From a virus (taxonomy: Duplodnaviria > Heunggongvirae > Uroviricota > Caudoviricetes): DNA of 64,000 bases. The notes below the pieces were generated by a model. That model did not search any database, was not told the origin of the DNA, and saw only the letters and a list, made by a program, of their open reading frames with translations. The stretch is from the IMG/VR virus record IMGVR_UViG_2854395284_000002, positions 27,638-91,637 of that record. The stretch is one strand, 5' to 3'. Positions 1-64,000 of this stretch are shown piece by piece. Positions within the stretch are counted from its first letter, which is position 1, and the number at the start of each line of letters is the position of its first letter. A program made the translations under genes and the position numbers.

Positions 1-237
1 TTCAGCAACTTTATATACTTGAAATTGATTCCCCTGTGATCCATGCTCTCCTGAGTATAAACACTTTGCACCAAATTCATGTATTCTTTCCGCATATGTT
101 TCTATAGATTCCGCACAGTCCGGTGTTGATGTGTTACTAAAATCTTTGTGACAATGATAGTTCTCTAAATATAAATTCTTTTCATATTCTTCTGGTGAAT
201 AAGGGAATTCAAATGTCAATGTAGGAATAATTTTTTT
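1..237 (-). CDS. DNA polymerase III alpha-type PHP domain, N-terminal fragment (5' partial; gene runs off the window start)
   Basis: Minus-strand translation gives ...LENYHCHKDFSNTSTPDC...GAKCLYSGEHGS, matching the PHP-domain His/Asp motifs (HxH ... D, GEHGS) of PolC/DnaE N-termini. It lies immediately downstream of recJ in the same orientation. The start codon is uncertain (TTG near 237). Confidence 0.45.
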
Positions 238-259
238 TATCAACTCAATATTAGAAATT

Positions 260-1867
260 TTAATCCACCTCCGAAAGTACATCGCATACTGCTTTTAGTA
301 CAAATTTTCTACCTAAAAATCCACTATCCAGACTACATACGGCTTCGAATTCATCATTCATAGTGCTATGATCCTCCATATCATCAAATGAACCGTCGAA
401 GTTCCATTTGATAATCTGCAAGTAATCATTCGGTTTTAGAACTAAATGCTTATAATCACTCATCTGACCAATTTCGTAATCACAAATATTATCCATATAA
501 GCTCTTACTGGTTTAAAATTTGTGCCAGAAATACGATCAATCTTTTTGATATTCTCTATTAATCGTCTGGTAATATCTTCGACATCAATTTGAATATCAA
601 TGTCAATTGTTGGTTCTTTAAACTCTGGAAGGTTTGTTTCGACATAAGACAAGAAATTGTTAAGATCTGATTTTTTGATTTGAATACCCGATGCAAGTTC
701 ATGCCCATCTGCTTTTGCATAACCACTATCATTGCAGATTTTTCGAAAATCATCAACACCTACGGCTCTCATAGAACCTGCGTATTTTGATCCGACATCT
801 TTCAACACTAAGATCGGCTTTTGATACTTTTCTAGTAGCTTATTTCCTAATAAACCAGCAATACCATATTGTGTATCAATATATACAGTGATTACCTTTT
901 GATCCTTTTGTTTCTCACATTGTTCATAAACATTCGGCAGTAAACGCTCCACTTCTTGATTTTGTTCTTCCTTACATTTCTTTAATGCTTTTACATAGGC
1001 AAGCACTTGTTTGTTATTATCTTCTAGAAATGCATTCATAGCAGTTTCATTTTCACCCATACGGTTCGCTGCATTTACAATTGGAGCAATACTAAATGCA
1101 ATTGCCGTACTGTTGAATTCAAATCCGCCGACAATCTTCTTAACTGCTGGATTATAAATCTTCTCAAGTCCTTTCGACACGATATAACGGTTTTCCATAA
1201 CTGTCATATCCATCATATCTCCAACTAGACCACATGCCGCAAGATCTACTAATTCATCTGCATAATCTGTAAGAAATTGTTCATCCAAATATTTACAGAA
1301 TTTCCATACCACCCCTGCTCCAGATAATTGCGAATTATCATAATCTCTTTGAGAAGAAATAAGAATTGTATATGTATCATATGGAATTTCCCGTTTAATT
1401 GCATGATGGTCTAAAATAAGTACATCGATTCCTGCTTCTGACAATTCTTTATACTGAATTTCGTCTTCGTCTAAACTATCTACAACAATCAATAAATCTA
1501 AAGATGCAAACTGCTGCAAATTTTGTCCTTTTAGTCCATGCTGCTTACCGTCATCAATATATGTAAAAATATCGTCTGTAAAATATCTCAAATATCGTGT
1601 CATAATCGTTCCTGCCGCGATTCCATCAGTATCTGTATCAAATAAAATACCAATGTTTTCGTTTTCTTCAATTGCCCGATTAATACGTATGTATGCTTCA
1701 TCAATCCTATATAAAGAATCCAGTGGAAGTAAATCTTCTTCTATTGGATTTAAAAAATGTTTCGCATCTTGAACTCCTCTTTGTTGAAGAATCGTATCAA
1801 ATACTTCATCCTCATACATTCCTCTACAATCGTTTAAAATATTATAATTCTTCTTCGTCCTTATCAT
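260..1867 (-). CDS. recJ: RecJ-like single-stranded-DNA exonuclease (DHH/DHHA1 phosphoesterase)
   Basis: 535 aa. DHH-family motifs DTDTDGIAAG, LILDHH and GAGVVWK, characteristic of RecJ. Confidence 0.8.
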   Translation of the reverse strand: MIRTKKNYNILNDCRGMYEDEVFDTILQQRGVQDAKHFLNPIEEDLLPLDSLYRIDEAYIRINRAIEENENIGILFDTDTDGIAAGTIMTRYLRYFTDDIFTYIDDGKQHGLKGQNLQQFASLDLLIVVDSLDEDEIQYKELSEAGIDVLILDHHAIKREIPYDTYTILISSQRDYDNSQLSGAGVVWKFCKYLDEQFLTDYADELVDLAACGLVGDMMDMTVMENRYIVSKGLEKIYNPAVKKIVGGFEFNSTAIAFSIAPIVNAANRMGENETAMNAFLEDNNKQVLAYVKALKKCKEEQNQEVERLLPNVYEQCEKQKDQKVITVYIDTQYGIAGLLGNKLLEKYQKPILVLKDVGSKYAGSMRAVGVDDFRKICNDSGYAKADGHELASGIQIKKSDLNNFLSYVETNLPEFKEPTIDIDIQIDVEDITRRLIENIKKIDRISGTNFKPVRAYMDNICDYEIGQMSDYKHLVLKPNDYLQIIKWNFDGSFDDMEDHSTMNDEFEAVCSLDSGFLGRKFVLKAVCDVLSEVD

Positions 1868-2870
1868 CTCCTAGTATTAAAATTTCATTATTTATGATAT
1901 ACTCAAATTTTTCTTTACCCATGTCGCTTGCAGAAACCTTTGGAGCATAATATGATTTTGTCCAATCCCAATATCCAATCTCAAATTCCGTAAACTTAGA
2001 ATAATGACGTAAAACTTCTACGTTTCTCTTTATATTGTCCAATTCATATCCTTGATCATGTAGAAAAATTACCTTTGTTGGATGTAGCTCCACAAGCAAC
2101 CGTGCTTGCTGTACACTTAAACTTCCACTCATAAGCGCAACAGCGTTTCTATATCCGTATGAATAACATTGCATGACAAATTTTTCTGCTTCTCCTACAA
2201 AAACAGTATTTTCAACAAGATATTGATAATTTTGAGCATAACCAAATAATGTAGTGCTGCAACGCCCAGGATAAGAATAAAAATATTTCAGCGCACCATC
2301 TGAAATCTCATAATTAAAACGTTCCTTAACCCCAATAAGCTGTCCATATTCATTTCTGATGGGAATAACAATTCCTTGTGATTCGACGTCATATCTTATT
2401 CCAAAATACTGCTGTGCATCTAATGATATATGATCTTTCAAAAATCGAATATTGGGATAGAATTGAAATTCATCTAATATTTTTTCGTCATATATTTTCG
2501 ATTGAATAGTGTTTCTTTGTCTAATCTTTTCATAAAATCCTCCAAAGATTCCTTTTTTCTGAAAGTGTCCAATATAATCTTGTATATGTAACACATTTTT
2601 TATTTCATTTAAGACGTCTACAAATTCTACTTTTCTTTGATTGGTGATATATGAAAAGATATCAGTTTGAATATTTCGAGCATAATCATGTACGTACAGC
2701 CAATTATTATTTTCAAGCTTAATTACAATACTTTTTTTCGAAGATTCTTCATCTCGCCCAAATTGCATGTATGTAGGCCGAATGACTATATTACAGTATC
2801 CAAAATGTTCCAATACCTCTTTTAGTTTTTCTGGATTATTTAATAGCTCTTTTTTAATATCTTCTAACAT
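1842..2870 (-). CDS. DNA primase, TOPRIM-domain (DnaG-like)
   Basis: 342 aa. TOPRIM-like block VFVGEAEKFVMQ...ALMSGSLS...VIFLHDQG. Sits between the helicase and recJ in the replication module. Confidence 0.55.
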   Translation of the reverse strand: MLEDIKKELLNNPEKLKEVLEHFGYCNIVIRPTYMQFGRDEESSKKSIVIKLENNNWLYVHDYARNIQTDIFSYITNQRKVEFVDVLNEIKNVLHIQDYIGHFQKKGIFGGFYEKIRQRNTIQSKIYDEKILDEFQFYPNIRFLKDHISLDAQQYFGIRYDVESQGIVIPIRNEYGQLIGVKERFNYEISDGALKYFYSYPGRCSTTLFGYAQNYQYLVENTVFVGEAEKFVMQCYSYGYRNAVALMSGSLSVQQARLLVELHPTKVIFLHDQGYELDNIKRNVEVLRHYSKFTEFEIGYWDWTKSYYAPKVSASDMGKEKFEYIINNEILILGDDKDEEEL

Positions 2871-2891
2871 ATATCACCACCAAGTTATTTT

Positions 2892-4451
2892 TTATCTTAT
2901 TTCTCCATGTTTCGGACGGCATTGTGCCACTTCTCTGAAGATAGAATGATCACCTGAAAACTTTAAAAGATACGCAATACCAGTATCACTGGAGTTATTA
3001 CCATTCCGAGTTTTTTCTACAAATAACATTCTCCATACTGCATTTGGATCTGCTTTATATTCCTCTTCAATCCATTTATCGTTAATCTTTTTCAGTCTAA
3101 ATGGATGGCAATAATATTTACTTTTTTCATCAAGTTCTTCAGCATAAACAGTTCGCATAAGGAACAAATTCTCAAGAATTTCTTTCGTCTGCTTGGCATT
3201 ACTAAGGCAACTGGCATCCAGGAATAATTTTCCTTTCATATATTCTGCCAACTGGACTGATGCCAACATGATTAAATTATATTTTTTTGCCAACTTATCT
3301 AACTCTCTACTGTCTCTAACTAAAGACAAATCTTGTCTGGAGGATGAAAAATCGCTCTCCTGGATTTTAAACGTATCGTATAGAACTGTATCATATCCAA
3401 ATTTAAGAACATTCTCGCGTACTTTCTTTTTAATAACAGCCATGTCTGCATCGTTCATAGCAATGAACTTTACGCGACCCTTATAATTCTTTCTCCAGAA
3501 TGCTTGCACATCTTTTAATTGCTCACGACTTTCCTTGTTTATATCACCCACAGACATTTTCTTTTTCGTGAGTTTAAAATATCTGTTCCTCTTGCCAAGG
3601 AGCCAAACCATAAATTTAATTTTAAATTTTTTAATATTTTCTTCGTTGGAAATAATAAGAATTTTCCGATCATAATATAGAAGAGCCATGAGAACTGTAA
3701 TCCACCAAGTGGATTTTCCTGCGCTACTGAATCCTCCCATCATTGTGAGAGTTCCTTCTAACAATCCCATTATTTGCCTAGATAAAAAAGGAAAACAATT
3801 AATTTCTTCTCCATTTTTATCATATCCTGCTATATCAAAAGGTACACCATTTTCTTCACCTTCTGCACATGATTCAATAAATTCGTCATCGAAATCTATT
3901 TCTTCTTCTTCCAGGATCTTGCTCGAATATCCGGTACCATAAGTGCTTATTCTTGCCTCATACCAATCCGTTACCTCTTCAGCAGTCATCTTTCGAAATA
4001 ATTTAATAGGAATAACTTTCTTATCCTTGATATTAATCTCTTTTAAAAGATTAAATCCATCATCGCACATGCGAAGCATAACATTTTCTCGATACAAGAT
4101 ATCAATGTATGTATCAAAATTCTGTGTATTGATAATGTCCATCTGATGCTGAATTGAATCCCATCCACCACAATCCTCATATCGATCAATGACTTCTTGT
4201 TTTGAATTTGACAGAATAGTTATTTCATCAAGAGAGTAGAATCCTTTTTTTCGTAAATCTTTCAGTAATGAAAAATAAAACCGACCATCAACAGTGATAA
4301 AATCGTCCTTTTCGAATGTCGTATCATCCAAAAGAAGCATATCCTTAAAGAAACAGCTTACAACGTTTCCTTCATATTCGATTCGTCCTTTTAATAGCTG
4401 CGCAGGATACTTTTCTTTGACACCTGTAATAAATTCAGCTATATTACTCAC
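2892..4451 (-). CDS. DnaB-family replicative DNA helicase
   Basis: 519 aa. Walker A GGFSSAGKST in a RecA-like C-terminal domain, followed by LIISNEE. An N-terminal helical domain is present, as in DnaB. Confidence 0.7.
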   Translation of the reverse strand: MSNIAEFITGVKEKYPAQLLKGRIEYEGNVVSCFFKDMLLLDDTTFEKDDFITVDGRFYFSLLKDLRKKGFYSLDEITILSNSKQEVIDRYEDCGGWDSIQHQMDIINTQNFDTYIDILYRENVMLRMCDDGFNLLKEINIKDKKVIPIKLFRKMTAEEVTDWYEARISTYGTGYSSKILEEEEIDFDDEFIESCAEGEENGVPFDIAGYDKNGEEINCFPFLSRQIMGLLEGTLTMMGGFSSAGKSTWWITVLMALLYYDRKILIISNEENIKKFKIKFMVWLLGKRNRYFKLTKKKMSVGDINKESREQLKDVQAFWRKNYKGRVKFIAMNDADMAVIKKKVRENVLKFGYDTVLYDTFKIQESDFSSSRQDLSLVRDSRELDKLAKKYNLIMLASVQLAEYMKGKLFLDASCLSNAKQTKEILENLFLMRTVYAEELDEKSKYYCHPFRLKKINDKWIEEEYKADPNAVWRMLFVEKTRNGNNSSDTGIAYLLKFSGDHSIFREVAQCRPKHGEIR

Positions 4452-4926
4452 CTACCTGTTCTTCAATATCAGATAAACTTCTTTTCTTCTGTCGTCGTTT
4501 ATAATGACCATCCGGTATATCAACTTCCACCTGTTTAGGTGCTTCTTTTTCTTTTACTTTAAAATCTGCGATACCATTTTTGATCATTGCAGAAAAATAT
4601 CTAATTTTAGCGTATTCACTCGAATAATCTCTTTGCTGAATGACAGATGTCATGTAATCTTTATTCTCTTTTAAATAGGCTAAAATCTGATCATAAGAAT
4701 AAGATCCAAGTATAAAACTTAACTCTTTGAACAATGCAGTATTAATTATTTTATAACCAAAAATCTCATTAATACACTCGTATGTATCGTCTCTTATTTT
4801 TCTGTCATGCAATACAGTTAGATATTCTGCTTCATTGCAGTAGTAGATGTTTTTACCATCCACTACCACTTTGAAAGCATCTTTTCTATCTACCTTGTTA
4901 TTGCAATATCTGCATTTAACAAGCAT
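4444..4926 (-). CDS. hypothetical protein with N-terminal Cys4 zinc-ribbon (CRYCNN...YYCNE)
   Basis: 160 aa ORF translationally coupled to the helicase. CxxC...C motifs. Confidence 0.4.
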   Translation of the reverse strand: MLVKCRYCNNKVDRKDAFKVVVDGKNIYYCNEAEYLTVLHDRKIRDDTYECINEIFGYKIINTALFKELSFILGSYSYDQILAYLKENKDYMTSVIQQRDYSSEYAKIRYFSAMIKNGIADFKVKEKEAPKQVEVDIPDGHYKRRQKKRSLSDIEEQVGE

Positions 4927-4938
4927 ACATGATACTCC

Positions 4939-6081
4939 TTAGTTCATCATATCGTAAATTCGTTTCAGTCCATCTTCATCTACATCATTAAGTTTGCCAT
5001 ATTCTGCAATGACTTTTCTGACGCTTGCTTTCTTATCTTTATCAGTACACTCTTTGAACATTGTGCGAATTACAGCAGCGAGATCTTCTGGATAATCAGA
5101 AGTTTCTGTCGCGGTTTCTTCTTGTGCTACTGTCTCCTCTACTGGAATATCATCAATATCCTCATCTTCTTCAATCGGTTCCGGATCGAGTTCTACTTTT
5201 TTCTTCTCCACAACTGGTTTAGATCTTTTACCAAGAGTAGATTTAGATTTCTCCATACCTTCCTCGACAACTCGAATAAAATCTGCCGCCATATTAGGTT
5301 TATCAAATACCAGATATTCTGGCACAGCGCCATCTGCAAAACGACCACCTGCGTCAATGAGTGTTGTTCCTCTGAAATAAAGTTTGCGAATAGTATCTGT
5401 CGCATATTTTTTGGTCTTATCTCCAACTTTTTTCTCCTCAAGATCACGGTCAATAACACCAGTAAGGGTTACATCAAAAATGTCTCCGAATGCTGCTTCA
5501 TAATCTGCTCCCATGTTTGAAGAAAGCTGCATATAACCATCTTCTTCCAGTCCACCCTTTTCTTTAATTGTTTTGAATTTTGTATGAGCAATAACCCACA
5601 CGCCAAACCCAGCATCTTCAAGACGAGTCATATACGGTTTAATGATGTCATTTGCGGAGAATTTTTCACCTGCTGTATATCCTCCAAATGCAGCCTTAAT
5701 TGATTTACATTTTTTGGTTGGATTCTCTACATTACTCTGACGAATTGTTTCCGCATCTGCAATTAGAGCAAGTTCATCACCGGTATCAAACGCCACCATT
5801 TCGATATCATGCTCTTTACCTTTTTCTTTAATAAGCCAGTCTGCTAACTCCTGAAGATCTTTATATGTCTTGACCTGTGTGGTATTTAAATTGTCAAGCA
5901 TTTTATAACCTTTCTCGTTTCCACATCCGACAAGCAGACCTTTTGCAGGATCTCCATATTTTTCCAGAACTACATCACGGAAAAGTGTCGTCTTACCAAA
6001 TTTCTTAGTACTTCTGAGGTAAATAGAAAGATTTTTGATGTCTGGTTTAATTACATTGATTGTTGGTTTCTGAAATGCCAT
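4939..6081 (-). CDS. AAA_24/Sak4-like RecA-fold ATPase with acidic C-terminal tail
   Basis: 380 aa. P-loop STKKFGKTTL (GxxxxGKT), Walker B-like VAFDTGDE, and an acidic tail EPIEEDEDIDD. Its position next to the SSB-like gene is typical for Sak4. Confidence 0.55.
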   Translation of the reverse strand: MAFQKPTINVIKPDIKNLSIYLRSTKKFGKTTLFRDVVLEKYGDPAKGLLVGCGNEKGYKMLDNLNTTQVKTYKDLQELADWLIKEKGKEHDIEMVAFDTGDELALIADAETIRQSNVENPTKKCKSIKAAFGGYTAGEKFSANDIIKPYMTRLEDAGFGVWVIAHTKFKTIKEKGGLEEDGYMQLSSNMGADYEAAFGDIFDVTLTGVIDRDLEEKKVGDKTKKYATDTIRKLYFRGTTLIDAGGRFADGAVPEYLVFDKPNMAADFIRVVEEGMEKSKSTLGKRSKPVVEKKKVELDPEPIEEDEDIDDIPVEETVAQEETATETSDYPEDLAAVIRTMFKECTDKDKKASVRKVIAEYGKLNDVDEDGLKRIYDMMN

Positions 6082-6149
6082 AAATATATATCTCCTTTAT
6101 ATATGTAGTTTATTATTGAAGAATCAGGAAGGCATAGCCCTTTTAATTC

Positions 6150-7358
6150 TTATAGTTCATCATCCTCGTCGAAAAGATCTTCTGTTCCTTCCGGAAGTTC
6201 TTCCTCAAGTGGTTTGATTGTCATGTCGTCCTCTGTATACACCGTGTCAACTCTTCCATGAGTGAATCCGCGAGCTGGTTTTACAAACTGATACTCCTTG
6301 ATTCTGTCACCATAAACTCCTTTGCTATATTCAGCACGGATATCATCCATAGCGATAAGTCCACAATCAAGGTCATTTTTCTGCTCATCGGTCAACATAT
6401 CTTCTGTAATTTCAATTCTCTGTGCGCCATTCAGCATATTAACAATTACACCATATTCCTTAAAACCATCATCCTCGACGATAAATTTATGTTTAATTGC
6501 TTCGATTCTTTTCTTAGCTTTTTCATCTGCATCTTCTGCTGCTACTGGGATTGCGACCGTAACCGGCACTGGAATATTGGCTTTTCTATTGTTGTCATAC
6601 TCCATCATGTAACCATTAACATAATATTTGCCCTTTTCTTCAACGCTCATATCATCAAAGCTTTCGGAATTGAATAGAATATTAAATGTTGCTGTCGAAG
6701 ATTCTTCTGCATCTTCTGCTGCTAGATAAATTCTATTTGGCATATAAGATTCATAAACAGTTCCTTTATTGTCGGAATACTGATATTCTCCATTTCCTCG
6801 AATAAAGAATTTTTTATCAGCATATTTTCCACTGTCAATTACTTTCTTAATGAAATCGATATAATCCCATTCAGAAATAAACTCATGACGTTTTTTAATA
6901 CTCTTCTCAAGCGCGTCGGATACCTCATCTGAAGATGTCAGTCCAACTTCTTTTAGTTCTTCATCCGTTAGCTCACTACCCTCATGAAGCTTATCTGCCA
7001 TATTCTGCAGTTTGTATCTTCGTCCCGGTTTTTCAAGATCAAAGATGAATTTTTTAAATTCAGCAACTTCTGCTAGTTTTGGAGAAGTCAGACGTTCTTT
7101 AAACGGAATCTGAATACTTTCGCCTTTAGTTTTTTTACCATTTTCATCTGTACCACCTTTGCTGAAGGTATATACAAATCCGTGTTCATCACCGAAAGCT
7201 CCTGCATTTACAGTAAGCATATGACGATTGTCTCCGCATGTCGCATTGAAAAGAAGTTGTTTTCTCACCCAACCAGATTCATACTTATTTTCCGAATATG
7301 GATGAAATTTTTCTGTATCTTTTCCAATACTTAGTTTTCCTGTCATTTCAAAATTCAT
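6150..7358 (-). CDS. putative phage ssDNA-binding / recombination-associated protein (acidic C-terminus)
   Basis: 402 aa. C-terminal EDLFDEDDEL resembles an SSB protein-interaction tail, and the gene is adjacent to the Sak4-like ATPase. No precise family recognised. Confidence 0.35.
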   Translation of the reverse strand: MNFEMTGKLSIGKDTEKFHPYSENKYESGWVRKQLLFNATCGDNRHMLTVNAGAFGDEHGFVYTFSKGGTDENGKKTKGESIQIPFKERLTSPKLAEVAEFKKFIFDLEKPGRRYKLQNMADKLHEGSELTDEELKEVGLTSSDEVSDALEKSIKKRHEFISEWDYIDFIKKVIDSGKYADKKFFIRGNGEYQYSDNKGTVYESYMPNRIYLAAEDAEESSTATFNILFNSESFDDMSVEEKGKYYVNGYMMEYDNNRKANIPVPVTVAIPVAAEDADEKAKKRIEAIKHKFIVEDDGFKEYGVIVNMLNGAQRIEITEDMLTDEQKNDLDCGLIAMDDIRAEYSKGVYGDRIKEYQFVKPARGFTHGRVDTVYTEDDMTIKPLEEELPEGTEDLFDEDDEL

Positions 7359-7568
7359 TAATTTTTGTCCTCCTAAAATTAAAATTTATATTATTGTTAA
7401 ATAAAACAATCTATTTTAACGCCCAATACATGGACGGAACACAGAATTAAATCTATGTTTAACTATGTAAACAGTGATTCAGGGCGCACAAACCCAAGGT
7501 ATGCTGTTAGCCACCCAATTTTATATTCTCTATTGAATTATTTATTTTTTTTGGATTTTTTGACTTGA

Positions 7569-7880
7569 TTAAGTCGGATTTACTATTCGATATGCTAATC
7601 TTTTATCTGTAAATATTTCTTCTCCATTATCTTTTAGTTTTGTTATGTTACAAGACAAATGCATTTCATCATATTTTAGATTCGAAATTTTACAATTAGA
7701 TTGTATACTGTTACCTTTCATAACTTTTGACTTGAAGAAAACTGCTTTACCATCATAATTCTTATGTGCCTCACAATATTCATTCCAACTGTCTGCTTCA
7801 ACTATTCTTGATTGATGATCTCGAATCATATTATTTTCATCAATAATTAGATTTGTTTCAATTACTTCTATGTATATCAT
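7569..7880 (-). CDS. hypothetical protein
   Basis: 103 aa ORF in the co-oriented array. No recognisable motif. Confidence 0.4.
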   Translation of the reverse strand: MIYIEVIETNLIIDENNMIRDHQSRIVEADSWNEYCEAHKNYDGKAVFFKSKVMKGNSIQSNCKISNLKYDEMHLSCNITKLKDNGEEIFTDKRLAYRIVNPT

Positions 7881-7912
7881 CTCCTTCTATATATTCTCTA
7901 CAATCTAATAAT

Positions 7913-8161
7913 TTATTTATTAACCATAACACTTCCATCAGAATTTAATCTTGGAGTCATACCACCCATTCCAGAATATCCTTCCTGATGTGAATAAACC
8001 CAATAATGAACCCCAGTATCAGGATCAACGAATTCATAAATATCATTATTATAGATTTTTGGAGTCGTTCCACTAAGATCCGTTGTAGTTCCTTTCACAC
8101 ATCCTGTCAGTGAAAATAATAGCATTGATGTTATTCCAAATAACACAAATTTCTTCTTCAT
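7913..8161 (-). CDS. putative lipoprotein
   Basis: 82 aa. Signal peptide MKKKFVLFGITSMLLFSLTGC with a lipobox (LTGC). Confidence 0.5.
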   Translation of the reverse strand: MKKKFVLFGITSMLLFSLTGCVKGTTTDLSGTTPKIYNNDIYEFVDPDTGVHYWVYSHQEGYSGMGGMTPRLNSDGSVMVNK

Positions 8162-8190
8162 CTTTTACATATTCTCCATCTTATTCTTTA

Positions 8191-8574
8191 TTATGCTTCA
8201 AAATTGAATTCATCAGATGTGATTTTTGTATTGCTGATTTTCTGATAGATATCCACATATATTTCATCTTTGTCTCTATTATAAGTTACTTCTGCATACT
8301 TATTTCTGCTCTTAGAATCCCATTTAACAAAATCCTCTAAATCATACTCGCCAGATTCTTCTTCGTTGATCTCAGGAACAAATACATTATAATTACCTTC
8401 GTTACGATCATGTTCAATTATCTGCCGCAGCATCTCATATATATTTGTAATTCCTAACTGATATGCTCTCTTTTCACCATCAGTCATTCCATCGCAAACT
8501 TCATCATTCTTACTCTCTAAAAGATCCTTATACTTTTCTAAGCTTTCTACGATTAATAAAAATTGTTCGTTCAT
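8191..8574 (-). CDS. hypothetical protein
   Basis: 127 aa acidic ORF. Confidence 0.45.
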   Translation of the reverse strand: MNEQFLLIVESLEKYKDLLESKNDEVCDGMTDGEKRAYQLGITNIYEMLRQIIEHDRNEGNYNVFVPEINEEESGEYDLEDFVKWDSKSRNKYAEVTYNRDKDEIYVDIYQKISNTKITSDEFNFEA

Positions 8575-8772
8575 TTATTCATTCTCCTTTAACTCTTGAA
8601 ATATTTTAGTTTTCTGCTATAATACCCATACAGGTTATAGCAGCCAAGTTCCACCGCATACTGACTCAACAGCACGGCTATTCCTGGAGTTTATAAAATA
8701 ACTCATGCGGAAGTACTACTTATGTAGTGCGTATAAAACATGAGAAAATAAATCTCAGATTGGAGGTAAATA

Positions 8773-8970
8773 TTGTACATATTAGCAACAATTATATGTG
8801 CAGTTGTTGGACTAATCGCCGTTGGTATGTATTATCATTCCAAAAACCATGCAGTCGATATGATTTGCAGGTACTCATCTGAATTATCAGATAAGAAAGT
8901 GGAATGTATTACCAACATGATTTCCAAACAACATCGGGACATCCCGTTTTTGAAAAAGCTACCAAAATAA
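8773..8970 (+). CDS. small membrane protein (plus-strand, divergent)
   Basis: 65 aa. Hydrophobic N-terminus ILATIICAVVGLIAVGMYY. An RBS GGAGGT lies upstream. It is the only plus-strand gene in the first 50 kb and is bounded by a bidirectional terminator. Confidence 0.4.
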   Translation: MYILATIICAVVGLIAVGMYYHSKNHAVDMICRYSSELSDKKVECITNMISKQHRDIPFLKKLPK

Positions 8971-9022
8971 TCTGTTTATTATTTATTTTCTCCTTTTAAT
9001 CTATAACTTTTTATTATTCATC

Positions 9023-9061
9023 AGGTCGAATTTTGTGTCTAATCACAGATTCGACCTTTTG
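9023..9061. terminator. bidirectional rho-independent terminator hairpin
   Basis: AGGTCGAAT...ATTCGACCT perfect stem followed by TTTT. Placed between convergent genes 8773..8970 (+) and 9085..9570 (-). Confidence 0.5.
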
Positions 9062-9084
9062 TACTTCCACATAAGATTATTTTC

Positions 9085-9570
9085 TTAATCTAAAATTACA
9101 TCCACTGCAGAGATGAATCCATGTACTTTTTTAATTGATTCTTCATCTAACATATATCTTTCGCCCGCTATGTTCATTTCTTTATTAAGGCTATCAATAG
9201 AAAATATTAATTTTTCTTTTGCTATTTCTTTATTCTCTGCACAAACAACAATTCTTTTAAGTGCCAAACTTTTCTTCCATATATTATCAAAGTCATACCA
9301 TTCTCTGTTCGCAATTCCAGTGTAAAAGTCTATTGCCGCTGCATCTTCTTCCTCTTCATCATTTTCTTCTTCCGATTCTCCATACTCACATGTATCGCAA
9401 GTAGAAAAATATTTGTCATGGACTTTACAGCATTCTGGTCTATTATCTTCGTTATAGCGTGTAATAAAATCATAAACTGACGCTTCAAGTTTAATTATTT
9501 TGTCAAATTTTATTCTATCTTTTTCGGATAACTTATTCCACTTTTCTAAAAGTGAATCTACTAATCTCAT
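9085..9570 (-). CDS. hypothetical protein (acidic, Cys cluster CCKVHDKYFSTCDTCEYGE)
   Basis: 161 aa ORF. Confidence 0.45.
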   Translation of the reverse strand: MRLVDSLLEKWNKLSEKDRIKFDKIIKLEASVYDFITRYNEDNRPECCKVHDKYFSTCDTCEYGESEEENDEEEEDAAAIDFYTGIANREWYDFDNIWKKSLALKRIVVCAENKEIAKEKLIFSIDSLNKEMNIAGERYMLDEESIKKVHGFISAVDVILD

Positions 9571-9617
9571 AACTACTTCCTTTCTTAAAAATTTATGAAA
9601 TTTACTTTTCGTTAAGA

Positions 9618-9968
9618 TTATAAACCCAATTCTTCGATTATAGGAAGAACCTTGTCTTTTAACTTAGGATATAATTTATCCAATGTTTCTCTAGCGTTCA
9701 TTTGTTTATTCTGTGTTGTAAGTCTGGCACATTCCCAGTCTATAACCATTTGTACATAATCCGCATGTGTCCTTGCTCTCAAAGCATGATGCCTGGAATG
9801 CCCTCTATGTATCTTGTATACACGTTCGTAATCCATAATCATGTATAGGAATATTTTATCCAAATCATGCAAGTAACCACGAATTGTATTGTGCCCAAGT
9901 AATTGCCTTTCGATTATTCTGAATGCTTTTCTATGTTTTAATGTATATTTGATTTTATCTGTTTGCAT
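9618..9968 (-). CDS. hypothetical His-rich small protein
   Basis: 116 aa. Contains LHDLDK and HRGHSRHH. Family not recognised. Confidence 0.4.
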   Translation of the reverse strand: MQTDKIKYTLKHRKAFRIIERQLLGHNTIRGYLHDLDKIFLYMIMDYERVYKIHRGHSRHHALRARTHADYVQMVIDWECARLTTQNKQMNARETLDKLYPKLKDKVLPIIEELGL

Positions 9969-9994
9969 TGTTTACCCCTTTCTTAAGTTTTAAA

Positions 9995-10067
9995 TGGAGC
10001 TTGCATGACTTGAACATGCGACCGTCCAGTTATGAGCTGGATGCTCTCCCAACTGAGCTAAAGCTCC
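9995..10067 (-). tRNA. tRNA-Met (anticodon CAT; could be initiator/elongator or Ile-lysidine type)
   Basis: Minus-strand sequence GGAGCTTTAGCTCAGTTGGGAGAGCATCCAGCTCATAACTGGACGGTCGCATGTTCAAGTCATGCAAGCTCCA folds as a cloverleaf. It has a 7-bp acceptor stem, an AGCTCAGTTGGGAGAGC D-arm, a CTCATAA anticodon loop and a GTTCAAGTC T-arm. Confidence 0.75.
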
Positions 10068-10223
10068 TGGTTGCACCATAAAGCGAAGCCATGCACGACC
10101 TCCAATGGATTAGTCTTTCATAATACCTTTTCGCTACATTTAGTTGCACAAAACATACGATTTTTGTGTTGCGATATTCTTTTACTTCCAACTAAACAAA
10201 GTTGCATACTTCATGATGCTAAA

Positions 10224-10304
10224 TACTGACGGTGGGACTCGAACCCACATATCTGTGATCCTGGTGTTTGAAGCCAGTGCGTATGCCAATTCCGCCACGC
10301 CAGC
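10224..10304 (-). tRNA. type II tRNA, probably tRNA-Leu (anticodon CAA)
   Basis: Minus strand GCTGGCGTGGCGGAATTGGCATACGCACTGGCTTCAAACACCAGGATCACAGATATGTGGGTTCGAGTCCCACCGTCAGTA. T-arm GTGGGTTCGAGTCCCAC. Anticodon loop TTCAAAC (U33, anticodon CAA, A37) with a C-A mismatch at the stem base. Variable arm has a 3-bp stem ATC/GAT. Acceptor stem has two G-U pairs. Confidence 0.5.
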
Positions 10305-10460
10305 ATGTGTGCGATAGTTACTTCATCCGTTTAAGACATCTTCTAACGAGGATGCTGATCCAAACCCATCGCTTAAGTGATCAGTTTATTACAAGTGGAG
10401 GCTTGTATTGCGATACATGATAAGTTTTATGTCTTTCATGCTTGGACAATTATTTATTCT

Positions 10461-10676
10461 CTAACAAAAAATCACAGCTAACGTGATAAACAAGAAAATT
10501 AAAATGATTCCGCATGATACTCCAAAACTTACATCCTCTCCCCATCGTTTTTCAACATAAGTAATAATTTTATCATAAGATTTTGCGATAAATGTCATTC
10601 CAAATACAGACACAACTGCAATTGCGACAATTTCTAATACTAACGTTAAAAATAACATTAACCAATATTCATTCAT
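10461..10676 (-). CDS. small two-TM membrane protein
   Basis: 71 aa with two hydrophobic helices. Confidence 0.45.
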   Translation of the reverse strand: MNEYWLMLFLTLVLEIVAIAVVSVFGMTFIAKSYDKIITYVEKRWGEDVSFGVSCGIILIFLFITLAVIFC

Positions 10677-10691
10677 ATGTACATTCTCCTT

Positions 10692-11126
10692 CTAATACTG
10701 TCTAAAAGTAAAACCCTCACCACACTCAGTACAGACAACCGATCCAATTTCAACTTCTGCAAATTCTTGAAATTCATACTTGAATTGAACGTTTTTGCAA
10801 TTAAATCTTTTATGTTTATTTACAACGTGCGAATCCATCCATAAATTAATTGTTGATTTTTCATCTTCTGAAATCGGAAATCCTCTCCGTAAATCTTCCT
10901 GCATAGCTTCGCATTTACTTTTCATCATTTGCAGTTCTGAGTCTTTATAAGATTCTTCCATTAATCTTTTATTCTCTTCTCGCAGTCGAGCAATTTCTTC
11001 GTCACGTTTTTTCAATCCATCTTCAACGTTTTTGACAATGTATGAAGTCTGATTTTCTTTATTTACAAGCTGATCTAGAATTTCGTTAATATTCTTACCC
11101 ATGATCTTATTCTCCAATCTCTTCAT
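10692..11126 (-). CDS. coiled-coil protein with C-terminal zinc ribbon
   Basis: 144 aa. Coiled-coil heptads and C-terminal CKNV...CTECGEGF. Confidence 0.45.
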   Translation of the reverse strand: MKRLENKIMGKNINEILDQLVNKENQTSYIVKNVEDGLKKRDEEIARLREENKRLMEESYKDSELQMMKSKCEAMQEDLRRGFPISEDEKSTINLWMDSHVVNKHKRFNCKNVQFKYEFQEFAEVEIGSVVCTECGEGFTFRQY

Positions 11127-11319
11127 TTAGCCATTTAACACAGTCGTTGATCGCATCAGACCTGTAAATAAATTTCTGTCCAGATGGTGACTCCCATACA
11201 AAAGATGATTCAAAAACAAAATAATTAGTTGGAATACCTGCTTTATCTTGTGTCTTTGTAACTAAATATTCCGCTAATCCATCGACCGGCATAATTCTCA
11301 ACCTATCCAAATTTCGCAT
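11107..11319 (-). CDS. hypothetical protein
   Basis: 70 aa ORF overlapping its neighbour by 20 nt. Confidence 0.35.
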   Translation of the reverse strand: MRNLDRLRIMPVDGLAEYLVTKTQDKAGIPTNYFVFESSFVWESPSGQKFIYRSDAINDCVKWLNEEIGE

Positions 11320-11406
11320 CCTTACACCTCCATATTCTCTCTTGTTGTATAATGTTATTTCACTTAATACTCTGCATGGCTATTACACCATACAGAGTAA
11401 AATATA

Positions 11407-12141
11407 TTATTTTTTCTTAGCTGCTTTTAATGAATCTAATTTCTTTTGAAGCTCTTCATCTTTCATCTTTTTATCCAGACGCTTCATCTGAACGTCAATG
11501 GAATTCTTGTAAGCGATTCTTGTACCGTCAGCCTGTTCTTTTGTTTTCTGAACGCCTTCACGAACCTTTTCAAGCATTCTATCTTCTTCTTGACTTGAAG
11601 CGCTTGTGGCAGATTGTAAAGATTTTACGGTTTCTGCAGCCTCGAGTGTGAATACTGCTTTATCCTTTTCTGCTTTTAAAGATTTAATTTCTTCCTGCAG
11701 AGCTGTTAAATTTTCTTTCTGTACATCTCTATTCTCTTTTAATTCTTTCAGAGTTGTCTTAATCGTTTCAATTTTGTCCGTGATTTCCTGCTGTCTTGCA
11801 AGATATACTTTTGCACCTTCGTCATCATTTCTATCAATACAGGATGCAACACTAAGATCCATCTGCATATTCTCTTTCTGCAACTGTCTTAATTGTGTTT
11901 CATAATTCTGGATTTTACCCTCGACCTGGGTATATAAAGAGTTTGTTTTGGTGTAAGTATCTTCCTTCTTCCAAATAATAGAATTATAGTAGGCTTTTGC
12001 TCCATCTGGCGTAGATGCATCATTGCCAATGATTTCATCTGCTGTTCCTGATGCTCTCATTTTTAGTCTCTTACCCGTTTTAGTTGTTGTAAAAAATACA
12101 ACTGCCGCAATCACAAGAATTACGATAATCAATACTGTCAT
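11407..12141 (-). CDS. membrane-anchored coiled-coil protein, PspA/IM30-like (tentative)
   Basis: 244 aa. N-terminal TM helix, then long heptad coiled-coil segments resembling the PspA/Vipp1 layout. Last gene of the Ter-like operon. Confidence 0.35.
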   Translation of the reverse strand: MTVLIIVILVIAAVVFFTTTKTGKRLKMRASGTADEIIGNDASTPDGAKAYYNSIIWKKEDTYTKTNSLYTQVEGKIQNYETQLRQLQKENMQMDLSVASCIDRNDDEGAKVYLARQQEITDKIETIKTTLKELKENRDVQKENLTALQEEIKSLKAEKDKAVFTLEAAETVKSLQSATSASSQEEDRMLEKVREGVQKTKEQADGTRIAYKNSIDVQMKRLDKKMKDEELQKKLDSLKAAKKK

Positions 12142-12143
12142 AG

Positions 12144-12782
12144 TTAATCCCTACCTTCGTCAATATCAAGTCCAAAGTTTTTAAATAGCTCTGTCATGCC
12201 TCCCATATATCCTGATCCAAGAGCCTGGAATTTGAATCCATCACCGTATCTATAAAGTCTACCCATCTCAACGGCATTGAGCTTTTCAAAATTCTCATTT
12301 TCAGAAAGATCATATTCCCACTTTGTTGTCGGATTGTCATAATCACAGATCATCATAGTTGCGTTATTAGCCATTCCAAAATTCTGTAGTCTCTGTACAG
12401 CTCTGAAAATAGTAAGACAAATTGTAAAATCTGTTCTGTCTGACGGAAATGTATCTGCATGAACAATAAAATATTCATCATAATGATGTCCATCAAAAGT
12501 AATTCCCTGAGAATCGTCACCCGTAAGATTGTCTCCAGAATATTCTACCCACGGATATCCACTACCATCACCATATGTATTATAGTTTACAATATCTTTT
12601 GGATAAGCTACTTTTCGATCTGAATTTGTAAGAAATCCGTTAATATCAAAATCAATATCTGATTCACCTGCATAACGATTCTGATCCCAATTCACACCAA
12701 TGAAAAAGTTTTTGATTGCAGTTCCATCTTCTTTTGTCATACTAATTTTCTGATTTTTGCTCATATTAATTACGTTTGCCAT
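12144..12782 (-). CDS. terD: TerD-family stress/tellurite-resistance protein
   Basis: 212 aa. N-terminal MANVINMSKNQKISMTKEDG...IGVNWDQ and DIDFDINGFL match the TerD signature (VSLSKGxNVSLTK ... LGWD ... DLDASAFLL). Confidence 0.75.
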   Translation of the reverse strand: MANVINMSKNQKISMTKEDGTAIKNFFIGVNWDQNRYAGESDIDFDINGFLTNSDRKVAYPKDIVNYNTYGDGSGYPWVEYSGDNLTGDDSQGITFDGHHYDEYFIVHADTFPSDRTDFTICLTIFRAVQRLQNFGMANNATMMICDYDNPTTKWEYDLSENENFEKLNAVEMGRLYRYGDGFKFQALGSGYMGGMTELFKNFGLDIDEGRD

Positions 12783-12801
12783 AATTATGTATTCTCCTTT
12801 T

Positions 12802-13620
12802 TTACTGTTTGTTATTTAGCCAATCTTTGTATGGTCTCAAAAGCTCTGTATATAGTTCTTCGTCAGTCATTCTGTTCATGTTTTTGACTGCGATAAATCC
12901 AGTGTTGTCACATTTTCTACCCTTCATATCATCCAGAGATCTCAGATAACTAAAATTCTCATTTCCAATGCCAACAAACTGTACAAACATATTGTAATTA
13001 GAAAGCTCTTTCACAATTTTATTTGTTTCGTCTGTATCCCAATTTTCACCATCTGTAATAAAAATGATAAATGCTGGAATTGTACTTGGCTCAATATCCT
13101 TATAATAGGAAACAATATCTTTCAAGACTGGAGCGTAATTAGTTCCACCCATACTCATATGAGAATTCATCATAATTTTTCGAACATAGTTCTTATAATT
13201 ATCAATTGTCACTGGTTTCAAAGAATCAAAATCATTTGAAAATAGCCAAGATTCTAACTCCCCATTATCATCAAATTTAAGAGCGATTGGCAAAAGTCTT
13301 GTAATTACATCTTGTACAGATCCGTTTCTAAAAAGATTACCCATACTTCCAGAGTAATCCATAGCGAGCGCAACCCTTGCTTGATGCTTAGTCATATCAA
13401 TTTTGCTTGATTTCGACATATTAATTAGCACATTATTTAAATTTTCTGCTGACTTAGACATATCAATTACAACTTGCTGCGCTGTATTTTCTTCATGTAC
13501 CACAGCGGATGTATTATCCGCCATAGTATTTGTTGTTGTAGTCTTTTTTCCAAAAAGTTTGTCAAATAGTCCCATGATTTTTATTCTCTCCTTTGATAAA
13601 TAATTTTCGAATAACATCAA
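12802..13620 (-). CDS. von Willebrand factor A (vWA) domain protein, TerY-like
   Basis: 272 aa. MIDAS motif AMDYSGSM and TDGE. N-terminal region has a TerD-like strand motif (VIDMSKS..INMSKSSKIDMTK). The true start is possibly the internal Met (MGLFDKLF, about 13575). Confidence 0.65.
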   Translation of the reverse strand: MMLFENYLSKERIKIMGLFDKLFGKKTTTTNTMADNTSAVVHEENTAQQVVIDMSKSAENLNNVLINMSKSSKIDMTKHQARVALAMDYSGSMGNLFRNGSVQDVITRLLPIALKFDDNGELESWLFSNDFDSLKPVTIDNYKNYVRKIMMNSHMSMGGTNYAPVLKDIVSYYKDIEPSTIPAFIIFITDGENWDTDETNKIVKELSNYNMFVQFVGIGNENFSYLRSLDDMKGRKCDNTGFIAVKNMNRMTDEELYTELLRPYKDWLNNKQ

Positions 13621-16177
13621 CCACGATTACAGTGAGTGATAGTCCAATGATTGCGATCCACTGACTCATATTCATTGCTGTTGCCTGGATAAGTCCGCCG
13701 AGTGCATTACATAAAGCAATAGTTCCAAGTACAATACCTGCTGCAATATATACAAATGTTTTATTGTTTTTCAGTCCATTGAGCAAATTAATATGTTCTG
13801 TACGAATACCAAATCCATTGCATACAGACATGATGCAAAGCATTGCAAATCTTGCAGTCATAGCTTCGACATCTGTTGTAAATAATTTTGATACTGGTGA
13901 AAACATAAGAATTCCATATAGTACAATAAATGTTACTGTGCTAATAGTAATTCGTTTCTTTGCACCTCGAATAAACAATCCAGAACCCTTCTTAATTGGA
14001 TTCTCTGTCATATATTCAGCTTTCGGAGGTTCCCCGCCAAATGACAATGAATTAAGTGAATCCATGATAATATTGATAATCAGAATCTGAACGGAAGCTA
14101 GTAATGCTCCGCCAGATAAAATAGGAAATAGAATACTTAAAACCAGAAGTGAAAAGTTGATTGGCAACTGAAACTCCAAAAACATCATGATATCGTGCAT
14201 AAATGTTCTACCAAGTTCCACGCCTCTAATAATACTTGCGAAGTTATTGTCTGTTAGAATAATATCGGATGCTTCTTTTGCAACATCTGTTCCAGCTTCC
14301 ATGCCAAAGCCTACATCCGCTTTCTTTAAAGCAGGAGAATCATTTGTCCCATCTCCCGTCATTCCAACAGATCTACCAAGCTCCTGTGCAAGACTTACAA
14401 GTCTAAGCTTTGTATTAGGAGAGCATCTGGAAATAACTCTAAGAGTTGGAATAATCTTCTTAATTTCATCATCAGACATTGCCTCGAACTGTGCATTTGT
14501 AAGAGCAAGATCCCCTTCTTTATAAATACAAGCTTCTGTCGCTACTGCTACTGCAGTCTCATGGCAATCACCAGTAATTTCAATAACTTGAATACCTGCT
14601 TCATGCGCAATCTGTACAGCCTGTGGAACTTCTTTTCTTACTGGATCAACGACGCCAATAATTCCTAGAAATACCATATCATCTGGTAATGTATTCTCAA
14701 CAATGTTCCCATTCGCCATCGCCAATGCGATGCAGCGCATGGATTTTTTCGTCATTGATTTGATAACATTTAAAAGTCTCTCTTTATCTTGTTTATTAAA
14801 CGCTACAGGCTCTGAAATTAACATTTTAGAACAATGTTCGATAAGTTTCTCTGGCGCACCTTTATAATAGGAAATTCCGCTCTCAGACGTACAGGAAGAG
14901 TACTTATATTCACTTTGAAATACCTGTTTCATAATAATTTTGTTGTTTTTCTGAATGTCAAAAAACTCAGTAAAATCAACGTATTTTAAGATTGCTCTGT
15001 CAATAGAGTTTCCGCCTGTGATATTATTCTCTGCATCATATGTGGCACTATTGTTCAAACAGATATTTTGTTTGATGCAATCCCAAAGATTAGTACCCTG
15101 ATCAACTTCATTGCCATATCCGTCAATGACAGTCGTAGGTGTCATAACTCCTGTTGTAAGAGTTCCTGTTTTGTCAGTACAAATTAGATCTACGTATGCA
15201 AGTTCTGGAATCTTGTTTGGATTTTTTGCAAGAATATTGAATCGTTCCATTGTCTTGACATTCTGTTTTGTAACAAGCTTGATAATTAATGGAAGTCCTT
15301 CTGGAACAGCAGCCACAATGATTGTTAGAGCAACCGAAATATTCTGTGCAATCTTTTGGATAACTTCTAGCACACCACCATTGATATATTCCCTGAATCC
15401 AATATGCGCAATATCCGTTACCATCAGTGCAATAAACGTGACGACTGCAGCAATCGTTCCATATCTCGAAATTGTATCACAAAGTTTATCGATCGCAATC
15501 TGAAGTGCTGTTTTAGGTGGCTCAAGTGTCTGCATTTTTACAAGTGTGTCACCATTTATGGTGTTTACGCCAACTTCGCCTACGATCATCTTTCCTTCGC
15601 CAGACAGAATCGTTGTTCCAGCAAATAAGCTATTTTGATTCGTAAAATCATCGGTGGATGTTGATTTTTTGTATACATAACCATTAATTGGAATTTTCTG
15701 ACATTCTTTACTTTCTCCGTTGATAGCAGCATTGCTTACAGAAATTTTACCCTCAATAATATATCCATCCGCGTAAATTTCCTGTCCAGTTCCAATACAA
15801 ACCACATCACCAACAACTAAATTATCTTTGTTGATTGTCTGAACTTGCCCATCTCTGATAACATCACAATACCTAGTTGATGTCTTTGCTCTTAGTTCTT
15901 GTGTTGATTTTTGAATACCAAGCGCCATTTTTACACCAATATATGTACATAATGAAATAACTAAAATCACCATGATTGGTTCTGAAAATGATGCCAATCC
16001 AAATACTGCAGCGAAAATCCCATATGCAGATAATGCTAATAACAGCATCAGCGTTTTATCACCAAAGATATTTTCAATCGCAAATTCATACCACTTTTTA
16101 AGTTTTGGTTCTGGTAGTTTGTTTGAGCCATATTTTTCCCGACTCATTTTTACTTGTTCGTTTGTTAGTCCTTTCAA
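13562..16177 (-). CDS. P-type cation-transporting ATPase, P2 (Ca2+-ATPase-like)
   Basis: 871 aa. Phosphorylation motif ICTDKTGTLT, plus TGDCHETA and TGDGTNDSPALKKADVGFGM. N-terminal LTNEQV..YGSNKL as in Ca/cation pumps. Ten predicted TM helices. Confidence 0.85.
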   Translation of the reverse strand: MKGLTNEQVKMSREKYGSNKLPEPKLKKWYEFAIENIFGDKTLMLLLALSAYGIFAAVFGLASFSEPIMVILVISLCTYIGVKMALGIQKSTQELRAKTSTRYCDVIRDGQVQTINKDNLVVGDVVCIGTGQEIYADGYIIEGKISVSNAAINGESKECQKIPINGYVYKKSTSTDDFTNQNSLFAGTTILSGEGKMIVGEVGVNTINGDTLVKMQTLEPPKTALQIAIDKLCDTISRYGTIAAVVTFIALMVTDIAHIGFREYINGGVLEVIQKIAQNISVALTIIVAAVPEGLPLIIKLVTKQNVKTMERFNILAKNPNKIPELAYVDLICTDKTGTLTTGVMTPTTVIDGYGNEVDQGTNLWDCIKQNICLNNSATYDAENNITGGNSIDRAILKYVDFTEFFDIQKNNKIIMKQVFQSEYKYSSCTSESGISYYKGAPEKLIEHCSKMLISEPVAFNKQDKERLLNVIKSMTKKSMRCIALAMANGNIVENTLPDDMVFLGIIGVVDPVRKEVPQAVQIAHEAGIQVIEITGDCHETAVAVATEACIYKEGDLALTNAQFEAMSDDEIKKIIPTLRVISRCSPNTKLRLVSLAQELGRSVGMTGDGTNDSPALKKADVGFGMEAGTDVAKEASDIILTDNNFASIIRGVELGRTFMHDIMMFLEFQLPINFSLLVLSILFPILSGGALLASVQILIINIIMDSLNSLSFGGEPPKAEYMTENPIKKGSGLFIRGAKKRITISTVTFIVLYGILMFSPVSKLFTTDVEAMTARFAMLCIMSVCNGFGIRTEHINLLNGLKNNKTFVYIAAGIVLGTIALCNALGGLIQATAMNMSQWIAIIGLSLTVIVVDVIRKLFIKGENKNHGTI

Positions 16178-16267
16178 TTTTACACTCCTTTTCTATTTGT
16201 TTTAGAACATTTATAACAAAGATGAGTCAAAAATAATAATGACCATCTTAGTCATACTTATTTATTC

Positions 16268-16690
16268 TCAATCTATAACCACATTTATCGGATATAAGTG
16301 ATCCTTGCAATATTCCAGAAAATCATCTGCTGTCAAATAATTCTTCATCCCATTTAAAGTCATATTCTCTATAACCTCTGCATCTAACGAATATGAAAAA
16401 CATGGATTTTCTTTATATAATTCAAAACTCTTATGTTCATAATCATCCCAACTTCCATAAAAGGAATTGATAATACTATCTATTTTTGAAACAGGATATC
16501 TTTTTTCGTATAATAATTTTGCTTGTTTTTCTGACTCGGTATAAATGTATTTTTCTCTTCCTGTCACATGATGATAGCAAATTTCCTTTTCATATCTTGT
16601 TCTATTAAGAAATATATCCATAGAAGATGTTTCTTTTCTTTTATGTGCATTGAATCCTTGCGTCAATGTCACTTTGTATATTTTCTTCAT
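16268..16690 (-). CDS. hypothetical protein
   Basis: 140 aa ORF. Confidence 0.45.
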   Translation of the reverse strand: MKKIYKVTLTQGFNAHKRKETSSMDIFLNRTRYEKEICYHHVTGREKYIYTESEKQAKLLYEKRYPVSKIDSIINSFYGSWDDYEHKSFELYKENPCFSYSLDAEVIENMTLNGMKNYLTADDFLEYCKDHLYPINVVID

Positions 16691-16974
16691 TTCTGTATTC
16701 TCCGAACTTCTAACAAACTGTCATCGTTTTCTTCTTTAAGTTGCTCCAAGTCTTTCCAAATCGCATACCCTGAATCATTTTCACCACAGTAATAATGTTT
16801 CTCCCCATTAATTATTCTCCAATATTTCCTATTGGTTTTATAGTAAACTCCATCTTTTGCAAATTCTTCTTTTGTGTACGAAGCAATTATTTTATCATTG
16901 ATAGGAAAACTAATCTCTACGAAATCTATTCCATCAGCATTAATGCTGTCCATATACTCTAACAATTCTTTCAT
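16687..16974 (-). CDS. hypothetical protein
   Basis: 95 aa ORF. Its ATG directly abuts the stop of the frame-broken upstream ORF (TAAATG). Confidence 0.45.
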   Translation of the reverse strand: MKELLEYMDSINADGIDFVEISFPINDKIIASYTKEEFAKDGVYYKTNRKYWRIINGEKHYYCGENDSGYAIWKDLEQLKEENDDSLLEVRRIQK

Positions 16975-17183
16975 TTACTCATTCTCCATCTCATATGGTG
17001 TATATTCATAAGGTTTTCTGTATTCCAAAATCCTATATACCCTGTCAGAAAAATCATGCAGCCAAGTTTCTAAATCTGCATTGCATCCTCATGTATCTCA
17101 CCTCGCTTTATCGCATTCATGAAAATTTAAAAGCATCTGATACTTATATTCTCCAAATCTTTTCTTCCAACGTTCTTTTTGTT
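16975..17183 (-). pseudogene. frame-broken small ORF (possible remnant 3' part of the disrupted Pnk-like gene)
   Basis: A 209-nt ORF-poor segment. Frame 1 gives MNAIKRGEIHEDAMQI-stop. Frame 3 gives ...CNADLETWLHDFSDRVYRILEYRKPYEYTPYEMENE-stop and ends translationally coupled (TAAATG) to gene 16687..16974. Confidence 0.3.
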
Positions 17184-18017
17184 TTAATATTTATACTTCC
17201 ACTTATACCCTTTGCACAAAACATCTTTTTCGCATGATTTTATTATTCCAGACAAACCTTTTAGCCCTACTGATTTTGCCGCATCTGTAATTGATGCAAA
17301 TTCTTCAATAAAATTATTGTTCTCATCACATTTCATAACTGCTTTCTTTTTATTTGCCATCGTCGCTTTATATTCTCCGATATTACCTTTTTTCTCAAAA
17401 CTCCATCTATAATTATTTGCAGATTGTTGAGAGCCATTTAAACATAAACTTATATCTGTATTTCTTGTTCCTGTTTTTCTTCCGGCTTCAGCAATTGACC
17501 AAAATTCATCTATATATTCGCCATCCATTTGATATCTATATACAGTTTTGCCCCTAGTCTTTGAAGCAGACGAAAATCCTCTTCTCTTGCTTTCTTCAGA
17601 TGAGTATTTATCATAACCTTCCAAAATATGAATAATTTGATATTTTCCATGTTTAGTTATTTCATGAATGTCTTTAATAGTTTTTCCTTCATCCCACAGA
17701 CGATATATATTTGCTCTATCAATTGTATTTTTTAATGTATCTCCACCAATTGTTTGATTGTAACCATCGTTGTATGTATCGTAATATTCTATCCAATAAA
17801 TTTCTCGTTCGTTTAATTCTTCTTGTGAACATTCTTCTAAAACAATTAATTCAAAATTACTTTCACCATATTTTCTTATTGCCTTATGAATTGCCATATT
17901 GTAAGCTTTTTTGTTTACTTGTGCATTATATGATTCACTCAAATGATTTCTATATCTATACCATATATCTATACTTTGACCTATATATTTTTTATCGTTT
18001 ATTTTATTGCGTATCAT
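17184..18017 (-). CDS. GIY-YIG homing endonuclease with NUMOD-type DNA-binding modules
   Basis: 277 aa. N-terminal KYIGQSIDIWYRYRNH is a GIY-YIG motif (YIGQS ... R ... H). C-terminal repeats ANNYRWSF and GYKWKYKY are typical of I-TevI/Seg-like enzymes. Confidence 0.75.
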   Translation of the reverse strand: MIRNKINDKKYIGQSIDIWYRYRNHLSESYNAQVNKKAYNMAIHKAIRKYGESNFELIVLEECSQEELNEREIYWIEYYDTYNDGYNQTIGGDTLKNTIDRANIYRLWDEGKTIKDIHEITKHGKYQIIHILEGYDKYSSEESKRRGFSSASKTRGKTVYRYQMDGEYIDEFWSIAEAGRKTGTRNTDISLCLNGSQQSANNYRWSFEKKGNIGEYKATMANKKKAVMKCDENNNFIEEFASITDAAKSVGLKGLSGIIKSCEKDVLCKGYKWKYKY

Positions 18018-18035
18018 ATATATTCCACAATAAAT

Positions 18036-18146
18036 TTTTCTTTTTGTTATTTATTATTCATCTCCTTCTTTGGATTATTTTTTACAATTTCTTTTGCTAC
18101 ACTTGATTTTCCACTTCCACTCAGCCCGCACATAACCCAAAGCGTA
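18036..18146 (-). pseudogene. truncated N-terminal fragment of a polynucleotide-kinase-like P-loop kinase (AAA_33/Pnk-like)
   Basis: 36-codon ORF MNRPTLWVMCGLSGSGKSSVAKEIVKNNPKKEMNNK-stop. Walker A GLSGSGKS, and it resembles the T4 Pnk N-terminus ([20 protein letters not shown]). The start is translationally coupled (TAATG) to the upstream gene. It stops 18 nt before the homing-endonuclease ATG. Confidence 0.45.
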
Positions 18147-18156
18147 GGTCTATTCA

Positions 18157-18681
18157 TTATGCAAAACATTCTTTCGTAAAATCATAACCATCCTTATCAT
18201 GGAAATATAATGGTTCTCTGCTTTCATCAATATATCTTCTTTCGCTATAAGGATCTAATTTATGATACTCTACATGGTCATATGGCATTTTAATGTCATA
18301 ATCATCTTCTGTAGACTCAACAAGATAATCTCTACCACCAAATATATGATTCGGAATACCTTCTGGAATATGTTTCATATACTTTGGTTCTCTATTTACA
18401 TGGCTAGTAAATTCTTCTTTCAGCCCTTCGATAGTATACTGTTTGCCATACTCATCAAAAATTTCAATATCCATTCTATGAAATTCTAAGAACTTCAGCA
18501 TATCTTCTACTGATTTATAAGCATTACCGTGCCACTCAAACAAAGGTTTCCAACCATAACTCAGTTTCATGATATGCACTTCATATCCAAAATAAGGTGA
18601 ATCTGTAAGCTCGTACTCATTGTCAAAATACTTTGTCACAAGTTCCTTATCTTTTATCATCATATAATAATTTGTCCCCAC
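18157..18681 (-). CDS. hypothetical protein
   Basis: 174 aa ORF. Confidence 0.45.
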   Translation of the reverse strand: MGTNYYMMIKDKELVTKYFDNEYELTDSPYFGYEVHIMKLSYGWKPLFEWHGNAYKSVEDMLKFLEFHRMDIEIFDEYGKQYTIEGLKEEFTSHVNREPKYMKHIPEGIPNHIFGGRDYLVESTEDDYDIKMPYDHVEYHKLDPYSERRYIDESREPLYFHDKDGYDFTKECFA

Positions 18682-18774
18682 GTTCTCACCACCCTTTGTA
18701 AACTAATCTCTTATCCAGACTCCAGTAATTGCAAGTCCATTATCAGACTCTACAGTTAAATCAGCTATTCATCA

Positions 18775-19284
18775 TTAACACAATTCCCACCAGAAATCAT
18801 ATAATTTATGAGCCATATTACCTTTATGTAATTCGCCCTTATATCTACGAATCTTTCTATTTGATTGCTGCTTAAAATACTTGCTACGTTTTCCACGATA
18901 CCATCTTTTATAATATGGTTTAGTGTTCTGAACATAACCATGTCCATTAATCCTAATTTCATCCATATATCCAACTGGCGCAGGATAATAACCGCCAGCA
19001 ATTTCATATAGGTGCTTAAGATTATTTTGATGCTTCAAATATCGCTCGCGTTTAGTTCTTCTCTTTTTATTTGATTGAGTTTTAACAACATTTCCCATTC
19101 GAGAATATTCTTCGCAGCATCCCATATATCCTACTTTTCCACCAATCTTATCACACCAAATAGCTCGACAAATTTCCTCTTGTGACAAATCATCAAATAT
19201 TTCAGACACTTTCATATAATCTTCATATCCATAAGGACAATCACAGCACAACATTTTATTCTCCATCATACTTCCATGCAACAA
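18775..19284 (-). CDS. hypothetical basic Cys-rich protein (true start probably ATG at about 19254)
   Basis: 169 aa as listed. N-terminal CCDCPYG...CRAIWCD...GCCEEY, and a very basic C-terminus. The ATG at about 19254 lies 1 nt after the stop of the upstream TGA-interrupted gene. Confidence 0.4.
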   Translation of the reverse strand: MLHGSMMENKMLCCDCPYGYEDYMKVSEIFDDLSQEEICRAIWCDKIGGKVGYMGCCEEYSRMGNVVKTQSNKKRRTKRERYLKHQNNLKHLYEIAGGYYPAPVGYMDEIRINGHGYVQNTKPYYKRWYRGKRSKYFKQQSNRKIRRYKGELHKGNMAHKLYDFWWELC

Positions 19285-19516
19285 CTTTATTTCTTACAGC
19301 CTTTCTTCGTACACCTGTCCCATAGGAATACCACACTTCTTCATCCGTCTTCCATTTAAAATCTCTTGTTCTTGCACATTCAGCAATGAAATAAGCTCCA
19401 TTTTTTGTTTGAACAAGAACTTTTTCAGATAATCATCCTCTTGAACATTGCGAACAATAAGTCTCTTTCATATCAGGATATTTTTCTTTTAATGAAATCC
19501 AATCATTTTTATCCAT
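19256..19516 (-). other. 86-codon gene interrupted by a single in-frame TGA (pseudogene, recoding or selenocysteine candidate)
   Basis: RBS AAAGGGTGAT, then ATG at 19516. 27 codons MDKNDWISLKEKYPDMKETYCSQCSRG, TGA (19433-19435), then 58 sense codons with no Met, ending TAA. That TAA lies 1 nt before the next gene's ATG. Confidence 0.4.
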
Positions 19517-19581
19517 AATGATCACCCTTTAAAATTGTACTTTTGTATAATTGCTTATTCTCCGAAAGAATCTGGACAAGC

Positions 19582-19776
19582 TTACAAAATTTCAAATATT
19601 GCATCTTTCATAGAAGATGGAATCATGAATGTATTTTTCTTATGCGTAACCTCGTACTCTTCCTTACCATCTTCATTTGTTACAACGCTTGCTGTAAGAA
19701 TCTTTTCTTTTTTAATCTTTACACTATCTTCTTTTTGATCTTTGAAGACAACATCTTTAATAAATTTAATTGTCAT
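19582..19776 (-). CDS. hypothetical small protein
   Basis: 64 aa ORF. Confidence 0.35.
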   Translation of the reverse strand: MTIKFIKDVVFKDQKEDSVKIKKEKILTASVVTNEDGKEEYEVTHKKNTFMIPSSMKDAIFEIL

Positions 19777-20006
19777 AATGTTTATTCTCTCCTTCTATTG
19801 AAAGAAATGTCGGATTCATTACTAATCAAATTGCTGAGATTTAATTTTCTCTTTAGAAACATATCCTAAGCAATATCTCTGTTCTTCTCTCATGGCATCA
19901 CAGATTCTCATAATCTGTGAATATCCATCTGACTGACTTTTTGTGCATTTTGCTGCAATTTGTTCAATTCTCTTAATATATTCTTCCATTGATTTATTCT
20001 CCCATA

Positions 20007-20414
20007 CTACTTCAATAAATTTGCAATCTCATCAATCTCAAGTTCAGTTTTCTTATCATCAGATAGCAGCTTATCCAGTTTACCCTCCATCTTCTTCAAA
20101 TCTGCTTCCTCTTTCTTTAGACAAGATACTTCTAACTTTCTTTTAATATCCTTAATCCAAGCCGTTACGCTGTATCCTGAAATTTCAAAATCAGACATTC
20201 CAAGGTCAACTGCCGACATAAGATATGAATTGAGTCTGATAAGTAACAACACTAATGCATCATCTGAACATACATTAAGGTTGATAGTCATTCCATCCAT
20301 ATTGAGAACACAATTTGTCTCAGGAACAAATCTAATCTTCTTCTCAGAGATAGCTTTTCTCTTATCCTCAATTTGTTTCTTTAATTCTAAAATTCTATCA
20401 TCATTCTTACTCAT
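20007..20414 (-). CDS. coiled-coil protein
   Basis: 135 aa with heptad-rich termini. Confidence 0.45.
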   Translation of the reverse strand: MSKNDDRILELKKQIEDKRKAISEKKIRFVPETNCVLNMDGMTINLNVCSDDALVLLLIRLNSYLMSAVDLGMSDFEISGYSVTAWIKDIKRKLEVSCLKKEEADLKKMEGKLDKLLSDDKKTELEIDEIANLLK

Positions 20415-21531
20415 TTGATTTCGTACTCCTTTTATATTCTCTGCCGTTTGCTAAATGTTTCTGAATATACATTGGCTTCATTGTTTCAAAAATCTGTTCA
20501 ATAGTAACAGGAATCATATGTTTTTCTTCTTTATCATTATATGGATATCGGTTTGACTTAACCATTTTAGATGTGGTAGGAAATATGTCAGTTACTTTAA
20601 CACGTTCTTCATATGGACCGTAATGCATATATTCCATTTGTATTTTATAGATAATATATAAATTATCATCCCGTTTATAAGTCTCAAATACATATTTATT
20701 CCCACTATAATATTCGCTTATAAAACGAATTCTTTCCCAGTAATCGCCTTTTTTAAATTCATCAAGTGTAAAGTATTTATATTCGTCTTTGCTACTATCA
20801 TATGGAGAATACTCAGATTCTCCTTCCAATTTATCAAAAATGTCTGCATACTTTTCATTGCACTTATCATCAATACATTTGATAAATTTATTCTTTGGCA
20901 TCGACCTATAATGCTCAAAATAACTACCTTTCCAAAACCAAAAATGTTTACCTTTATTTTTCCAATTTTCATATCTATCATAGACATCAAATTTACCCAT
21001 ATAAATCCAATTCTCATTATCCTTGGTTAAATATGTGGCACCTATAATTAAGTCTTTTGCTTTAACACATTCATTATTATGGATAATCTTATTAAACTCA
21101 CTAATCTCTTTATAATCAGGTGATTCTACTGGCATAAGAACTAAATCTTTGCCGTCCCATCCATATACAAATTCTCCTTCAAGCCCCTTACCCTTGATAC
21201 AATTTGCGTTTTCAAGAATGTATAATAAATTCTCGATAGTAATCTCAAATTCAAAGCCTCGTGGATCGTACACTCTACAATAAGCATGTCTGTGATCCCA
21301 ACCTGTAGAATAATCACCTGCTTTTTTATTAAGCACAAATCCTTCGGTTGGAATATTATCATATTCATTATTTGGAATATTCTCATCTCGCCAACCATTC
21401 CATGAAGCCTCTTTTCGCAACTTACCCTTTTCGTCATAGTAAATTACATAAGCAAGCTTTCCTGTATATGTTCCTGAACGATTCTGATAACCAACATTAA
21501 TTGTTTTAGGGATAAAAATACTACTTCTCAA
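20407..21531 (-). CDS. hypothetical protein
   Basis: 374 aa ORF rich in W, Y and K. No recognised motif. Confidence 0.5.
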   Translation of the reverse strand: MRSSIFIPKTINVGYQNRSGTYTGKLAYVIYYDEKGKLRKEASWNGWRDENIPNNEYDNIPTEGFVLNKKAGDYSTGWDHRHAYCRVYDPRGFEFEITIENLLYILENANCIKGKGLEGEFVYGWDGKDLVLMPVESPDYKEISEFNKIIHNNECVKAKDLIIGATYLTKDNENWIYMGKFDVYDRYENWKNKGKHFWFWKGSYFEHYRSMPKNKFIKCIDDKCNEKYADIFDKLEGESEYSPYDSSKDEYKYFTLDEFKKGDYWERIRFISEYYSGNKYVFETYKRDDNLYIIYKIQMEYMHYGPYEERVKVTDIFPTTSKMVKSNRYPYNDKEEKHMIPVTIEQIFETMKPMYIQKHLANGREYKRSTKSNE

Positions 21532-21571
21532 TCGTTTTCCTCCTTTAGTTATTCTCTATTACAAAGTTACC

Positions 21572-21988
21572 CTACCAATATAATTCTTCATATCTCGGAT
21601 CAACAAACAACTCTTCTTTAGGTCTTGGGTCTTTTAAATTATCATTGCCAATCTTAAACTCACCACCGTAATAACCATTCCAAGAACCACAACCCCAAAG
21701 TTCTAATCGTCCTTTATGAGTAATAGAAACAATTCTATAAGCTGGCTTGTCACAACATTGCCAGTAACTAACGACAAAGCAATTATCTTTTGTTACATTC
21801 TTTAGATATTTCGGCACTTCGGGCCACAAGTGACATTCATTGTTAATTCCTTCCAATGTTTTACCTTCATCCAGCATCATGTTGGCTTTTTCTGATCTCT
21901 TGTGTGCCTTTTCATGTTCCAGGCACCATTCTTCTGAACTGAATAGTTCACCACAATAATCACACTTATATCTAATTACTTTCTCCAT
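21572..21988 (-). CDS. zinc-finger protein (C2H2-like N-terminus)
   Basis: 138 aa. YKCDYCGELFSSEEWCLEHEKAHK. Confidence 0.45.
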   Translation of the reverse strand: MEKVIRYKCDYCGELFSSEEWCLEHEKAHKRSEKANMMLDEGKTLEGINNECHLWPEVPKYLKNVTKDNCFVVSYWQCCDKPAYRIVSITHKGRLELWGCGSWNGYYGGEFKIGNDNLKDPRPKEELFVDPRYEELYW

Positions 21989-21996
21989 AATTACTC

Positions 21997-22380
21997 CTAA
22001 GTCTTATCTAAACACACAATATATCCATTCATTACTTCATAATAATACCAAGCATAAGGACTAATTCCTTCATTCATAATTTCTGCCAGTTCATCTGCTT
22101 TTTCTTGATGGTTATGTGCTTCATTTATTATAACTGTTTTTTGAGAATCAAAATAAAGATTATCAACTTTACGCATACAATATGCACATAATTCCAACTC
22201 ACTGATATATTCCTTTATAACTTTTAGCATCTTTGGAATGTTGTCTTTAAGGATCTGTTCATTTGCTAATTCTGATGGATACAAAACATACAAGTCTTTT
22301 TCACATGGAGATGAAAGGATTCTTTTATACACTATGTCTGATCGTAGACAATATTCACGTATTCTTTCTTCAAACGTCAA
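21997..22380 (-). CDS. hypothetical protein
   Basis: 127 aa ORF. Confidence 0.45.
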   Translation of the reverse strand: MTFEERIREYCLRSDIVYKRILSSPCEKDLYVLYPSELANEQILKDNIPKMLKVIKEYISELELCAYCMRKVDNLYFDSQKTVIINEAHNHQEKADELAEIMNEGISPYAWYYYEVMNGYIVCLDKT

Positions 22381-22386
22381 TTCGCT

Positions 22387-22935
22387 TCACTCCTTTGTAA
22401 TCATATCCAAGAATAACAATCTATCTTTTTTTAATGTGATATCATAATCTTTCCACTTCTCCATTAATTCTCTTATATCAAATTTATGAGGAACCACAAT
22501 CGCATAACCATGTGGAGTTTTATATAATTCATGATTTTCTAGTTCAGAATAAAAGTAAATATCATCGATAAAATCATTTACTTTTTCTTCATCGTCTACA
22601 TCAAAATCAAACAACCACTTGCTTTCATCACGATTCTCTACTTGCTGTGCAACTGAAGCTAATGTACGATTCAGCTTTGTCATACTTGGTTTATCTCTAA
22701 GCAATCTAATAATAAGTTCTTCTCTTATCTTTTCTTCATTTCTAGAATTTACAGACCGATACAATCTTGTCTGTTCGCCTGGAACTCCATCCGCTGCAAA
22801 CTTATGAAATTCTTTGATTACTCTATCTTCGTTTTCTTTATATTCTAAGATAATCTTTATACGCTCTTTGAAATTAAGAAAATCTTTGTTGTCTTTATTT
22901 CTTGAACGAATTAGATACACATATAGATCAGACAT
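22387..22935 (-). CDS. hypothetical protein
   Basis: 182 aa ORF. Confidence 0.45.
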   Translation of the reverse strand: MSDLYVYLIRSRNKDNKDFLNFKERIKIILEYKENEDRVIKEFHKFAADGVPGEQTRLYRSVNSRNEEKIREELIIRLLRDKPSMTKLNRTLASVAQQVENRDESKWLFDFDVDDEEKVNDFIDDIYFYSELENHELYKTPHGYAIVVPHKFDIRELMEKWKDYDITLKKDRLLFLDMITKE

Positions 22936-23354
22936 TATTTTTCACCATCCTTTGCATTGATATAACATGCAACATCTTTGAATTCGTTGCAATCAATGAC
23001 TTCACGAATATCATTAATGATACTTTTTACTGTTGAATAATTGCCACTAAAAGAAGTACCAGTCGTTTTTACTTCATATTTATATACATTTGATAATTTT
23101 ATTGGATAATCTTGGTACAGAACCGTACCCTTTGGAACTGTTATATTAGAATATGCATCATAGTAATCTTCTTTAAGAACCTTTAACCATTTTTGACAAC
23201 CTTTGTTATATGATTTAAGCTTGGCTTTGCTAAAAGATACTCTGAAATATTTATCTTCATCATAGATTATTCTTTTAAATTTATTTACAATAAGCAGCAC
23301 ACCATCTACAATTCTATAAACATCTTGATACTCTGTGTTTGCTAATACTTCCAT
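22935..23354 (-). CDS. hypothetical protein
   Basis: 139 aa ORF whose start overlaps the neighbour (ATGA). Confidence 0.45.
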   Translation of the reverse strand: MEVLANTEYQDVYRIVDGVLLIVNKFKRIIYDEDKYFRVSFSKAKLKSYNKGCQKWLKVLKEDYYDAYSNITVPKGTVLYQDYPIKLSNVYKYEVKTTGTSFSGNYSTVKSIINDIREVIDCNEFKDVACYINAKDGEK

Positions 23355-23546
23355 TTATTCTTCACCATCTTTCCATGCAGAACTTGCATATAACAACGAA
23401 TCATATGGCACAATATATTTCTCAGGTATATTCGCAAATGCTTCTATAACTTTATCGTACTCTTCCTTGTCAACCATGAAATCATCATAAACTTTTAATT
23501 CTGCTCTAAGCCCTCTCGAATTTTTCTTAATATTAGTCGTACTCAT
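23355..23546 (-). CDS. hypothetical small protein
   Basis: 63 aa ORF. Confidence 0.35.
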   Translation of the reverse strand: MSTTNIKKNSRGLRAELKVYDDFMVDKEEYDKVIEAFANIPEKYIVPYDSLLYASSAWKDGEE

Positions 23547-23811
23547 CTCTGTAAAACTCCAATGCTCTAATAGTAATTTCCATCAATTCCTGCTGATTTT
23601 CTGATTTCTTTTGATGTGCTTCTGTGCTACCAAAATTAGCTTTTAACCGATATATCCGGCATTTAGCAGACTCAATCACACGTTCTACTAAATCATATTC
23701 TTTATTATAATTACGACAATCTTTACAAAAATCTGGATGACCGTCAGAGTTACATCTATCTAGTGAAACTAAATTATCTTGAAGTTCGTATCCCATACCA
23801 CATCTGTACAT
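23533..23811 (-). CDS. hypothetical protein
   Basis: 92 aa. CNSDGHPDFCKDC. Confidence 0.4.
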   Translation of the reverse strand: MYRCGMGYELQDNLVSLDRCNSDGHPDFCKDCRNYNKEYDLVERVIESAKCRIYRLKANFGSTEAHQKKSENQQELMEITIRALEFYRDEYD

Positions 23812-23816
23812 AATAC

Positions 23817-24185
23817 CTATTCTCCATCTTCTAAAATCTCAACATCGACACATAACATATCATGCAGATTCTTAATCTGTTCTTCGGTCGGTTTCTTCCA
23901 TGGCATCATATCTGTAACATTAAAAACCATCACTCCACACAGTTTGATTCTTGCAATTGTTTTTGGTGGGCAATATTCTACGACTTTCGGCATCGGAATA
24001 TCGCAACTTGTTTTTGGTAATTGTGATTTTTGTGAATGCTCAAATGCTCTCAATTCATCTTTTCCAAGCCAACGTTGCCATGCTCCACAATCATCACAAT
24101 ATAACCCTGTGTTGTTACCCTTTACTTCCGTATGCAAAGATGTACTTCCACACTTTCTACAGCAATTTTGATACATAATTTTCAC
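23817..24185 (-). CDS. zinc-ribbon protein
   Basis: 122 aa. CCRKCGS...YCDDCGAW. Confidence 0.45.
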   Translation of the reverse strand: MKIMYQNCCRKCGSTSLHTEVKGNNTGLYCDDCGAWQRWLGKDELRAFEHSQKSQLPKTSCDIPMPKVVEYCPPKTIARIKLCGVMVFNVTDMMPWKKPTEEQIKNLHDMLCVDVEILEDGE

Positions 24186-24191
24186 CTCATG

Positions 24192-24698
24192 TTAAATCAA
24201 TTTGTTCTCTGCTAATTCATCAAGATAATAATATCTGTCAATTGATTCCTTATCTCCAAGAATCCATTTGTCACACTCAACTTCTTCCATTTCATTAATC
24301 CATTTATCCCAATTGTCTGCAATGAGCTTACAGAACTTTTCGCCACTTCCACGCAAGAAACATCTGCCAACCCATTCAGCTTTCATGCTTCTATCTGGAT
24401 AAACCAGTGTAAAATAGATTCCATTTTCAATCAGAGCATCTCTTACTTCTTTGTGGCTACTTACAAAGATATAATCAACTTTTCCAATATTCTCTTTAAT
24501 GTGCTTAATATAATTTTTTGGAAATTCAGGATTACGATACTCTTCAATTTGATCTGAAATGGTTGGATCATAATCATAACACCAACTGAACCGACTGCTA
24601 TCGCTATCGAGAATCTTATAACCTTTTTCATTTAATTTTTTAAAAGCATATGTCTTGCCACAAGCAGGAAATGCACTAATAATTTTTGTTTTCTTCAT
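24192..24698 (-). CDS. P-loop NTPase / putative nucleotide kinase
   Basis: 168 aa. Walker A ISAFPACGKTYA at the N-terminus. Small kinase-like size. Confidence 0.5.
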   Translation of the reverse strand: MKKTKIISAFPACGKTYAFKKLNEKGYKILDSDSSRFSWCYDYDPTISDQIEEYRNPEFPKNYIKHIKENIGKVDYIFVSSHKEVRDALIENGIYFTLVYPDRSMKAEWVGRCFLRGSGEKFCKLIADNWDKWINEMEEVECDKWILGDKESIDRYYYLDELAENKLI

Positions 24699-24924
24699 AA
24701 TATTCTCCTTCCTAAGAAATCATTTCAGGATAGAAATCATATAAATAATCTCCAAAGTCTCCGCCAGTATCAGAACCAATTATCTTCTGCCAATGATTTA
24801 TCCATTCCTTACCTTCTTTTGTTAGTATGAATTTTTCGTATTCCTCTTTAAGTTCTTTTTCTTTTGTATTCATTATTTATTTTTTACCCTCCAAATGAAA
24901 CAAATCTTCTTCCATACCTATCTC

Positions 24925-25791
24925 CTATTGTTCGAAATATCTTACAATCTGTTCTCCAATCCATCTACCCATAGGTACCGCCACTGCATTACCAATTTGA
25001 CGATAAGCATCATTATCAGTTCCGCAAAACTGAAACCAATCAGGAAATCCTTGTAGTCTCGCATATTCTCTAACCGTATATGGTCTTATTCTCTTTCCAT
25101 CCTTAATTAATCTTGTCCCTTTATCCTTTGCATAGTGAGCAACACATGTTGGTGCAAGATCATCATTTTCTGGATCAGATACAATTGGGTTGTCCCTGTA
25201 TTTTCCATTAATACGATTCAAAACATATTGCGGAATATCTACTTCACTATCTTTTTCCAGAATATCTTTCAATCTCAATGGTTTTCTTTCTGGATATTCA
25301 AAACGACTAAAAGGCTTTTTACTGCCAATTAGAATCAGTCGCTTTCTTTCCTGTGGCAACCACATATTCGCATTAACTGGACATTCAATTCGAACGTAAT
25401 AATCCGGAAGTTTTGTCAGTGCTTCCATAACAACTCTAAACTTAAGCATTCCAGGCACATTCTCAACAACATACATTTCTGGTTTTGCTAATACAATATG
25501 TCGAAAGAAATGTAAAAACAAATCATCGCCTGTTCGTGTTCCATTAATGTCTGCAGCAGTTGAATATTTAGTACACGGAAATGTCCCAATGTAAACGTCC
25601 GCATCCTGCTGATCTAATACTGTTATTTTGGCAATATCACATTCGTTAACCTTATGATTAAAATTCTTTCGCAAAGTATCACAACATTTCTTGTCAATTT
25701 CAAATGACTCTAAAATGTTGATACCGGCTTCTTTAATCCCAAGATCCATGCCACCAGCTCCACTAAAATAACTCTTTGCTGTAATTCCCAT
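24925..25791 (-). CDS. DNA (cytosine-5)-methyltransferase (short form)
   Basis: 288 aa. Motif I FSGAGGMDLG, motif IV FPCTKYS (PC), motif VI VVENVPGM (ENV). Confidence 0.75.
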   Translation of the reverse strand: MGITAKSYFSGAGGMDLGIKEAGINILESFEIDKKCCDTLRKNFNHKVNECDIAKITVLDQQDADVYIGTFPCTKYSTAADINGTRTGDDLFLHFFRHIVLAKPEMYVVENVPGMLKFRVVMEALTKLPDYYVRIECPVNANMWLPQERKRLILIGSKKPFSRFEYPERKPLRLKDILEKDSEVDIPQYVLNRINGKYRDNPIVSDPENDDLAPTCVAHYAKDKGTRLIKDGKRIRPYTVREYARLQGFPDWFQFCGTDNDAYRQIGNAVAVPMGRWIGEQIVRYFEQ

Positions 25792-25838
25792 ATTTAATTT
25801 TCCTATTCTGTGAAATTATTTGAGCGAACACTCATAAA

Positions 25839-26060
25839 TTATTTATTTCTATCTAAGACCTGTTTAATATCATAACATATTAACGAATTTATATCCCAAG
25901 CACAATTTGTACATAAATCTACTTCCGTTGGTTTTACCACATCAAAACACAAGATTGTATTGTTAAATTTATCATTCGCTTTTTCTTTGTACCGAAAAGG
26001 TAGTACGTACTTCGTGGTTTTCGCTTTTTTACCACAAATATCACAATATTCTTTGACCAT
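25839..26060 (-). CDS. small zinc-ribbon protein
   Basis: 73 aa. CDICGKK...CTNC. Confidence 0.35.
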   Translation of the reverse strand: MVKEYCDICGKKAKTTKYVLPFRYKEKANDKFNNTILCFDVVKPTEVDLCTNCAWDINSLICYDIKQVLDRNK

Positions 26061-26090
26061 ATTTTCTCCTATGAAAGTGCAATTTCTTAG

Positions 26091-26351
26091 TTAAAATTTT
26101 TCATCTGAATTGAAATTCAAATTCTTCTTTGTGTATTTCATTTCAGCTTCTTTATAAGAAATATGTTTTTTCATAAAATATCTGATACATTCAGCACAAA
26201 AATCCACATCTGCTTCCTCAAAATCCGAATGTTGCGTTGTCTCATCATATATCAATTTTTGACACCTATCACATGTTTCTCTCCATACCCACCAATTCCC
26301 ATTCGTGTTTGGAGTTCCATCGTAATTTACTTTATGTATATTGGTTTTCAT
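26091..26351 (-). CDS. hypothetical Cys-rich protein
   Basis: 86 aa. CDRCQ...CAEC. Confidence 0.4.
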   Translation of the reverse strand: MKTNIHKVNYDGTPNTNGNWWVWRETCDRCQKLIYDETTQHSDFEEADVDFCAECIRYFMKKHISYKEAEMKYTKKNLNFNSDEKF

Positions 26352-26353
26352 TG

Positions 26354-26680
26354 TTAAAACATGTCTCCAATCGTCTTACTTAAAGCTTCCTTCGCAGCTT
26401 TCGTTCTTGATAATTTTTCTGCTAACTGATTCACTGCTTCTTTAATAATAGTTTCCTTATTTTCTTCTAAAAATGACTTGATGTTATCATTTACCATGTC
26501 TTTAATTTTCTGAGAATATTGATAAGCACTTGCATTGTCATTTCCAATTAATTGTTTCATACAATCTTTTTTAATTTCCGCTACAACTTGAGATCTAACA
26601 TTGTTCTCTATCGTTTTCTTAATTTGATCATCATCAATACTGATCCCAAACTGAACTATATGTTCCATAATTACCTCCAC
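26354..26680 (-). CDS. hypothetical protein
   Basis: 108 aa helical ORF. Confidence 0.4.
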   Translation of the reverse strand: MEVIMEHIVQFGISIDDDQIKKTIENNVRSQVVAEIKKDCMKQLIGNDNASAYQYSQKIKDMVNDNIKSFLEENKETIIKEAVNQLAEKLSRTKAAKEALSKTIGDMF

Positions 26681-27087
26681 TCTTTTCTACAACCACAATC
26701 TGGAAAGAAGTTTTCTACATCTACAATGAATTCATCGTAAAAACACATTCCGTGTTCTAAATCATTCATCCAGTTAATTAATTCTATTAGAACCTGTGTA
26801 AAGTTTTCTTCTCTGCAATAGTAAATTTGTCCAATATCATAATCATCCTGATCACAAATAGTCACAGTAATGGTATATGGCTTATGCCAATCATCGCCTT
26901 TACTTGCCGTCAGAAGAACCCATGATCTACCACAGAAACACTCATTACAATCAAAATGCACGGTTCCATATACATTTAAATATTCAATATAAAGTTTCTC
27001 ACTCTTATGATAATGTCTTTCAAATTCCATATCTACCCCATTTATTTGGATATACGACAAAATAACATATCCGTTTTCTTCTAACAA
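26671..27087 (-). CDS. hypothetical protein
   Basis: 138 aa ORF. Confidence 0.4.
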   Translation of the reverse strand: MLEENGYVILSYIQINGVDMEFERHYHKSEKLYIEYLNVYGTVHFDCNECFCGRSWVLLTASKGDDWHKPYTITVTICDQDDYDIGQIYYCREENFTQVLIELINWMNDLEHGMCFYDEFIVDVENFFPDCGCRKEWR

Positions 27088-27524
27088 CTTAATTCATCTA
27101 TCGTATCTGGCCACCATACTTCTTTAACCCTCTCTTTAACAGCGTCCCATGTTTCGTAGTCATATTCTCCGTTCATAGTAAATGTCCTAGGAATTATTCG
27201 AGCATACACCAAAATTTCTTTTAATTCCTGTGGCATTTCTTTGTCGATGATGCATCCATTGCACTTATAACCTCGATTAGTTTTTAAATCCGACAAATTG
27301 AAAACTCTCAAGACACTTGAATTTGAAAAGAATAAAACAGATGTGTTATCACGCCGAGAAAGAAATAAATGTGATTCTTTTGGAATGTTTTCTAAAATCT
27401 TATCTAATGATTTTTCTACAATTATTTTTTTCTCCTGTGTAGAACAGAAAACTGCACTATGGAAATGTTCCATCTTTACACAATAATCAATTTGCTCTCT
27501 CAATGCCTCTTCCAATTGATTCAT
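27081..27524 (-). CDS. hypothetical protein
   Basis: 147 aa ORF. Confidence 0.4.
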   Translation of the reverse strand: MNQLEEALREQIDYCVKMEHFHSAVFCSTQEKKIIVEKSLDKILENIPKESHLFLSRRDNTSVLFFSNSSVLRVFNLSDLKTNRGYKCNGCIIDKEMPQELKEILVYARIIPRTFTMNGEYDYETWDAVKERVKEVWWPDTIDELSC

Positions 27525-27526
27525 AA

Positions 27527-27766
27527 TTATATTCTCTCATTCCATTTTCGAATTGCTTCGCATTTTGTTTTATCGTGTTCCTCTTCTTTTCTATAAGTAT
27601 CTACACTACACGTTCCGCCTCTAGCATGACACTTATTGCAAATCACAAAATATGCAACTTTCGAATATCTTGTCTTTTGACCAATTCTTAATTTAGTCCA
27701 CCCGCAGAACGGGCATGGTTTTAATTCTTTTTCTTTGATATTAATCATGTTTATCACTCCTATCAA
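27527..27766 (-). CDS. Lar-family restriction alleviation protein (zinc ribbon)
   Basis: 79 aa. LKPCPFCGW...CNKCHARG...AIRKWNER matches the Lar consensus (PCPFCG ... AWN-R). Confidence 0.55.
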   Translation of the reverse strand: MIGVINMINIKEKELKPCPFCGWTKLRIGQKTRYSKVAYFVICNKCHARGGTCSVDTYRKEEEHDKTKCEAIRKWNERI

Positions 27767-27808
27767 TTATTAAACACTATAACGTATTCATATTTTTTTG
27801 ATTCATAT

Positions 27809-28234
27809 TTATACCTTTCTGTATTTTTCAATGTCTTCTTCTCTCGCAAATTTACAATATGGATAACAATAACTGTCTCCTTTAGAAGACCAAGATGTTC
27901 TACCTTCAGAAAAAACTTCGAATTTATAATCATTAGCTAAATTACAATATTTACAAAAGTATCTTCGAATCCATAGATCATTTTTGTCATTTCCTACCAA
28001 CACGGGCGTATCTACAGGTACCATGCTCCAGTCAATTTCTGGTTCCTTATATCCAGAATTTGCCCATTTTTGAAAATCCATATCGCAATGATCTGAACTA
28101 TAAAAATCACAATCATAACAACTTAATTCTCCACATGAACGCACTTCTCCATTTTTGACTCCACATGTATCATGATTAACAGCGATCTCAAAAATCTTAT
28201 CTTTATATTTTTCTTTATTTAGCATTTTCTTCAC
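27809..28234 (-). CDS. hypothetical Cys-rich protein
   Basis: 141 aa ORF. Confidence 0.4.
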   Translation of the reverse strand: MKKMLNKEKYKDKIFEIAVNHDTCGVKNGEVRSCGELSCYDCDFYSSDHCDMDFQKWANSGYKEPEIDWSMVPVDTPVLVGNDKNDLWIRRYFCKYCNLANDYKFEVFSEGRTSWSSKGDSYCYPYCKFAREEDIEKYRKV

Positions 28235-28418
28235 CTCTTATACTTCATCCTCTATCACGTCTACACTAACTACTACCAGAAATCCATTTTCAATTTCTTG
28301 TTCTGGATTGTTCCACTCCCAAGATTCAATAACCTCTTCTTCGAGACTATAGTTATCCACATTCAACGGAACAATTCTTCCATACCATTGTTATTCTCCT
28401 AACGAAATATCGCTTTCA

Positions 28419-28829
28419 TTATATAATCCCAAGTGTTTCATCTTCATAATTACACTCTTTTGCTGCGTCAAACATTTCTTCGTATTCTGACAGATTGAAT
28501 GTTCCAATGGTACATTGAATAATCATATGTATAATTCGCCTATACATGACATTAACAAATAATTGATTATTTTCTCCGAATGTCACGTCCATAAAAAGAA
28601 ATTTTGCTTTATCAGGATCTCTTTTTATAATTTCTAATGTTAAAGGATCAAGAAACAAATGAAGTGCAAACGGTACGTCAACTGTAATATCATCGCATCC
28701 ATAGTGTTTATGATAATATGAATTCATTGCTTCTAGTTCGTTTTTATGTAGACTCTTGTTATACCAACCCTTACAAATCAGATAGATATCCGTCAATGTC
28801 TTGTTCTCCATCGTTATTCCTCCAATCAA
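28419..28829 (-). CDS. hypothetical protein
   Basis: 136 aa ORF. Confidence 0.4.
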   Translation of the reverse strand: MIGGITMENKTLTDIYLICKGWYNKSLHKNELEAMNSYYHKHYGCDDITVDVPFALHLFLDPLTLEIIKRDPDKAKFLFMDVTFGENNQLFVNVMYRRIIHMIIQCTIGTFNLSEYEEMFDAAKECNYEDETLGII

Positions 28830-29188
28830 TTCACATCCATTTTCGCTCCACAGTTCGGACAGAAGTTTGATTTTACTTTCTGATTCGCATAATCAGACCT
28901 GTACACTTTCTTTCCGCATTCAGAACAATACACACCTGCATTACTATAATTATCTAAAACATTCCATTTACCATGTTTATAATGTTCCAAACATGAATGA
29001 CAAATCCATGGATCGTAAATTTTCCTGTCTTTTAATCTCATCCAACCGCATTCTTTTGGACTATACTTATCTTTCTTAGAATCCAAAACTTTGCCGCATA
29101 CATGACATCTACATTTATGTCTGCCATTTCTCCATCTTTTACCGTCTATGTTTATGATTTTATTTTCAATTCTGCAATACAACTTCAA
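28826..29188 (-). CDS. multi-zinc-ribbon protein
   Basis: 120 aa with four CxxC pairs. Confidence 0.4.
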   Translation of the reverse strand: MKLYCRIENKIINIDGKRWRNGRHKCRCHVCGKVLDSKKDKYSPKECGWMRLKDRKIYDPWICHSCLEHYKHGKWNVLDNYSNAGVYCSECGKKVYRSDYANQKVKSNFCPNCGAKMDVN

Positions 29189-29260
29189 AAAAGATGTTTC
29201 TGCTAAAACTAACTACCATATTTTATTCTCCATCAAAATAAACATTAACTGAATAGAACA

Positions 29261-29548
29261 TTATAATCTCCCCTCTTCTAGTAACTTAATTAACCATTTA
29301 GAAAATGAATACGTTGAAAATAACATAACAATCGCTAAGATAAAGAACCATTTATGTATCACTGGAATCAGCGCAACAGATATAATAATAGGAATAAAAT
29401 ATACTGATAATGTTATTTTGACCACATTGCCCGTTTTTCTAGCTGCATTCTTAAATGGTTTTGATTCTATAATCTTATTTAATCTCTCAAGCATAATTCT
29501 TCTAACAGATTCCAGCTTCTTCAGCTTCAAATTTTGCGACCGCATCAT
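29261..29548 (-). CDS. small membrane protein
   Basis: 95 aa with two hydrophobic helices. Confidence 0.35.
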   Translation of the reverse strand: MMRSQNLKLKKLESVRRIMLERLNKIIESKPFKNAARKTGNVVKITLSVYFIPIIISVALIPVIHKWFFILAIVMLFSTYSFSKWLIKLLEEGRL

Positions 29549-29927
29549 ATACGATTTTCTTTACAACATCTTTATCTTTAAAAATATTTCTATTGGATAA
29601 CGGCAATGTACCATCGTAACTTTTTAAATAGTTATGTTTAGATCTATTAATATTTGTTTTAATAGGTTTGTTGTCGTATACAATATCAAAAAATTTGATT
29701 CCATTTTCACGCATAATAAAATAAATACCGTAATGAACTTTTACATTTTTTAATTCTGCATTTTTGTAAATATCATATTCTTCTACACGCATATCCAAAC
29801 AACCGTCATTGTCGTGTAAACAAATATATCTTTCTGCATCTTCACGATTGTCAAACACTTTTTCAATTGCGTAATCTGAATACGTTCCAGATGTAACAAT
29901 ATATACTTTATTCATTTCGCCCTTCAA
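29502..29927 (-). CDS. hypothetical protein
   Basis: 141 aa ORF. Confidence 0.4.
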   Translation of the reverse strand: MKGEMNKVYIVTSGTYSDYAIEKVFDNREDAERYICLHDNDGCLDMRVEEYDIYKNAELKNVKVHYGIYFIMRENGIKFFDIVYDNKPIKTNINRSKHNYLKSYDGTLPLSNRNIFKDKDVVKKIVYDAVAKFEAEEAGIC

Positions 29928-30537
29928 CCTTTCTTACAAATATTTGATCTTTTTTAATTTCTTCCCATGTTCTAGGGCAATAATTGATCCAACCCATCAT
30001 TGCACCAACGTTATAAGCATAAGGAAGGTTTTTGAATTTCTTCACTTCTTTATTCTCTATATTTAATTGTCTTACTTTATATCTGAGTTTTTCCAGAGAA
30101 TCCTGATAGATAGTGTCATCGAAATTACCATGTGTATGACCATAAAGAAGAACTGTATCTTTATAACAACCATTCCACGAGAAGATAGGATAATGAGAAA
30201 GCACAAGTTTTTGATTAATACCATTGTAATTATCAGTAAGTTCAAAATAATCAACCACAGTTTCAAATAACTGTTTTACCCTATAATCTTTCAATCCTGA
30301 CTCATCATGATTTCCGACCACTAAAATTTTTTTAGATTTGAGTCTTGAAATGACAGAACATAAATATTCATTATCTTTATTATTGCCACATCTACCAATA
30401 TCTCCTAAAATGAATGTTGTATCATTATTATTGACAACAGAATTCCAATTCTTCACAAGAATCTCATCATGCTCCAATGTACGATGCTCAAAAGAATTCG
30501 TACATCCTATGTGTAAATCTGCAATATATCTATACAT
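29908..30537 (-). CDS. calcineurin-like metallophosphoesterase
   Basis: 209 aa. Motifs ADLHIG, GDIG, GNHD and GHTH. Confidence 0.7.
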   Translation of the reverse strand: MYRYIADLHIGCTNSFEHRTLEHDEILVKNWNSVVNNNDTTFILGDIGRCGNNKDNEYLCSVISRLKSKKILVVGNHDESGLKDYRVKQLFETVVDYFELTDNYNGINQKLVLSHYPIFSWNGCYKDTVLLYGHTHGNFDDTIYQDSLEKLRYKVRQLNIENKEVKKFKNLPYAYNVGAMMGWINYCPRTWEEIKKDQIFVRKVEGRNE

Positions 30538-30830
30538 TACTTTTCTCCATTAATTCTTTGCAGACATGTATTAAAACCTGCTGTCCAACCACGATCGAAA
30601 CTACAAAGATCTTCATCTCCGTTTTCTTCTTTTGGTAGTTCCTTTAATGGACACCATTCTGGTTTATTGTTACAATAACCATTTTCACAGATAATTTCTT
30701 TACATAAACTTTTATCTTCCTCGTCTGCTGTCACAGAACAGCAAGCTTCAATTCCTTCATCTAATTCGAAACAAAACATACAGTCTAAACATGTTTTAGG
30801 TGTATCCATTATTAATACTGATTTATCCAT
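30537..30830 (-). CDS. hypothetical Cys-rich protein
   Basis: 97 aa with 10 Cys. Confidence 0.4.
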   Translation of the reverse strand: MDKSVLIMDTPKTCLDCMFCFELDEGIEACCSVTADEEDKSLCKEIICENGYCNNKPEWCPLKELPKEENGDEDLCSFDRGWTAGFNTCLQRINGEK

Positions 30831-30843
30831 ATTATGTTCTCCC

Positions 30844-31506
30844 TCAATTCAATAATTCTTTGTCAATAATCTGGAAGTTAGCTCTATGAATATATAATGC
30901 TTTTCCGTCGATCATTAATTTTGTCGTTTTCGGCAGATCTTCACATACTTCATAATACACACTATCACCAGAATAGGCACAAATCGGATCACCAAGTTGA
31001 GACTGGATGACGACCACACGAGCTTTCCCAAAATAATTCTTAAATCTATTGACAACGCTTGCAATGATAACATTCTCTCCAAGACTACCATCGGTTTTAC
31101 TATTAATTACTTCTGGACTTTGAAAATCCACATCAGGATTTAGTCCTTTTTCCGCAAAAATCATTGTAGTTCCACAGTTCTCCACTTCTTTGCCATCAAT
31201 TGTGACCGTAACTACGCTGGACAATTTTTTCGTATACCCCCAACTGCCATCTGAATACGTTTCTTCTTCTACAATATTGGAATCCAGGTCAATTTTCTGT
31301 CCACTCATATCCATGAACTTTTCACCTTCATTCGTATAGAACGAAGCATTATATGTATTACCCGTGATGGAACCATTGAGATCGTTTACTTCGCTATTCA
31401 ACCCTTCACATCCAGTAAGGCATGATACCGCAAGTGCTGCCATTAGAATTCCTGCTACTAATTTTTTCTTCATATGTATTTTCTCCTTTATTTTTATAAA
31501 TGTCAC
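30844..31506 (-). CDS. lipoprotein
   Basis: 220 aa. Signal peptide and lipobox LAVSCLTGC. Confidence 0.55.
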   Translation of the reverse strand: MTFIKIKEKIHMKKKLVAGILMAALAVSCLTGCEGLNSEVNDLNGSITGNTYNASFYTNEGEKFMDMSGQKIDLDSNIVEEETYSDGSWGYTKKLSSVVTVTIDGKEVENCGTTMIFAEKGLNPDVDFQSPEVINSKTDGSLGENVIIASVVNRFKNYFGKARVVVIQSQLGDPICAYSGDSVYYEVCEDLPKTTKLMIDGKALYIHRANFQIIDKELLN

Positions 31507-31537
31507 CCGTAGCTATGACACCACGGATGACAAAATA

Positions 31538-32422
31538 TTATTCTCCAATACTTACGATAGGAGTATTACTTCCCTGTACCTGTGGAACCTCGCCGCTCCA
31601 CTTTTCAATCTTCTGCTTTTCAATAAGCTCTGGAGTAAGAGATTCTGCAATCTTTTTATTCGCTTCGGCTTCCGCCTCTGCTTTAATCCTTGTTGCTTCC
31701 GCTTCACCTTCAGCCTGGATCTTCTTCTGTTCAGCTTCAATTGTGGCTTTTTCTTTTTCCTGTTCTGCAGCAATAAGTGCTACTTCTTTATCCTTATCAG
31801 CCTGTACCTTTGCAGTTTTGGCTTCAATGTTAGCCAGCTCAAGTTCCTGCTGTGCAGTTACTTTTCTCTGAATCGCTGCTGATGTTTCAGAATCGGTTAC
31901 AATATTGGTGAAATTTGCTGTGTCAATAATGATACCGTATGGCTCAAATTTCTGTTTCATATATACGTCAAGAGCTTCATTAAGTTCCTGACGTTTGTCT
32001 CCAAATACATCCGTAACAGGGAATTTTGCAGTAACTTCCTGCGTCCAAGCTCTCATTTTAGGCTTGATAAACGTATTCTTCACCGTCTCACCAGACTGAA
32101 CTTTAAACATTGTAAAAGTTTTAGTAATTCTATCTGGATCAAATTTGTAAGAGAACTCAAGATCTACAGTAAGAGATTTTCCGTCAGATGTTGGTGTAGA
32201 AAAACTCTCATCTTTTGGAGAATCTCCCTTATCTTCGGATGTAAGGTATGACTGCTCAATACCAACCGAATATGTAGTTACTTTTTTCGTAGGAGATACA
32301 AAATGCCATCCCTGTGTCAGCACCTGATCAGAAATTCCGCCTGAGAAGTTATACACAACTCCTACATATCCTGCTGGCACTCTCTCCATACATTTGATGC
32401 CTACAATTAGTCCTGCAGCCAA
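31538..32422 (-). CDS. SPFH/band-7 (stomatin/HflC-like) domain membrane protein
   Basis: 294 aa. N-terminal TM, an SPFH core (VPAGYVGVV...QGWHFV), and a C-terminal Ala/Glu-rich coiled coil. Confidence 0.7.
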   Translation of the reverse strand: MAAGLIVGIKCMERVPAGYVGVVYNFSGGISDQVLTQGWHFVSPTKKVTTYSVGIEQSYLTSEDKGDSPKDESFSTPTSDGKSLTVDLEFSYKFDPDRITKTFTMFKVQSGETVKNTFIKPKMRAWTQEVTAKFPVTDVFGDKRQELNEALDVYMKQKFEPYGIIIDTANFTNIVTDSETSAAIQRKVTAQQELELANIEAKTAKVQADKDKEVALIAAEQEKEKATIEAEQKKIQAEGEAEATRIKAEAEAEANKKIAESLTPELIEKQKIEKWSGEVPQVQGSNTPIVSIGE

Positions 32423-32445
32423 TACTACTCCTAAAACAATTCCAC

Positions 32446-32631
32446 CTAATTTACCGTTTTTTCATTTTTCTTCTTCTCCTTTTCTTTGTGTTTGTCTTCC
32501 TCTTCCATTGCTTCCAATGTGTCGTCTATAATATGAAGCAGGAATTTTCCCAATGGCTGGAACAGAAAAGTCAACAGAAACCATAAAATTACTGTAACTA
32601 ATACTGCTCCAAGGATCAAAATTGGATTCAC
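32446..32631 (-). CDS. small single-TM protein with Lys/Glu-rich tail
   Basis: 61 aa ORF immediately upstream of the SPFH gene. Confidence 0.4.
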   Translation of the reverse strand: MNPILILGAVLVTVILWFLLTFLFQPLGKFLLHIIDDTLEAMEEEDKHKEKEKKKNEKTVN

Positions 32632-32677
32632 ATCATCACCTCCTCGAATATTTATTCTTTCCTGTGAAAGACATATT

Positions 32678-32908
32678 TCATCCGACTGCTCCGAACACGG
32701 TCATATCTATATATACCGGTTCTTCAGGATGATAACCTTTAGATATCTCGTCTTCATATTTATTCTTCAGTCTTGTGTTTTTCTTTTCTGCATATTCTCG
32801 CATTTCTGCAATCGTTTCATTATCATATTCTGTATGATTATAGATATAATTATTTATATTCTTTCTCTGGATCTTTTCCAACTTCTTTACAAAACTCCAG
32901 ATAATCAT
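32678..32908 (-). CDS. hypothetical protein (overlaps upstream ORF by 59 nt; start uncertain)
   Basis: 76 aa ORF in a different frame from 32850..33068. Confidence 0.3.
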   Translation of the reverse strand: MIIWSFVKKLEKIQRKNINNYIYNHTEYDNETIAEMREYAEKKNTRLKNKYEDEISKGYHPEEPVYIDMTVFGAVG

Positions 32909-33068
32909 CTACCGCAGAATGAAACTCAACTTCAATGCTAGAAATGTCCCCAGCTTCAAAGTCAACATAATCATTAATTCCCTCTATTTTTCCTCTTAGA
33001 GTCATCGATTCCGCATCAAATTCAATTTTTGTATGATAACCATTATACTCCATCATATTGTTCATCAT
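32850..33068 (-). CDS. HicB-like antitoxin N-terminal domain protein
   Basis: 72 aa. YNGYHTKIEFDAESMTLRGKIEGINDYVDFEAGDISSIEVEFHSAVDDYLEFCKEVGKDPEKEY closely follows the HicB/DUF1902 pattern (YKGY.G.VEFD.ED..L.GKV.GI.D....EG.T..EL...F...VDDYLE.C...G..P). Confidence 0.5.
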   Translation of the reverse strand: MMNNMMEYNGYHTKIEFDAESMTLRGKIEGINDYVDFEAGDISSIEVEFHSAVDDYLEFCKEVGKDPEKEYK

Positions 33069-33102
33069 AATTCACCCATCTCCTCTAAACGAGTTCCTCA
33101 AT

Positions 33103-33486
33103 TTAATACGCATAGTCATAAGATAAATAATATCCTTGATCAGATAGCTTTTTAAACCATTCAATGCGAGATCTCATATTAACATTATCTACCTCGCTTC
33201 CGTCTAAAATTCTCTGGCAAATCTCAGTCATCGCTTTTGGATCAATCAAATGTAAGTCCTGATCTTCTGATTCGAGCCATTTTCCTTGTATAATAGATAT
33301 TCTCTTTCCACTATATTTTTCGATCAAATCTTGTACCAATCCAATATTATATCCAGAATATGATGTGCTACCTCCACCAATATATTCGATATCTGAATCA
33401 TCGTAATCAAACATTGTAGTTCCTTTATGGATATGTATTTTGTACGATTTGAACCAATTAAATCCTACTGACATCTTTATACCCAT
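33103..33486 (-). CDS. hypothetical protein
   Basis: 127 aa ORF. Confidence 0.4.
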   Translation of the reverse strand: MGIKMSVGFNWFKSYKIHIHKGTTMFDYDDSDIEYIGGGSTSYSGYNIGLVQDLIEKYSGKRISIIQGKWLESEDQDLHLIDPKAMTEICQRILDGSEVDNVNMRSRIEWFKKLSDQGYYLSYDYAY

Positions 33487-33789
33487 TTACTTATTTTCCC
33501 ACATATATGTAAGAAAATTATTCTTATTATCATCTTTTTTAAATTCCATATTATAATTTAAGCATTCAATAGATATTTTCTTTTTTATTTCATTCCTCAT
33601 TTTTTTGATATTCAATTCTTCCCATTTATCTATAGTGATTGCTGCATCATGACAATTTGTAATATCGATTTGTATTTCACTTTCTTCACCTGTTTTAACG
33701 TCTTTTATAGTTGTGTATAATACAATTTTATCTATATCTTTAATTATCAAATTTTCTAATTCTTCTTTATTTGCGACCGTTTTTAACAT
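33487..33789 (-). CDS. hypothetical protein
   Basis: 100 aa ORF. Confidence 0.4.
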   Translation of the reverse strand: MLKTVANKEELENLIIKDIDKIVLYTTIKDVKTGEESEIQIDITNCHDAAITIDKWEELNIKKMRNEIKKKISIECLNYNMEFKKDDNKNNFLTYMWENK

Positions 33790-33793
33790 ATAA

Positions 33794-34300
33794 TTAACCC
33801 TCTAATACTTCTTTAGGACAATACACAATCTGTTTACCAGCCTTTTGCGCTTTGCGAATCGTAGACCATACACCACCAGATTTTTTACCATCCCAAATTG
33901 CCAACAATACATCACAGTGGTCAACCATATATTGATCTCTTGCATTGTCGCAACCTTTGTAAAATTCATCAGATAATTCAATCCATTCGTCTGCATATTT
34001 TTTCATGTCATCATATAATGCATGTGACGAATTATAATCTTTACATGGTAGAACACAATGCAATCGCAACGGAATGATTTCGTACACCTTCACTAACATA
34101 GCTACTGTTCCAAATGCAAAATCGCTTCCTGAAGCCATACCACAATAGGTATCTAAATTCTCTCTCTCCAAATAACAAACTTCATACATTTTAAAGAGCT
34201 GTTTTACAATCCATTCTTCAATCTTTTCCCAAGCATCATCCGCTTCGTTTTCTGGAAGTCCAAGTCTTTCAGATCTATGTCCTGTTAATGCTACTTTCAT
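33794..34300 (-). CDS. SLOG-fold protein, YpsA/DUF1273-like (tentative)
   Basis: Likely start MKVALTGHRSERLG (internal Met of the listed 193-aa ORF). Contains GMASGSDFAFG, resembling YpsA N-terminal MKxLxITGYK and the Rossmann-like glycine loop. Confidence 0.4.
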   Translation of the reverse strand: MKVALTGHRSERLGLPENEADDAWEKIEEWIVKQLFKMYEVCYLERENLDTYCGMASGSDFAFGTVAMLVKVYEIIPLRLHCVLPCKDYNSSHALYDDMKKYADEWIELSDEFYKGCDNARDQYMVDHCDVLLAIWDGKKSGGVWSTIRKAQKAGKQIVYCPKEVLEG

Positions 34301-34313
34301 ATATTTTCTCCAA

Positions 34314-35414
34314 TTATAGTTCATAAATATCATTTCTTGTTTCACCGTCAGAATAATAAATATTCCATTCGTCAAATAATTCTTCTAACAATTTCATATC
34401 AACCGAATATTCATTACCGTGTGTGATAGCAATTGATTTCTTATCTCCGAATGTTCCAACATCTTTTTCACATCTATCGTATAATTCTTTTAAGTCTAAC
34501 ATTCCATATCTTAATGTATCCTGATGCGGATTTGGAATATTTGTTTTATCAAACATGTACGGATTGATTAAATATTTGTCGCATTCGCTAGGAAATTTTC
34601 CTGCTCCATGTCTTGTTAAATATGTACGAGATACATAACAGGTTTCAATATTGATATCATCAGCCCAGTTAGTATTTTCAATAATTTTCTTTGGATTTTT
34701 GATACCAGTATTTGATGGTGTAAGATGTGGAAAATAATCTGTATTATTCTGATCCAAAAGAAGCCCTTGTGCTGCTTCAAAGATAATATTATCAAAAACA
34801 TTTAAAAAATCATTTGTTTCCATTTCAACACTATGAATGTTCATAAAATCCCAGTCGTTCCAAAAATGATGAAAAATTCCATCGTCAAGAAATAACTTTT
34901 CCCACTTATAAGACAATGATATCTTCTCTTTTTCAAACTGCTTTATATAATAGTCTCTGATAGAAAAATTAACATTTATTACACCAGCTTTATATCTTTT
35001 TATTGTCTCAAAAATTCCAAGCCCACAGCTACCATGCTTGTCCTTTCCACGGCTTTCTTCAATGATCTGATTCGCCATCATATCCCAAGGTGTCGTAATC
35101 ATACAGTTTTTGTTGATATAAACTTCTGGTCGATATCCTAGATTGGTCAACTCATCATATTCCTGTTTGAAAATAATAGGATTTAAAATAAAATCTTCTG
35201 GCAGATATGTAGCTGCTCCATTAAATGTGCCAGATCCAAAATGATGAAAGACATGTCGAATGCCATCTGGTGACGTAACCGTATGTCCTCGTTGCGCTCC
35301 ACCATTAGAACATATAACAATACTATTTTTCTTTTGAGAAAAATAATTTGTTATCAACCCTTTTCCCTCGTCGCCAAACGATCCACCAATCACAATCTTA
35401 ATGTCTTTCATCAT
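34314..35414 (-). CDS. adenylosuccinate synthetase (PurA) family enzyme, short form; PurZ candidate
   Basis: 366 aa. IVIGGSFGDEGKGLITNYF (PurA P-loop GDEGKGK), NGGAQRGHTV (GGHNAGHT), FHHFGSG. It is about 60-70 aa shorter than canonical PurA. Confidence 0.7.
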   Translation of the reverse strand: MMKDIKIVIGGSFGDEGKGLITNYFSQKKNSIVICSNGGAQRGHTVTSPDGIRHVFHHFGSGTFNGAATYLPEDFILNPIIFKQEYDELTNLGYRPEVYINKNCMITTPWDMMANQIIEESRGKDKHGSCGLGIFETIKRYKAGVINVNFSIRDYYIKQFEKEKISLSYKWEKLFLDDGIFHHFWNDWDFMNIHSVEMETNDFLNVFDNIIFEAAQGLLLDQNNTDYFPHLTPSNTGIKNPKKIIENTNWADDINIETCYVSRTYLTRHGAGKFPSECDKYLINPYMFDKTNIPNPHQDTLRYGMLDLKELYDRCEKDVGTFGDKKSIAITHGNEYSVDMKLLEELFDEWNIYYSDGETRNDIYEL

Positions 35415-35427
35415 TTTGTCTCCTATT

Positions 35428-36309
35428 CTACCAAACGATTTCTCCAGAAGTAGAAATCATTACATTCGTATTTGTCTCATTATTTTCTACTTCACCAACA
35501 ATAATATCAACAATAGCATCTGCGATATTATTCATATTTACATTTCTAAAATGTTTATCATCCATATATTCTTTGAACGAATTTTCAATTGACTCCTGCC
35601 GATAATTATATCCGCCATGTTCAACATTGAGATGATAGAGATTGAATTTCTCCGATGTTTCTTTATACAAATCTCTTGTCTCTACATCTGCCTGTAAACT
35701 ATCCCCTGTAATACTTTTCATACTACATCTAAGGCCTTCTAAAGGAAGATATGGGTTAAGCATTTCGTCTCCCATGGTGATAATGATGCCTTTCCTATTG
35801 CGATTTAAACAATCGAGTTTTGTATGATGAAGACCAAAATACCATGCAGCAGTATAGGATTCAAATCTATTTCCGCCACCGCCAAATTCAAAATACAATT
35901 TATCAAGCTGCTCTGCGATTCTAATGTCAGACTCAAATTGAGACGCCTGGATCGGATATCTATCGTAAGCTAAATCTCCAATACCCATAATCATAAACTC
36001 AACATCTGCAATTTTCTCATACAGCTTTGTCATTACTTCATTTAACGTTTTAGATACTTCAACTGCTGCGTCGCCCATACTACCCGTAACGTCTAGCGCC
36101 AAGATAACAGGTAAAGTATTCGGGTGTTCTGCAGAATCACAGCACTCTCTAATTACATTCTTAGGATCTAAAGCATGATCAAGCGTTACTGCCTTAAACA
36201 TATCCTGGTTAGAATATAAACCTCTGATTTTACCATCGTCTGATACATCAAGACCTTTCGTTGCTGAATAACTTACAAAATCATCTGACTTCCAACTTCC
36301 GCATCCCAT
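35428..36309 (-). CDS. vWA-domain protein (second copy in window)
   Basis: 293 aa. MIDAS LALDVTGSMGD, and ITMGDE later. Confidence 0.65.
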   Translation of the reverse strand: MGCGSWKSDDFVSYSATKGLDVSDDGKIRGLYSNQDMFKAVTLDHALDPKNVIRECCDSAEHPNTLPVILALDVTGSMGDAAVEVSKTLNEVMTKLYEKIADVEFMIMGIGDLAYDRYPIQASQFESDIRIAEQLDKLYFEFGGGGNRFESYTAAWYFGLHHTKLDCLNRNRKGIIITMGDEMLNPYLPLEGLRCSMKSITGDSLQADVETRDLYKETSEKFNLYHLNVEHGGYNYRQESIENSFKEYMDDKHFRNVNMNNIADAIVDIIVGEVENNETNTNVMISTSGEIVW

Positions 36310-36311
36310 AA

Positions 36312-36938
36312 TTATTCTTCCTCCTCTGCTTCATCTGTATCATCTTCGTCACTCATATCAAAATCAAACATTCCATCAAACATTTCAGACATGCCGTTTC
36401 CTCCACCCATCATCATAAAAGGAAGCATTGAGCTCATATTACCAAATGTCATAGAACCATTTGTCCCATCGTTACCATTCATCATCTGAGAAAGCATCAT
36501 ATATTTAAAAATGTTATTTGTTCCTTTTTTACTCTTAAACATATCGTTTCCAAACATGGAAACAATTTTTCCATAAAAATATGTATTTCCCATAAATACA
36601 TGACGTTCTGGAAGAATCATATCTACCGCAGAGTCTTCATAATTAACGACTGTAATTTTATTTTTATCCGCTTCGATGACACACTTTGGTTTACCATTAA
36701 CAAGAATGATGTCCCCTTTTTCAACTTTGTTAGTTGGAATAACAAAGAAAAACTCTTCTCCGATGTCGAATACAAAGTTGTTACAATTTGTAAGTTTTCC
36801 TGTCTTTACGTTATAGGTTTTGTATCCAGTGCTTGTCTTAACAGCGATATCACCATTCATAGACAATCTGCACATTCCGTTTCCTACCTTGCCAAACATA
36901 CCATTTAAAAAATTGTTCATCATATTACTTTTCCTCAT
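36312..36938 (-). CDS. Met/Gly/Asn-rich protein with poly-acidic C-terminus
   Basis: 208 aa. Low-complexity GNGM/MMMGGGNGM segments and a tail DEDDTDEAEEEE. Translationally coupled to the vWA gene. Confidence 0.45.
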   Translation of the reverse strand: MRKSNMMNNFLNGMFGKVGNGMCRLSMNGDIAVKTSTGYKTYNVKTGKLTNCNNFVFDIGEEFFFVIPTNKVEKGDIILVNGKPKCVIEADKNKITVVNYEDSAVDMILPERHVFMGNTYFYGKIVSMFGNDMFKSKKGTNNIFKYMMLSQMMNGNDGTNGSMTFGNMSSMLPFMMMGGGNGMSEMFDGMFDFDMSDEDDTDEAEEEE

Positions 36939-36993
36939 AAAATTTTATTTGTTTTTATATTGTTCTCTCCTATGAAAACAACATTCTATCGGA

Positions 36994-37458
36994 TTATTTT
37001 CGATCTTCCAACGGAATAACCATGTCTATATTCTTTAGAATTTGCATGATATTCCAAGGTTTTCCAGTGAATTCCTTGTCTACATCAATAAATCTTTCTA
37101 CTAAATCTCTAATTGGAACTGTTTTATTTTCGTCAAGCATTTTCTTTTCGTAATACATATCACTTTCAGTGTTTTTGTATAATCCAGTTGATGCCAAATA
37201 CTCTATGATTTCTTGTTTTGTCATAGGCTCTTTATTTTCGTCGTCTTCTGTACTATTTTCATCTTCATTTATTTTTTCGATAAAATTTTGATACTTTTGA
37301 GCGATACCAAAGCATCTATTGCTTAATATGTTTGTTTCATTAAGGTGAGGCTTATATCCATTCTGCTCAAGATCCATAAGGATTTTATTCTGATTTCGTA
37401 ATACTCTGCTTAATGATTCAAACAATGTTTGTATTTCGTATTCTTCTAAATTTCTCAT
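36994..37458 (-). CDS. hypothetical protein
   Basis: 154 aa ORF. Confidence 0.4.
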   Translation of the reverse strand: MRNLEEYEIQTLFESLSRVLRNQNKILMDLEQNGYKPHLNETNILSNRCFGIAQKYQNFIEKINEDENSTEDDENKEPMTKQEIIEYLASTGLYKNTESDMYYEKKMLDENKTVPIRDLVERFIDVDKEFTGKPWNIMQILKNIDMVIPLEDRK

Positions 37459-37472
37459 GCCTTACCTCTTCC

Positions 37473-37673
37473 TTATGCTCCTGTATTTGCAATCAATACG
37501 ACCTGTTCTTGATCTAAATTTATTTTTTGCACCACAACGTCCGTAGCTTTTCGAAAATCATCAGAACTCCATCTTGCTTTTCTTTCTGCATATTTTTCGT
37601 CTTCTGCTATAACAACCATAGCGTAATCCTGACACCAACTTTTTCGCTTAATACTTACTAAATATACATTCAA
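37473..37673 (-). CDS. hypothetical small protein
   Basis: 66 aa ORF. Confidence 0.35.
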   Translation of the reverse strand: MNVYLVSIKRKSWCQDYAMVVIAEDEKYAERKARWSSDDFRKATDVVVQKINLDQEQVVLIANTGA

Positions 37674-37676
37674 AGT

Positions 37677-38024
37677 TTATTTTCCCTTTTCCTTACTATC
37701 AAAGATGTACTTTTGTTTGCAGCTGCCGTCTGAAGATCTTACAGGATTTTCTACCGTTTTCATACATCTGCAAAAGTATTTACATTTATTACATTCGCAA
37801 TTTTTATCGAACTTATGTTTTTTGTAATAGTTATTGCCCCAATTATTCTCTCTTTCAGTTAAATGCAAACACAATTCTTCAGAATATAAGCTATCAAATT
37901 TTTCCATAAATTTATCAATTGCTTTTTTATATTCAATAACACCAGCCATTTTCATGAAGTAATCTATATTAATCTTCTTTTCTGCTAAATATGATCTTAA
38001 ACATTCATCTTTTAATTTATCCAT
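37677..38024 (-). CDS. hypothetical Cys-rich protein
   Basis: 115 aa. CECNKCKYFCRC. Confidence 0.4.
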   Translation of the reverse strand: MDKLKDECLRSYLAEKKINIDYFMKMAGVIEYKKAIDKFMEKFDSLYSEELCLHLTERENNWGNNYYKKHKFDKNCECNKCKYFCRCMKTVENPVRSSDGSCKQKYIFDSKEKGK

Positions 38025-38051
38025 AAAAATTACTCCTTTGCAAGAACGATC

Positions 38052-38342
38052 CTATCTCTTTTTAATCCCGTACACTTCACATAAATCATCACTCATGTTT
38101 ACAATTTTAAAAAATCGTTTAGCAATTTCGTTAAACATATGTCCCTCGCAAATTGCATCTGCCATTTTGGGATTATATTCATATCCAATAAGTTTTTGAC
38201 ATTTTTTTACCATATCTTTATAAGGCTCATAATCCTCATTGGTTTTATTTAAAATTCTAATTCGACTCCGATAACATTTCTCTAATTCGCTATCTGTAAA
38301 ATCGCAAAATAAGTTTTTAAATTCTTTTTGTATATTCCTCAC
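38052..38342 (-). CDS. hypothetical protein
   Basis: 96 aa ORF. Confidence 0.4.
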   Translation of the reverse strand: MRNIQKEFKNLFCDFTDSELEKCYRSRIRILNKTNEDYEPYKDMVKKCQKLIGYEYNPKMADAICEGHMFNEIAKRFFKIVNMSDDLCEVYGIKKR

Positions 38343-38364
38343 TCCTCTGAAATTTCGATTTCAT

Positions 38365-39261
38365 TTATTTATTCTCTGTCACAATTCGCCTAAACGTCTC
38401 ATCTGTAGAATCTATCAGATCATATCTTTTATCCATTGGCGCTGTTGAACTTTTTGCAAATTTTCTTTCTACCATGTCAATATAATAAGTAAATTTTCCG
38501 TCATCGCCCATGTAAAATTCTTCCCATTCTTTGTCCGTAAAGAAACGTCGCATATTAAGCTGTTCGATGGCTAGATTGTCAAATGACACAACTTTGAATT
38601 TGTCGTAAATGTTACAGATGTTCTCTTTCAACCACATCTGTCTTACTACAATATTTTCATGATCTTCTGTATACCAATCAGTCCCTCTACGAAGCTGCTT
38701 ATAGCCAAGGATCAGCATCTTCAGATTATTATTCCCTAATGCTTCGATATCAGATGGTTTTAAGATACCATTAATGACATGAATTACTGCATTTGGATAT
38801 TGCTTAATTAGAGAAATAAATTTTTCCGTTGGATTGACAAGTGATACACCAAGACCGTAGATCAGTTTTTCATTAACTAATCTTTTTATCAGATCCTGTT
38901 TTTGTTCAAAATGAATCTGATTTACAGTAATATTCGCAATTACTTTTCGTTCTTTAAGTTTTTGTAGGAATGGAATTAAATCAGGATGTGTAGTGATATC
39001 ACCGCCACCGATTGCTACCTCCTGATATGGATGTAAAGTATCAATAAACTTTTCGTTCATAATATCTCCATGTTTCCCATCAGGAATACTATCTTCATGA
39101 CACATAAGACAATTTCGATCGCAACAATTTGTTATTTTGATATCCATATTTTCTGCAAAATCCGGAATAAACTCATCATCATTTGTTTTTCTGATCTTTG
39201 TCCCATCACTCAATATAAGAGTACGATAATTGCCATTTTTATAAGCTCCTAATAATTCCAT
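38365..39261 (-). CDS. radical SAM domain enzyme
   Basis: 298 aa. CDRNCLMC is a CxxxCxxC 4Fe-4S/SAM motif about 40 aa from the N-terminus. Glycine-rich AIGGGDITTHPD is a SAM-binding-like motif. Confidence 0.6.
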   Translation of the reverse strand: MELLGAYKNGNYRTLILSDGTKIRKTNDDEFIPDFAENMDIKITNCCDRNCLMCHEDSIPDGKHGDIMNEKFIDTLHPYQEVAIGGGDITTHPDLIPFLQKLKERKVIANITVNQIHFEQKQDLIKRLVNEKLIYGLGVSLVNPTEKFISLIKQYPNAVIHVINGILKPSDIEALGNNNLKMLILGYKQLRRGTDWYTEDHENIVVRQMWLKENICNIYDKFKVVSFDNLAIEQLNMRRFFTDKEWEEFYMGDDGKFTYYIDMVERKFAKSSTAPMDKRYDLIDSTDETFRRIVTENK

Positions 39262-39284
39262 TCCTATAATCCTCCTAAATTTTA

Positions 39285-39695
39285 TCAGCCGTCATATCCA
39301 TCATAGCCAAACGCAATAACAGTATCACCATTCTCTGTTGTGAATGATTCTTCAAAAGTTTCCCAATCTTCGCACCATTCATTCCAAAAATAGTCATAAT
39401 CATACCATTTATTTTCATGAAGAAAATCCAAAAGATCTCCTTCTGTGTCGTATGTAAAATTTGGATGATACTTGCTAGATTTTTCAAAGGTGATTGCTTC
39501 TTCTTTTGTATAAAAATGATTTTCTTGAGGTTTGTTGCCATCTGGATAAGCATAGCCACTTCCTCTAAATAGAAATACTTTTCCTTGTTCCCATTTATCA
39601 TAATCGCTTTTATTACACATCACGAGCGAGTGAACCGAGCTACTATTTGTTTCAAATGTTCCTTTTCTAATTTGTGTTTTCATCTTTCCCACCAT
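39285..39695 (-). CDS. hypothetical protein, paralog A (MKTQIRKGTFETNSSSVHSL family)
   Basis: 136 aa. Its N-terminal 25 residues are near-identical to the adjacent gene. Confidence 0.45.
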   Translation of the reverse strand: MVGKMKTQIRKGTFETNSSSVHSLVMCNKSDYDKWEQGKVFLFRGSGYAYPDGNKPQENHFYTKEEAITFEKSSKYHPNFTYDTEGDLLDFLHENKWYDYDYFWNEWCEDWETFEESFTTENGDTVIAFGYDGYDG

Positions 39696-40426
39696 TCCCC
39701 TTCTGGATATTCATGATCAATTGCATTCATATTGATTAAACCTGCTTCTTTCATTCCAGAAAAATAGCATGTTTCATCTCCATCCTGAATTACTACATAT
39801 TTTTTGTTAGAAATAAACTCTTCTAATGTGATATTCTCTTTTTTTAAAAATCCACTAAGGATATCTTCATCCACAGAACCAGTATCTGGAATATTGAATC
39901 TCCAGGATTCATTTTCTGAATCAGTCCAATAATTAATTTCAATTCCATATTGTTCTTCTTTGTCAGAAAGAAACTTGTTTAACTCTTCTTCCGTCATTCC
40001 TTCCTGGTAATAATTGTCTGCATTATATTCTTCGTTATCTTTATTCGGAATATATTTACATTTTTTTGGAAGTTCAATTTTCTTTAATGTCGGCACATAT
40101 TTCTTAACAATTCGTAATAATTCTTTATATGTATCATCATTATATTCTTCAACCAACGAAGCACAAGCATATAGCCATTTATCAGAAAAACTTGCTAATG
40201 CCCTAAATGGAGATCTTCCAAAATATAAATCTTCCTCATATGGTATCCAAATACAATTTTTCTCTCCTGTTTTTGAATCATCCCATAACCACATATCATG
40301 AGTAATTTCTTGTGGAGTATATTTACCTTCATTTTTCATCACGCAAAGCGAATGCATACTTGATGAATTTGATTCAAACACACCCATTCTAATTTGAGTT
40401 TTCATATTTTCTTTTCTCCTATTCAA
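39680..40426 (-). CDS. hypothetical protein, paralog B (MKTQIRMGVFESNSSSMHSL family)
   Basis: 248 aa. Shares the conserved N-terminal block with 39285..39695. Its C-terminus is divergent. Confidence 0.45.
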   Translation of the reverse strand: MNRRKENMKTQIRMGVFESNSSSMHSLCVMKNEGKYTPQEITHDMWLWDDSKTGEKNCIWIPYEEDLYFGRSPFRALASFSDKWLYACASLVEEYNDDTYKELLRIVKKYVPTLKKIELPKKCKYIPNKDNEEYNADNYYQEGMTEEELNKFLSDKEEQYGIEINYWTDSENESWRFNIPDTGSVDEDILSGFLKKENITLEEFISNKKYVVIQDGDETCYFSGMKEAGLINMNAIDHEYPEGEWWER

Positions 40427-40730
40427 AAATACAAATCATACCATTATTATCGACACCTGAAGTCTCATCAAAATAAATATAGGGCCATGAAATCCCTGAA
40501 ATAACGTCAAAATTCATATCATGTATAGCAATTTCTTTATCACCATATTTCTCCATCGCTTTCTGTAGTAGTTCGATAAAATCCGAAATTTTATATACAT
40601 TGTCTTTATCGAATGTCAACGCTTTTGTTATATGTCCATCAAGACATTCGAAATCTTCCTCGATAATCTTATTCATCCATATCTCCTCTACAAATTTTAT
40701 TAGCATTTTCTTTACCGTACACAACTTCAT
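40419..40730 (-). CDS. hypothetical protein
   Basis: 103 aa ORF. The start probably lies at an internal Met. Confidence 0.35.
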   Translation of the reverse strand: MKLCTVKKMLIKFVEEIWMNKIIEEDFECLDGHITKALTFDKDNVYKISDFIELLQKAMEKYGDKEIAIHDMNFDVISGISWPYIYFDETSGVDNNGMICIFE

Positions 40731-40947
40731 CGGCCAGTTTTCGAGAAATACGACTAACCTGCTTTAATCCCTCTCTGATAATTGTTCCGCTTGGCTGCTG
40801 ATGATCTTTGATAAATCCGATCCACTGATCTTCGTTTAGAATGTTTCTTTCACTTTCATATACTACTGCATAGCCTAGTTCCCGTTTTGCAAGGCAAAGT
40901 GTGTTGATCATGCAGTCGATATCATCTAATACATCTTTAATCGGCAT
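40669..40947 (-). CDS. hypothetical protein
   Basis: 92 aa ORF. Confidence 0.4.
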   Translation of the reverse strand: MPIKDVLDDIDCMINTLCLAKRELGYAVVYESERNILNEDQWIGFIKDHQQPSGTIIREGLKQVSRISRKLADEVVYGKENANKICRGDMDE

Positions 40948-41112
40948 TGGTTTTTGTCCTCTCTTTATGTAAATAGTTATATGTTTCTATGTAAGATTAT
41001 TCTCCTATGATCCGTTTATAAAAAGCGTTCTACAATTTATATTCTTAATAGGTTAGAATTGATTGTAGAACGCTCATGATGGTGAATTGTTGTGGTTATT
41101 TTAGAATGCAAA

Positions 41113-41907
41113 TCAGTCTAAATATGATTTCAGACCACTTTCAAAATATGGAATTGGTCTTCTCTTGAATCTGTATTTTTCAACCCTTGCATCGATAATA
41201 GCTTTTACTGCAGCATCATCAATTTCACCTGTTCTTGCATACCGATCGAATACAGAATATTTAAATCCAAGAGCGCTTTCATCAGAAGATCCACATAATC
41301 CGTCTGACGGCGTTTTGTCAACCATCTTTTTCAGTAGAATCGTCTCATATCCAATAGCTTTTACTTCCTGTACTGTGAAATCCTTTAATGGTGCAAAGTC
41401 TCCTACTGCATCGCCCCAGCGAGTTTCCCAAGATAAGAGTGTTTCCGAAAGATTGCATGTATTAGCAACTCGTCCATTCATACTCTGTGAAATTGCATAA
41501 AGTGTTGCCATTCTGATTCGAGGAGGCAGATTAATTGATGTCTGTTTTGACCAATGATCACCAATTTGTGGTCTGATTTCGTGCTTTAGCGCAAGAATTG
41601 CTGGATGAATATCTACAGTACAGTATTCAATACCTAAATGTTTAGCAACTTCATAGGCATCTTCAATATCTGTCTGTTCTCCGTCTGGCATGAGCACACC
41701 TAAAACTCTATTCTTTCCAAGAGCTTCCACACAGAGAGCCGCAACAATGCTTGAATCTTTACCCCCTGAAAGACCTACTGTGGCAATACAATCTTTCCCA
41801 TTCTGCTCAAAGAACATTTTAATCCACTCGACAATCTTATTTTTTGTTTCTTTTGCATCAAAAGTATACATATCTATTCTCCTCTCCTTTACTGATTTAA
41901 TTTCCAC
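41113..41907 (-). CDS. nadE: NH3-dependent NAD+ synthetase (PP-loop ATP pyrophosphatase)
   Basis: 264 aa. PP-loop VGLSGGKDSS (SGGxDS). The size and layout match single-domain NadE. Confidence 0.8.
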   Translation of the reverse strand: MEIKSVKERRIDMYTFDAKETKNKIVEWIKMFFEQNGKDCIATVGLSGGKDSSIVAALCVEALGKNRVLGVLMPDGEQTDIEDAYEVAKHLGIEYCTVDIHPAILALKHEIRPQIGDHWSKQTSINLPPRIRMATLYAISQSMNGRVANTCNLSETLLSWETRWGDAVGDFAPLKDFTVQEVKAIGYETILLKKMVDKTPSDGLCGSSDESALGFKYSVFDRYARTGEIDDAAVKAIIDARVEKYRFKRRPIPYFESGLKSYLD

Positions 41908-42407
41908 AGTTCAACATGAGTATCAAGTTCATTAAAAATCTTCTGTATCATTGAATATACTTCGTCCCAATCTGCTCCACCACGATCACAGCCGATCTTA
42001 TATGGCATAGCAATTGTTGCACTAAAATTATTGTTCCTTTCATGTGCTTTCCAACACATAGTTCTAAAACACTTTTCTAATGCTTCCAGAGAAGTATATT
42101 GTTTTCCGTCATATCCATAGTTATCTTGTGCAAAGAAATTACAAATCCACTGTTCATTACTTGGAATTGCAATCGATCCACAGTCGTATCCAATATATTT
42201 TGGCTTGACTGGTACAATTTGTACTTTCCCCAGCATATCCGATGATGCTACCTTTTTATATTCTTCGTATACATGTGGAAATCGCTGTCTGACCTGCAAA
42301 GCCACGCCAGATCCCATCTTTCCCATACAATTTACCTGATGACAAATAAATTTTGCATCCGTATCAAATAAATTTCCTTCGATAATTTCAATCATGATTT
42401 TCTCCAT
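41889..42407 (-). CDS. macro domain protein (ADP-ribose / Appr-1-pp binding or hydrolase)
   Basis: 172 aa. N-terminal IIEGNLFDTDAKFICHQVNCMGKMGSGVALQV matches the macro-domain binding-loop pattern (vNaaN...G.GGGVa.aI). Confidence 0.65.
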   Translation of the reverse strand: MEKIMIEIIEGNLFDTDAKFICHQVNCMGKMGSGVALQVRQRFPHVYEEYKKVASSDMLGKVQIVPVKPKYIGYDCGSIAIPSNEQWICNFFAQDNYGYDGKQYTSLEALEKCFRTMCWKAHERNNNFSATIAMPYKIGCDRGGADWDEVYSMIQKIFNELDTHVELWKLNQ

Positions 42408-43860
42408 TTAGTCTTTCACGAATCTCTTCAAAAGTCTGTTCTTTTACTAATTCTCCATCTTTAAAGACGAGTTTCAGTTCATTTTCTTCTGGCATTGTAT
42501 CTTCTGCATAACCATCATGACACACGAATTTATTTTCTTCTTTTACTACACAGCAAAGTCCTTTATGAGATTTCTTCAGATTATTTTTATCTGTTTTTGG
42601 ATTCTTCTGAATGGTATATTCTTTGCCATCAATTACACAATAAGTGCTCTTCATTGCAAATCCAAAAGTATCTCTTGTTAAGCAAACCATTCCATCTTCT
42701 GGCGTACACATTGCAGAGAAAGAAAACGCACCTACTCCAAAAAGAATCGCATCTGCTGCAAATCCTAATCCTTCAAGCTGTGTCCAAATCTCTTTGATCT
42801 TACTGTACTGACAACCATCTCCGTAAATGATTCCAATCTTTGGATTTAACTCCTTATAACCTTTTGAGTTTACAGTTCCACCAAAAATCTGATATAATTT
42901 CTGAACAGTTTTTACTGAAATTTCAACGATATCGCCGCTATCAGGACGTACAAGGAATTTGCCATTATGCTCTTCGATTTCTTTTCTCAGTTTTGGAAGT
43001 GTTTCGTCAATAAGGTTCCAGTAATCAAATGTATCAGAGACATAACTGAAAGATGTATTCTTATATGTATCAGTCAGTAATCTTCTTAACAGATTTTCTT
43101 CTGTCTCGCATACAGCCAGATTACTGCATACGGTTGCATGTTCCAGGCTAACTGCTCCAATACCAATATGGTTCTTAGCACAATCAGCATCGTACATTTT
43201 ATCAATATACTGAGTTGCAGGAATTGTAGAAGTTTTATTGAAAGATAGCAGCCATGAAGAACTTGCATGAACTCCGTTCTCAATGCCGAGTCCTCTGAAT
43301 CCAAAATCCGCCATAGCCATTGCAGGATTAGCACCATCTGTAGTTTTCTCGTAAAATTCATTTGCAAGTGTTTTATATTTATGACCTACAGTTGCCCAGT
43401 TGCATGTCCCAAAAATAAAAGACTGCATAATGCATTCCAGCCATTGTACCGTCCATGCGAAATCTGGATGTGCGTTACTCATCTCGATACACGGGACTCC
43501 CATTGTTACAACAGATCCTTCTGGAAGAGCTTTGATCTCTACAGGTAAATACTGCAGATCCCATAATTTTTCGATACGTCCAAGATCATAACTCTGAGAA
43601 CCGATCTGATTATCCAGATATTCTTTATATTCTGCAATAACTTCTTTTTTTGGTCTTTTGAAGAAAGTTTCATTTGCTAAATCAATCATATATTCCTTAA
43701 TAAAACCCTGTAATCCAAAGAATACAACTTCATTCAGATTTTTGAACATTGATTTTCTAGGAGTAATATAAGAAGTTAATTTTGTAAGACCCTTTGGAAG
43801 AGCATCAGGATTTGTATTTTTATATGTATCTGCCATCAGCATAAAAGAAATGTTTCTCAT
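42388..43860 (-). CDS. Nampt/NAPRT-family phosphoribosyltransferase (Nampt or Namat-type)
   Basis: About 490 aa from the ATG at 43860 (RBS GGAGGTC; the listed ORF starts further upstream at 43947 and overlaps prs). LMADTYKNTNP and ADFGFRGLGIENG match the Nampt N-terminal TDSYK motif and the FGFRGVSS motif. Confidence 0.75.
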   Translation of the reverse strand: MRNISFMLMADTYKNTNPDALPKGLTKLTSYITPRKSMFKNLNEVVFFGLQGFIKEYMIDLANETFFKRPKKEVIAEYKEYLDNQIGSQSYDLGRIEKLWDLQYLPVEIKALPEGSVVTMGVPCIEMSNAHPDFAWTVQWLECIMQSFIFGTCNWATVGHKYKTLANEFYEKTTDGANPAMAMADFGFRGLGIENGVHASSSWLLSFNKTSTIPATQYIDKMYDADCAKNHIGIGAVSLEHATVCSNLAVCETEENLLRRLLTDTYKNTSFSYVSDTFDYWNLIDETLPKLRKEIEEHNGKFLVRPDSGDIVEISVKTVQKLYQIFGGTVNSKGYKELNPKIGIIYGDGCQYSKIKEIWTQLEGLGFAADAILFGVGAFSFSAMCTPEDGMVCLTRDTFGFAMKSTYCVIDGKEYTIQKNPKTDKNNLKKSHKGLCCVVKEENKFVCHDGYAEDTMPEENELKLVFKDGELVKEQTFEEIRERLNGENHD

Positions 43861-43861
43861 T

Positions 43862-44692
43862 TTAGACCTCCATAACTGTGATTTTATCGTGTTTTCCTGT
43901 GAAAAGACTGTCTGTTGTAAATAATCTTTCAACTGTTCCATCTTCAAGTGATTTGATTAATGTTCCTTTTTCTCTATCAAGAACTGAATTTTCGGTATGT
44001 GATGCATAAGCATAAATTCTATCTACACCACGTTCTTTCAACGCTTTTGCACTATAATATAAAGAACCGCCATATGAAATGATGTCATCAATCATCAAAA
44101 CTTTTTTACCTTTAAGATCAATATCGTTATCTCTGATTTTGAGTCCAAGAATTTTTCCTGTATTCCAATCTCGATTTTTCTCACCATAGCAATACGGAAT
44201 GTCAGAAAACAATCCAGAATATCTTTTCGAACTGCCGGCATCCGGAAAATAAAGAATAAGATTTTCTTTACTAATCTGCTCAATTACTTCATCAATATAT
44301 TCTCTTGGATTAAAAACATATACTCTATTCAAAAGCGCTGCTCCAACATTACTATGAACATCAAGTACCTCTACTCTATCAAATTCGAGCCAATTAATAA
44401 CATCAGAGAACCCTTTTAATGTAAAAACCTCGCCCTGATCATGGATTCTGTCCATTCTGGCATTCGGAAGATAAAACATTGTAAGATCAATTGATTTAAT
44501 ATATGGAAAATTTTTTAAATGTTTTGTAATATAAATCAGCGCTGAAAGTTCTTCTTCTTTCTCATACTTCCATGTAATGTTGTTATATTTCTGATAAAAA
44601 CAATCGTCTAATACGATTCTCTGTGTTCCATCTGGAAAGTGTTCTACTTTTACTTCTTTCCCATTTAAAATGATCATATCTTTATTCTCCAA
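43862..44692 (-). CDS. ribose-phosphate pyrophosphokinase family enzyme (Prs or ADPR-pyrophosphate synthetase Adps type)
   Basis: 276 aa. HFPDGTQ (Prs FSDGE) and the PRPP-binding loop GKKVLMIDDIISYGGSLYYSAKALKERG. Its stop lies 1 nt before the ATG of the Nampt-family gene. Confidence 0.8.
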   Translation of the reverse strand: MENKDMIILNGKEVKVEHFPDGTQRIVLDDCFYQKYNNITWKYEKEEELSALIYITKHLKNFPYIKSIDLTMFYLPNARMDRIHDQGEVFTLKGFSDVINWLEFDRVEVLDVHSNVGAALLNRVYVFNPREYIDEVIEQISKENLILYFPDAGSSKRYSGLFSDIPYCYGEKNRDWNTGKILGLKIRDNDIDLKGKKVLMIDDIISYGGSLYYSAKALKERGVDRIYAYASHTENSVLDREKGTLIKSLEDGTVERLFTTDSLFTGKHDKITVMEV

Positions 44693-45194
44693 TCACATTA
44701 ATCTGGCAGCTTTTCATGGCTTCGAGTGCCGCCTTATGTTTTTCTGGTGTAGATCCCGCGCAACAGCCTGCGTCTACTGTAATTTCCGTATTTGGAAACA
44801 TAGCTTTAAGGACTAATGCATTTGAAATTACACATATATCCGTACACAAACCGACCAGATCGATATCACCATCTCCAATCCATGTCATATTTCTCCACTG
44901 CAAAGTTCCAAAAGTACTTTTGTTTACATATTTGCAGTTAGGAACCTCAATGTCGCTCACAACCTTCCATCCTCTTGTTCCAAAAACACAATGTTTTACT
45001 GGAAGTTTTCTTCCCTCCAGAGTATTTAAGTAATCGTCATAATGCGTATCTCTTGTAAAAATAATTTGATCTCCACGATTATAATACTCTTCAATTTTCT
45101 TTTTCACATTCGGAATAATCGCCTGTGCTTCTTCCGATCCAAGGCTACCATTTACGAAATCATTCTGCACATCTACTACAATTAAAGTTCTCAT
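44682..45194 (-). CDS. isochorismatase-family hydrolase, nicotinamidase (PncA)-like
   Basis: 170 aa. LIVVDVQNDF and GLCTDICV are the catalytic Asp and Cys blocks of PncA-type enzymes. Confidence 0.65.
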   Translation of the reverse strand: MRTLIVVDVQNDFVNGSLGSEEAQAIIPNVKKKIEEYYNRGDQIIFTRDTHYDDYLNTLEGRKLPVKHCVFGTRGWKVVSDIEVPNCKYVNKSTFGTLQWRNMTWIGDGDIDLVGLCTDICVISNALVLKAMFPNTEITVDAGCCAGSTPEKHKAALEAMKSCQINVIGE

Positions 45195-45397
45195 TGTTTA
45201 TTCTCCTCTCTTACTTCGTCAAATCTCTTTACCCAGTCCTCAAATGACACATCGTCTCCCACTGTGCCATCGTATTTACACATCCAATATAGAGTTTTCT
45301 TTCTCTCGTATTCCAAGTCATCTCTTAAATTATGAATAATTGACTGAGCAAAATCTTTCATGTGATTGTATTCGCTTTTTAAGACTAATCCAAACAT
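45191..45397 (-). CDS. hypothetical small protein
   Basis: 68 aa ORF. Confidence 0.35.
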   Translation of the reverse strand: MFGLVLKSEYNHMKDFAQSIIHNLRDDLEYERKKTLYWMCKYDGTVGDDVSFEDWVKRFDEVREENKQ

Positions 45398-45777
45398 TAA
45401 ATTTCCTCTTTATCTTCTGCAAGTTTATTCCAGACACTTGCAATTTCTGACATCACTTCTTCTACGGTTTTGCCATCCGTTGAAATTCCTAATCTATCAA
45501 GATATTCCTTTAATTCAGACATCGTGTTTTCCATTATTTTTTTCTCACTTTCCAAAATTTTAGTAATCGTTACTAATTTCTAATTTCGATTCTTTTTCGA
45601 ATCTATCTACATATTCTCTGACACGTTCGTATGCTGCAGGAACACTAATATGTTCTTTCAGTAAAAGTTCTTCTACAGCTGCTCGTTCAATAAGAATTTT
45701 TCGATCGTGTTCTTCTTGCGTCATAATAATCACCTTATAAGTTTGGCTGACCAGTTTTATACCAGCCAGCCATTTTT

Positions 45778-46158
45778 TTAATCTAATTCACCAAGCATTT
45801 TCTGCAAATCTTCAACGGACGCATTTCGAAGTGCCTCGTCCTGCTTAGTAGCAATGATCTGCATAATTTTCTGTTTCTTCTCTTTACGTTCTGCAGCTTC
45901 CTGCCGATTCTTTTTCTCTTCCAGTTTCTCATTAAAGATATATTTTACAATCTCAATCTTGGTCGCAAGAATATCATCTTCCTCGGATTTGGTCTGAAGC
46001 AGACTTTCTTCATCCGTCTTCTTTACTTCTGCATTCAGCGTCTTAAACACTGTATCCAGCGATCCAAGCGGAAGATCATATAAATCTTCTACTACAATCT
46101 GTCCCTTATACGGGAAACGATATTTACCTTTTACTGCTTTTTCAAACATATTACTCAT
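45778..46158 (-). CDS. hypothetical coiled-coil protein
   Basis: 126 aa ORF. Confidence 0.4.
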   Translation of the reverse strand: MSNMFEKAVKGKYRFPYKGQIVVEDLYDLPLGSLDTVFKTLNAEVKKTDEESLLQTKSEEDDILATKIEIVKYIFNEKLEEKKNRQEAAERKEKKQKIMQIIATKQDEALRNASVEDLQKMLGELD

Positions 46159-46176
46159 AATATTATTCTCCTTTCT

Positions 46177-47679
46177 TTACGCTGCATTTCCATTTTTAAC
46201 AAGATAATTCTCAAAATCACGCTTCATGAATCTGAAATTCACCCCCTGGTTGGAACTATATTCATCATCAGCACTCTGATATTCTCCGATCCACTGTTCA
46301 AATTCCTGATCTTGATTGTTCTGTGCTGCGTAAACCATAAGTGCAATTAATGCAGTTTTACACTGCTGATATACATTCACTGATACTTTTGTATCCTGAA
46401 GACATTCGTTATAAAATTCGATATCTTGCGGATCTACTTTTTCGTTTACATGCGTATGTACAAAATCAATATCATTTTGATCAATACTATCGTCAACGCC
46501 AATAATCTCAGGTTCTTCGTTTGCGGAAATTTCCGATGATTCTTTAGTACTTTCACACTCAATATCTTCATTAGTATTATTCTCTTCGATATGTAAAAAT
46601 TTCACTAACAATGTATGTAAATAGTCAATTTTCTGCCGAATCACTTTTTTATCTTTTGTATGCTTGTCTTGCTCAATCTCGATCCAGTCCGTATCATTTA
46701 CTTTGACTTCTTTCATATCATTAAAAGCTAACAGGAATTTTCCAAAATCTTCTACTGAAATTCCTTCATCCAAAGCTTTTTTCATGAGTGCTAACCATGC
46801 CATAAAATCTTTTGATACAAACAATTCTGCAACCTCTGTATGATCGAGTTTATCTGCATAAGGAATTAACATATTAAAATATTTATCCAGTGTATCAAAT
46901 TCTTCCGTCATTGCATTTTCATTGAGGAATTTACATATATCTCTTGGAGCCTTCTTCCATTCTTCCAAATGAAACATAGCCATGACACATTCGATAATTA
47001 CTCTTTCCCAAATTCCTTTCTTTTTATCTAATTCATTCAGCATTGTGCAATCTTTAAGAAAGCGATTTTTGTCTTTGATCTGTTTAACTCTATCAGCAAA
47101 TGTGCCAATATAAGTAAAAGCTTTCTGACTTACGTTCATTGGAATGGTTGAGTTGTATAACATAACCAAATCGCAAGTATCTTCTGGTGTACATTCCTGG
47201 TAAATTGCGGCAGATAACTGACATGATCTCATTCTCTTTTTTAACTCAGGAGGGAAATCATTGTACGTTTTGTTTACCAAATCAAATGTTTTTATTTCTT
47301 TAATCAGTTTCCCATTTTCATCTCTTATTGGCTTCCCGTTTTTGTCCAATTTATTTCCCTGATATGTTACGTATCTGTTCCGGATTGATTTAGAAATTTT
47401 ATGTCCATCAAAGATAAATCGTCTTAAGGCTTCTGTTCTCTGTCCACCATCTACCACATATGTGACAGTAATTCCATCCTCTCTTTTTTCTTCTGCAAGA
47501 ATAATATTTGGAATATAAATCCGTTTCTGAGATACAGTGCTGTAAATCAAATTATTGATCATCTCATTTGACCAGCAAAATGCTCTCTGAACCGCCTGAT
47601 CAACAGTGATGGTTTCTTCATCAACACTATCAACATAAGCTCCTACACCCATCTGTTCGATTCTGTATTCGTCTAACAT
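46177..47679 (-). CDS. DUF262 (ParB/sulfiredoxin-fold, GmrSD N-terminal-like) domain protein
   Basis: 500 aa. AVQRAFCWSNEMINNLIYST...YIPNIIL...YVVDGGQRTEAL matches the DUF262 DGQQR core. Acidic C-terminus. No HNH/DUF1524 module seen. Confidence 0.55.
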   Translation of the reverse strand: MLDEYRIEQMGVGAYVDSVDEETITVDQAVQRAFCWSNEMINNLIYSTVSQKRIYIPNIILAEEKREDGITVTYVVDGGQRTEALRRFIFDGHKISKSIRNRYVTYQGNKLDKNGKPIRDENGKLIKEIKTFDLVNKTYNDFPPELKKRMRSCQLSAAIYQECTPEDTCDLVMLYNSTIPMNVSQKAFTYIGTFADRVKQIKDKNRFLKDCTMLNELDKKKGIWERVIIECVMAMFHLEEWKKAPRDICKFLNENAMTEEFDTLDKYFNMLIPYADKLDHTEVAELFVSKDFMAWLALMKKALDEGISVEDFGKFLLAFNDMKEVKVNDTDWIEIEQDKHTKDKKVIRQKIDYLHTLLVKFLHIEENNTNEDIECESTKESSEISANEEPEIIGVDDSIDQNDIDFVHTHVNEKVDPQDIEFYNECLQDTKVSVNVYQQCKTALIALMVYAAQNNQDQEFEQWIGEYQSADDEYSSNQGVNFRFMKRDFENYLVKNGNAA

Positions 47680-56384: not shown

Positions 56385-56449
56385 AACATCACGTATAATC
56401 CAATTATCTTAGATGGTAATTGGATTTTTCCTTTCTCCCAGTTAACACT

Positions 56450-57890
56450 GGGTATTTATTTCCATCTCTGATATATTTTGAAAAGGCACTGTGGATCTGT
56501 ATCTATAACTTTACAGCTTTGACTGGTATGAGGTGACTCAGACCACAGCTTTTCGTCTATTACTGTTAATCAGTTTGTTAACGCATCGACGTTTTTATTT
56601 ACGTGATTACACAGCCGAATTCTCTGTGGAAGACAGCAGTGCTCAAAATATTTATCAGGAGGTATAAACCTATGTCAATGTACTTTATTGGAATTGATAT
56701 TTCCAAGTACAAACATGATTGCTGCATCATTTCTGCAGCTGATCAAAAAGTAGTTTCTAAAGTCACAATCAAAAACAATAAAGCCGGCTTTAATGAACTG
56801 CTTACAATCATTCATTCTCTCGCAAATCCTGCAGACATAAGAATAGGGTTTGAATCAACTGCCCATTATGCTCTCAATCTTGAACTCTTCCTTGAAAATT
56901 CTCTCCTAACCTTCATGGAAGTAAATCCTGTTCTCATCAGTGAATACAAGAAATCAAAAACACTTAGGCGTACAAAAACCGACTCTGTTGACTGCGAATC
57001 AATAGCTCGTTGGTTAATGACTGTTGAATACAAACCCCATTCAAAAGGATTTTACCACGCTTACTCTTTAAAGTCATTAACTCGTTTACGCGATAAACTT
57101 ATCCGACAGCGTTCTTTCTATCTTATTAAAATCACAAATGTGTTAGATCATACATTCCCTGAGTTTAAACCATTCTTTAATGAACGCTTATCCAAAACTG
57201 CTCTTTATCTGCTTGAAAACTATGGTTCTGCTGAAAAGATGGCTCGTATGAACTCAGCCTCTTATGAAAAGCTACGTTCCTTATCCCGGGGGAAGTTTTC
57301 ACCACAGCAATTTCTACGACTAAAAGAACTTGCTGCCAATACTGTTGGTGTAAATAACTCTATTTTTGATGTAGAGCTGAACAGTCTTTTATCTTTATAC
57401 AAATCCCTTGTAAAAGAGATTAATACCATTGAAAAAGAAATCAACAAACTAATTGAAGAAGTACATCCTCACTATATGTCAGTTCCTGGAATCGGACCAT
57501 TATCAGCAGCTGTAATCTATTCTGAATACGGCGATATATCTAACTTCACTAATCCAGGACAAATGCTTGCATTTGCTGGAATAGAACCAGGAATCAACGA
57601 ATCTGGTACTGAATCTCACGGAGGTAAGATGGTTAAGCGTGGATCATCCCAGCTCCGCTACACACTTATCAATTGTTGTCTACCGTTAATCCGCTTTGAC
57701 ATGACATTTGCAACTTACTATGCCAAGAAACGCGGAGAAGGCAAACCACATCGAGTAGCCATTACTCATGTAGCCAAAAAGCTTATTAGAGTCATCTACG
57801 CATTGGAGAGGCAAGATATCGACTTTAATGCACAGAAACTTCGTTAATCTCTAGTGGATTAATACTAATTTCTCCCATCTGAAATACGAT
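56450..57890 (+). mobile_element. IS110-family insertion sequence, copy 2 (IS110-group layout; boundaries approximate)
   Basis: Higher-GC block of about 1.4 kb. Roughly 220-nt 5' non-coding region, then the transposase. Palindrome CCATCTGAAATACGATGTATTCAGATGG right after the stop. TTTCTCCCA occurs at both flanks. Confidence 0.55.
56672..57847 (+). CDS. IS110-family transposase/recombinase
   Basis: Start MSMYFIGIDISKYKHDCC with RBS AGGAGG (the listed ORF begins at an upstream GTG, 56603). Typical IS110 N-terminal GIDISK and C-terminal domain. Confidence 0.8.
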   Translation: MSMYFIGIDISKYKHDCCIISAADQKVVSKVTIKNNKAGFNELLTIIHSLANPADIRIGFESTAHYALNLELFLENSLLTFMEVNPVLISEYKKSKTLRRTKTDSVDCESIARWLMTVEYKPHSKGFYHAYSLKSLTRLRDKLIRQRSFYLIKITNVLDHTFPEFKPFFNERLSKTALYLLENYGSAEKMARMNSASYEKLRSLSRGKFSPQQFLRLKELAANTVGVNNSIFDVELNSLLSLYKSLVKEINTIEKEINKLIEEVHPHYMSVPGIGPLSAAVIYSEYGDISNFTNPGQMLAFAGIEPGINESGTESHGGKMVKRGSSQLRYTLINCCLPLIRFDMTFATYYAKKRGEGKPHRVAITHVAKKLIRVIYALERQDIDFNAQKLR

Positions 57891-57982
57891 GTATTCAGAT
57901 GGCTTATTAAAGTTACCCATTTTTACAATTCAAAAAAATTTCAAAATTCTCTTGACTGTTTATAGTTTGTCACCTCGATCTT

Positions 57983-58249
57983 TCATAACTTTCTTCCGCA
58001 CTTAGGGCAGTAGTTAATATTTGCAACTGCTTCACTTTCTCCACCTGCGTATAACCCAAATTTATTTGTTTTAGAATTCCACAACATGGACAAACGTGTA
58101 TAATCGTCTTCTTCTATTGGTTGTTCCATATCAAAGGCTGCGTCTCCATAATATTCTTCTTTGTATAGTTCTGTATTGCACCATTTACATTTATCCATTA
58201 AATACCTCCTGAAACTTAGATTTCCTCGTATCCTAAAACTTTTAGACAA
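57983..58249 (-). CDS. zinc-ribbon protein
   Basis: 88 aa. CKWCN...YCPKCGRKL. Confidence 0.4.
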   Translation of the reverse strand: MSKSFRIRGNLSFRRYLMDKCKWCNTELYKEEYYGDAAFDMEQPIEEDDYTRLSMLWNSKTNKFGLYAGGESEAVANINYCPKCGRKL

Positions 58250-58449
58250 TGTATAAATCCATCAATTTCATCTTCTTGAACCATTTCTTTTTGTTCATAT
58301 CCATCATCATTTATATAAACTGTATAATAATCGCAAATTTTCATTCCAATATAAAAAGTTTGTTCCATATCAACTATTCCTTCCGTAGTAAACCTAGATT
58401 TCCTCTTGTTTTTTACAAATTTTATCCAACGATTCATATATTTTTCCAT
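58216..58449 (-). CDS. hypothetical protein
   Basis: 77 aa ORF. Confidence 0.35.
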   Translation of the reverse strand: MEKYMNRWIKFVKNKRKSRFTTEGIVDMEQTFYIGMKICDYYTVYINDDGYEQKEMVQEDEIDGFIHCLKVLGYEEI

Positions 58450-58795
58450 TAATATATATGTTTTCAGTAATCATTTTCAAGATTTGTTTTGCTTCGTCTA
58501 AAGTATTTATTTTGTCAATTGCATCTGGCTTATTTTTTATTATCTGTTTGTATAAACCATATATATTGTTTTTATTATTCCAATCGGCAGAATATCCACC
58601 TAAAATATTTATATTTCGTATTCCAATTTGTTCATTAACTCTTACTTGTTCTTTTCTTTCGATATTCCATATAGAATACCCTTTTTCTCTAAACATTTCT
58701 ATTACCTTAACAATATCATCCGATACACAAGTACCGCTAAATAATGAGCCGTCCATTTGAAAAACTCCATATACGCTATATTTATGCTTTGTCAT
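58394..58795 (-). CDS. hypothetical protein
   Basis: 133 aa ORF. Confidence 0.4.
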   Translation of the reverse strand: MTKHKYSVYGVFQMDGSLFSGTCVSDDIVKVIEMFREKGYSIWNIERKEQVRVNEQIGIRNINILGGYSADWNNKNNIYGLYKQIIKNKPDAIDKINTLDEAKQILKMITENIYINGKIYESLDKICKKQEEI

Positions 58796-58839
58796 TTTTA
58801 ATTATCCTTTCCGTCCAAAGAAAACTTGGTTTCATTTTA

Positions 58840-59061
58840 TTATTCTTCAAATTTTCTGTTATTTATAATGTCATATTTTCCATAATTTTGTTCAATTCCA
58901 TTCCATAAAAATGTAAGTTTTCCATCTGGATATAGACTTATACAAGTATTCGTAACTAGATCTGGATTTTCTTTTGAATGATAATACATTCCACCTTTTT
59001 CATGTTCGTACATTTGTACATATGTATAACCGTCCAAATATATTTCTTTTGGATATTTCAT
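58840..59061 (-). CDS. hypothetical protein
   Basis: 73 aa ORF. Confidence 0.4.
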   Translation of the reverse strand: MKYPKEIYLDGYTYVQMYEHEKGGMYYHSKENPDLVTNTCISLYPDGKLTFLWNGIEQNYGKYDIINNRKFEE

Positions 59062-59139
59062 ATAATCACCTCAATATTATATTCTCCATTATGACGAAAA
59101 TGGGACTGTCTTTGTAACAATCCCATTTCTCTTTTAAAA

Positions 59140-59322
59140 CTATCGTTTGCATTCCATACAAACGTCTTTTCCATCATAATCATCAGGTCGCTCATAATGT
59201 CCAGGAAAACAATGCACACAACTATAACATGATTGATCCCATCCCATTGGACATTTCTTTGTCTCTTTTGCTTCATGCGTATAAATATGTTTTTCTTCAT
59301 AATAACCCATAGTTTTTAACAT
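59140..59322 (-). CDS. hypothetical Cys-rich small protein
   Basis: 60 aa with 7 Cys. Confidence 0.35.
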   Translation of the reverse strand: MLKTMGYYEEKHIYTHEAKETKKCPMGWDQSCYSCVHCFPGHYERPDDYDGKDVCMECKR

Positions 59323-59332
59323 ATTATACTTC

Positions 59333-59647
59333 CTATTTTTCCGCTAAATCGTAATCTGAACCATTCACAAATTCTCCATCTGTATTTATGTCACAATATT
59401 CAAGTGCATATTCTTCTACATCAACGCAATCAGGATGCTCGTCATATGTACATTTATATTTTGCCAATTCTGCTTTTGCTTCATTGAGCTGATCGTATGT
59501 CCATCGTTTTAATTCTTCTGGATCAGTATTGGGTCCATAAATACAATCTCCTTCAGAGTAATTTTTGAACTGTTTTTTCGTATAAGATCCTTCAGCATGT
59601 CTTAAAATAATTGTATTATAATATTCTCCCATTCTATTTTCCTCCAA
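59333..59647 (-). CDS. hypothetical protein
   Basis: 104 aa ORF. Confidence 0.4.
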   Translation of the reverse strand: MEENRMGEYYNTIILRHAEGSYTKKQFKNYSEGDCIYGPNTDPEELKRWTYDQLNEAKAELAKYKCTYDEHPDCVDVEEYALEYCDINTDGEFVNGSDYDLAEK

Positions 59648-59701
59648 CTTTTATATAATTATTTATATTATATCATATTCCTCAGCAATAACATAGTTTT
59701 T

Positions 59702-60667
59702 CTATGCAGTTTCACCCAACAAAATTTTTCTAAACAAACTTTCAAATATCGGAACACAAATACTATTGCCAGCCTGTTTATATAATGCCATTCTATATCT
59801 TCCTCGTTTCTGTTGGACAGATGCAGCTGCTTCATAATCCTGATCCGTATATCCCATAAGTCGCCAGCATTCTCTTTCTGTAAGATACCTATACTTTCCG
59901 TTATGTAAGTCAATCACCTGCGCCGGTGTCCGATCCTGGCGAGTAGTGATTGTATAAGCATAATCATTGATAACTGTCGCTCTTCTAATTCCAGTTGCAC
60001 CAATGCATTCCAAAATGCTAGGCTGTGTCACTTCATATACTGGGTCAACTTTCTTTTCCAGAAAGCTATGTATATCTCTCATCGGCATCCGGATTAGATC
60101 AGAAAAATCAAATTTCTTTCCGTCCAAACAGCTTACTGTAAAGTAGCGTTCCCTTGCTTGTGGAAGACCAAATTCTCTTGCGTCTAATAGTTCATATGTA
60201 CTTGTATATCCAAGTTTACTTAATTCTTCCATATATCTGTCGTGATTATGTACCATATATTTACTTCTGACATTTTTAACATTTTCCCAAATCACATATT
60301 TTGGTTTCCATTCTCCCATCTGTTTAATAATATTAATTGTTTCCCACATAAGACTCGATCTTGTTCCAGACCCTTCTTCTGCGCCAGCTCCATGATTTAT
60401 TCTTCCATTTCTGGTAGCTGTGCCTTGATGTCCAGCAACAGACATATCATTGCAAGGAGAACCATGTATCAGAATATCTGGACGAAGATTGTATCCGACC
60501 ACTGTTTGCGTTTTATACGGAAGATCTTTTGCGAACATTGCATTATATGATCTGACTGCTGCTTCGTCAATCTCGACATAATCAATTGATTTAACAGGAA
60601 TACCGATATTCCGTAATGCGCACCGTGGGCTTCCAATTCCACCGAATAGTTCTAAAATTTGTACCAT
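59702..60667 (-). CDS. DNA (cytosine-5)-methyltransferase
   Basis: 321 aa. Motif I ELFGGIGSPR, motif IV IHGSPCNDMSVAG, motif VI YVIWENVKNV. Confidence 0.75.
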   Translation of the reverse strand: MVQILELFGGIGSPRCALRNIGIPVKSIDYVEIDEAAVRSYNAMFAKDLPYKTQTVVGYNLRPDILIHGSPCNDMSVAGHQGTATRNGRINHGAGAEEGSGTRSSLMWETINIIKQMGEWKPKYVIWENVKNVRSKYMVHNHDRYMEELSKLGYTSTYELLDAREFGLPQARERYFTVSCLDGKKFDFSDLIRMPMRDIHSFLEKKVDPVYEVTQPSILECIGATGIRRATVINDYAYTITTRQDRTPAQVIDLHNGKYRYLTERECWRLMGYTDQDYEAAASVQQKRGRYRMALYKQAGNSICVPIFESLFRKILLGETA

Positions 60668-60724
60668 AATAATTTCCTTTCTTATATGAGGCGGTAAACA
60701 GGAAGTCTACCGCCTCGTTGATGA

Positions 60725-61765
60725 TTAGATAATATTTTTCATGATTTCTACAGATTCTTTTTGTGCTTTTTCTTCCATTCCTCTTACATATAACAGCGTT
60801 GTATTAATTGATGCATGATGTAAATTTTTCTGTACAAGCACAATATCACCCGTTGCGTTGTACAATGTAGTACCATATGTTGCCCTTAGTTTATGTGGAC
60901 TAATTGTTTTTCCTTTTATATTACAAGCATATTTTTTTGTAATATCTGAAATTGCACTTGTTGACAATCTCTTTCCGGTTTTCCCAAGAAATAGAGCAGG
61001 TGTATCGCGTACTGTTACAAGTTGATCTCTGTATGCCAACCATTTCTGCAATTCATCTAAAACTTTTGGAATTAAAATGAATGTATGAACTTTCTTTCCC
61101 TTATCTGTTACAATCAGAGTTCCTTTATCCATATTTAAGTTCTCTATATCCATATTGGATAATGCTGCACAACGTACACCTGTAGAAAGGAAAAGTTTTA
61201 TAACTGCAATATCCCTTTGTGACCAAATGGCTGATGGTTTCCTTGTTTTCCCTGTTAGCTTATGGTCTACATTATAAAGATACGTTTGTGTTTCTTCTGG
61301 AGTCAAATAACTCTTTTCTCTTCTTTCTATTGTTCTCTGTTGCTCTCTCTTTTTTGGCTTCGTAATTTCTTCCATATAATTTTTCGAAAAAATTTTATAT
61401 GCAAACATACATTTTGAAAAAAGTTTTAGTGCAGAATAAACTGCAATTTGATAAGAAGAAACTGTTTCTAATCCATTGTCTTTATCTTGTATTTTTGCCA
61501 TATAGGATACAAAATCTCTCAGTTCAAGATCTTCTTCTTTTTCTTTTCCTGTGAACTGTAGAAATTTTAATACATCACACATGTAAACATATTTTGTCTT
61601 TTCTGATAAATCATGCATATATAAAAGGAAGTCTTGTAGATTCTTAGACTTCCCTTTCATAATGTTTTCGATTTTTCGTTTATATTTAAGTTTTTCTTCC
61701 TCTAAGCCTGTCTGGACTTTTTCATTCATTTTATTCCTCCAATTATAAATCGGCAATCGCAGCAA
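60725..61765 (-). CDS. tyrosine site-specific recombinase/integrase
   Basis: 346 aa. C-terminal catalytic region ISPHKLRATYGTTLYNATGD...LHHASINTTLLYV shows the R...HxxR...Y pattern of XerC/D-type integrases. Confidence 0.75.
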   Translation of the reverse strand: MLRLPIYNWRNKMNEKVQTGLEEEKLKYKRKIENIMKGKSKNLQDFLLYMHDLSEKTKYVYMCDVLKFLQFTGKEKEEDLELRDFVSYMAKIQDKDNGLETVSSYQIAVYSALKLFSKCMFAYKIFSKNYMEEITKPKKREQQRTIERREKSYLTPEETQTYLYNVDHKLTGKTRKPSAIWSQRDIAVIKLFLSTGVRCAALSNMDIENLNMDKGTLIVTDKGKKVHTFILIPKVLDELQKWLAYRDQLVTVRDTPALFLGKTGKRLSTSAISDITKKYACNIKGKTISPHKLRATYGTTLYNATGDIVLVQKNLHHASINTTLLYVRGMEEKAQKESVEIMKNII

Positions 61766-61858
61766 TAATTATAATAATAATGACCCCAATTGCAACAAAT
61801 GTTCCATAGTATCCCACGGCATATTCAAGTGACATAATATCTTCCTCCTAAAATTTAA

Positions 61859-62197
61859 CTACTCAAAAATGTATGACGGAAACATCAGCTCTAACTCCTC
61901 TTTTGAAATTTCCATATTTTTGTTTTGGCTTTTAAATTCTTCATCGAATTGATGATTTAATTTCAAAACATTGTAAGCACTTTCAATCACCCACTCCCTG
62001 ATAAACTCCATATCTGATTCCGACAAATCATATCCATATAGTTCTACATACCTAATCAACTTCTTTCTTATATTTGTTTGTGCTGGGTTCCATTTCTTTT
62101 CCAAATTCTCGAACTTACACACATCCGTTTGACAATATTCCTTGAACGTTTTTCTTTTCATATATTCTCCTTTCTTTGCAACAAAAAACCGGCACAT
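61859..62197 (-). CDS. hypothetical protein
   Basis: 112 aa ORF. Confidence 0.4.
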   Translation of the reverse strand: MCRFFVAKKGEYMKRKTFKEYCQTDVCKFENLEKKWNPAQTNIRKKLIRYVELYGYDLSESDMEFIREWVIESAYNVLKLNHQFDEEFKSQNKNMEISKEELELMFPSYIFE

Positions 62198-62208
62198 TTT
62201 TGTACCGG

Positions 62209-62394
62209 TTAATAACGTTCCTCTTTTTTGATTTTATCCAATTTCTCTTTCTTTTGATTGATGTGTCGGACTTTTGCTCGTGGCCTATATTTATCACAGT
62301 GTTGACAATAATGATGGTGATCTGCTTCTCTCCCCTTACTACATTGTCCTGCGCAAATATAGTATAAACATGGTGTTTCTCTTGTCTTACTCAT
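62209..62394 (-). CDS. small Cys/His-rich protein
   Basis: 61 aa. CLYYICAGQCSKGREADHHHYCQHCDKY. Confidence 0.35.
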   Translation of the reverse strand: MSKTRETPCLYYICAGQCSKGREADHHHYCQHCDKYRPRAKVRHINQKKEKLDKIKKEERY

Positions 62395-62654
62395 CTTTTA
62401 TCTACTCCTATCGGCATGATAATATAACCAGAAATACGGAACCCTCTGGACGCAAGTTCTTTTAAATCTGTTGCAATTCTACCTTCTTTCAATAATTTAT
62501 GCATATTACAATGGATAGTGCCTTTGCTTTTAATTCCAACACCTTTTCCAATCTCGTCATAAGACGGAGCATAACCATGCTCAAAAATGTAGTCTTTGCA
62601 AAATTCATAGATTTTATCTGTTGTGTCCTGTATGTTATCATATTTATTTACCAT
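62391..62654 (-). CDS. LexA-type winged-helix DNA-binding domain protein (repressor-like)
   Basis: 87 aa. GYAPSYDEIGKGVGIKSKGTIHCNMHKLLKEGRI resembles the LexA N-terminal DNA-binding domain (GYPPT..EIA..LG..S...V..HL.AL..KG.I). No peptidase domain. Confidence 0.5.
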   Translation of the reverse strand: MVNKYDNIQDTTDKIYEFCKDYIFEHGYAPSYDEIGKGVGIKSKGTIHCNMHKLLKEGRIATDLKELASRGFRISGYIIMPIGVDKR

Positions 62655-62656
62655 AA

Positions 62657-63193
62657 TTATTCTCCCTTCTTTTTAAAAACATCACTAACCTGCCACGAAA
62701 TCATCTCATTTCCAAGCTCAATAACTCTATCATTGAAATTTTGAACAAAATCCGCTGTAATAACTTTTGCAATATTTACATTGGTTGGTTCTATATCACC
62801 TTCGACCAATGCATTTATAATATCATCTTTTGTCCAGGTAGTGTTCATATCTTTGCATTTTTCTAGTTCAGATATCGAAATTGTTTCTTCGATGGCGTCA
62901 AAATCAATACATCCATAACCAATTCTCTCTCCGTTTTCAGCTAAATATAACATATAAAACATTCCTTCATTTTCGCCATTACCCCGTAACTCATCAATGT
63001 TGTTGCCATATACAATATCAATTAAATTCCCTTCCCATGGATGATCTGCATAAAAGTCACAATCATAACCATCTTCTGCATCGTATCTGTCATCTTCTTC
63101 TGTTACAATCATCATGTACTTCTTATCTGTTCTCATATTCTTTACCTCCACTTTTATATATTGAACCTCTTCTGTCTTATACTTCATAATCAA
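62657..63193 (-). CDS. hypothetical acidic protein
   Basis: 178 aa ORF. Confidence 0.4.
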   Translation of the reverse strand: MIMKYKTEEVQYIKVEVKNMRTDKKYMMIVTEEDDRYDAEDGYDCDFYADHPWEGNLIDIVYGNNIDELRGNGENEGMFYMLYLAENGERIGYGCIDFDAIEETISISELEKCKDMNTTWTKDDIINALVEGDIEPTNVNIAKVITADFVQNFNDRVIELGNEMISWQVSDVFKKKGE

Positions 63194-63503
63194 ACTCGCT
63201 TAGACCGCCACTATCCATTACGTAAGCTTGTGCTGCTTCTGTATACGTTCCATCAAAATTTCCATTTTCAGTATCGTAATCACTAACATGATTTTCAATT
63301 TCAGATTCATAGAACGAAAAAATATTTGTAATTAAATTTTCCATTTCAGTTCTAGGTTCATATCCCTGTTTTCTGATCCATACTGCCATTCGATCATAAT
63401 CACACCATTTCTCTTTCGGATATTGTGAGTAATCCTTTTCCTCTGTCCATCGTCCAAACCAATCAACCATATTTATACCGCCTTTCTGATAATTATTTTT
63501 CAA
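63177..63503 (-). CDS. hypothetical protein
   Basis: 108 aa ORF. Confidence 0.4.
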   Translation of the reverse strand: MKNNYQKGGINMVDWFGRWTEEKDYSQYPKEKWCDYDRMAVWIRKQGYEPRTEMENLITNIFSFYESEIENHVSDYDTENGNFDGTYTEAAQAYVMDSGGLSEFDYEV

Positions 63504-63573
63504 CTTTTTTCATAGCAATTTCAATCCGTGAACCGTCTGGAAGATTCCACATTCTTTTCATATTATTCACCAC

Positions 63574-63792
63574 CTAACAAATTCCGTTTTCTCTAAATTC
63601 TACAAGCAGCCCATACATCCGTCCTTTCTTTTCAAAGAAATCGTTCCAATTAGATAATTCTTCGATCGAATAATTCTGATTGTACATATCTGCTTGCCAT
63701 TCAATTGCTTTATCTCTCCACTTTACTTTTTGTTTTACATAACTTTCATGTCGTGATAACGCTCTATGTTTTGTATAATCTGACTGTCTCAT
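63574..63792 (-). CDS. hypothetical protein
   Basis: 72 aa ORF. Confidence 0.4.
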   Translation of the reverse strand: MRQSDYTKHRALSRHESYVKQKVKWRDKAIEWQADMYNQNYSIEELSNWNDFFEKKGRMYGLLVEFRENGIC

Positions 63793-63847
63793 AATCTATT
63801 CTCCTTTTCTGCAATTAAAAAACAGACAACATATAGTTATCTGTTTC

Positions 63848-64000
63848 TACACATCAAAATTATATTCTGGATAAAGATATTCCAAATTCAAATCTTCCTC
63901 GAACCAGCAATGATCTGAAATATCCGGAATATCTACAATTACATGATCTGAGTGTGTTTCTTTTATTTCTCCATTATGCCATTTACCTGTGTCTGGATCA
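63848..64000 (-). CDS. hypothetical protein, 3' partial (5' end beyond window)
   Basis: Open minus-strand frame ...DPDTGKWHNGEIKETHSDHVIVDIPDISDHCWFEEDLNLEYLYPEYNFDV ending at TAG 63848..63850. Confidence 0.35.

Follow-up and report, generated by a model that had tools for sequence, protein, structure and literature searches.

We asked what a tailed phage might gain from carrying, side by side, genes for a P-type cation pump, a vWA protein, a TerD protein, and a PspA-like membrane protein, a set found in a 64,000-nucleotide stretch of the virus record IMGVR_UViG_2854395284_000002 (hereafter, the window). The four genes are adjacent minus-strand ORFs found where a preliminary description of this DNA had placed them. 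From 5' to 3', they encode a P2-type PMCA/SPCA-like pump of 871 amino acids (13562-16177), a standalone TerF-type vWA protein of 257 amino acids (12802-13575), a TerD-domain protein of 212 amino acids (12144-12782), and a TM-anchored PspA/Vipp1 (ESCRT-III superfamily)-like protein of 244 amino acids (11407-12141). The pump and vWA genes overlap by 14 nt, and gaps of 19 nt and 2 nt separate the genes that follow. Immediately past the last stop codon, RNA folding of the sequence revealed a 13-bp stem-loop on the minus strand (11368-11399; -20.8 kcal/mol, z = -5.0 relative to shuffles) that is without a U-tract and is likely to be the 3' end or a stabilizer of the transcript. This closing hairpin and the tight gene spacing suggest that the four genes are cotranscribed. 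On the same strand, the 90-nt intergenic sequence that precedes the pump gene (16178-16267) holds a Shine-Dalgarno sequence and a possible extended -10-like element, TGTTATAAA. Conservation of this region was limited to close relatives, and a consensus scan was not enriched over shuffles and gave no confident promoter assignment within it. A PADLOC search recognized none of the four proteins.

The pump belongs to the P2 class, as the preliminary description had proposed. Besides its PHROG match, it matched the Pfam families E1-E2_ATPase (2.2e-32), Cation_ATPase_C (9.2e-28), Cation_ATPase_N, and Hydrolase. Among NCBIfam models it scored best against the PMCA-type Ca-ATPase TIGR01517, with 449 bits where the equivalog cutoff is 507. 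Scores against the PMR1-type TIGR01522 (367 versus 798 bits) and the SERCA-type TIGR01116 (310 versus 703 bits) also fell short, so that PMCA-type is the best-scoring subfamily but the pump ranks as an equivalog of none of the three. A heavy-metal P1B pump was ruled out, since P1B models scored at most 173 bits against cutoffs of at least 313 and the Cation_ATPase_N and Cation_ATPase_C domains are both present. The motifs quoted in the preliminary description, CTDKTGTLT and TGDGTNDSPALKKADVGFGM, do occur in the translation, where they represent the DKTGT motif (as ICTDKTGTLT) and the TGDGxND hinge in alignment to Arabidopsis ACA8. ACA8 was the best solved relative (1.5e-87), followed by SERCA, SPCA1, and LMCA1. 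The TM4 AVPEGLPL and TM6 INIIMDSL segments align with VPEGLPL and VNLIMDTL of ACA8, and the Ca2+ site II ligands in this alignment, the Glu of PEGLP in TM4 and the Asn and Asp of TM6, are kept. At what we take to be the SERCA site I positions in TM5 and TM8, the residues are nonacidic, which would imply a single-site pump. Because the PMCA equivalog cutoff was missed and the NIIMD motif of TM6 presumably fits SPCA-type Ca/Mn pumps equally well, the pump sequence is compatible with more than one ion specificity. The gene starts at a TTG codon with AAGGAG ahead of it.

The TerD assignment of the preliminary description also held. The protein matched PF02342 at 4.6e-35 (121 bits against a cutoff of 25.3) over profile positions 3 to 187 of 187 and aligned along its full length to the solved structures 2KXT and 3IBZ (E of ~1e-23). 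TerD retains the DIDFDING and GDNLTGDD motifs and carries an 8-residue insertion (DSQGITFDGHHYDE) in the acidic loop, canonically GDGDDE, that is absent from canonical phage and bacterial TerD proteins. Due to this insertion, Ca2+ binding by the phage TerD is not assured. In a comparison of paralogs, it was 31 to 39% identical to all other TerD proteins, which points to a divergent phage-specific subtype.

The vWA protein, in contrast, was not the TerY-like protein that had been proposed. We rejected TerY on two grounds: the best family match was the TerF-type PF10138 (vWA-TerF-like; 1.6e-60, 205 bits, cutoff 29.4), and the adjoining genes encode the pump and TerD without a kinase or phosphatase partner. 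Matches to the generic VWA profile (2.9e-06, 28 bits), Pfam Copine (3.1e-10), and phrog_5359 were also found. The claim of a MIDAS motif proved correct, as the site is complete and its DxSxS (DYSGS), T (GGT), and D (TDG) elements are invariant across 10 lineages. The protein begins with an MGLFxKLF motif, conserved in the same number of lineages, followed by a variable linker, a short segment resembling the TerD N terminus, and the vWA domain. The TerD-like segment spans ~15 residues, with 10 of 15 identical to TerD of the same phage (pairwise E = 2e-4); unlike TerF itself, the protein is without a full N-terminal TerD domain. We place its start at the ATG at 13575, preceded by the Shine-Dalgarno sequence AAAGGAGAG and lying within the overlap with the pump stop, in place of the TTG at 13620; independent gene calls give a protein of 256 to 257 amino acids.

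The last gene product had been described as a TM-anchored coiled-coil protein of PspA/IM30-like organization, and structure prediction bears this out even though the match to Pfam PspA_IM30 (PF04012) reached only 21.6 bits, under the cutoff of 33.9. Its architecture comprises a TM helix at residues 2 to 19, a basic K/R-rich stretch, an α1-α2 hairpin at residues 45 to 176, and two further helices. In the AF2 model, the hairpin arms span residues 45 to 103 and 107 to 176, with pLDDT above 90 over residues 50 to 170. In a Foldseek search of the PDB with this model, ranks 1 to 17 were all Vipp1 or PspA (E = 3.5e-4 to 0.04), and CdvB and Asgard ESCRT-III proteins followed beyond them. A profile search against the PDB found Vipp1/PspA at an E of ~0.02 in a consistent register. 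On the basis of the model, the protein is predicted to have the ESCRT-III-type fold of PspA/Vipp1. It also matched phrog_33389 (2.4e-18), and homologs at 34 to 39% identity, with some at 58 to 86%, are annotated as PF04012 (marked weak for P0447); those of a sister phage clade have PF04012 on record and the JGI name "phage shock protein A." The long α1-α2 hairpin and following helices are common to PspA, Vipp1, and LiaH, whereas the canonical amphipathic helix α0 is not present in the phage protein, which has a true N-terminal TM helix instead, and the module is without PspBC/PspF or LiaIF partners. A conserved D-A-S-T-P-E-G stretch presumably sits at the "EDP" position ahead of PspA helix α1.

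The module lies inside a gut phage of ~205 to 210 kb, for which a lead points to a Blautia/Lachnospiraceae host. Its neighbors are RecJ, primase, DnaB, and Sak4 genes at one end and homing endonuclease, PurZ-like, and NAMPT genes at the other end. These replication, nucleotide metabolism, and homing endonuclease genes confirm the preliminary placement on a phage rather than on a host chromosome. In a neighborhood survey of related phages, as the preliminary description had suggested, the order pump-vWA-TerD-PspA-like occurred in 72 of 72 IMG/VR loci examined, with components down to 46 to 55% identity. It was also found on contigs of 395 to 405 kb and in four GTDB genome records. The combination had been called unusual; instead, it recurs as a fixed set in hundreds of metagenome contigs and in no fewer than 72 phage contigs of IMG/VR, and the phages that carry it are large and belong to a family common in the human gut. 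The sister clade has the order pump-TerDx3-PspA-like, and since it keeps these genes, the core of the module consists of the pump, TerD, and the PspA-like protein. Purifying selection acts on each of the four genes (dN/dS of 0.02 to 0.29), with values of 0.07 to 0.29 for the pump, 0.06 to 0.12 for the vWA gene, and 0.02 to 0.08 for terD, the most constrained of the four (with dS saturating).

These data bear on whether the genes are recently captured host DNA without a role in the phage. Gut bacteria often carry Ter genes and Ca-ATPases (PMC12880540), as also seen in the bacterial operon discussed below, but the gene order is conserved across deeply diverged lineages, selection acts on all four genes, the nearest proteins beyond the phage clade are only 40 to 42% identical to the pump, and the GC content of the pump is that of the phage. 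Selection, synteny, and pump divergence thus effectively rule out passenger DNA, which we regard as scarcely credible.

A relationship to bacterial Ter systems, also part of the preliminary description, is supported by the gut Bacillota contig MT836648.1 (locus L004), which is labeled "Bacteriophage sp." but is bacterial. Its Ter operon contains PRTase/TRSP, StiP-PELOTA, C-C lyase, YceG, TelA, and TerDx3 genes and ends in a P-type ATPase of a class homologous to the phage pump. In both settings, TerD paralogs directly adjoin a P2-type pump and are accompanied by a coiled-coil protein that associates with the membrane, and the TerD triplet of the sister phage clade pairs one-for-one with the L004 paralogs at 58 to 63% identity. 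The PRTase/TRSP, StiP-PELOTA, C-C lyase, and YceG genes, however, are without a counterpart in the phage module, TelA occurs where the phage has its PspA-like protein, a standalone TerF-type vWA protein is missing, and the L004 pump, at the operon 3' end, is only ~30 to 35% identical to that of the phage. TerC, TelA, TerB, and PRTase/HAD were found neither in the module nor in a scan of the 30 larger ORFs of the window. Seen beside this Bacillota Ter operon and its terminal P-type ATPase, the phage module appears to be an abbreviated host-type Ter system, and on its gene content we class it as a variant derived from Ter rather than as a classical Ter system (terZABCDEF/yceCDEFGH).

No account of the fused four-gene module turned up in a literature search, although most of its parts have been reported in gut phages, with Ca-ATPases and a terD-pspA-like operon described in 2026 (PMC12880540) and Ter operons in 2021 (PMC7824862). 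Other phages pair TerD with TerC, a family of metal exporters (PMC10550928), as in the TerD-TerD-TerC arrangement of Herelleviridae phages of Bacillus and Lysinibacillus. Abbreviated Ter operons occur in jumbo phages, including TerD, TerC, TerF, and TelA in Caulobacter phages, and TelA and TerF-vWA proteins were placed in sub-membrane structures of Ter systems (Iyer et al. 2021, PMC7824862). In these operons and in the present module alike, a phage TerD is accompanied by a cation transporter in the membrane and by a scaffold beneath it that includes a TerF-type vWA protein. Where those phages have TerC and TelA, the present module has a P-type ATPase and a PspA/ESCRT-III-like protein, and its vWA protein carries no fused full-length TerD domain. 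Jug phages of Bacteroides/Phocaeicola, which are also huge gut phages, encode a Ca-translocating P-type ATPase and a terD-pspA-like operon, each highly transcribed in the human gut (Sci Adv 2026, PMC12880540). Their pump, however, is described in an operon separate from terD-pspA, preceded by a gene for a small protein, no vWA protein is mentioned, and the likeness of the two pspA-like genes is one of description. The same study lists 81 other huge gut phages of 200 to 447 kb with Ca-type pumps, some Bacillota-like, that probably include the present clade. A virus-encoded P2-type Ca2+ pump is also known from a Chlorella virus (Bonza et al. 2010, cited in PMC12880540), a eukaryotic giant virus; as cited there, it is without TerD, vWA, and PspA partners.

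The analysis thus established what the four genes encode, the fold of the PspA-like product, strict synteny, purifying selection, the location on a phage, and a bacterial Ter operon with a pump. On this basis, our preferred reading, to which we assign a probability of roughly 0.55, is that the genes constitute a shortened Ter-type module that the phage brings into the infected cell, where it would act at the cytoplasmic membrane, most likely in Ca2+-linked protection of that membrane. The pump would use ATP to expel Ca2+, and possibly also Mn2+, from the cytoplasm, filling the place of the cation exporter TerC in classical Ter operons. TerD, as a putatively Ca2+-binding β-sandwich, and the TerF-type vWA protein, with its MIDAS metal site, may serve as cytosolic sensors or adaptors that bind divalent cations. 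The TM-anchored PspA/ESCRT-III-like protein would take the place of TelA, polymerizing on the inner membrane face to stabilize or reseal the membrane. Jointly, the four proteins would hold down cytosolic Ca2+ and preserve membrane energization through the long infection cycle of a ~200-kb phage, and in this way counter the leakiness that superinfecting phages, pore-forming toxins, or membrane-targeting abortive infection effectors bring about. We infer cotranscription, the ion specificity, the physical cooperation among the four products, and the advantage for the phage. The related proposal in the preliminary description that the element manipulates host cation or membrane stress physiology is plausible; we found no evidence that it preempts a Ter-type abortive response. 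Eukaryotic cells repair membranes by Ca2+-triggered ESCRT-III recruitment involving ALG-2/ALIX/ESCRT-III, copines, and annexins, an analogy that would match the phage module in Ca2+-binding sensors, a copine-like vWA domain, an ESCRT-III-fold polymer, and Ca2+ extrusion, but whose sensors are not homologous (EF-hand or C2 domains versus TerD). Nothing in the phage data points to recruitment of the PspA-like protein by incoming Ca2+.

Membrane protection overlaps with a reading in which conflict between phages is primary and the selective target is competitor phages: by altering the membrane or a sub-membrane layer, the module would bar the DNA of later phages, mirroring the inhibition of phages by plasmid ter operons. 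Iyer et al. (2021, PMC7824862) proposed superinfection exclusion as the function of jumbo phage Ter operons, and the present phages are very abundant and cocirculate. Recombination inside the module, as in two relatives with a dS of 0.70 for the pump and ~0 for the PspA-like gene, implies frequent coinfection and fits such conflict, but the same frequent exchange among relatives means that exclusion, if real, is leaky. Considering also that the module is without DNA-targeting or biosynthetic Ter components (PRTase, HAD, and TerB), we view exclusion as the primary role as possible but unlikely. Alternatively, the pump could be a stand-alone auxiliary gene for ion homeostasis that either lowers Ca2+ in the cytosol or delivers Mn2+/Ca2+ to the cell surface and thereby tunes host metabolism, replication, or packaging, with TerD, the vWA protein, and the PspA-like protein as only loosely related neighbors. 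The presumed fit of NIIMD to SPCA-type Ca/Mn pumps suits this alternative. Such a role was proposed for phage Ca-ATPases, and the separate operons of Jug phages imply that pump and TerD/PspA can work apart (PMC12880540). The four genes of the present family, however, were never found apart in the 72 loci, the sister-clade pump adjoins TerDx3-PspA, and a bacterial pump closes a Ter operon. This persistent linkage across phages and a bacterium argues for joint function and makes an independent pump distinctly unlikely.

A role in lysis timing, in which the TM coiled-coil protein and the Ca2+ level would govern holin triggering or late membrane disruption, is very improbable. PspA responds to membrane-permeabilizing proteins, and a single-pass PspA-like protein with a cytoplasmic coiled coil has the general features for such control, but its predicted fold is PspA/Vipp1-like and not holin-like, and no endolysin, holin, or spanin genes adjoin the module among its replication, nucleotide metabolism, and homing endonuclease neighbors. 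Finally, two observations count against the preferred reading of a joint membrane-protecting module: in close relatives, alleles of the pump and of the PspA-like gene are freely shuffled, thus giving no sign of allele-specific coadaptation, and an IS insertion interrupts the pump gene in one phage genome, indicating that the pump is not strictly essential.

The four consecutive minus-strand ORFs singled out in the preliminary description (11407-16177) were confirmed as adjacent genes for a P-type pump (13562-16177; 871 aa), a vWA protein (12802-13575; 257 aa), TerD (12144-12782), and a PspA-like protein (11407-12141), with two corrections concerning the type and the start of the vWA protein. 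The true vWA start is the ATG at 13575, which is preceded by AAAGGAGAG, gives a 14-nt overlap with the TGA of the pump gene, and agrees with independent gene calls on other assemblies (256-257 aa). The intergenic distances in the module are -14, 19, and 2 nt, and a hairpin (-20.8 kcal/mol, z = -5) lies 3' of the last stop codon. Judging from the sequence, the four genes likely form one transcription unit. Scans for sigma-70 promoters and intrinsic terminators gave no enrichment over shuffled sequences (34 versus 27.5 and 3 versus 2.2, respectively), and no promoter was assigned. Regions upstream of the module align among close relatives only.

The order pump-vWA-TerD-PspA-like was retained at all 72 IMG/VR loci of a larger survey, which were retrieved via the pump or the PspA-like protein; 66 of these are complete, and the others are cut by a contig end or contain a split pump gene. 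The lowest identities among these loci were 46% for the pump, 64% for the vWA protein, 55% for TerD, and 48% for the PspA-like protein. We also found the four-gene module on contigs of 395-405 kb with phage neighbours. A sister clade with a related backbone carries pump-TerD-TerD-TerD-PspA-like, and a more distant version lies on a 173-kb contig binned as Treponema, so that the invariant core consists of the pump, one or more TerDs, and the PspA-like protein. All four genes showed dN/dS values of 0.02-0.29, with TerD as the most constrained. Pump and PspA-like alleles reassort freely among close relatives (for example, dS of 0.70 for the pump and ~0 for the PspA-like protein against the compared locus L015), indicating that the module recombines internally. 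One 250-kb record, IMGVR_UViG_3300029402_000234, holds two diverged module copies (L088 and L130) ~185 kb apart in opposite orientation and probably arose by chimeric assembly from two related phages.

The top NCBIfam model for the pump was the PMCA-type Ca2+-ATPase, at 449 bits against an equivalog cut-off of 507 and thus below it, with PMR1 and SERCA types ranking next and heavy-metal P1B models far lower. The nearest solved structure was the plant PMCA-type ACA8 (1.5e-87), followed by SERCA, SPCA1, and Listeria LMCA1. Alignment with ACA8 showed conservation of the glutamate of the TM4 PEGLP motif and of Asn/Asp in TM6 (NIIMD), and presumably none of the residues at the SERCA second-site positions is acidic, which together argue for a single-site P2 pump. 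Its sequence makes Ca2+ the most likely substrate, with Mn2+ as an alternative. The pump shares only 40-42% identity with anything outside the phage clade and is an old gene of the phage lineage, not a recent capture; these nearest non-clade pumps are nearly all unnamed, the exceptions being a few 'Alphaproteobacteria bacterium' MAG labels that are possibly mis-binned. We set aside tblastn matches labelled 'Listeria/Enterococcus phage', which were mostly short unannotated contigs at 25-30% identity and probable host contamination; many of the pump-matching records named 'Listeria phage LM' and 'Enterococcus phage Efs' resemble host contigs. At locus L107 (IMGVR_UViG_3300045988_166876, 1013-5258), a 1.6-kb insertion splits the pump gene after about residue 226 and contains an oppositely oriented 474-aa ORF that is DDE-type transposase-like, i.e., an IS element. 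This locus is a natural pump knock-out, and the pump is intact in the sister contigs L108-L111. This one natural insertion shows that the phage can do without the pump, at least transiently.

The vWA protein, described beforehand as TerY-like, proved to be of the TerF type, matching PF10138 (TerF C-terminus vWA) at 1.6e-60 versus 2.9e-06 for the generic VWA model. In ten lineages, its N-terminal MG(L/F)(F/W)xxLF motif is kept, the linker is hypervariable, and the MIDAS residues (DxSxS, T, D) do not vary. The hydrophobic moment of the N-terminus MGLFDKLFGKK was no higher than that of shuffled peptides (0.28 versus a mean of 0.32), and we therefore rejected an amphipathic membrane helix and claim a conserved motif only. 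A segment ahead of the vWA domain, LINMSKSSKIDMTKH, is similar to the N-terminal strand region of the neighbouring TerD, VINMSKNQKISMTKE (10/15 identical; pairwise E = 2e-4). This likeness is compatible with a TerD-vWA (TerF-like) fusion as ancestor, of which the segment may be a remnant; alternatively, it may be a strand-mimicking docking element. We also observed a partial second copy of the TerD-like segment, VIDMSKSAENL, in the vWA protein.

The 212-aa TerD is bona fide, as had been proposed: it matches PF02342 at 4.6e-35 and aligns over its full length with 2KXT and 3IBZ. It is a derived, phage-specific subtype that shares 31-39% identity with all other TerDs compared and whose acidic Ca2+ loop is extended by an 8-residue insertion. 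The TerD triplet of the sister clade pairs one-for-one with three paralogues of a bacterial locus, L004 (MT836648.1), at 58-63% identity, and the middle paralogue has an insertion common to the sister phage clade and the bacterial version, which suggests that the sister-clade TerDs derive from a host-type triplet. L004 encodes a complete Ter system (PRTase_2/TRSP, StiP-PELOTA, C-C lyase, YceG, TelA, and three TerDs) with a P-type ATPase directly after it. Although deposited as 'UNVERIFIED: Bacteriophage sp.', this locus (42% GC) looks bacterial because it encodes MetRS, TatD, and capsule-synthesis genes. A second record deposited under that label, L003 (MT840059.1; 59% GC, three TerDs and a pump), also looks bacterial. 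The suggested relationship to Ter systems is thus upheld by a bacterial Ter operon that closes in a P-type ATPase and by the correspondence of TerD paralogues.

At the N-terminus of the 244-aa PspA-like protein, a basic stretch comes after a TM helix (residues 2-19), an arrangement that should leave the remainder facing the cytoplasm. It scored 21.6 bits against Pfam PspA_IM30, below the cut-off of 33.9, and its profile matched Vipp1/PspA in the PDB only at E~0.02. The AF2 model is a confident long helical hairpin, for which the first 17 Foldseek matches in the PDB were all Vipp1/PspA, followed by archaeal ESCRT-III. Homologues in the sister clade have PF04012 on record and the JGI name 'phage shock protein A'. 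We accept the protein as a member of the PspA/ESCRT-III superfamily in which a TM anchor replaces helix alpha0. TelA was rejected as its identity, as it had no Pfam TelA match at E<=0.01; the 384-aa bacterial neighbour in L004 matched TelA at 1.6e-101. The only PADLOC matches for this protein were coiled-coil noise (JetC, LmuB).

In other phages, TerD is paired with TerC, a member of a family of metal exporters (PMC10550928). By analogy, the pump would most simply be read as taking the role of TerC and the PspA-like protein that of TelA. In Bacillus phage YungSlug and Lysinibacillus phage LysYB1, a 244-aa to 246-aa 'membrane protein' follows TerD, but we rejected it as a PspA-like relative after a null BLASTP comparison and a Pfam assignment to TerC; the ~856-aa 'ATPase domain protein' of these phages is not a P-type pump.

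Considering these findings together, we favor a model, to which we assign a probability of about 0.55, where the module is a membrane-integrity and Ca2+-homeostasis device for the infected cell. The pump would expel Ca2+, TerD and the MIDAS-containing vWA protein would act as cytosolic divalent-cation-binding sensors or adaptors, and the TM-anchored ESCRT-III-like protein would stabilize or reseal the membrane. Protein identities, fold, linkage, selection, and bacterial precedent were observed here and back this model, within which co-transcription, ion specificity, protein-protein cooperation, and benefit to the phage are what we infer. Caution comes from the IS-disrupted pump and the free reassortment of alleles, as well as from scores below a curated threshold for both the PspA-like protein and the pump and from the altered Ca2+ loop of TerD. 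Superinfection exclusion, the role that Iyer et al. (2021) proposed for the shortened Ter operons of jumbo phages (TerD, TerC, TerF, TelA; PMC7824862), is an unlikely though credible main selective target for this module. It is doubtful that the pump tunes ions on its own with incidental neighbours; control of lysis timing by the module is highly improbable; and the notion of passenger DNA, set beside the constraint on all four genes, is effectively refuted.

A bolder and only tentative extension, drawn by analogy, is that the module may be a self-contained Ca2+-triggered membrane-repair device, a viral/prokaryotic counterpart of eukaryotic Ca2+/ALG-2/ESCRT-III wound repair. Ca2+ would enter the cytoplasm through a membrane breach and be bound by TerD and the copine-like vWA protein, which would seed the TM-anchored ESCRT-III-like polymer at the damaged site; the pump would then reset cytosolic Ca2+. 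If so, the long-enigmatic TerD/Ter could be assigned a defined biochemical task, sensing membrane damage through Ca2+, and phages would carry the module to keep the host cell alive until lysis. What TerD/Ter systems do has been obscure for decades. This phage family keeps TerD firmly linked, through deep divergence, with a Ca2+-type pump and a membrane protein of ESCRT-III-like type, which together with the pump-ending Ter operon of a gut bacterium points to Ca2+-linked membrane integrity as the core Ter function, an idea that could be tested with just three or four genes. These phages are highly abundant in metagenomes of the human gut and are found as well in assemblies from Blautia and Ruminococcus isolates in culture, which may bring experiments within reach.

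Gut-phage Ca-type pumps have been reported as closest to Bacteroidaceae or Bacillota enzymes and as highly transcribed in Jug phages (PMC12880540), and a full-text search for PspA with TerD found no further paper linking them as gene neighbours; single components and partial pairings were therefore already known. The combination, called unusual in the preliminary description, is instead a fixed phage module with published parts and pairings. Within the literature searched, a scope outside of which lay Anantharaman et al. (2012) and the supplements of PMC12880540, we encountered no account of the four-gene module as a fixed unit, of its TerF-type vWA protein, or of an explicit substitution of pump for TerC and PspA for TelA. 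Our work refines and connects the 2021 and 2026 observations without opening a new category, and its practical significance is moderate.

The window is from a large phage, with nearly all genes on one strand, two tRNA genes, and ~33% GC. RecJ-like nuclease, primase, DnaB-like helicase, and Sak4 genes lie on one flank of the module, and GIY-YIG homing endonuclease, PurZ-like enzyme, NAMPT, PRPP synthetase, NAD synthetase, methyltransferase, and integrase-like genes lie on the other. These phage neighbours bear out the phage location claimed initially over one on a host chromosome outside the element. Hundreds of gut-metagenome contigs, the longest ~205-210 kb, encode a near-identical pump, and an entry for Blautia sp. 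AF17-9LB contains a copy with 100% identity. Module relatives occur on an isolate scaffold of Ruminococcus sp. AM36-2AA and in Oscillospiraceae and Lachnoclostridium MAGs. A megablast search of the module region against GenBank phages gave no match, so there is no close cultured relative. The Ruminococcus scaffold (L058; QTYB01000001.1, 499 kb; 5767-8418) contains the whole module with an in-frame TAA within the pump alignment, for which a pseudogene and an error in sequencing are both possible explanations. In this scaffold, the phage may be integrated or only scaffolded in.

A GIY-YIG/NUMOD homing endonuclease (17184-18017) is encoded ~1 kb upstream of the module. An adenylosuccinate-synthetase homologue (34314-35414) matches the PurZ-type PHROG phrog_1211 at 1.6e-66, and the phage may synthesize 2-aminoadenine (Z) DNA. 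Genes for NAD synthetase, NAMPT, and ribose-phosphate pyrophosphokinase form a cluster at 41113-44692, which we take to be an NAD+-reconstitution set of the kind used by phages against NAD-depleting defences; NAMPT and NAD synthase genes also adjoin the module in two related phages (L053 and L133). A protein with a GmrSD_N-like domain is encoded at 46177-47679. Mobile elements appear to be colonizing this phage: an IS110-family transposase (50283-51560; DEDD_Tnp_IS110 and Transposase_20) lies within a 44% GC island (a peak at 50-52 kb) in the 33% GC phage, and a transposase-like gene (56603-57847; phrog_2199) is the sole large plus-strand ORF. Near the window end, a tyrosine-integrase-like gene (60725-61765) could reflect a temperate or plasmid-like lifestyle or dimer resolution.

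Follow-up and report, generated by a model that had tools for sequence, protein, structure and literature searches.

Free-standing homing endonucleases are usually seen as nearly harmless passengers that lie between genes or in self-splicing elements. The RNA heal-and-seal pathway is a phage counter to host tRNA-cleaving defences. T4 Pnkp consists of a kinase and a DxDxT phosphatase, and C. thermocellum Pnkp of a kinase, a metallophosphoesterase and a ligase. In Runella, an HD-Pnk composed of an HD domain followed by a kinase has been described (Munir & Shuman 2017, as cited in PMC6097658). The free-standing seg and mob endonucleases of T4 are promoter-less cassettes that spread by intronless homing, in which flanking markers are co-converted (PMC2988022). 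Endonucleases that split a gene whose function is kept include mobE in Aeh1 nrdA and mobA in T4 gene 60/39, with seg in gene 43 of Aeromonas phage 25 representing another split yet functional gene (Friedrich et al. 2007; PMC2988022). Moreover, SegH and Hef take the place of mobC and mobE (Sandegren et al. 2005), and in ICP1-like phages different endonuclease classes are found at the same position (Barth et al. 2023, PMC10448857).

Here, a GIY-YIG endonuclease locus was analyzed in 64,000 nt of a Caudoviricetes phage (positions 27,638 to 91,637 of IMG/VR record IMGVR_UViG_2854395284_000002; this whole stretch is referred to as the window), together with the corresponding locus in related phage contigs, which are designated by L numbers. 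The minus strand carries every gene of the region around positions 16975 to 18157. Probably, a promoter-less free-standing cassette of the I-TevI type occupies the interior of a former gene of ~296 aa, which encoded a kinase and an HD domain (kinase-HD gene), and replaces its codons 30 to 269. From upstream to downstream, the locus is composed of the following features:

18157..18681, minus strand: up174 (174 aa), the upstream gene, with a TAA stop that overlaps the stub ATG as TAATG
18047..18157, minus strand: 36-codon stub ORF (MNRPTLWVMCGLSGSGKSSVAKEIVKNNPKKEMNNK, then stop), made of the kinase remnant, the cassette-derived KKE and the displaced endonuclease start (MNNK, then stop)
18069..18157, minus strand: N-terminal remnant of the kinase-HD gene, 89 nt, with the AAA_33 match; aligns with intact alleles to this point
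17185..18068, minus strand: endonuclease cassette, ~884 nt, in place of kinase-HD codons 30 to 269; junctions mapped against intact alleles
18059..18061, minus strand: displaced original endonuclease ATG, from comparison with L021
17184..18050, minus strand: body frame of the GIY-YIG endonuclease, 288 codons from ATA, then a TAA stop
17098..17184, minus strand: C-terminal remnant of the kinase-HD gene, its last 28 codons (KQKERWKKRFGEYKYQMLLNFHECDKAR) plus the TGA stop, matching L009
16975..17092, minus strand: gene X remnant, with an ATG at 17092 and a frameshift by an extra G; a 115-aa gene in relatives
16687..16974, minus strand: dn95 (95 aa), the gene downstream of the gap, with its ATG at 16974

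A preliminary description of this region had recognized a 36-codon P-loop ORF ahead of the endonuclease and its translational coupling to the preceding gene. Both are real: the ORF matches Pfam AAA_33 at positions 1 to 24 (E = 4e-6), and its ATG overlaps the stop codon of up174. Its start, however, is at 18157 rather than 18146, and the distance from its stop (18049..18047) to the endonuclease ATG at 18017 is 29 nt instead of 18 nt. Alignment to uninterrupted relatives, as proposed in that description, was run and placed the two cassette junctions at codon 30 and codon 269/270, each to within about 3 nt. The N-terminal remnant thus delimited comprises codons 1 to 29 plus 2 nt and includes the Walker A motif GLSGSGKS, without the catalytic SSD Asp and all later parts. 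The possibility had been raised that the flanks would show no homology to any kinase, but both match the intact, same-position 297-aa kinase-HD protein of L009 far beyond chance, the N-terminal flank at residues 1 to 28 (tblastn E = 2e-9) and the C-terminal flank at residues 270 to 297 (93% identity; tblastn E = 3e-12).

The 209-nt stretch downstream of the endonuclease (17183..16975), previously noted for having no intact ORF, indeed holds only trivial ORFs of ≤28 aa. The true C-terminal remnant of the kinase forms the 5' part of this gap (17184..17098); it has no start codon, and in intact relatives its last bases, GAGGTGA, serve as the Shine-Dalgarno sequence of the gene that follows. The open frame in the 3' part of the gap does end in a TAA directly abutting the dn95 ATG, as had been described, but it is not the kinase C-terminus. 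Instead, it is what is left of a separate gene further downstream, gene X, namely, its first 37 codons; the start and remainder of this gene have been lost. Gene X has 115 aa in L004, L005, L006 and L017; in the window, the extra G after the ATG shifts the frame, and codons 3 to 37 are open. For annotation, neither the 36-codon stub nor this 3' open frame should be called as a gene. No Pfam or PHROG matches were obtained for either up174 or dn95, and the amino acid identity of up174 is 75 to 100% across L001 to L007. At this locus, the 200-kb contig IMGVR_UViG_3300045988_144546 has the same sequence as the window.

In total, 57 of the ~296 kinase-HD codons survive in the window, and the lost part (codons 30 to 269) amounts to about 715 nt, or 81% of the gene. 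The cassette is a replacement of the kinase-HD interior and no simple insertion. All that remains is a stub of 29 codons with Walker A and one of 28 codons from the C-terminus, from which no enzyme can be made. The preliminary proposal that the endonuclease inserted into and inactivated a kinase gene was therefore right about the place, in that the endonuclease lies among the remains of a gene that is uninterrupted there in relatives. It was not right about a plain insertion, and the causal part of the claim is not proven because endonuclease-free deletions of the same gene exist elsewhere. The locus is a clear, fairly ordinary example of accessory-gene damage by mobile DNA in a large phage. 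Relatives keep the state before the damage, so that junctions, lost codons and mosaic flanks can be read directly.

In these relatives, uninterrupted ORFs of 291 to 313 aa occupy the same position, with the same neighbouring genes on both sides. Intact alleles account for ~73 of 93 distinct alleles on related phage contigs of ~100 to 210 kb, a census in which ten alleles of 298 to 309 aa flagged by their C-terminus pattern were counted as intact, being full-length by length. The intact protein carries AAA_33 at residues 6 to 138 (E = 2e-25) and an HD domain at about residues 182 to 273. The latter was matched by PF01966 in L009 and L007 (E = 1e-5 and 4e-5), while the L006 allele fell below threshold in the PF01966 search, and this part of the protein also weakly matched the HD region of CCA-adding or poly(A) polymerase enzymes. 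The nearest solved relative of the kinase domain was the kinase domain of C. thermocellum Pnkp (CthPnkp; E = 4e-13), in an alignment spanning GSGKS and SSD, and Pnkp1 was also matched. Among NCBIfam models, bacter_Pnkp ranked first for the intact protein. TIGR04075 was the top match of the N-terminal region, with a score far under the whole-protein cut-off because the kinase domain alone is common to both. The resemblance to T4 polynucleotide kinase noted in the preliminary description holds for the P-loop kinase domain but not for the rest of the enzyme, the parent gene encoding a kinase plus HD protein with no match to a DxDxT or HAD phosphatase family.

Beyond the related contigs, relatives were found at the protein level only, namely, homologues in large Bacillus phages (30% identity over 97 to 99% of the length) that are annotated as polynucleotide kinase and adjoin an RNA ligase. 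At the nucleotide level, a comparison of the locus with cultured phages (blastn, 50,697 phage records) returned no match. In relatives, an RNA ligase usually lies directly upstream of the intact gene and is of three kinds: DRB0094-like (L009 to L016), divergent DRB0094-like (L017/18 and L021) and RnlA type (L007). L177 has an intact ligase of 434 aa. A ligase search within the 64-kb window found no RNA ligase, and in two scans with ligase queries the contigs of the window phage were absent among the best 80 of 103 and the best 80 of 115 matches. On the basis of homology and gene neighbourhood, we infer that the parent gene encoded a polynucleotide 5'-kinase joined to an HD phosphohydrolase and formed the end-healing half of a phage RNA-repair pair.

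The preliminary description had retained an intron-containing or split gene as an alternative, and this would require that the kinase gene still gives a functional enzyme. Phage endonuclease genes are often intron-encoded, this one scores in the NCBIfam "group I intron endonuclease" subfamily, and functional split genes produced by endonuclease insertion are known, as in nrdA and gene 60/39. However, an Rfam scan of positions 16400 to 18800 on both strands, with E up to 10, returned only chance-level snoRNA-type matches and no intron family. Furthermore, the window lacks codons 30 to 269, and with them the catalytic Asp, the remainder of the kinase fold and the complete HD domain, and the C-terminal piece would have no start codon to be translated from. 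Given no intron signal and so few surviving codons, both the intron and the split-gene readings are rejected as hardly credible. It is also very unlikely that the 36-codon ORF is a small gene in its own right, with a function for which it is conserved. The stub is coupled to up174 and is kept in every rearranged allele, but what it holds of the kinase is no more than nt 1 to 89 of the intact gene. Moreover, its tails differ completely between alleles, ending in KKEMNNK in the window and L004, in KTN in L021, in an unrelated 30-aa sequence in L014 and in yet others in L176 and L137, and a 29-residue Walker A fragment is unable to form a nucleotide-binding fold.

The predicted endonuclease belongs to the I-TevI-type GIY-YIG family. 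Counted from the first ATG, its ORF (18017..17184) encodes 277 aa. With the N-terminal extension included, PF01541 (GIY-YIG) was matched at profile positions 2 to 77 (E = 1.3e-8), and NUMOD1 (E = 1e-6) and I-HmuI NUMOD-like (E = 8e-6) domains were also detected; TIGR01453 scored 85.8 bits versus a cut-off of 56.05. In the alignment to I-TevI structure 1mk0 (E = 2e-6; 1ln0 was also aligned), the equivalents of Y6, Y17, R27, E75 and N90 are all kept. The frame is open from 18050, overlapping the stub stop codon, and has no canonical start of its own upstream of the GIY strand. The GIY motif lies at 18026..18018, and the first ATG, GTG or TTG in frame is Met12 at 18017, immediately past it.

The L021/L022 endonuclease, which starts with MNKITKRKIYCGIY, provides a reference with an undisplaced start. 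The start region reads ATG AAT AAT AAA TAA in the window versus ATG AAT AAA ATA ACA in L021, a +2-nt indel that puts the ancestral ATG (18061) out of the endonuclease frame and into the stub frame; L004 also carries the displaced start. Thus, translation of the protein, if it still occurs, would have to begin at a non-canonical codon (ATA or ATT) or at Met12, and because the first ATG lies past the GIY tyrosine (the I-TevI Y6 equivalent), the enzyme may be crippled. A programmed frameshift joining the displaced ATG to the body was considered and rejected, as it needs a -1 shift at AAU AAA UAA, which offers no X XXY YYZ slippery site.

Since the window and L004 lineages both have the ORF cut off from its ATG and the first ATG falls after the GIY motif, the whole locus might be regarded as a decaying fossil and the endonuclease as a start-less, immobile pseudogene. 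The internal frameshift at codon ~130 of the sister allele in L003/L024, the remnant state of neighbouring gene X and the RNA ligase next door in L021/L022, which is broken when compared with the 434-aa ligase of L177, would also fit such decay. We nevertheless consider it somewhat unlikely. Between the endonucleases of the window and L004, two alleles that both have a displaced start, 18 synonymous and 17 nonsynonymous differences gave an omega of 0.20 (binomial p = 1.2e-5), the 288-codon frame is fully open, and the catalytic residues are intact. The endonuclease body is under purifying selection despite its displaced start. In addition, dS between the window and L004 is 0.12 for the endonuclease and 1.2 for the adjacent up174, a 10-fold difference indicating that the cassette moved after the host genomes diverged.

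The identity profile of the window versus L004 runs from 84% in up174 and 79% in the N-terminal stub to 98% and 95% in the cassette, 91% in the C-terminal stub and 74% in the gene X stub. Thus, the cassette forms an island of 95 to 98% identity between flanks of 74 to 84%, indicating recent transfer, although the island could also reflect ordinary homologous recombination in these highly mosaic genomes. Close relatives of the endonuclease (72% identity or more) all sit in the same slot, and cassette-bearing and intact alleles are polymorphic at this one locus among relatives. Over its first 53 nt, the window stub shares 98% identity with intact L091/L106, which belong to another lineage, but only ~85% with the L004 stub, a pattern consistent with crossovers within the stub. 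A scan of positions 16200 to 19400 for promoters and terminators gave 17 promoter-like sites versus 20.7 expected and 0 terminators, that is, no signal, which fits a promoter-less cassette without proving anything.

In L014 to L016, a different ORF fills the same slot, with junctions that coincide to about 3 nt. This ORF of 237 aa belongs to PHROG 2081 and is annotated as "HNH endonuclease," with no nuclease domain detectable in Pfam, and BLASTP between the two cassette ORFs revealed no detectable homology (E = 0.25). A search for the second ORF in other contexts returned only the same three contigs and the same slot, leaving its origin unexplained. Occupation of one slot by two unrelated ORFs is not accounted for by a single simple insertion. 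The suggestion that the gene ends are specially conserved "linker" sequences was rejected, as the conserved sequence reaches far upstream of the right junction and takes in the CFLINYHMMPF motif.

The kinase-HD gene has also been lost in other ways. Endonuclease-free internal deletions were observed in L176/L206, L234/L236 and L247, an allele reduced to the N-terminal stub in L137, frameshift or nonsense lesions in at least nine alleles and complete absence of the gene in L005. On the left, the deletion in L176 begins near nt 85, no more than about 5 nt from the nt 89 cassette junction; on the right, it stops at about codon 258, about 36 nt from the other cassette junction. Having been broken or deleted independently many times in this phage group, the gene is evidently dispensable. 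The relatives thereby provide a natural series of losses, comprising two types of cassette, three deletions, numerous point lesions and a single complete absence, and this series shows that the RNA heal-and-seal pathway is conditionally dispensable in the group.

Such frequent loss, together with the L176 left end so close to a cassette junction, would also be expected if the gene had already been dead by internal deletion and the cassettes had colonised the wreck later; two unrelated ORFs in one slot are easier to explain with a pre-existing junction as their landing site. However, an empty allele with the exact nt 89 and codon 270 junction was not found among the alleles of the related contigs, and the L176 deletion misses the right junction. 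Near-identical cassettes sit between stubs from different intact-allele lineages, suggesting repeated entry into intact genes, and the endonuclease ORFs end exactly at the right junction, with the stop codons of L004 and L014 using kinase-derived bases. On balance, prior death of the gene is unlikely.

If instead the cassette replaced the interior of intact genes, the endonuclease would cut intact kinase-HD alleles of related phages during mixed infection, and break repair would copy the endonuclease-bearing allele with the two stubs as homology arms. Such repair would bring the cassette in and lose the non-homologous middle of the recipient gene, so that each homing event would turn an intact RNA-repair gene into a wreck whose stubs have outer parts derived from the recipient. 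Expression would presumably be carried by the upstream operon, through the TAATG that links up174 to the stub and the stub TAA that overlaps the first codon of the endonuclease frame. More tentatively, the locus may act as a natural "knock-out drive," in which a homing cassette deletes most of the recipient's RNA-repair (anti-anticodon-nuclease) gene and thereby spreads a loss-of-function allele. Since one slot holds at least two unrelated endonuclease-type genes with junctions matching to about 3 nt, the sequences of the kinase-HD gene next to Walker A and at the C-terminus would, under such a drive, be a preferred and reusable landing pad. If this is true, a loss-of-function allele is propagated through a phage population, and if the cassette is still mobile, it is a gene deletion that spreads rather than a neutral insertion.

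With RNA end-healing enzymes, the parent gene shares a P-loop kinase of the Pnkp clade, a phosphoesterase-type domain and an adjacent RNA ligase. Its domain order, kinase and then HD, is the reverse of that given for Runella HD-Pnk in the citing paper, and whereas T4 Pnkp has a DxDxT phosphatase as its 3' domain, the parent gene here has HD, so that the likeness to T4 is limited to the P-loop kinase domain. The cassette resembles the Seg (GIY-YIG) and Mob (HNH) endonucleases of T4-like phages in lying within an existing operon, being present or absent at a fixed site and having mosaic or co-converted neighbours; here, an I-TevI-type catalytic domain is combined with NUMOD DNA-binding modules, as predicted from sequence. 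Seg and Mob normally lie between genes, whereas this predicted endonuclease lies inside a coding sequence of which 81% is gone, and its start codon is displaced. As in the genes split by mobE, mobA and seg, a free-standing endonuclease sits in a coding gene by a critical motif, in this case just past Walker A. In those genes, however, the two parts together give the complete protein and reassemble, while here the surviving codons are too few and the gene is destroyed. Finally, as in the SegH/Hef and ICP1-like cases, two unrelated endonuclease-type ORFs (GIY-YIG and PHROG 2081) are found in one slot, but unlike in those cases, the slot is the interior of a deleted gene, at which both junctions coincide to about 3 nt.

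An I-TevI-type homing endonuclease cassette occupies the remains of a polynucleotide-kinase-type RNA-repair gene in the window, and the main interpretation of the preliminary description, an endonuclease inside the wreck of a Pnk-like kinase gene, holds in outline. The genes around it are all on the minus strand, as follows:

18681..18157, minus strand: up174, a 174-aa gene, function unknown
18157..18047, minus strand: 36-codon stub ORF encoding MNRPTLWVMCGLSGSGKSSVAKEIVKNNPKKEMNNK, its ATG overlapping the up174 stop as TAATG
18017..17184, minus strand: GIY-YIG endonuclease ORF as listed from its ATG
17183..16975, minus strand: gap of 209 nt, no meaningful ORF
start at 16974, minus strand: dn95, a 95-aa gene

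The stub ORF aligns with positions 1 to 24 of Pfam AAA_33 (E 4e-6), which, together with the ORF map, bears out a 36-codon P-loop mini-ORF coupled to the preceding gene; its start was found at 18157 rather than 18146, and 29 nt rather than 18 nt separate its stop from the ATG at 18017. The ORF-less stretch after the endonuclease was recovered as described.

No DNA-level relative of the locus was detected among cultured phages by nucleotide search. Searching IMG/VR with both neighboring genes yielded 18 loci on phage contigs of ~56 to 209 kb, nearly all from one metagenome; three of the contigs show no difference from the window across the locus. In many relatives (numbered with L below), the P-loop N-terminus lies ~890 nt from the post-endonuclease sequence with no endonuclease between, forming one 296- to 297-aa ORF, the kinase-HD gene; ~73 of 93 distinct alleles were intact ORFs of 291 to 313 aa in a sample enlarged by further searches, which is nonrandom because the endonuclease or the stubs served as bait for some of its loci. 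The intact protein carries an AAA_33 kinase domain at residues 6 to 138 (E 2e-25) and an HD domain at roughly 182 to 273. Its closest solved structures are the Clostridium thermocellum Pnkp kinase domain (E 4e-13, with the GSGKS and SSD motifs covered), PSTK, and Capnocytophaga Pnkp1, and a weak match links its C-terminal half to the HD region of class II nucleotidyltransferases. NCBIfam ranked bacterial Pnkp first, the PHROG 505 match is "polynucleotide kinase," and Bacillus phages of ~165 kb (Kirov, Tsamsa, and Thrax phages) encode full-length homologues (~30% identity) annotated as polynucleotide kinase, some of which overlap an RNA ligase annotation. In the metagenomic relatives, the kinase-HD gene is directly preceded by an RNA ligase gene, of which three kinds occur:

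L009:3805-4974: PHA02142 OB-fold plus PF09414 (DRB0094-like)
L007:6525-7850: T4 RnlA type
L017:902-2209: divergent version of the DRB0094-like architecture

Considering the kinase/HD homology and the adjacent RNA ligase, the parent gene most plausibly encodes the end-healing member of an RNA heal-and-seal pair, a reading drawn from homology and neighborhood. In this role it resembles T4 Pnkp/Rnl1 and the Runella HD-Pnk and its ligase. However, the domain order is reversed relative to Runella, and the second domain is HD rather than the DxDxT phosphatase of T4, which places the gene outside the T4 Pnkp family; the resemblance to T4 Pnk noted previously is confined to the P-loop kinase domain. 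The three nonorthologous ligases share one position, the sealing partner being interchangeable and the healing enzyme constant.

Alignment to these uninterrupted relatives, as had been proposed, located the junctions at nt 89 and codon 270. Kinase homology to the intact alleles runs at the nucleotide level from the ATG to nt 89, the second base of codon 30 (window 18157..18069), and restarts at codon 270 (17184), continuing to the TGA stop at 17100..17098. Codons 30 to 269 (~715 nt), comprising the catalytic Asp, the remaining kinase fold, and the whole HD domain, are missing, and a cassette of ~884 nt stands in their place (18068..17185, minus strand). The event is therefore a replacement of 81% of the kinase-HD gene, not the simple insertion envisaged before. 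A split gene or an intron-containing gene had been raised as the alternative. Both are rejected, since the two remnants together hold 57 of ~296 codons, the C-terminal remnant has no start codon, and an Rfam scan of the locus found no intron family even at E values up to 10. In this the locus is unlike the split genes created by mobE, mobA, and seg43, which are functional (PMC2988022).

The gap itself holds two remnants. Its 5' part (17184..17098, minus strand) is the kinase-HD C-terminus, KQKERWKKRFGEYKYQMLLNFHECDKAR followed by a stop, with 93% identity to residues 270 to 297 of the L009 protein. Its 3' open frame (17085..16978, minus strand), singled out in the preliminary description, lies beyond the stop codon of the intact gene and corresponds in L004, L005, L006, and L017 to the N-terminus of a separate 115-aa gene, gene X, starting ATG AGA TGC (MRCNTDLETWLHDF...). 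The alignment shows an additional G (ATGAGGATGC) in the window, L009, and L012 that throws the ATG at 17092 out of frame, and in these three, L011, and L014 to L016, gene X ends after codon 37 and is joined straight to dn95. Since the gap thus contains both the kinase-HD C-terminus and a cut-off gene X N-terminus, two neighboring genes are wrecked here. The final bases of each remnant form the Shine-Dalgarno sequence of the following gene (GAGGTGA and GGAG), a role that may account for the persistence of their extreme ends. Local gene order is also shuffled around the wreck: a 105-aa gene found upstream of up174 in the window (19259..19558, minus strand) has its L006 counterpart between gene X and dn95 (7774-8091; 82% amino acid identity).

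The endonuclease contains GIY-YIG, NUMOD1, and I-HmuI NUMOD-like domains, with the GIY motif directly ahead of the first canonical start codon. With the upstream open frame from 18050 included, the protein reads ITKRKIYCGIY-MIRNKINDKKYIGQS..., scores 85.8 bits against the I-TevI-type NCBIfam subfamily (cutoff, 56), and keeps the equivalents of Y6, Y17, R27, E75, and N90 of the I-TevI catalytic domain, its Met12 aligning with I-TevI residue 7. A 72%-identical copy behind a P-loop stub in the same slot of L021/L022 has a normal ATG (ATG AAT AAA ATA ACA, MNKITKRKIYCGIY). The window and L004 read ATG AAT AAT/AAC AAA TAA CA, 2 nt longer, and for this reason the ATG at 18061, near the end of the stub ORF (...KKE-MNNK*), is the original start of the endonuclease, now out of frame with the body. 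A programmed frameshift into the body was rejected, no slippery site being in its support. The endonuclease coding sequence is still constrained despite the displaced start: the 288-codon frame is fully open in the window, and comparison with L004, which shares the displaced start, gave 18 synonymous and 17 nonsynonymous differences (omega, 0.20; binomial test against neutrality, p 1.2e-5). This leaves two readings, continued production of the protein or a constraint that dates from very recent history; in the former case, translation would start from ATA or ATT behind AAGGAG at 18067, by reinitiation after the stub TAA, or at Met12. A sister copy in L003/L024 carries a genuine internal frameshift. 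The first ~45 nt of the gene (window 18018..18061 versus L021:2992-3035) differ by one change and the 2-nt indel, in contrast to an overall synonymous divergence of ~1.1 between the same copies, which could reflect nucleotide-level constraint on translation initiation or recent conversion.

Between the window and L004, synonymous divergence is 0.12 in the endonuclease versus 1.2 in the adjacent up174. Nucleotide identity is 84% in up174, 79% in the N-terminal stub, 98% at the cassette 5' end, 95% in the endonuclease body, 91% in the C-terminal stub, and 74% in the gene X stub. The first 53 nt of the window stub share 98% identity with intact alleles from another lineage (L091/L106) and only ~85% with the L004 stub. 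Close relatives of the endonuclease (≥72%) all reside in this slot, with more distant ones in unrelated phages. These data are evidence of recent transfer: the pattern is that expected when a cassette passes from one diverged genome to another and crossovers fall within the stubs, as in intronless homing with coconversion in phages (PMC2988022), and general recombination in mosaic genomes could contribute to it.

The kinase-HD gene has suffered many independent lesions in relatives and is clearly dispensable under many conditions. Endonuclease-free internal deletions occur in L176/L206 (nt ~85 to codon ~258), L234/L236, and L247; L137 retains the N-terminal stub only; frameshift or nonsense alleles occur in L011, L118, L132, L148, L177, L184, L195, L220, and L240; and in L005 the gene is wholly absent, gene X directly following up174. 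Upstream of the occupied slot in L021/L022, the RNA ligase is split into 254- and 170-aa ORFs (L021:1599-2902), the same ligase being one 434- to 435-aa ORF in the close relatives L177 and L017, and in this lineage both halves of the heal-and-seal pair seem to be in decay. Given how dispensable the kinase-HD gene is, either the endonuclease or the deletion may have come first in the lineage of the window.

Other cargo in the window includes an 871-aa P-type cation-transporting ATPase (13562..16177, minus strand; E1-E2 ATPase, Cation_ATPase_N/C, and HAD hydrolase domains), an ion pump that is unusual for a phage and is kept in relatives, at 871 to 875 aa in L011 and L014 and as an N-terminal piece where L021 ends. 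The window also has two transposase genes of the IS110 family (DEDD_Tnp_IS110 plus Transposase_20; 50283..51560, minus strand, and 56603..57847, plus strand); they share only 24% identity and no flanking DNA, and one phage genome therefore carries a pair of distinct insertion elements or domesticated copies. Three further accessory genes are as follows:

42388..43947, minus strand: NAMPT/NAPRTase-like gene (NAD salvage)
46177..47679, minus strand: protein with a GmrSD_N-like nuclease domain
260..1867, minus strand: DHH-family phosphoesterase

The slot also has a second occupant. In L014 to L016, and nowhere else in IMG/VR, the kinase-HD gene is cut to a stub and a C-terminal remnant around a different 237-aa ORF (L014:5079-5792), which matches PHROG 2081, annotated "HNH endonuclease" (E 2e-52), and is not detectably similar to the GIY-YIG protein (E 0.25). 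Pfam detected an I-HmuI NUMOD-like domain alone and no nuclease domain, and the ORF spans positions 29 to 250 of the 433-position PHROG profile; it may therefore be a truncated endonuclease keeping just the DNA-binding parts. Relative to the GIY-YIG cassette, its right junction is displaced by 2 nt and its left junction falls between nt 72 and ~92 (versus nt 89), and the stop codons of both occupant ORFs are built from kinase-derived bases. Unrelated endonuclease genes at one locus are documented for SegH/Hef (Sandegren et al. 2005) and ICP1-like phages (PMC10448857); here, both junctions coincide as well. The element belongs to a well-known kind, newly met here in an uncultured phage group, and matters mainly as a natural instance in which homing would spread the deletion of a gene.

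Follow-up and report, generated by a model that had tools for sequence, protein, structure and literature searches.

The DUF551 domain (PF04448 / IPR007539) is portable and uncharacterised; it occurs in the early regions of phages, with the V2 variant of Ea22 and YfdS as examples (PMC10834534, PMC4776307). In the Ea22 V2 protein of Stx phages it forms the C-terminal domain, fused to a coiled coil, and YfdS is encoded by the CPS-53 prophage of E. coli. Several described systems could account for an in-frame TGA in a gene of this kind. Genuinely recoded phages, in which TGA is read as Trp, gain about 12 percentage points of coding density when the right code is applied, rising from ~78% to ~90% (PMC11210395). 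Basal read-through of UGA in bacteria inserts Trp, with tRNA-Trp competing with RF2 for the codon (PMC10570021), and bacterial selenoprotein genes of the fdhF type contain an in-frame UGA next to a SECIS hairpin. The remaining system is the ordinary nonsense pseudogene of a non-essential phage accessory gene (a 'moron' or early-region gene), in which a one-base change creates the stop, intact orthologues are found in relatives and the sequence downstream of the stop degenerates. In such cases sister lineages also carry independent knock-outs, and the neighbouring genes have their own ribosome-binding sites and are unaffected.

We analyzed a small gene interrupted by a single in-frame TGA in a 64-kb stretch of phage DNA, hereafter the window. 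The gene is very probably a pseudogene that arose recently by a nonsense mutation in a small accessory gene with a single DUF551 domain; its carrier is a large gut phage with Clostridioides and Bacillus myoviruses among its relatives. Compared with ordinary phage nonsense pseudogenes nothing essential differs, apart from the relic being young and still open in frame and the allele having recombined among mosaic backbones.

Layout of the split gene and its genome context

With a G+C content of 33.6%, the window has 93% of its greedily chosen ORFs on the minus strand. Among its products are RecJ-like, DnaB-like and Sak4-like proteins, NAMPT and an adenylosuccinate-synthetase-like protein, together with a P-type ATPase, a transposase and an integrase, and because of this gene content we regard the window as the arm of a large phage that carries its early and replication genes. 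Contigs related to it measure up to 109-211 kb, and part of them were obtained from human-gut metagenomes. The nearest cultured relatives are the Clostridioides phages LIBA2945 and LIBA6276 and Bacillus myoviruses, with 45-51% amino acid identity over a neighbouring protein of 374 aa. The region around the split gene is mosaic: close by, ORF 18047-18169 corresponds to the first 28 residues only of a P-loop kinase of roughly 296 aa that is intact in the related locus L022, and in the window a GIY-YIG/NUMOD homing endonuclease gene (17184-18017) stands in its place.

The layout given by the first-pass annotation, with a ribosome-binding site, an ATG at 19516, 27 codons, a TGA and 58 further codons in the same frame, was reproduced on the minus strand. 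Its coordinates also agreed for the terminal TAA (19258-19256), from which a single spacer base separates the ATG of the next gene (19254-19252). The claim that the downstream part holds no start held for ATG codons only, since there is one in-frame GTG (19336-19334). This GTG is without an obvious ribosome-binding site and its product would have only 26 aa. The features of the region, all on the minus strand, are the following.

19522..19530, minus strand: Shine-Dalgarno-like AAAGGGTGA, 5' of the ATG at 19516-19514 (from the sequence and alignments)
19256..19516, minus strand: the entire interrupted gene, an accessory gene of the DUF551 family, its ATG and terminal TAA included; the joined product matches intact orthologues over 100% of its own length
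19436..19516, minus strand: 27-codon 5' part, MDKNDWISLKEKYPDMKETYCSQCSRG, probably the sole part still translated
19433..19435, minus strand: premature stop TGA, corresponding to Trp28 (TGG) of intact orthologues (DNA alignments)
19401..19406, minus strand: A6 run, which is A7 in L012 and L013 (independent +1 frameshift; proteins P0011 and P0014; alignments)
19259..19432, minus strand: C-terminal remnant of 58 codons, starting LSEKVLVQTKNG and ending VVAWKYDGE, probably untranslated and gathering damage
19355..19357, minus strand: AAA, changed to TAA in the sister contig L020, a second in-frame stop (DNA alignment)
19310..19312, minus strand: GTA (Val) in place of Gly69 of the GTGGRR motif, a Gly invariant in 26 of 26 family members
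19301..19303, minus strand: AAG (Lys) in place of Met72, which is present in 25 of 26 members (96%)
19273..19274, minus strand: junction of a 15-nt deletion, in frame, by which the near-invariant W-M-P-L-P-E loses M-[HPS]-L-P-E (alignments)
19261..19264, minus strand: GGAG, Shine-Dalgarno sequence of the 159-aa gene, inside the last codons of the pseudogene
18775..19254, minus strand: 159-aa gene, intact, under purifying selection and with its own ribosome-binding site

When joined, the two halves matched full-length proteins of 90-91 aa from related contigs with E = 4e-44, 85-87% identity and 100% coverage, and this shared match rules out a chance frame. At the position of AAAGGGTGA the DNA alignments show a longer G run in most intact alleles. 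We also considered other same-frame TGA junctions in the window (22389, 62393, 59060 and 32464) as candidates for split genes and rejected them as ordinary boundaries or as off-frame. At the ordinary TGA boundaries that were inspected, a Shine-Dalgarno sequence and a start lie just after the stop or overlap it.

The intact orthologues of 90-91 aa align through residues 5-86 with positions 1-65 of the 68 of the DUF551 profile, and in this end-to-end match they are like the known DUF551 proteins. One of them, P0005, scored 22.1 bits against the PF04448 gathering threshold of 22, and P0001 and P0002, at 15.4-18.5 bits, stayed below it; for relatives at 43-50% identity (E about 1e-15 to 1e-17) an assignment to PF04448 has been precomputed. 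The DUF551 signature, an N-terminal W-I-S/P and a C-terminal V-V-A-W-M-P-L-P-E, is present in all intact orthologues. They share its W-I-S/P and W-M-P-L-P-E elements with Ea22 V2 and YfdS, as well as the small size and the location in a phage early or accessory region. Unlike Ea22, with its coiled coil, the orthologues described here are stand-alone proteins of 91 aa from Firmicute-type gut phages. The window copy differs from the other DUF551 proteins in stopping after residue 27 and in having lost the M-P-L-P-E part of the signature, and a Pfam search with its joined product gave no match. We therefore take the window copy to be, on the basis of these comparisons, a degraded remnant of a DUF551 member and not a functional one. 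A megablast search of the region against GenBank phages returned no match and a tblastn search with the joined product returned noise only; the intact consensus gave just weak full-length DUF551-like matches.

An AlphaFold2 model of an intact orthologue, computed from a 26-sequence alignment (pLDDT 90.3, pTM 0.76), predicts one all-beta domain with seven strands (residues 16-21, 25-30, 33-37, 42-52, 57-65, 71-73 and 78-83). Residue 28, the site of the stop, falls within the second of these strands, and the 27-residue fragment comprises strand 1 and half of strand 2. By the DUF551 profile match and the model, the stop interrupts a single functional unit, and a product truncated at this point cannot be expected to retain function. 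A Foldseek search of the model against the PDB gave no significant match (best E = 0.32), and the structure consequently yields no functional inference.

The codon in related genomes and the age of the TGA allele

To compare the codon between genomes, 28 related loci were gathered and their DNA was aligned; L001-L019 were collected first and L020-L028 were added to them. The loci are distributed as follows.

TGG: L001-L009, L014, L017-L019 and L022-L028
TGA: the window, L010, L011, L015, L016 and L020
CGA: L012 and L013
TTC (Phe): L021, a divergent intact orthologue, 75% identical

Among the 27 related loci in which the codon is retained, 19 read TGG, in flanks that are near-identical. At the protein level, the column at the stop site of the 26-member family alignment holds Tyr (18), Trp (3) or Phe (2) and is always aromatic, never Cys. 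The first-pass annotation had proposed a comparison of the codon between orthologues, and a sense codon, TGG, is what otherwise near-identical related sequences contain, which speaks against the exotic options. According to these alignments the TGA arose from TGG by one G-to-A transition at the third codon position. Reversion from TGA to CGA was considered for the two CGA loci, and because of recombination the direction between TGA and CGA is not polarisable. The allele itself is present in six assemblies, namely the window, L010 and L011 (IMG/VR contigs with 98-99% identity to it over the flanks), OGDE01000030.1 (L015), OMGR01000602.1 (L016) and a Logan contig (L020). The protein P0004 was at one point considered as the closest TGG allele and was rejected, as its DNA (L020) reads TGA. 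The 'W' in P0004 is the product of a code-4 gene call on this contig.

Downstream of the stop the frame has been damaged repeatedly. The 15-nt deletion is common to all TGA alleles with an assembled 3' end, and it takes with it the conserved residues M82, L84 and P85. The replacements of Gly69 by Val and of Met72 by Lys are carried by the window, L010, L011, L015 and L020. L016 has the TGA and the deletion, yet keeps the ancestral GGA (Gly69) and Met72, from which it follows that G69V and M72K postdate the stop. Counting positions that are conserved in at least 90% of the family, 5 of about 25 are destroyed in the C-terminal half of the window allele against 0 of 2 in the N-terminal part. Within the TGA clade we counted no synonymous, two non-synonymous and one nonsense change, numbers too small for the non-synonymous excess alone to be statistically significant.

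The age of the allele was addressed by comparing the window with L016. The 64-aa and 159-aa genes on either side are about 7% divergent between the two, with pS ~0.19 and pN/pS ~0.23, while the DUF551 block between them shows no synonymous differences. A block free of synonymous differences despite ~7% divergence of its flanks points to recent recombinational spread and not to long maintenance. The TGA allele thus looks like a young block that was moved by recombination into mosaic backbones, as opposed to a stop maintained since ancient times.

Recoding, read-through, selenocysteine and error as alternatives

The most general alternative is a genome-wide code 4, in the phage or its host, in which TGA would mean Trp. 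Trp is the residue expected at the site, and a public gene caller did translate L020 with this code. The locus is also like the TGA-to-Trp recoded phages in being a gut phage with an in-frame TGA where relatives have Trp; unlike them it has one such TGA in 64 kb, no gain in coding density, TGA as a routine terminator, no Sup-TCA tRNA seen in the window or related loci and a decaying sequence after the TGA (PMC11210395). Coding density was 0.875 with code 11 and 0.870 with code 4, and neither code 4 nor code 15 brought a gain. TGA ends 15 of the 93 long stop-to-stop segments of the window, or 12 of its 84 ORFs with a length of 90 aa or more, in several cases with a Shine-Dalgarno sequence and start of the next gene directly after or overlapping it, and in L001-L008 it ends the intact allele of the DUF551 gene itself. 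Moreover, TGG occurs 225 times as a codon in the 84 long minus-strand ORFs, and no second gene split by a single in-frame TGA was found within the 64-kb window. Clostridioides and Bacillus, the hosts of the closest cultured relatives, use the standard code. The first-pass annotation had already judged a global code 4 unlikely, and with flat density, 225 TGG codons and 12-15 long ORFs ending in TGA we consider it refuted for these 64 kb and extremely improbable overall. A more local alternative is that the UGA is read as Trp in a leaky or conditional manner, by near-cognate tRNA-Trp or by a suppressor tRNA encoded outside the window, which would make the gene a low-expression hypomorph or the source of a late-expressed functional protein. 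The ancestral residue, Trp, is precisely what UGA misreading inserts (PMC10570021), and the TGA allele could yield traces of a product that has its native residue at position 28. The downstream frame is open over 58 codons with no frameshift yet in the TGA clade, several genomes have the allele in common, its occurrence in backbones with flanks ~7% apart can be read as persistence, and TGA-to-Trp recoded gut phages do exist (PMC11210395). Against this, the product of read-through would be without WMPLPE and would carry G69V and M72K at an invariant and a near-invariant position, and in L020 the second stop, a TAA, could not be read by an opal suppressor. The base that follows the stop is U, and UGAU is generally an efficient termination context. 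The tRNA scan of the 64-kb window (the early and replication arm) and of 19 related loci identified Met (CAT) and Leu (CAA) tRNAs only, with no suppressor or Sup-TCA tRNA and no tRNA-Sec among them. The routine use of TGA as a stop, the single split gene in 64 kb and the flat density, where about 12 percentage points would be gained in recoded phages (PMC11210395), speak against read-through as they do against code 4, and the same gene is often knocked out by frameshifts, which points to dispensability. Programmed read-through fits no better, the stop being limited to one young clade in which the downstream part is degraded. Read-through or suppression, one of the options of the first-pass annotation, is therefore not supported by the codon survey, the tRNA scans or the density test and we regard it as very unlikely.

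Selenocysteine insertion at the UGA (CSQCSRG-U) and an error in the sequence had been listed as further options. In favour of the former, the in-frame UGA lies close to two Cys in a small ORF, like in bacterial selenoprotein genes of the fdhF type. Unlike in those genes, the homologous residue in 26 relatives is W, F or Y, with neither Cys nor Sec, no SECIS hairpin was detected and no tRNA-Sec was found in the window or the 19 related loci. The second Cys of 'CSQC' is lineage-specific, with CSQH, CSQR, CSSR and CSAY in other alleles, and the RNA downstream of the UGA is identical in TGG alleles. When the 63 nt from just before the UGA were folded in search of a SECIS hairpin 3' of it, the MFE was -8.2 kcal/mol against a shuffle mean of -7.8 kcal/mol (z = -0.19), 77 of 200 shuffles folding as well, and an Rfam search gave no relevant match. 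With an aromatic column and no hairpin, the probability of selenocysteine is negligible, below that of any other alternative. A sequencing or assembly error that hides a true TGG would need to alter a single base, the only one that separates TGA from TGG alleles. Yet no fewer than six assemblies, stemming from different projects, contain the identical TGA; each of them whose 3' end was assembled also has the 15-nt deletion, and the site lies outside any homopolymer. The six assemblies speak against this option, to which we attach hardly any probability. The recent nonsense pseudogene, the first of four options that had been left unranked, is the one backed by the sense codon of the relatives and by the extra lesions of the window copy.

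Recurrent loss of the gene and its meaning

The gene has also been lost in other lineages. The allele encoding P0012 carries a 1-nt deletion, GGAGCTTAT to GGAGTTAT, that causes a -1 frameshift, and it is the most widespread allele of all, with 61 contigs and 84 collection blocks. The A7 run of L012 and L013 is an independent +1 frameshift, P0007 is a fusion created by a 3' deletion and P0010 a fusion created by an N-terminal deletion. Counted by contigs in the databases, the disrupted alleles are more numerous than the intact ones. From the aligned alleles we recognise at least four independent disabling lesions in a gene of 91 codons, namely the TGA, the -1 frameshift, the +1 frameshift and the deletion fusions.

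The neighbourhood has remained in order. The succession of the 64-aa gene, the DUF551 gene, the 159-aa gene and the 174-aa gene is conserved in related contigs. Where these neighbours are present among the 28 loci, a single break affects the 159-aa gene and none affects the 64-, 135- or 174-aa gene. The 159-aa gene has a pN/pS of 0.24-0.56, and a ribosome-binding site of its own frees it from any need of coupling to the broken gene. The 3' end of the pseudogene, AAGTATGATGGAGAAT, is unchanged in every allele that keeps it, including the 75%-identical L021, and is deleted in L026-L028; it stays invariant because it holds the GGAG of the 159-aa gene.

We propose that the G-to-A transition turned the TGG of Trp28 into an opal stop, at which ribosomes that start from the ATG at 19516 would terminate after 27 residues. 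The resulting peptide would correspond to the first one and a half of seven strands and would be unable to form the DUF551 fold. The tail of 58 codons would be an untranslated relic that is in frame only because the lesion is young, and it is already degrading, with WMPLPE lost, an invariant Gly and a 96%-conserved Met replaced and a second stop in a sister contig. The 159-aa gene would be translated from its own GGAG within the last codons of this relic. We infer that no meaningful full-length protein is made from the TGA allele, and that the DUF551 gene is either dispensable or one whose loss is favoured.

A variation on this scheme is that the DUF551 gene is being lost under selection and not by neutral decay or, in a smaller variant, that the TGA allele persists as a leaky hypomorph in which Trp is reinserted; we consider this unlikely, though less so than any of the alternatives weighed above. 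If a host defence sensed the DUF551 protein, the knock-outs would be escape mutants, and this would fit a recurrent, gene-specific loss next to intact neighbours and the majority of disrupted alleles in the contig counts.

Returning to the nonsense pseudogene, the in-frame TGA has a known and ordinary kind of cause and is not a case of recoding. The outcome is a negative result, in that an apparent recoding or selenocysteine signal in a gut phage is a plain nonsense mutation. A lone in-frame TGA at a Trp position is no evidence of code 4, and protein databases can mask such stops, as the 'W' of P0004, which stems from a code-4 gene call, illustrates. For the family, the recurrent and gene-specific knock-outs of this DUF551 gene across a gut-phage clade provide a modest lead on a domain of uncharacterised function.

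The codon at the TGA position in related loci

At the position of the window's in-frame TGA (19435-19433), two of the related loci, L012 and L013, carry CGA (Arg). A single transition separates CGA from TGA, and TGG is two steps away; the presence of CGA in these loci may reflect reversion of TGA to CGA or else arrival by an independent path. Locus L020 (Logan contig SRR32733700_116902) has TGA in its DNA where the corresponding protein record, P0004, shows Trp ('translates_to_query: no'), because this contig was gene-called with code 4. The Trp of P0004 is thus a database artefact. A second in-frame stop, TAA, is also found on L020.

The kinase remnant and other genes of the phage arm

Two features lie near the DUF551 pseudogene:
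17184-18017, minus strand: GIY-YIG/NUMOD homing endonuclease gene, within region 17184-18169
18074-18157, minus strand: P-loop kinase remnant, first 28 codons only, inside ORF 18047-18169

The homing endonuclease gene, missing in L001-L008, occupies the place of a P-loop kinase of about 296 aa (AAA_33/Zeta_toxin/KTI12-like) in relatives. The kinase fragment is a second gene remnant, about 1.3 kb from the DUF551 gene.

The following features were also annotated, the last three in the same phage arm:
9995-10305, minus strand: phage-encoded tRNA pair, Met (CAT) and Leu (CAA)
13562-16177, minus strand: P-type cation-transporting ATPase, 871 aa (E1-E2_ATPase, Cation_ATPase_N, Cation_ATPase_C, HAD hydrolase)
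34314-35414, minus strand: adenylosuccinate-synthetase-like protein (PF00709; best PHROG phrog_1211, PurZ-type label)
42388-43947, minus strand: nicotinamide phosphoribosyltransferase (NAD salvage)
50283-51560, minus strand: transposase (phrog_2199)
60725-61765, minus strand: integrase-family recombinase

The P-type ATPase is unusual cargo for a phage, and its gene is kept in the related phage contigs L001-L008 and L026-L028. The adenylosuccinate-synthetase-like protein may point to a purine-modification pathway, either for 2-aminoadenine (Z-base) or of another kind. Related locus L017 carries the same two tRNAs.

Recurrent lesions of the DUF551 gene

Across the clade the DUF551 gene has suffered at least four independent disabling lesions (loci L022-L025, L012-L013 and L026-L028; protein records P0003, P0007 and P0010-P0014). 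Amongst these, P0003 would appear to be the -1 frameshift allele, its frame restored by a +1 shift some 14 codons further on. The genes adjoining the DUF551 gene are nearly always unbroken in the same clade, the sole neighbouring-gene disruption found in the 28 loci being that of L003 (3234-3750), where the 159-aa downstream gene is broken into ORFs of 69 and 116 aa. It is possible that loss of the DUF551 gene is driven by selection.

Follow-up and report, generated by a model that had tools for sequence, protein, structure and literature searches.

What brings a radical-SAM (rSAM) enzyme together with two adjacent phage proteins that resemble each other only at their N termini? In the window, which is the whole 64-kb stretch of DNA analyzed, the three proteins (241, 132, and 298 amino acids [aa], the last being the rSAM enzyme) are encoded by a tight operon of co-directional genes, all on the (-) strand. 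The features of the operon are as follows.

39680..40405, (-) strand: large tail-bearing paralog (type 0), 241 aa from the ATG at 40405
40416..40420, (-) strand: Shine-Dalgarno sequence AGGAG, 10 nt upstream of the ATG at 40405
40346..40405, (-) strand: tail of the large paralog, residues 1 to 20, MKTQIRMGVFESNSSSMHSL
39285..39683, (-) strand: small tail-bearing paralog (type 1), 132 aa from the ATG at 39683
39680..39683, (-) strand: ATGA overlap of the large-paralog stop and the small-paralog start
39624..39683, (-) strand: tail of the small paralog, residues 1 to 20, MKTQIRKGTFETNSSSVHSL
39300..39362, (-) strand: C-terminal beta-hairpin of the small paralog, residues 108 to 128, the second conserved type 1 block, FTTENGDTVIAFGYDG
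38365..39261, (-) strand: radical-SAM enzyme, 298 aa, with a single [4Fe-4S] motif

The ATGs at 40405 and 39683 are probably the true starts of the two paralogs, and both proteins therefore open exactly with MKTQIR. The lengths of 248 and 136 aa given in an earlier note on this DNA are those of the listed open reading frames (ORFs) (39680 to 40426, with a TTG start at 40426, and 39285 to 39695), but the probable starts shorten the products to 241 and 132 aa. The three ORFs of that note were all recovered in place, but its gene order was reversed: the rSAM gene, described as upstream of the paralogs, is transcribed last, downstream of both. It follows the small paralog after a gap of 23 nt, and a Shine-Dalgarno site precedes each of the three genes. 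The AGGAG site and the ATGA overlap were read directly from the sequence, and the overlap suggests that translation of the two paralogs may be coupled. A promoter and terminator scan revealed no enrichment and no terminator, and among the ORFs of the window no further one carries the N-terminal motif.

The two paralogs have in common only their first ~24 residues, MKTQIR.G.FE[ST]NSSS.HSL. These blocks, described earlier as nearly identical, match at 20 of 29 positions in BLASTP (E = 6e-9) with the rest unaligned, and a comparison of the ortholog-group profiles (hhalign, 98.6%) aligned the 24 N-terminal columns and nothing more, so that homology beyond the tail was rejected. Among 77 unique tails, R6, E11, N13, S14 to S16, and H18 are invariant, and R6, N13, S14, S15, S16, and H18 are still invariant among 94 more diverse members whose domains are otherwise just 9% identical per column. 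Positions 2 to 4 and 7 to 9 vary and covary, and the only glycine of the tail, G8, is not invariant. Tails within a genome are more alike than those between genomes (0.586 versus 0.462 identity at variable positions). Despite being the most conserved part of the proteins, residues 1 to 14 were left unplaced by AlphaFold, with an AF2 pLDDT of <50 in both paralogs versus >90 for the remainder. Strong conservation with low predicted confidence typically marks a segment that takes up its fold on a partner, although shallow alignments (31 to 40 sequences) could be another cause of the low values.

Beyond the tail, the family consists of conserved, folded domains (pLDDT >90) in proteins of 95 to 330 aa. 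The C-terminal regions had been described as divergent, which holds for the two paralogs when compared with each other, but these regions do not vary freely, since each paralog has full-length orthologs at about 60% identity. Of 298 unique paralogs, 75 carry the motif of the type 1 C-terminal hairpin, G[DE]x[VI][VI]xFGx[YF]G, and the small paralog ends in a conserved FGYYGYDG. Type 0 paralogs carry the additional conserved motifs G(E/D)(F/Y)GW, GYIDH, and GNDN. No match to the folded parts of either paralog was found in Pfam, NCBIfam, PADLOC, PDB, or BFVD; 94 diverse paralogs scanned against Pfam gave only noise; a sequence search of solved structures with a paralog and a tblastn search of phage records with the large paralog returned nothing; and PHROG gave marginal paralog matches only, with the tail matching phrog_28997 at E = 0.01. 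The earlier view that the pair cannot be assigned to a known family thus stands, as no enzyme family was matched.

Motifs such as GYIDH and GNDN raise the alternative that the tail of type 0 paralogs could be part of their own active site. More generally, the paralogs might be autonomous enzymes, with E-x-N-S-S-S-x-H as their own catalytic or metal motif (working together with GYIDH and GNDN in type 0) and the rSAM enzyme acting in the same pathway without contact. This would suit the extra conserved acidic and His motifs of type 0 members and the fixed distance of the N-terminal motif from Met1, from which it runs into the first beta-strand. However, it is improbable: the other motifs are absent from type 1 clients, AF2 packs the tail on neither domain, a search for a hydrolase fold match to the paralog domains found none, and the register-specific, charge-complementary covariation with the rSAM enzyme described below would be unexplained without contact.

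The rSAM enzyme contributes four features.

39100..39123, (-) strand: C47-x3-C51-x2-C54 radical-SAM cluster motif, within NCCDRNCLMC
38998..39015, (-) strand: A83-I-G-G-G-D88, GGE-type SAM-binding motif, conserved in the family
39184..39243, (-) strand: N-terminal hairpin, residues 7 to 26, YKNGNYRTLILSDGTKIRKT
39184..39207, (-) strand: second strand of the hairpin, residues 19 to 26, the putative docking strand for the tails

C47, C51, and C54 are invariant among 30 diverse family members, with no other Cys conserved, and the hairpin shows no variation at Y7, N9, G10, and G20 and very little at N11, T21, and K22. In one locus (L142), an intein sits in the A-I-G-G-G-D motif. The enzyme has a PHROG match, phrog_16999 (2.6e-43), and scores 26.7 bits with PF04055, just under the gathering score of 29.5; its homologs gp128 of cyanophage Ma-LMM01 (31.5 bits; tied to the family by tblastn at ~40% identity) and gp146c of Salmonella phage Arash (51.4 bits) exceed that score, and precomputed PF04055 matches are on record for nearly all close homologs. 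Motif and profile matches together assign it, at the level of sequence, to the radical SAM superfamily. Its profile matched solved structures only in the generic rSAM core. No conserved Cys lies outside CxxxCxxC, SPASM models scored only 12 bits, and no RRE/PqqD domain was detected with Pfam or NCBIfam. The standard activities NrdG and QueE, which the earlier note had named as what would undo its reading, were rejected: NrdG2 scored 20.4 bits against a cutoff of 131.15, with no NCBIfam equivalog near its cutoff, and QueE appeared in a PDB profile search with no more than the cluster region aligned (E = 0.02).

The glycyl-radical activases with their partners (PflA-PflB/GrcA and NrdG-NrdD) resemble the module in that a small single-cluster rSAM enzyme is encoded beside folded clients, and such pairs also occur in phages, including NrdG/NrdD of T4. 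In contrast to those pairs, the conserved element here is N terminal and G8 is not invariant. A glycyl-radical enzyme with its activase was rejected, as the RVxG[FWY] loop is absent from both paralogs and the NrdG2 score is far under its cutoff.

The module, which the earlier note had suggested looking for in other phages, is widespread. The tail-bearing family comprises 3,129 representatives of 50%-identity clusters and appears to be among the larger uncharacterized gene families of large phages of gut and rumen anaerobe communities. The module is found in gut and rumen phages, Lak megaphages, cyanophage Ma-LMM01, and Salmonella phage Arash, in genomes ranging from 100 kb (gut phages) up to 540 kb (Lak megaphages); a DNA search of phage records yielded Lak phages only, through the rSAM gene. 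Arrays contain 1 to ~10 tail-bearing genes beside a single rSAM gene, which is adjacent in 126 of 130 well-flanked loci, defined as those in which 3 kb or more separates the array from either end of the locus (46/46 viral, 39/43 genomic, and 41/41 rSAM-seeded). Four of the 43 well-flanked genomic arrays, among them L133/L135 with at least eight paralogs, lack an rSAM gene within 6 kb. The rSAM gene is on the same strand in 87 of 88 loci, usually 2 to 60 bp past the last paralog, and in the paralog-seeded viral loci the member adjoining it is the small, type 1 paralog. In Lak-A2 the order is inverted, with the rSAM gene followed by five paralogs, and adjacency is retained. The paralogs and the rSAM enzyme are the only families common to all loci. 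No description of the module was found in the literature on phage rSAM enzymes (anti-defense, jumbo, and Lak phages) and phage RiPPs.

Tail and enzyme also change together. Among 160 unique tail/rSAM pairs (APC-corrected), the top covarying positions were tail 3 with rSAM 25, tail 2 with rSAM 26, and tail 4 with rSAM 24, and the antiparallel ladder formed by these pairs reached a sum of 1.0, whereas the runner-up among 580 ladders had 0.36 (z = 8). R or K at tail position 3 accompanies E or D at rSAM position 25 in 101 pairs, both residues are otherwise in 52, and only 7 are mismatched; the same charge rule applies to the rSAM-nearest paralog and to all other paralogs. The 22 changes at tail position 3 and 18 at rSAM position 25 share 16 branches against ~1.2 expected, as counted by Fitch parsimony on a simple neighbor-joining tree, so that errors in the tree may make independent events look more numerous than they are. 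The rule also holds in Ma-LMM01 (I with T) and in Arash (L with L), two phages that were not part of the covariation set. Gp146c of Arash is a natural fusion of a tail-bearing domain (residues 1 to ~165) and an rSAM enzyme (170 to 464), the latter aligning with the family profile from the hairpin strand onward (hhalign, 99.4%; E = 5e-22). Covariation, fusion, and co-occurrence together indicate that the N terminus behaves like a leader recognized by the rSAM enzyme, and computationally this recognition appears to be direct. The module is also co-expressed in a cultured relative: gp130, gp129, and gp128 of Ma-LMM01 all belong to middle class B5, and of the three only gp130 is preceded by a promoter (PMC5780444, supplementary file 4).

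A shared N terminus on tandem phage genes could have another cause. In T4, internal proteins IPI to IPIII bear a capsid-targeting sequence of ~10 aa that has hydrophobic-x-Glu at its end and that the prohead protease cleaves. Like the T4 internal proteins, the paralogs are tandem and otherwise unrelated, and M-K-x-x-I-R-x-G-V-F-E matches such a signal in length and in its V-F-E ending, so the N terminus might sort diverse internal proteins, its rSAM linkage being secondary. That is very improbable, because the tail covaries with the rSAM enzyme (to which it is fused in Arash) and not with head genes, and the most invariant residues come after the putative cleavage site. Moreover, gp130 of Ma-LMM01 is a middle gene expressed alongside replication genes (PMC5780444), and virion packaging was not borne out in Arash, where Gp146 is missing from the 116 proteins detected in the particle, which include those of its neighbors Gp143, Gp149, Gp151, and Gp156 (PMC10585845).

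The earlier note had likened the locus to RiPP precursors and their maturase. The module does share with the RiPP rSAM maturases (PqqE/PqqD-PqqA, MftC/MftB-MftA, CteB, and SuiB) an rSAM enzyme encoded alongside its protein substrate(s), a recognition sequence that several substrates carry at the N terminus, and, most likely, recognition through pairing of this sequence, as a beta-strand, with a small element at the enzyme's N terminus, as the covariation ladder suggests. The leader-like, rSAM-linked N terminus of that comparison is therefore upheld by co-occurrence, covariation, and fusion, but its precursor logic is not. The clients are conserved, folded proteins rather than short peptides, it is the N-terminal segment that is invariant, and the module has no PqqD-like RRE, SPASM/twitch Cys, protease, or exporter. 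The rSAM enzyme matches PqqE (E = 0.029) and SkfB (E = 0.025) only in the generic cluster/GGE region. That the paralogs are classical RiPP precursors, losing their leader to release a short core as a secreted or active peptide, is hardly credible: the domains are predicted to fold (pLDDT >90), orthologs are ~60% identical over their full length, the universally shared neighbors include no protease, exporter, or RRE, and a SPASM domain is missing, even though a conserved N terminus adjoins an rSAM enzyme and the extreme C terminus of the small paralog, FGYYGYDG, is conserved.

The reading preferred here is a two-component phage module in which one rSAM enzyme serves an expandable set of clients whose tail docks on it and is modified. 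The probability of this full statement is put at roughly 0.5, and docking in itself is likely. The clients would be unrelated folded domains all opening with the same ~18-residue tail. Tail residues 2 to 9 (K-T-Q-I-R-x-G-V) would form the docking leader, most likely pairing antiparallel with the second hairpin strand D19-G-T-K-I-R-K-T26 by beta-augmentation, a geometry suggested by the ladder. Docking would set the invariant F10-E-T-N-S-S-S-x-H18, which separates the docked strand from the client fold's own first strand, at the mouth of the rSAM barrel, where the 5'-deoxyadenosyl radical would most likely take a hydrogen from one of N13 to S16. Every client would thereby receive the same post-translational modification, the chemical change of the tail being itself a prediction. 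Oxidation of Ser to a formylglycine-like carbonyl is one candidate that fits a single-cluster enzyme.

In this respect the module resembles the anSME (AtsB/anSME) systems, which also pair an rSAM enzyme with a short conserved Ser motif near the N terminus of a folded client. anSME targets the Ser or Cys of (C/S)xPxR, and S14...H18, with a Ser and a basic residue four positions on, is reminiscent of this and provides a lead. An anSME/sulfatase pair as such was rejected, since no (C/S)x(P/A)xR motif, no SPASM or auxiliary clusters, and no alkaline-phosphatase/sulfatase fold match were found.

Most characterized peptide-modifying rSAM enzymes have auxiliary clusters and an RRE, and the absence of auxiliary-cluster Cys and of a detectable RRE here counts against modification of the tail. 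The tail may instead dock unmodified, the variable domains being interchangeable specificity or accessory subunits that bring targets (host proteins, RNA/DNA, or small molecules) to the enzyme or complete its active site through E11, N13, S14 to S16, and H18. All of the docking evidence holds equally for such an arrangement, as do the 1 to ~10 diverse domains per single rSAM enzyme, which lacks the auxiliary clusters usual in peptide chemistry. The Arash fusion suggests a 1:1 complex, and a covalent fusion suits a stoichiometric subunit as well as a substrate. Nevertheless, docking of unmodified subunits is rather unlikely, as the absolute invariance of N-S-S-S-x-H exceeds what a docking peptide needs while the docking positions themselves vary, and minimal clients of 95 to 100 aa leave little room for target recognition.

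If a shared tag is indeed modified on many folded proteins, as the preferred reading of docking with modification holds, the module may tentatively be regarded as a new class of protein maturation, in which the enzyme's hairpin captures an ~18-residue tag and places the same radical-derived modification on unrelated effectors. N-S-S-S-x-H would then carry, for example, a Ser-derived carbonyl or other reactive group, and the tag would be a portable, enzyme-made prosthetic group. Leader-guided radical chemistry would thereby extend from RiPPs to proteins, and the pair might offer a compact enzyme and tag for protein engineering. The covariation offers a precise mutational test, and the Arash fusion and Ma-LMM01 are tractable experimental systems. 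The module is also present in cultured phages of Microcystis and Salmonella. For the biology of these phages, modification of the tag would mean that a new post-translational modification is used in infection.

The three open reading frames (ORFs) that the earlier note had placed at 38365-40426, including a radical-SAM enzyme (rSAM) with a CxxxCxxC motif, are present there as an operon, all co-directional on the minus strand. "Tail" denotes the N-terminus shared by the two paralogs.

39680-40426, minus: tail-bearing ORF of 248 aa, start revised to ATG 40405
39285-39695, minus: tail-bearing ORF of 136 aa, start revised to ATG 39683
38365-39261, minus: rSAM of 298 aa, C47-x3-C51-x2-C54

The DNA and the ortholog alignments indicate that the two ATG codons are the true starts, so that the proteins would be 241 and 132 aa long, both beginning with MKTQIR. 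An AGGAG lies 10 nt upstream of ATG 40405, and ATG 39683 overlaps the stop of the preceding gene as ATGA. The rSAM starts at 39261, 23 nt past the small paralog gene, with an AGGAGG site. The rSAM had been described as upstream of the paralogs; transcription of the minus strand makes it the last gene of the operon, downstream of both. The description of near-identical N-termini and divergent remainders stands apart from the protein sizes: BLASTP of the 248- and 136-aa ORFs found 20 of 29 N-terminal residues identical (E = 6e-9) and no other alignment, and profile-profile comparison of the two ortholog groups aligned 24 N-terminal columns alone (98.6%).

No match to either window paralog was found in Pfam, NCBIfam, PADLOC, or PDB sequences, which bears out the earlier remark that they could not be assigned to a known family; their sole PHROG signal was the tail against a family of unknown function (E = 0.01). 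The rSAM matched phrog_16999 ("Fe-S oxidoreductase") at 2.6e-43 and PF04055 at 26.7 bits, slightly below the gathering score of 29.5, and scored far under the cut-offs of the NCBIfam equivalogs for W-cofactor maturase, MoaA, HxsC, and NrdG2. A family profile of 30 sequences found the solved rSAMs Tes (4.9e-4), QueE (0.02), and viperin (0.12), as well as SkfB and PqqE, with matches confined to the generic cluster/GGE region. A housekeeping NrdG or QueE identity was rejected, with NrdG2 at 20.4 bits against a cut-off of 131 and QueE matching only in that region. The three cluster cysteines are the only conserved ones in the profile, and thus the enzyme has no auxiliary cluster. With its own conserved N-terminal hairpin (Y-x-N-G-N-Y...D-G-T-K-I-R), the module rSAM appears to be a distinct clade.

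Homologs numbered 408 for the 241-aa protein (full-length, ~60% identity), 166 for the small paralog, and >7600 for the rSAM, and an exhaustive HMMER search, run with the profile of the small paralog, returned 3129 representatives of 50%-identity clusters (E <= 1e-3). Motif-seeded scans yielded 80 loci in IMG/VR, the majority on contigs 100-216 kb long, and a further 78 in genomes of Bacillota, Bacteroidota, Spirochaetota, and CPR from the gut and rumen, for the most part on phage-size MAG contigs. The tail-bearing genes stand in tandem on one strand, in arrays of 1 to 9 or more, and the rSAM comes after the final copy, most often 2-60 bp away. Co-occurrence is near-obligate: among arrays at least 3 kb from locus ends, the rSAM was present at 46/46 viral, 39/43 genomic, and 41/41 rSAM-seeded loci, and none was found near the array at 4 of the 43 genomic ones. 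The paralogs and the rSAM are common to all loci, with no third gene family. Looking for the same set in other genomes, as the earlier note had proposed, showed that it recurs across viral and genomic loci, Microcystis phage Ma-LMM01, Salmonella phage Arash, and the 541-kb Prevotella megaphage Lak-A2, in which the rSAM comes first and five paralogs follow.

High-GC contigs of Prevotella and Fibrobacter MAGs (L133 and L135) carry eight to ten tandem paralogs, one with the variant NSSATH, and no rSAM was found within ±6 kb of these arrays; the partner gene may be in another part of the 116-kb contig, or absent. A Paludibacter-associated rSAM (L142:3629-5704) is split by an intein-like insert of ~400 aa with C...HN/C boundaries, which falls precisely within the A-I-G-G-G motif for SAM binding. 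In a Blautia obeum prophage-like element, a GIY-YIG homing-endonuclease gene separates the last paralog from the rSAM (L001-L004:11118-12095), and one copy also has an IS110 transposase inserted there (L002:12138-13427). The complete chromosome of Breznakiella homolactica (L128, NZ_CP067089.2) holds one tail-bearing gene and then an rSAM matching as two overlapping fragments in different frames, which looks like a decaying copy of the module. In a Eubacterium plexicaudatum element (L005-L007), RlaP-like and CCA-adding-enzyme-like genes precede a gene for a DHH/DHHA1-like protein (7492-8397; GGGH motif, weak NrnA match) that overlaps the first paralog (8381-9094) by 17 nt.

Just upstream of the module in the window, a complete NAD+ salvage set (41113-45194, minus strand) resembles published phage NAD-reconstitution counter-defense pathways. 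A 649-aa NadE also lies within the array of ~ten paralogs in L135, and the Arash NAMPT (Gp157) is eleven genes from the tail-bearing protein of that phage. A trio at 34314-36938 is found again in 19-24 related loci, on the downstream side of the module; its 293-aa protein has no Pfam match and carries a D-V-T-G-S MIDAS-like motif.

44682-45194, minus: isochorismatase/nicotinamidase-like protein
43862-44692, minus: PRPP-synthetase-like protein
42388-43947, minus: NAMPT/NAPRT-family protein
41889-42407, minus: macro domain
41113-41907, minus: NAD synthase NadE
34314-36938, minus: trio of 208-aa, 293-aa, and adenylosuccinate-synthetase-like proteins
33794-34375, after the trio: YpsA/SLOG protein
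50283-51560, minus: transposase-like ORF (phrog_2199), GC bump of 0.44 vs ~0.33
56603-57847, plus: transposase-like ORF (phrog_2199), paralog of the preceding one
60725-61765, minus: integrase gene near the two transposase-like ORFs

The paralogs are of two types. Type 0, including the window 241-aa protein, spans 147-247 aa in viral loci; type 1, including the 132-aa protein, spans 95-178 aa there and is marked by a conserved hairpin at the C-terminus (FTTxxGxxVVAFGYYG). In paralog-seeded viral loci, type 1 is the final paralog ahead of the rSAM, and its C-terminal motif occurs in about two-thirds of rSAM-adjacent paralogs of the wider set. Among 94 diverse paralogs, with a mean column identity of 9% and no Pfam domain in any, R6, N13, S14, S15, S16, and H18 never vary, and conservation is at least 90% at F10, E11, and T12. 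AlphaFold2 models from shallow alignments (31-40 sequences) had a mean pLDDT of 85.8 for each window paralog and pTM values of 0.83 and 0.77; residues 1-13 and 1-14 scored <50 although they are the most conserved, and both folds start with a strand beginning at H18. Neither fold had a significant match in BFVD. The extended bacterial N-glycosylation sequon is D/E-x-N-x-S/T, with which E11-x-N13-x-S15 of the window tails (40346-40405 and 39624-39683) coincides, probably by chance.

For 160 unique pairs, each made up of the consensus tail of a locus and the rSAM of that locus, APC-corrected mutual information was computed. The top pairs, tail 3/rSAM 25, tail 2/rSAM 26, and tail 4/rSAM 24, line up as a single antiparallel ladder (i + j = 28) with a sum of 1.0 vs 0.36 for the runner-up among 580 possible ladders (z = 8), so the covariation is register-specific. 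The covarying residues are chemically complementary: tail R/K3 occurs with rSAM E/D25 in 101 pairs and T/I/L3 with K/R/Y/F/Q25 in 52, with only 7 mismatches. In a simple NJ/Fitch analysis, on which the counts depend, using a tree built without the hairpin columns, charge changed 22 times at tail 3 and 18 times at rSAM 25, 16 of them on a shared branch (~1.2 expected by chance). The rule holds for the rSAM-nearest paralog and for all others, and the window fits it (T3 in both tails, K25 in the rSAM). Tail identity is 0.586 within genomes vs 0.462 between genomes, despite unalignable domains. These computational lines of evidence all indicate that the tail contacts the rSAM. The rival view that the tail combines with the type-0 GYIDH and GNDN motifs into a catalytic site of the paralogs themselves does not explain this covariation, nor does it account for the type-1 proteins.

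Two cultured phages lend independent support. Ma-LMM01 encodes gp130 with the tail MLSIQVRQGVFETNSSSTHS, gp129, and gp128, the rSAM, at 40% identity. The three are co-expressed as middle-class (B5) transcripts, with a middle promoter called before gp130 alone (PMC5780444, supplementary file 4). Arash gp146c (476 aa, annotated as "methyltransferase") is a natural tail-domain/rSAM fusion: after a type-0 tail-bearing domain (MYLTQIRYGFATNSSSSHS...GYGW...GYIDHES...GGNDN) comes an rSAM whose match to the family profile runs from the hairpin strand on (99.4%, E = 5e-22) and which scores 51.4 bits against PF04055. In Arash particles, 116 proteins were detected, several neighbors of Gp146 among them but not Gp146 itself (PMC10585845). 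This absence, middle-class expression, and the tail-rSAM covariation disfavor the tail as a capsid-targeting signal.

We propose that tail residues 2-9 join rSAM residues 19-26 as an antiparallel strand, which would keep the invariant F10-E-T-N-S-S-S-x-H18 at the active site, pinned between the docked strand and the first strand of the client. Since the docking positions vary and coevolve with the enzyme and the following segment never varies, we think that F10-H18 is the site of chemistry, where one of the residues N13-S16 would undergo hydrogen abstraction. Given a single cluster and no extra conserved Cys, thioether, SPASM-type, and Cys-donor epimerase chemistries are unlikely; serine oxidation to a carbonyl, a rearrangement, or cleavage are candidates. 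Alternatively, the tail may dock without modification, the paralogs serving the rSAM as interchangeable adaptors or subunits, a reading that the docking evidence fits equally and to which the Arash fusion is well suited. The RiPP precursor and maturase logic of the earlier note survives in that the tail covaries with the rSAM, but a classical RiPP system is disfavored by clients that are conserved folded proteins and by the absence of an RRE, SPASM domain, protease, or exporter.

In its mode of working, the proposed maturation module comes closest to rSAM maturation guided by a leader or to a glycyl-radical activase with its client. It does not have the defining features of RiPP, glycyl-radical enzyme, anSME/sulfatase, and NrdG/QueE systems, and the literature searched contained no mention of the tail motif or the rSAM/tail module. 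We rate the module as probably an rSAM with a recognized protein client, a known general kind of arrangement, with a substantial chance of its being a truly new system of protein maturation.
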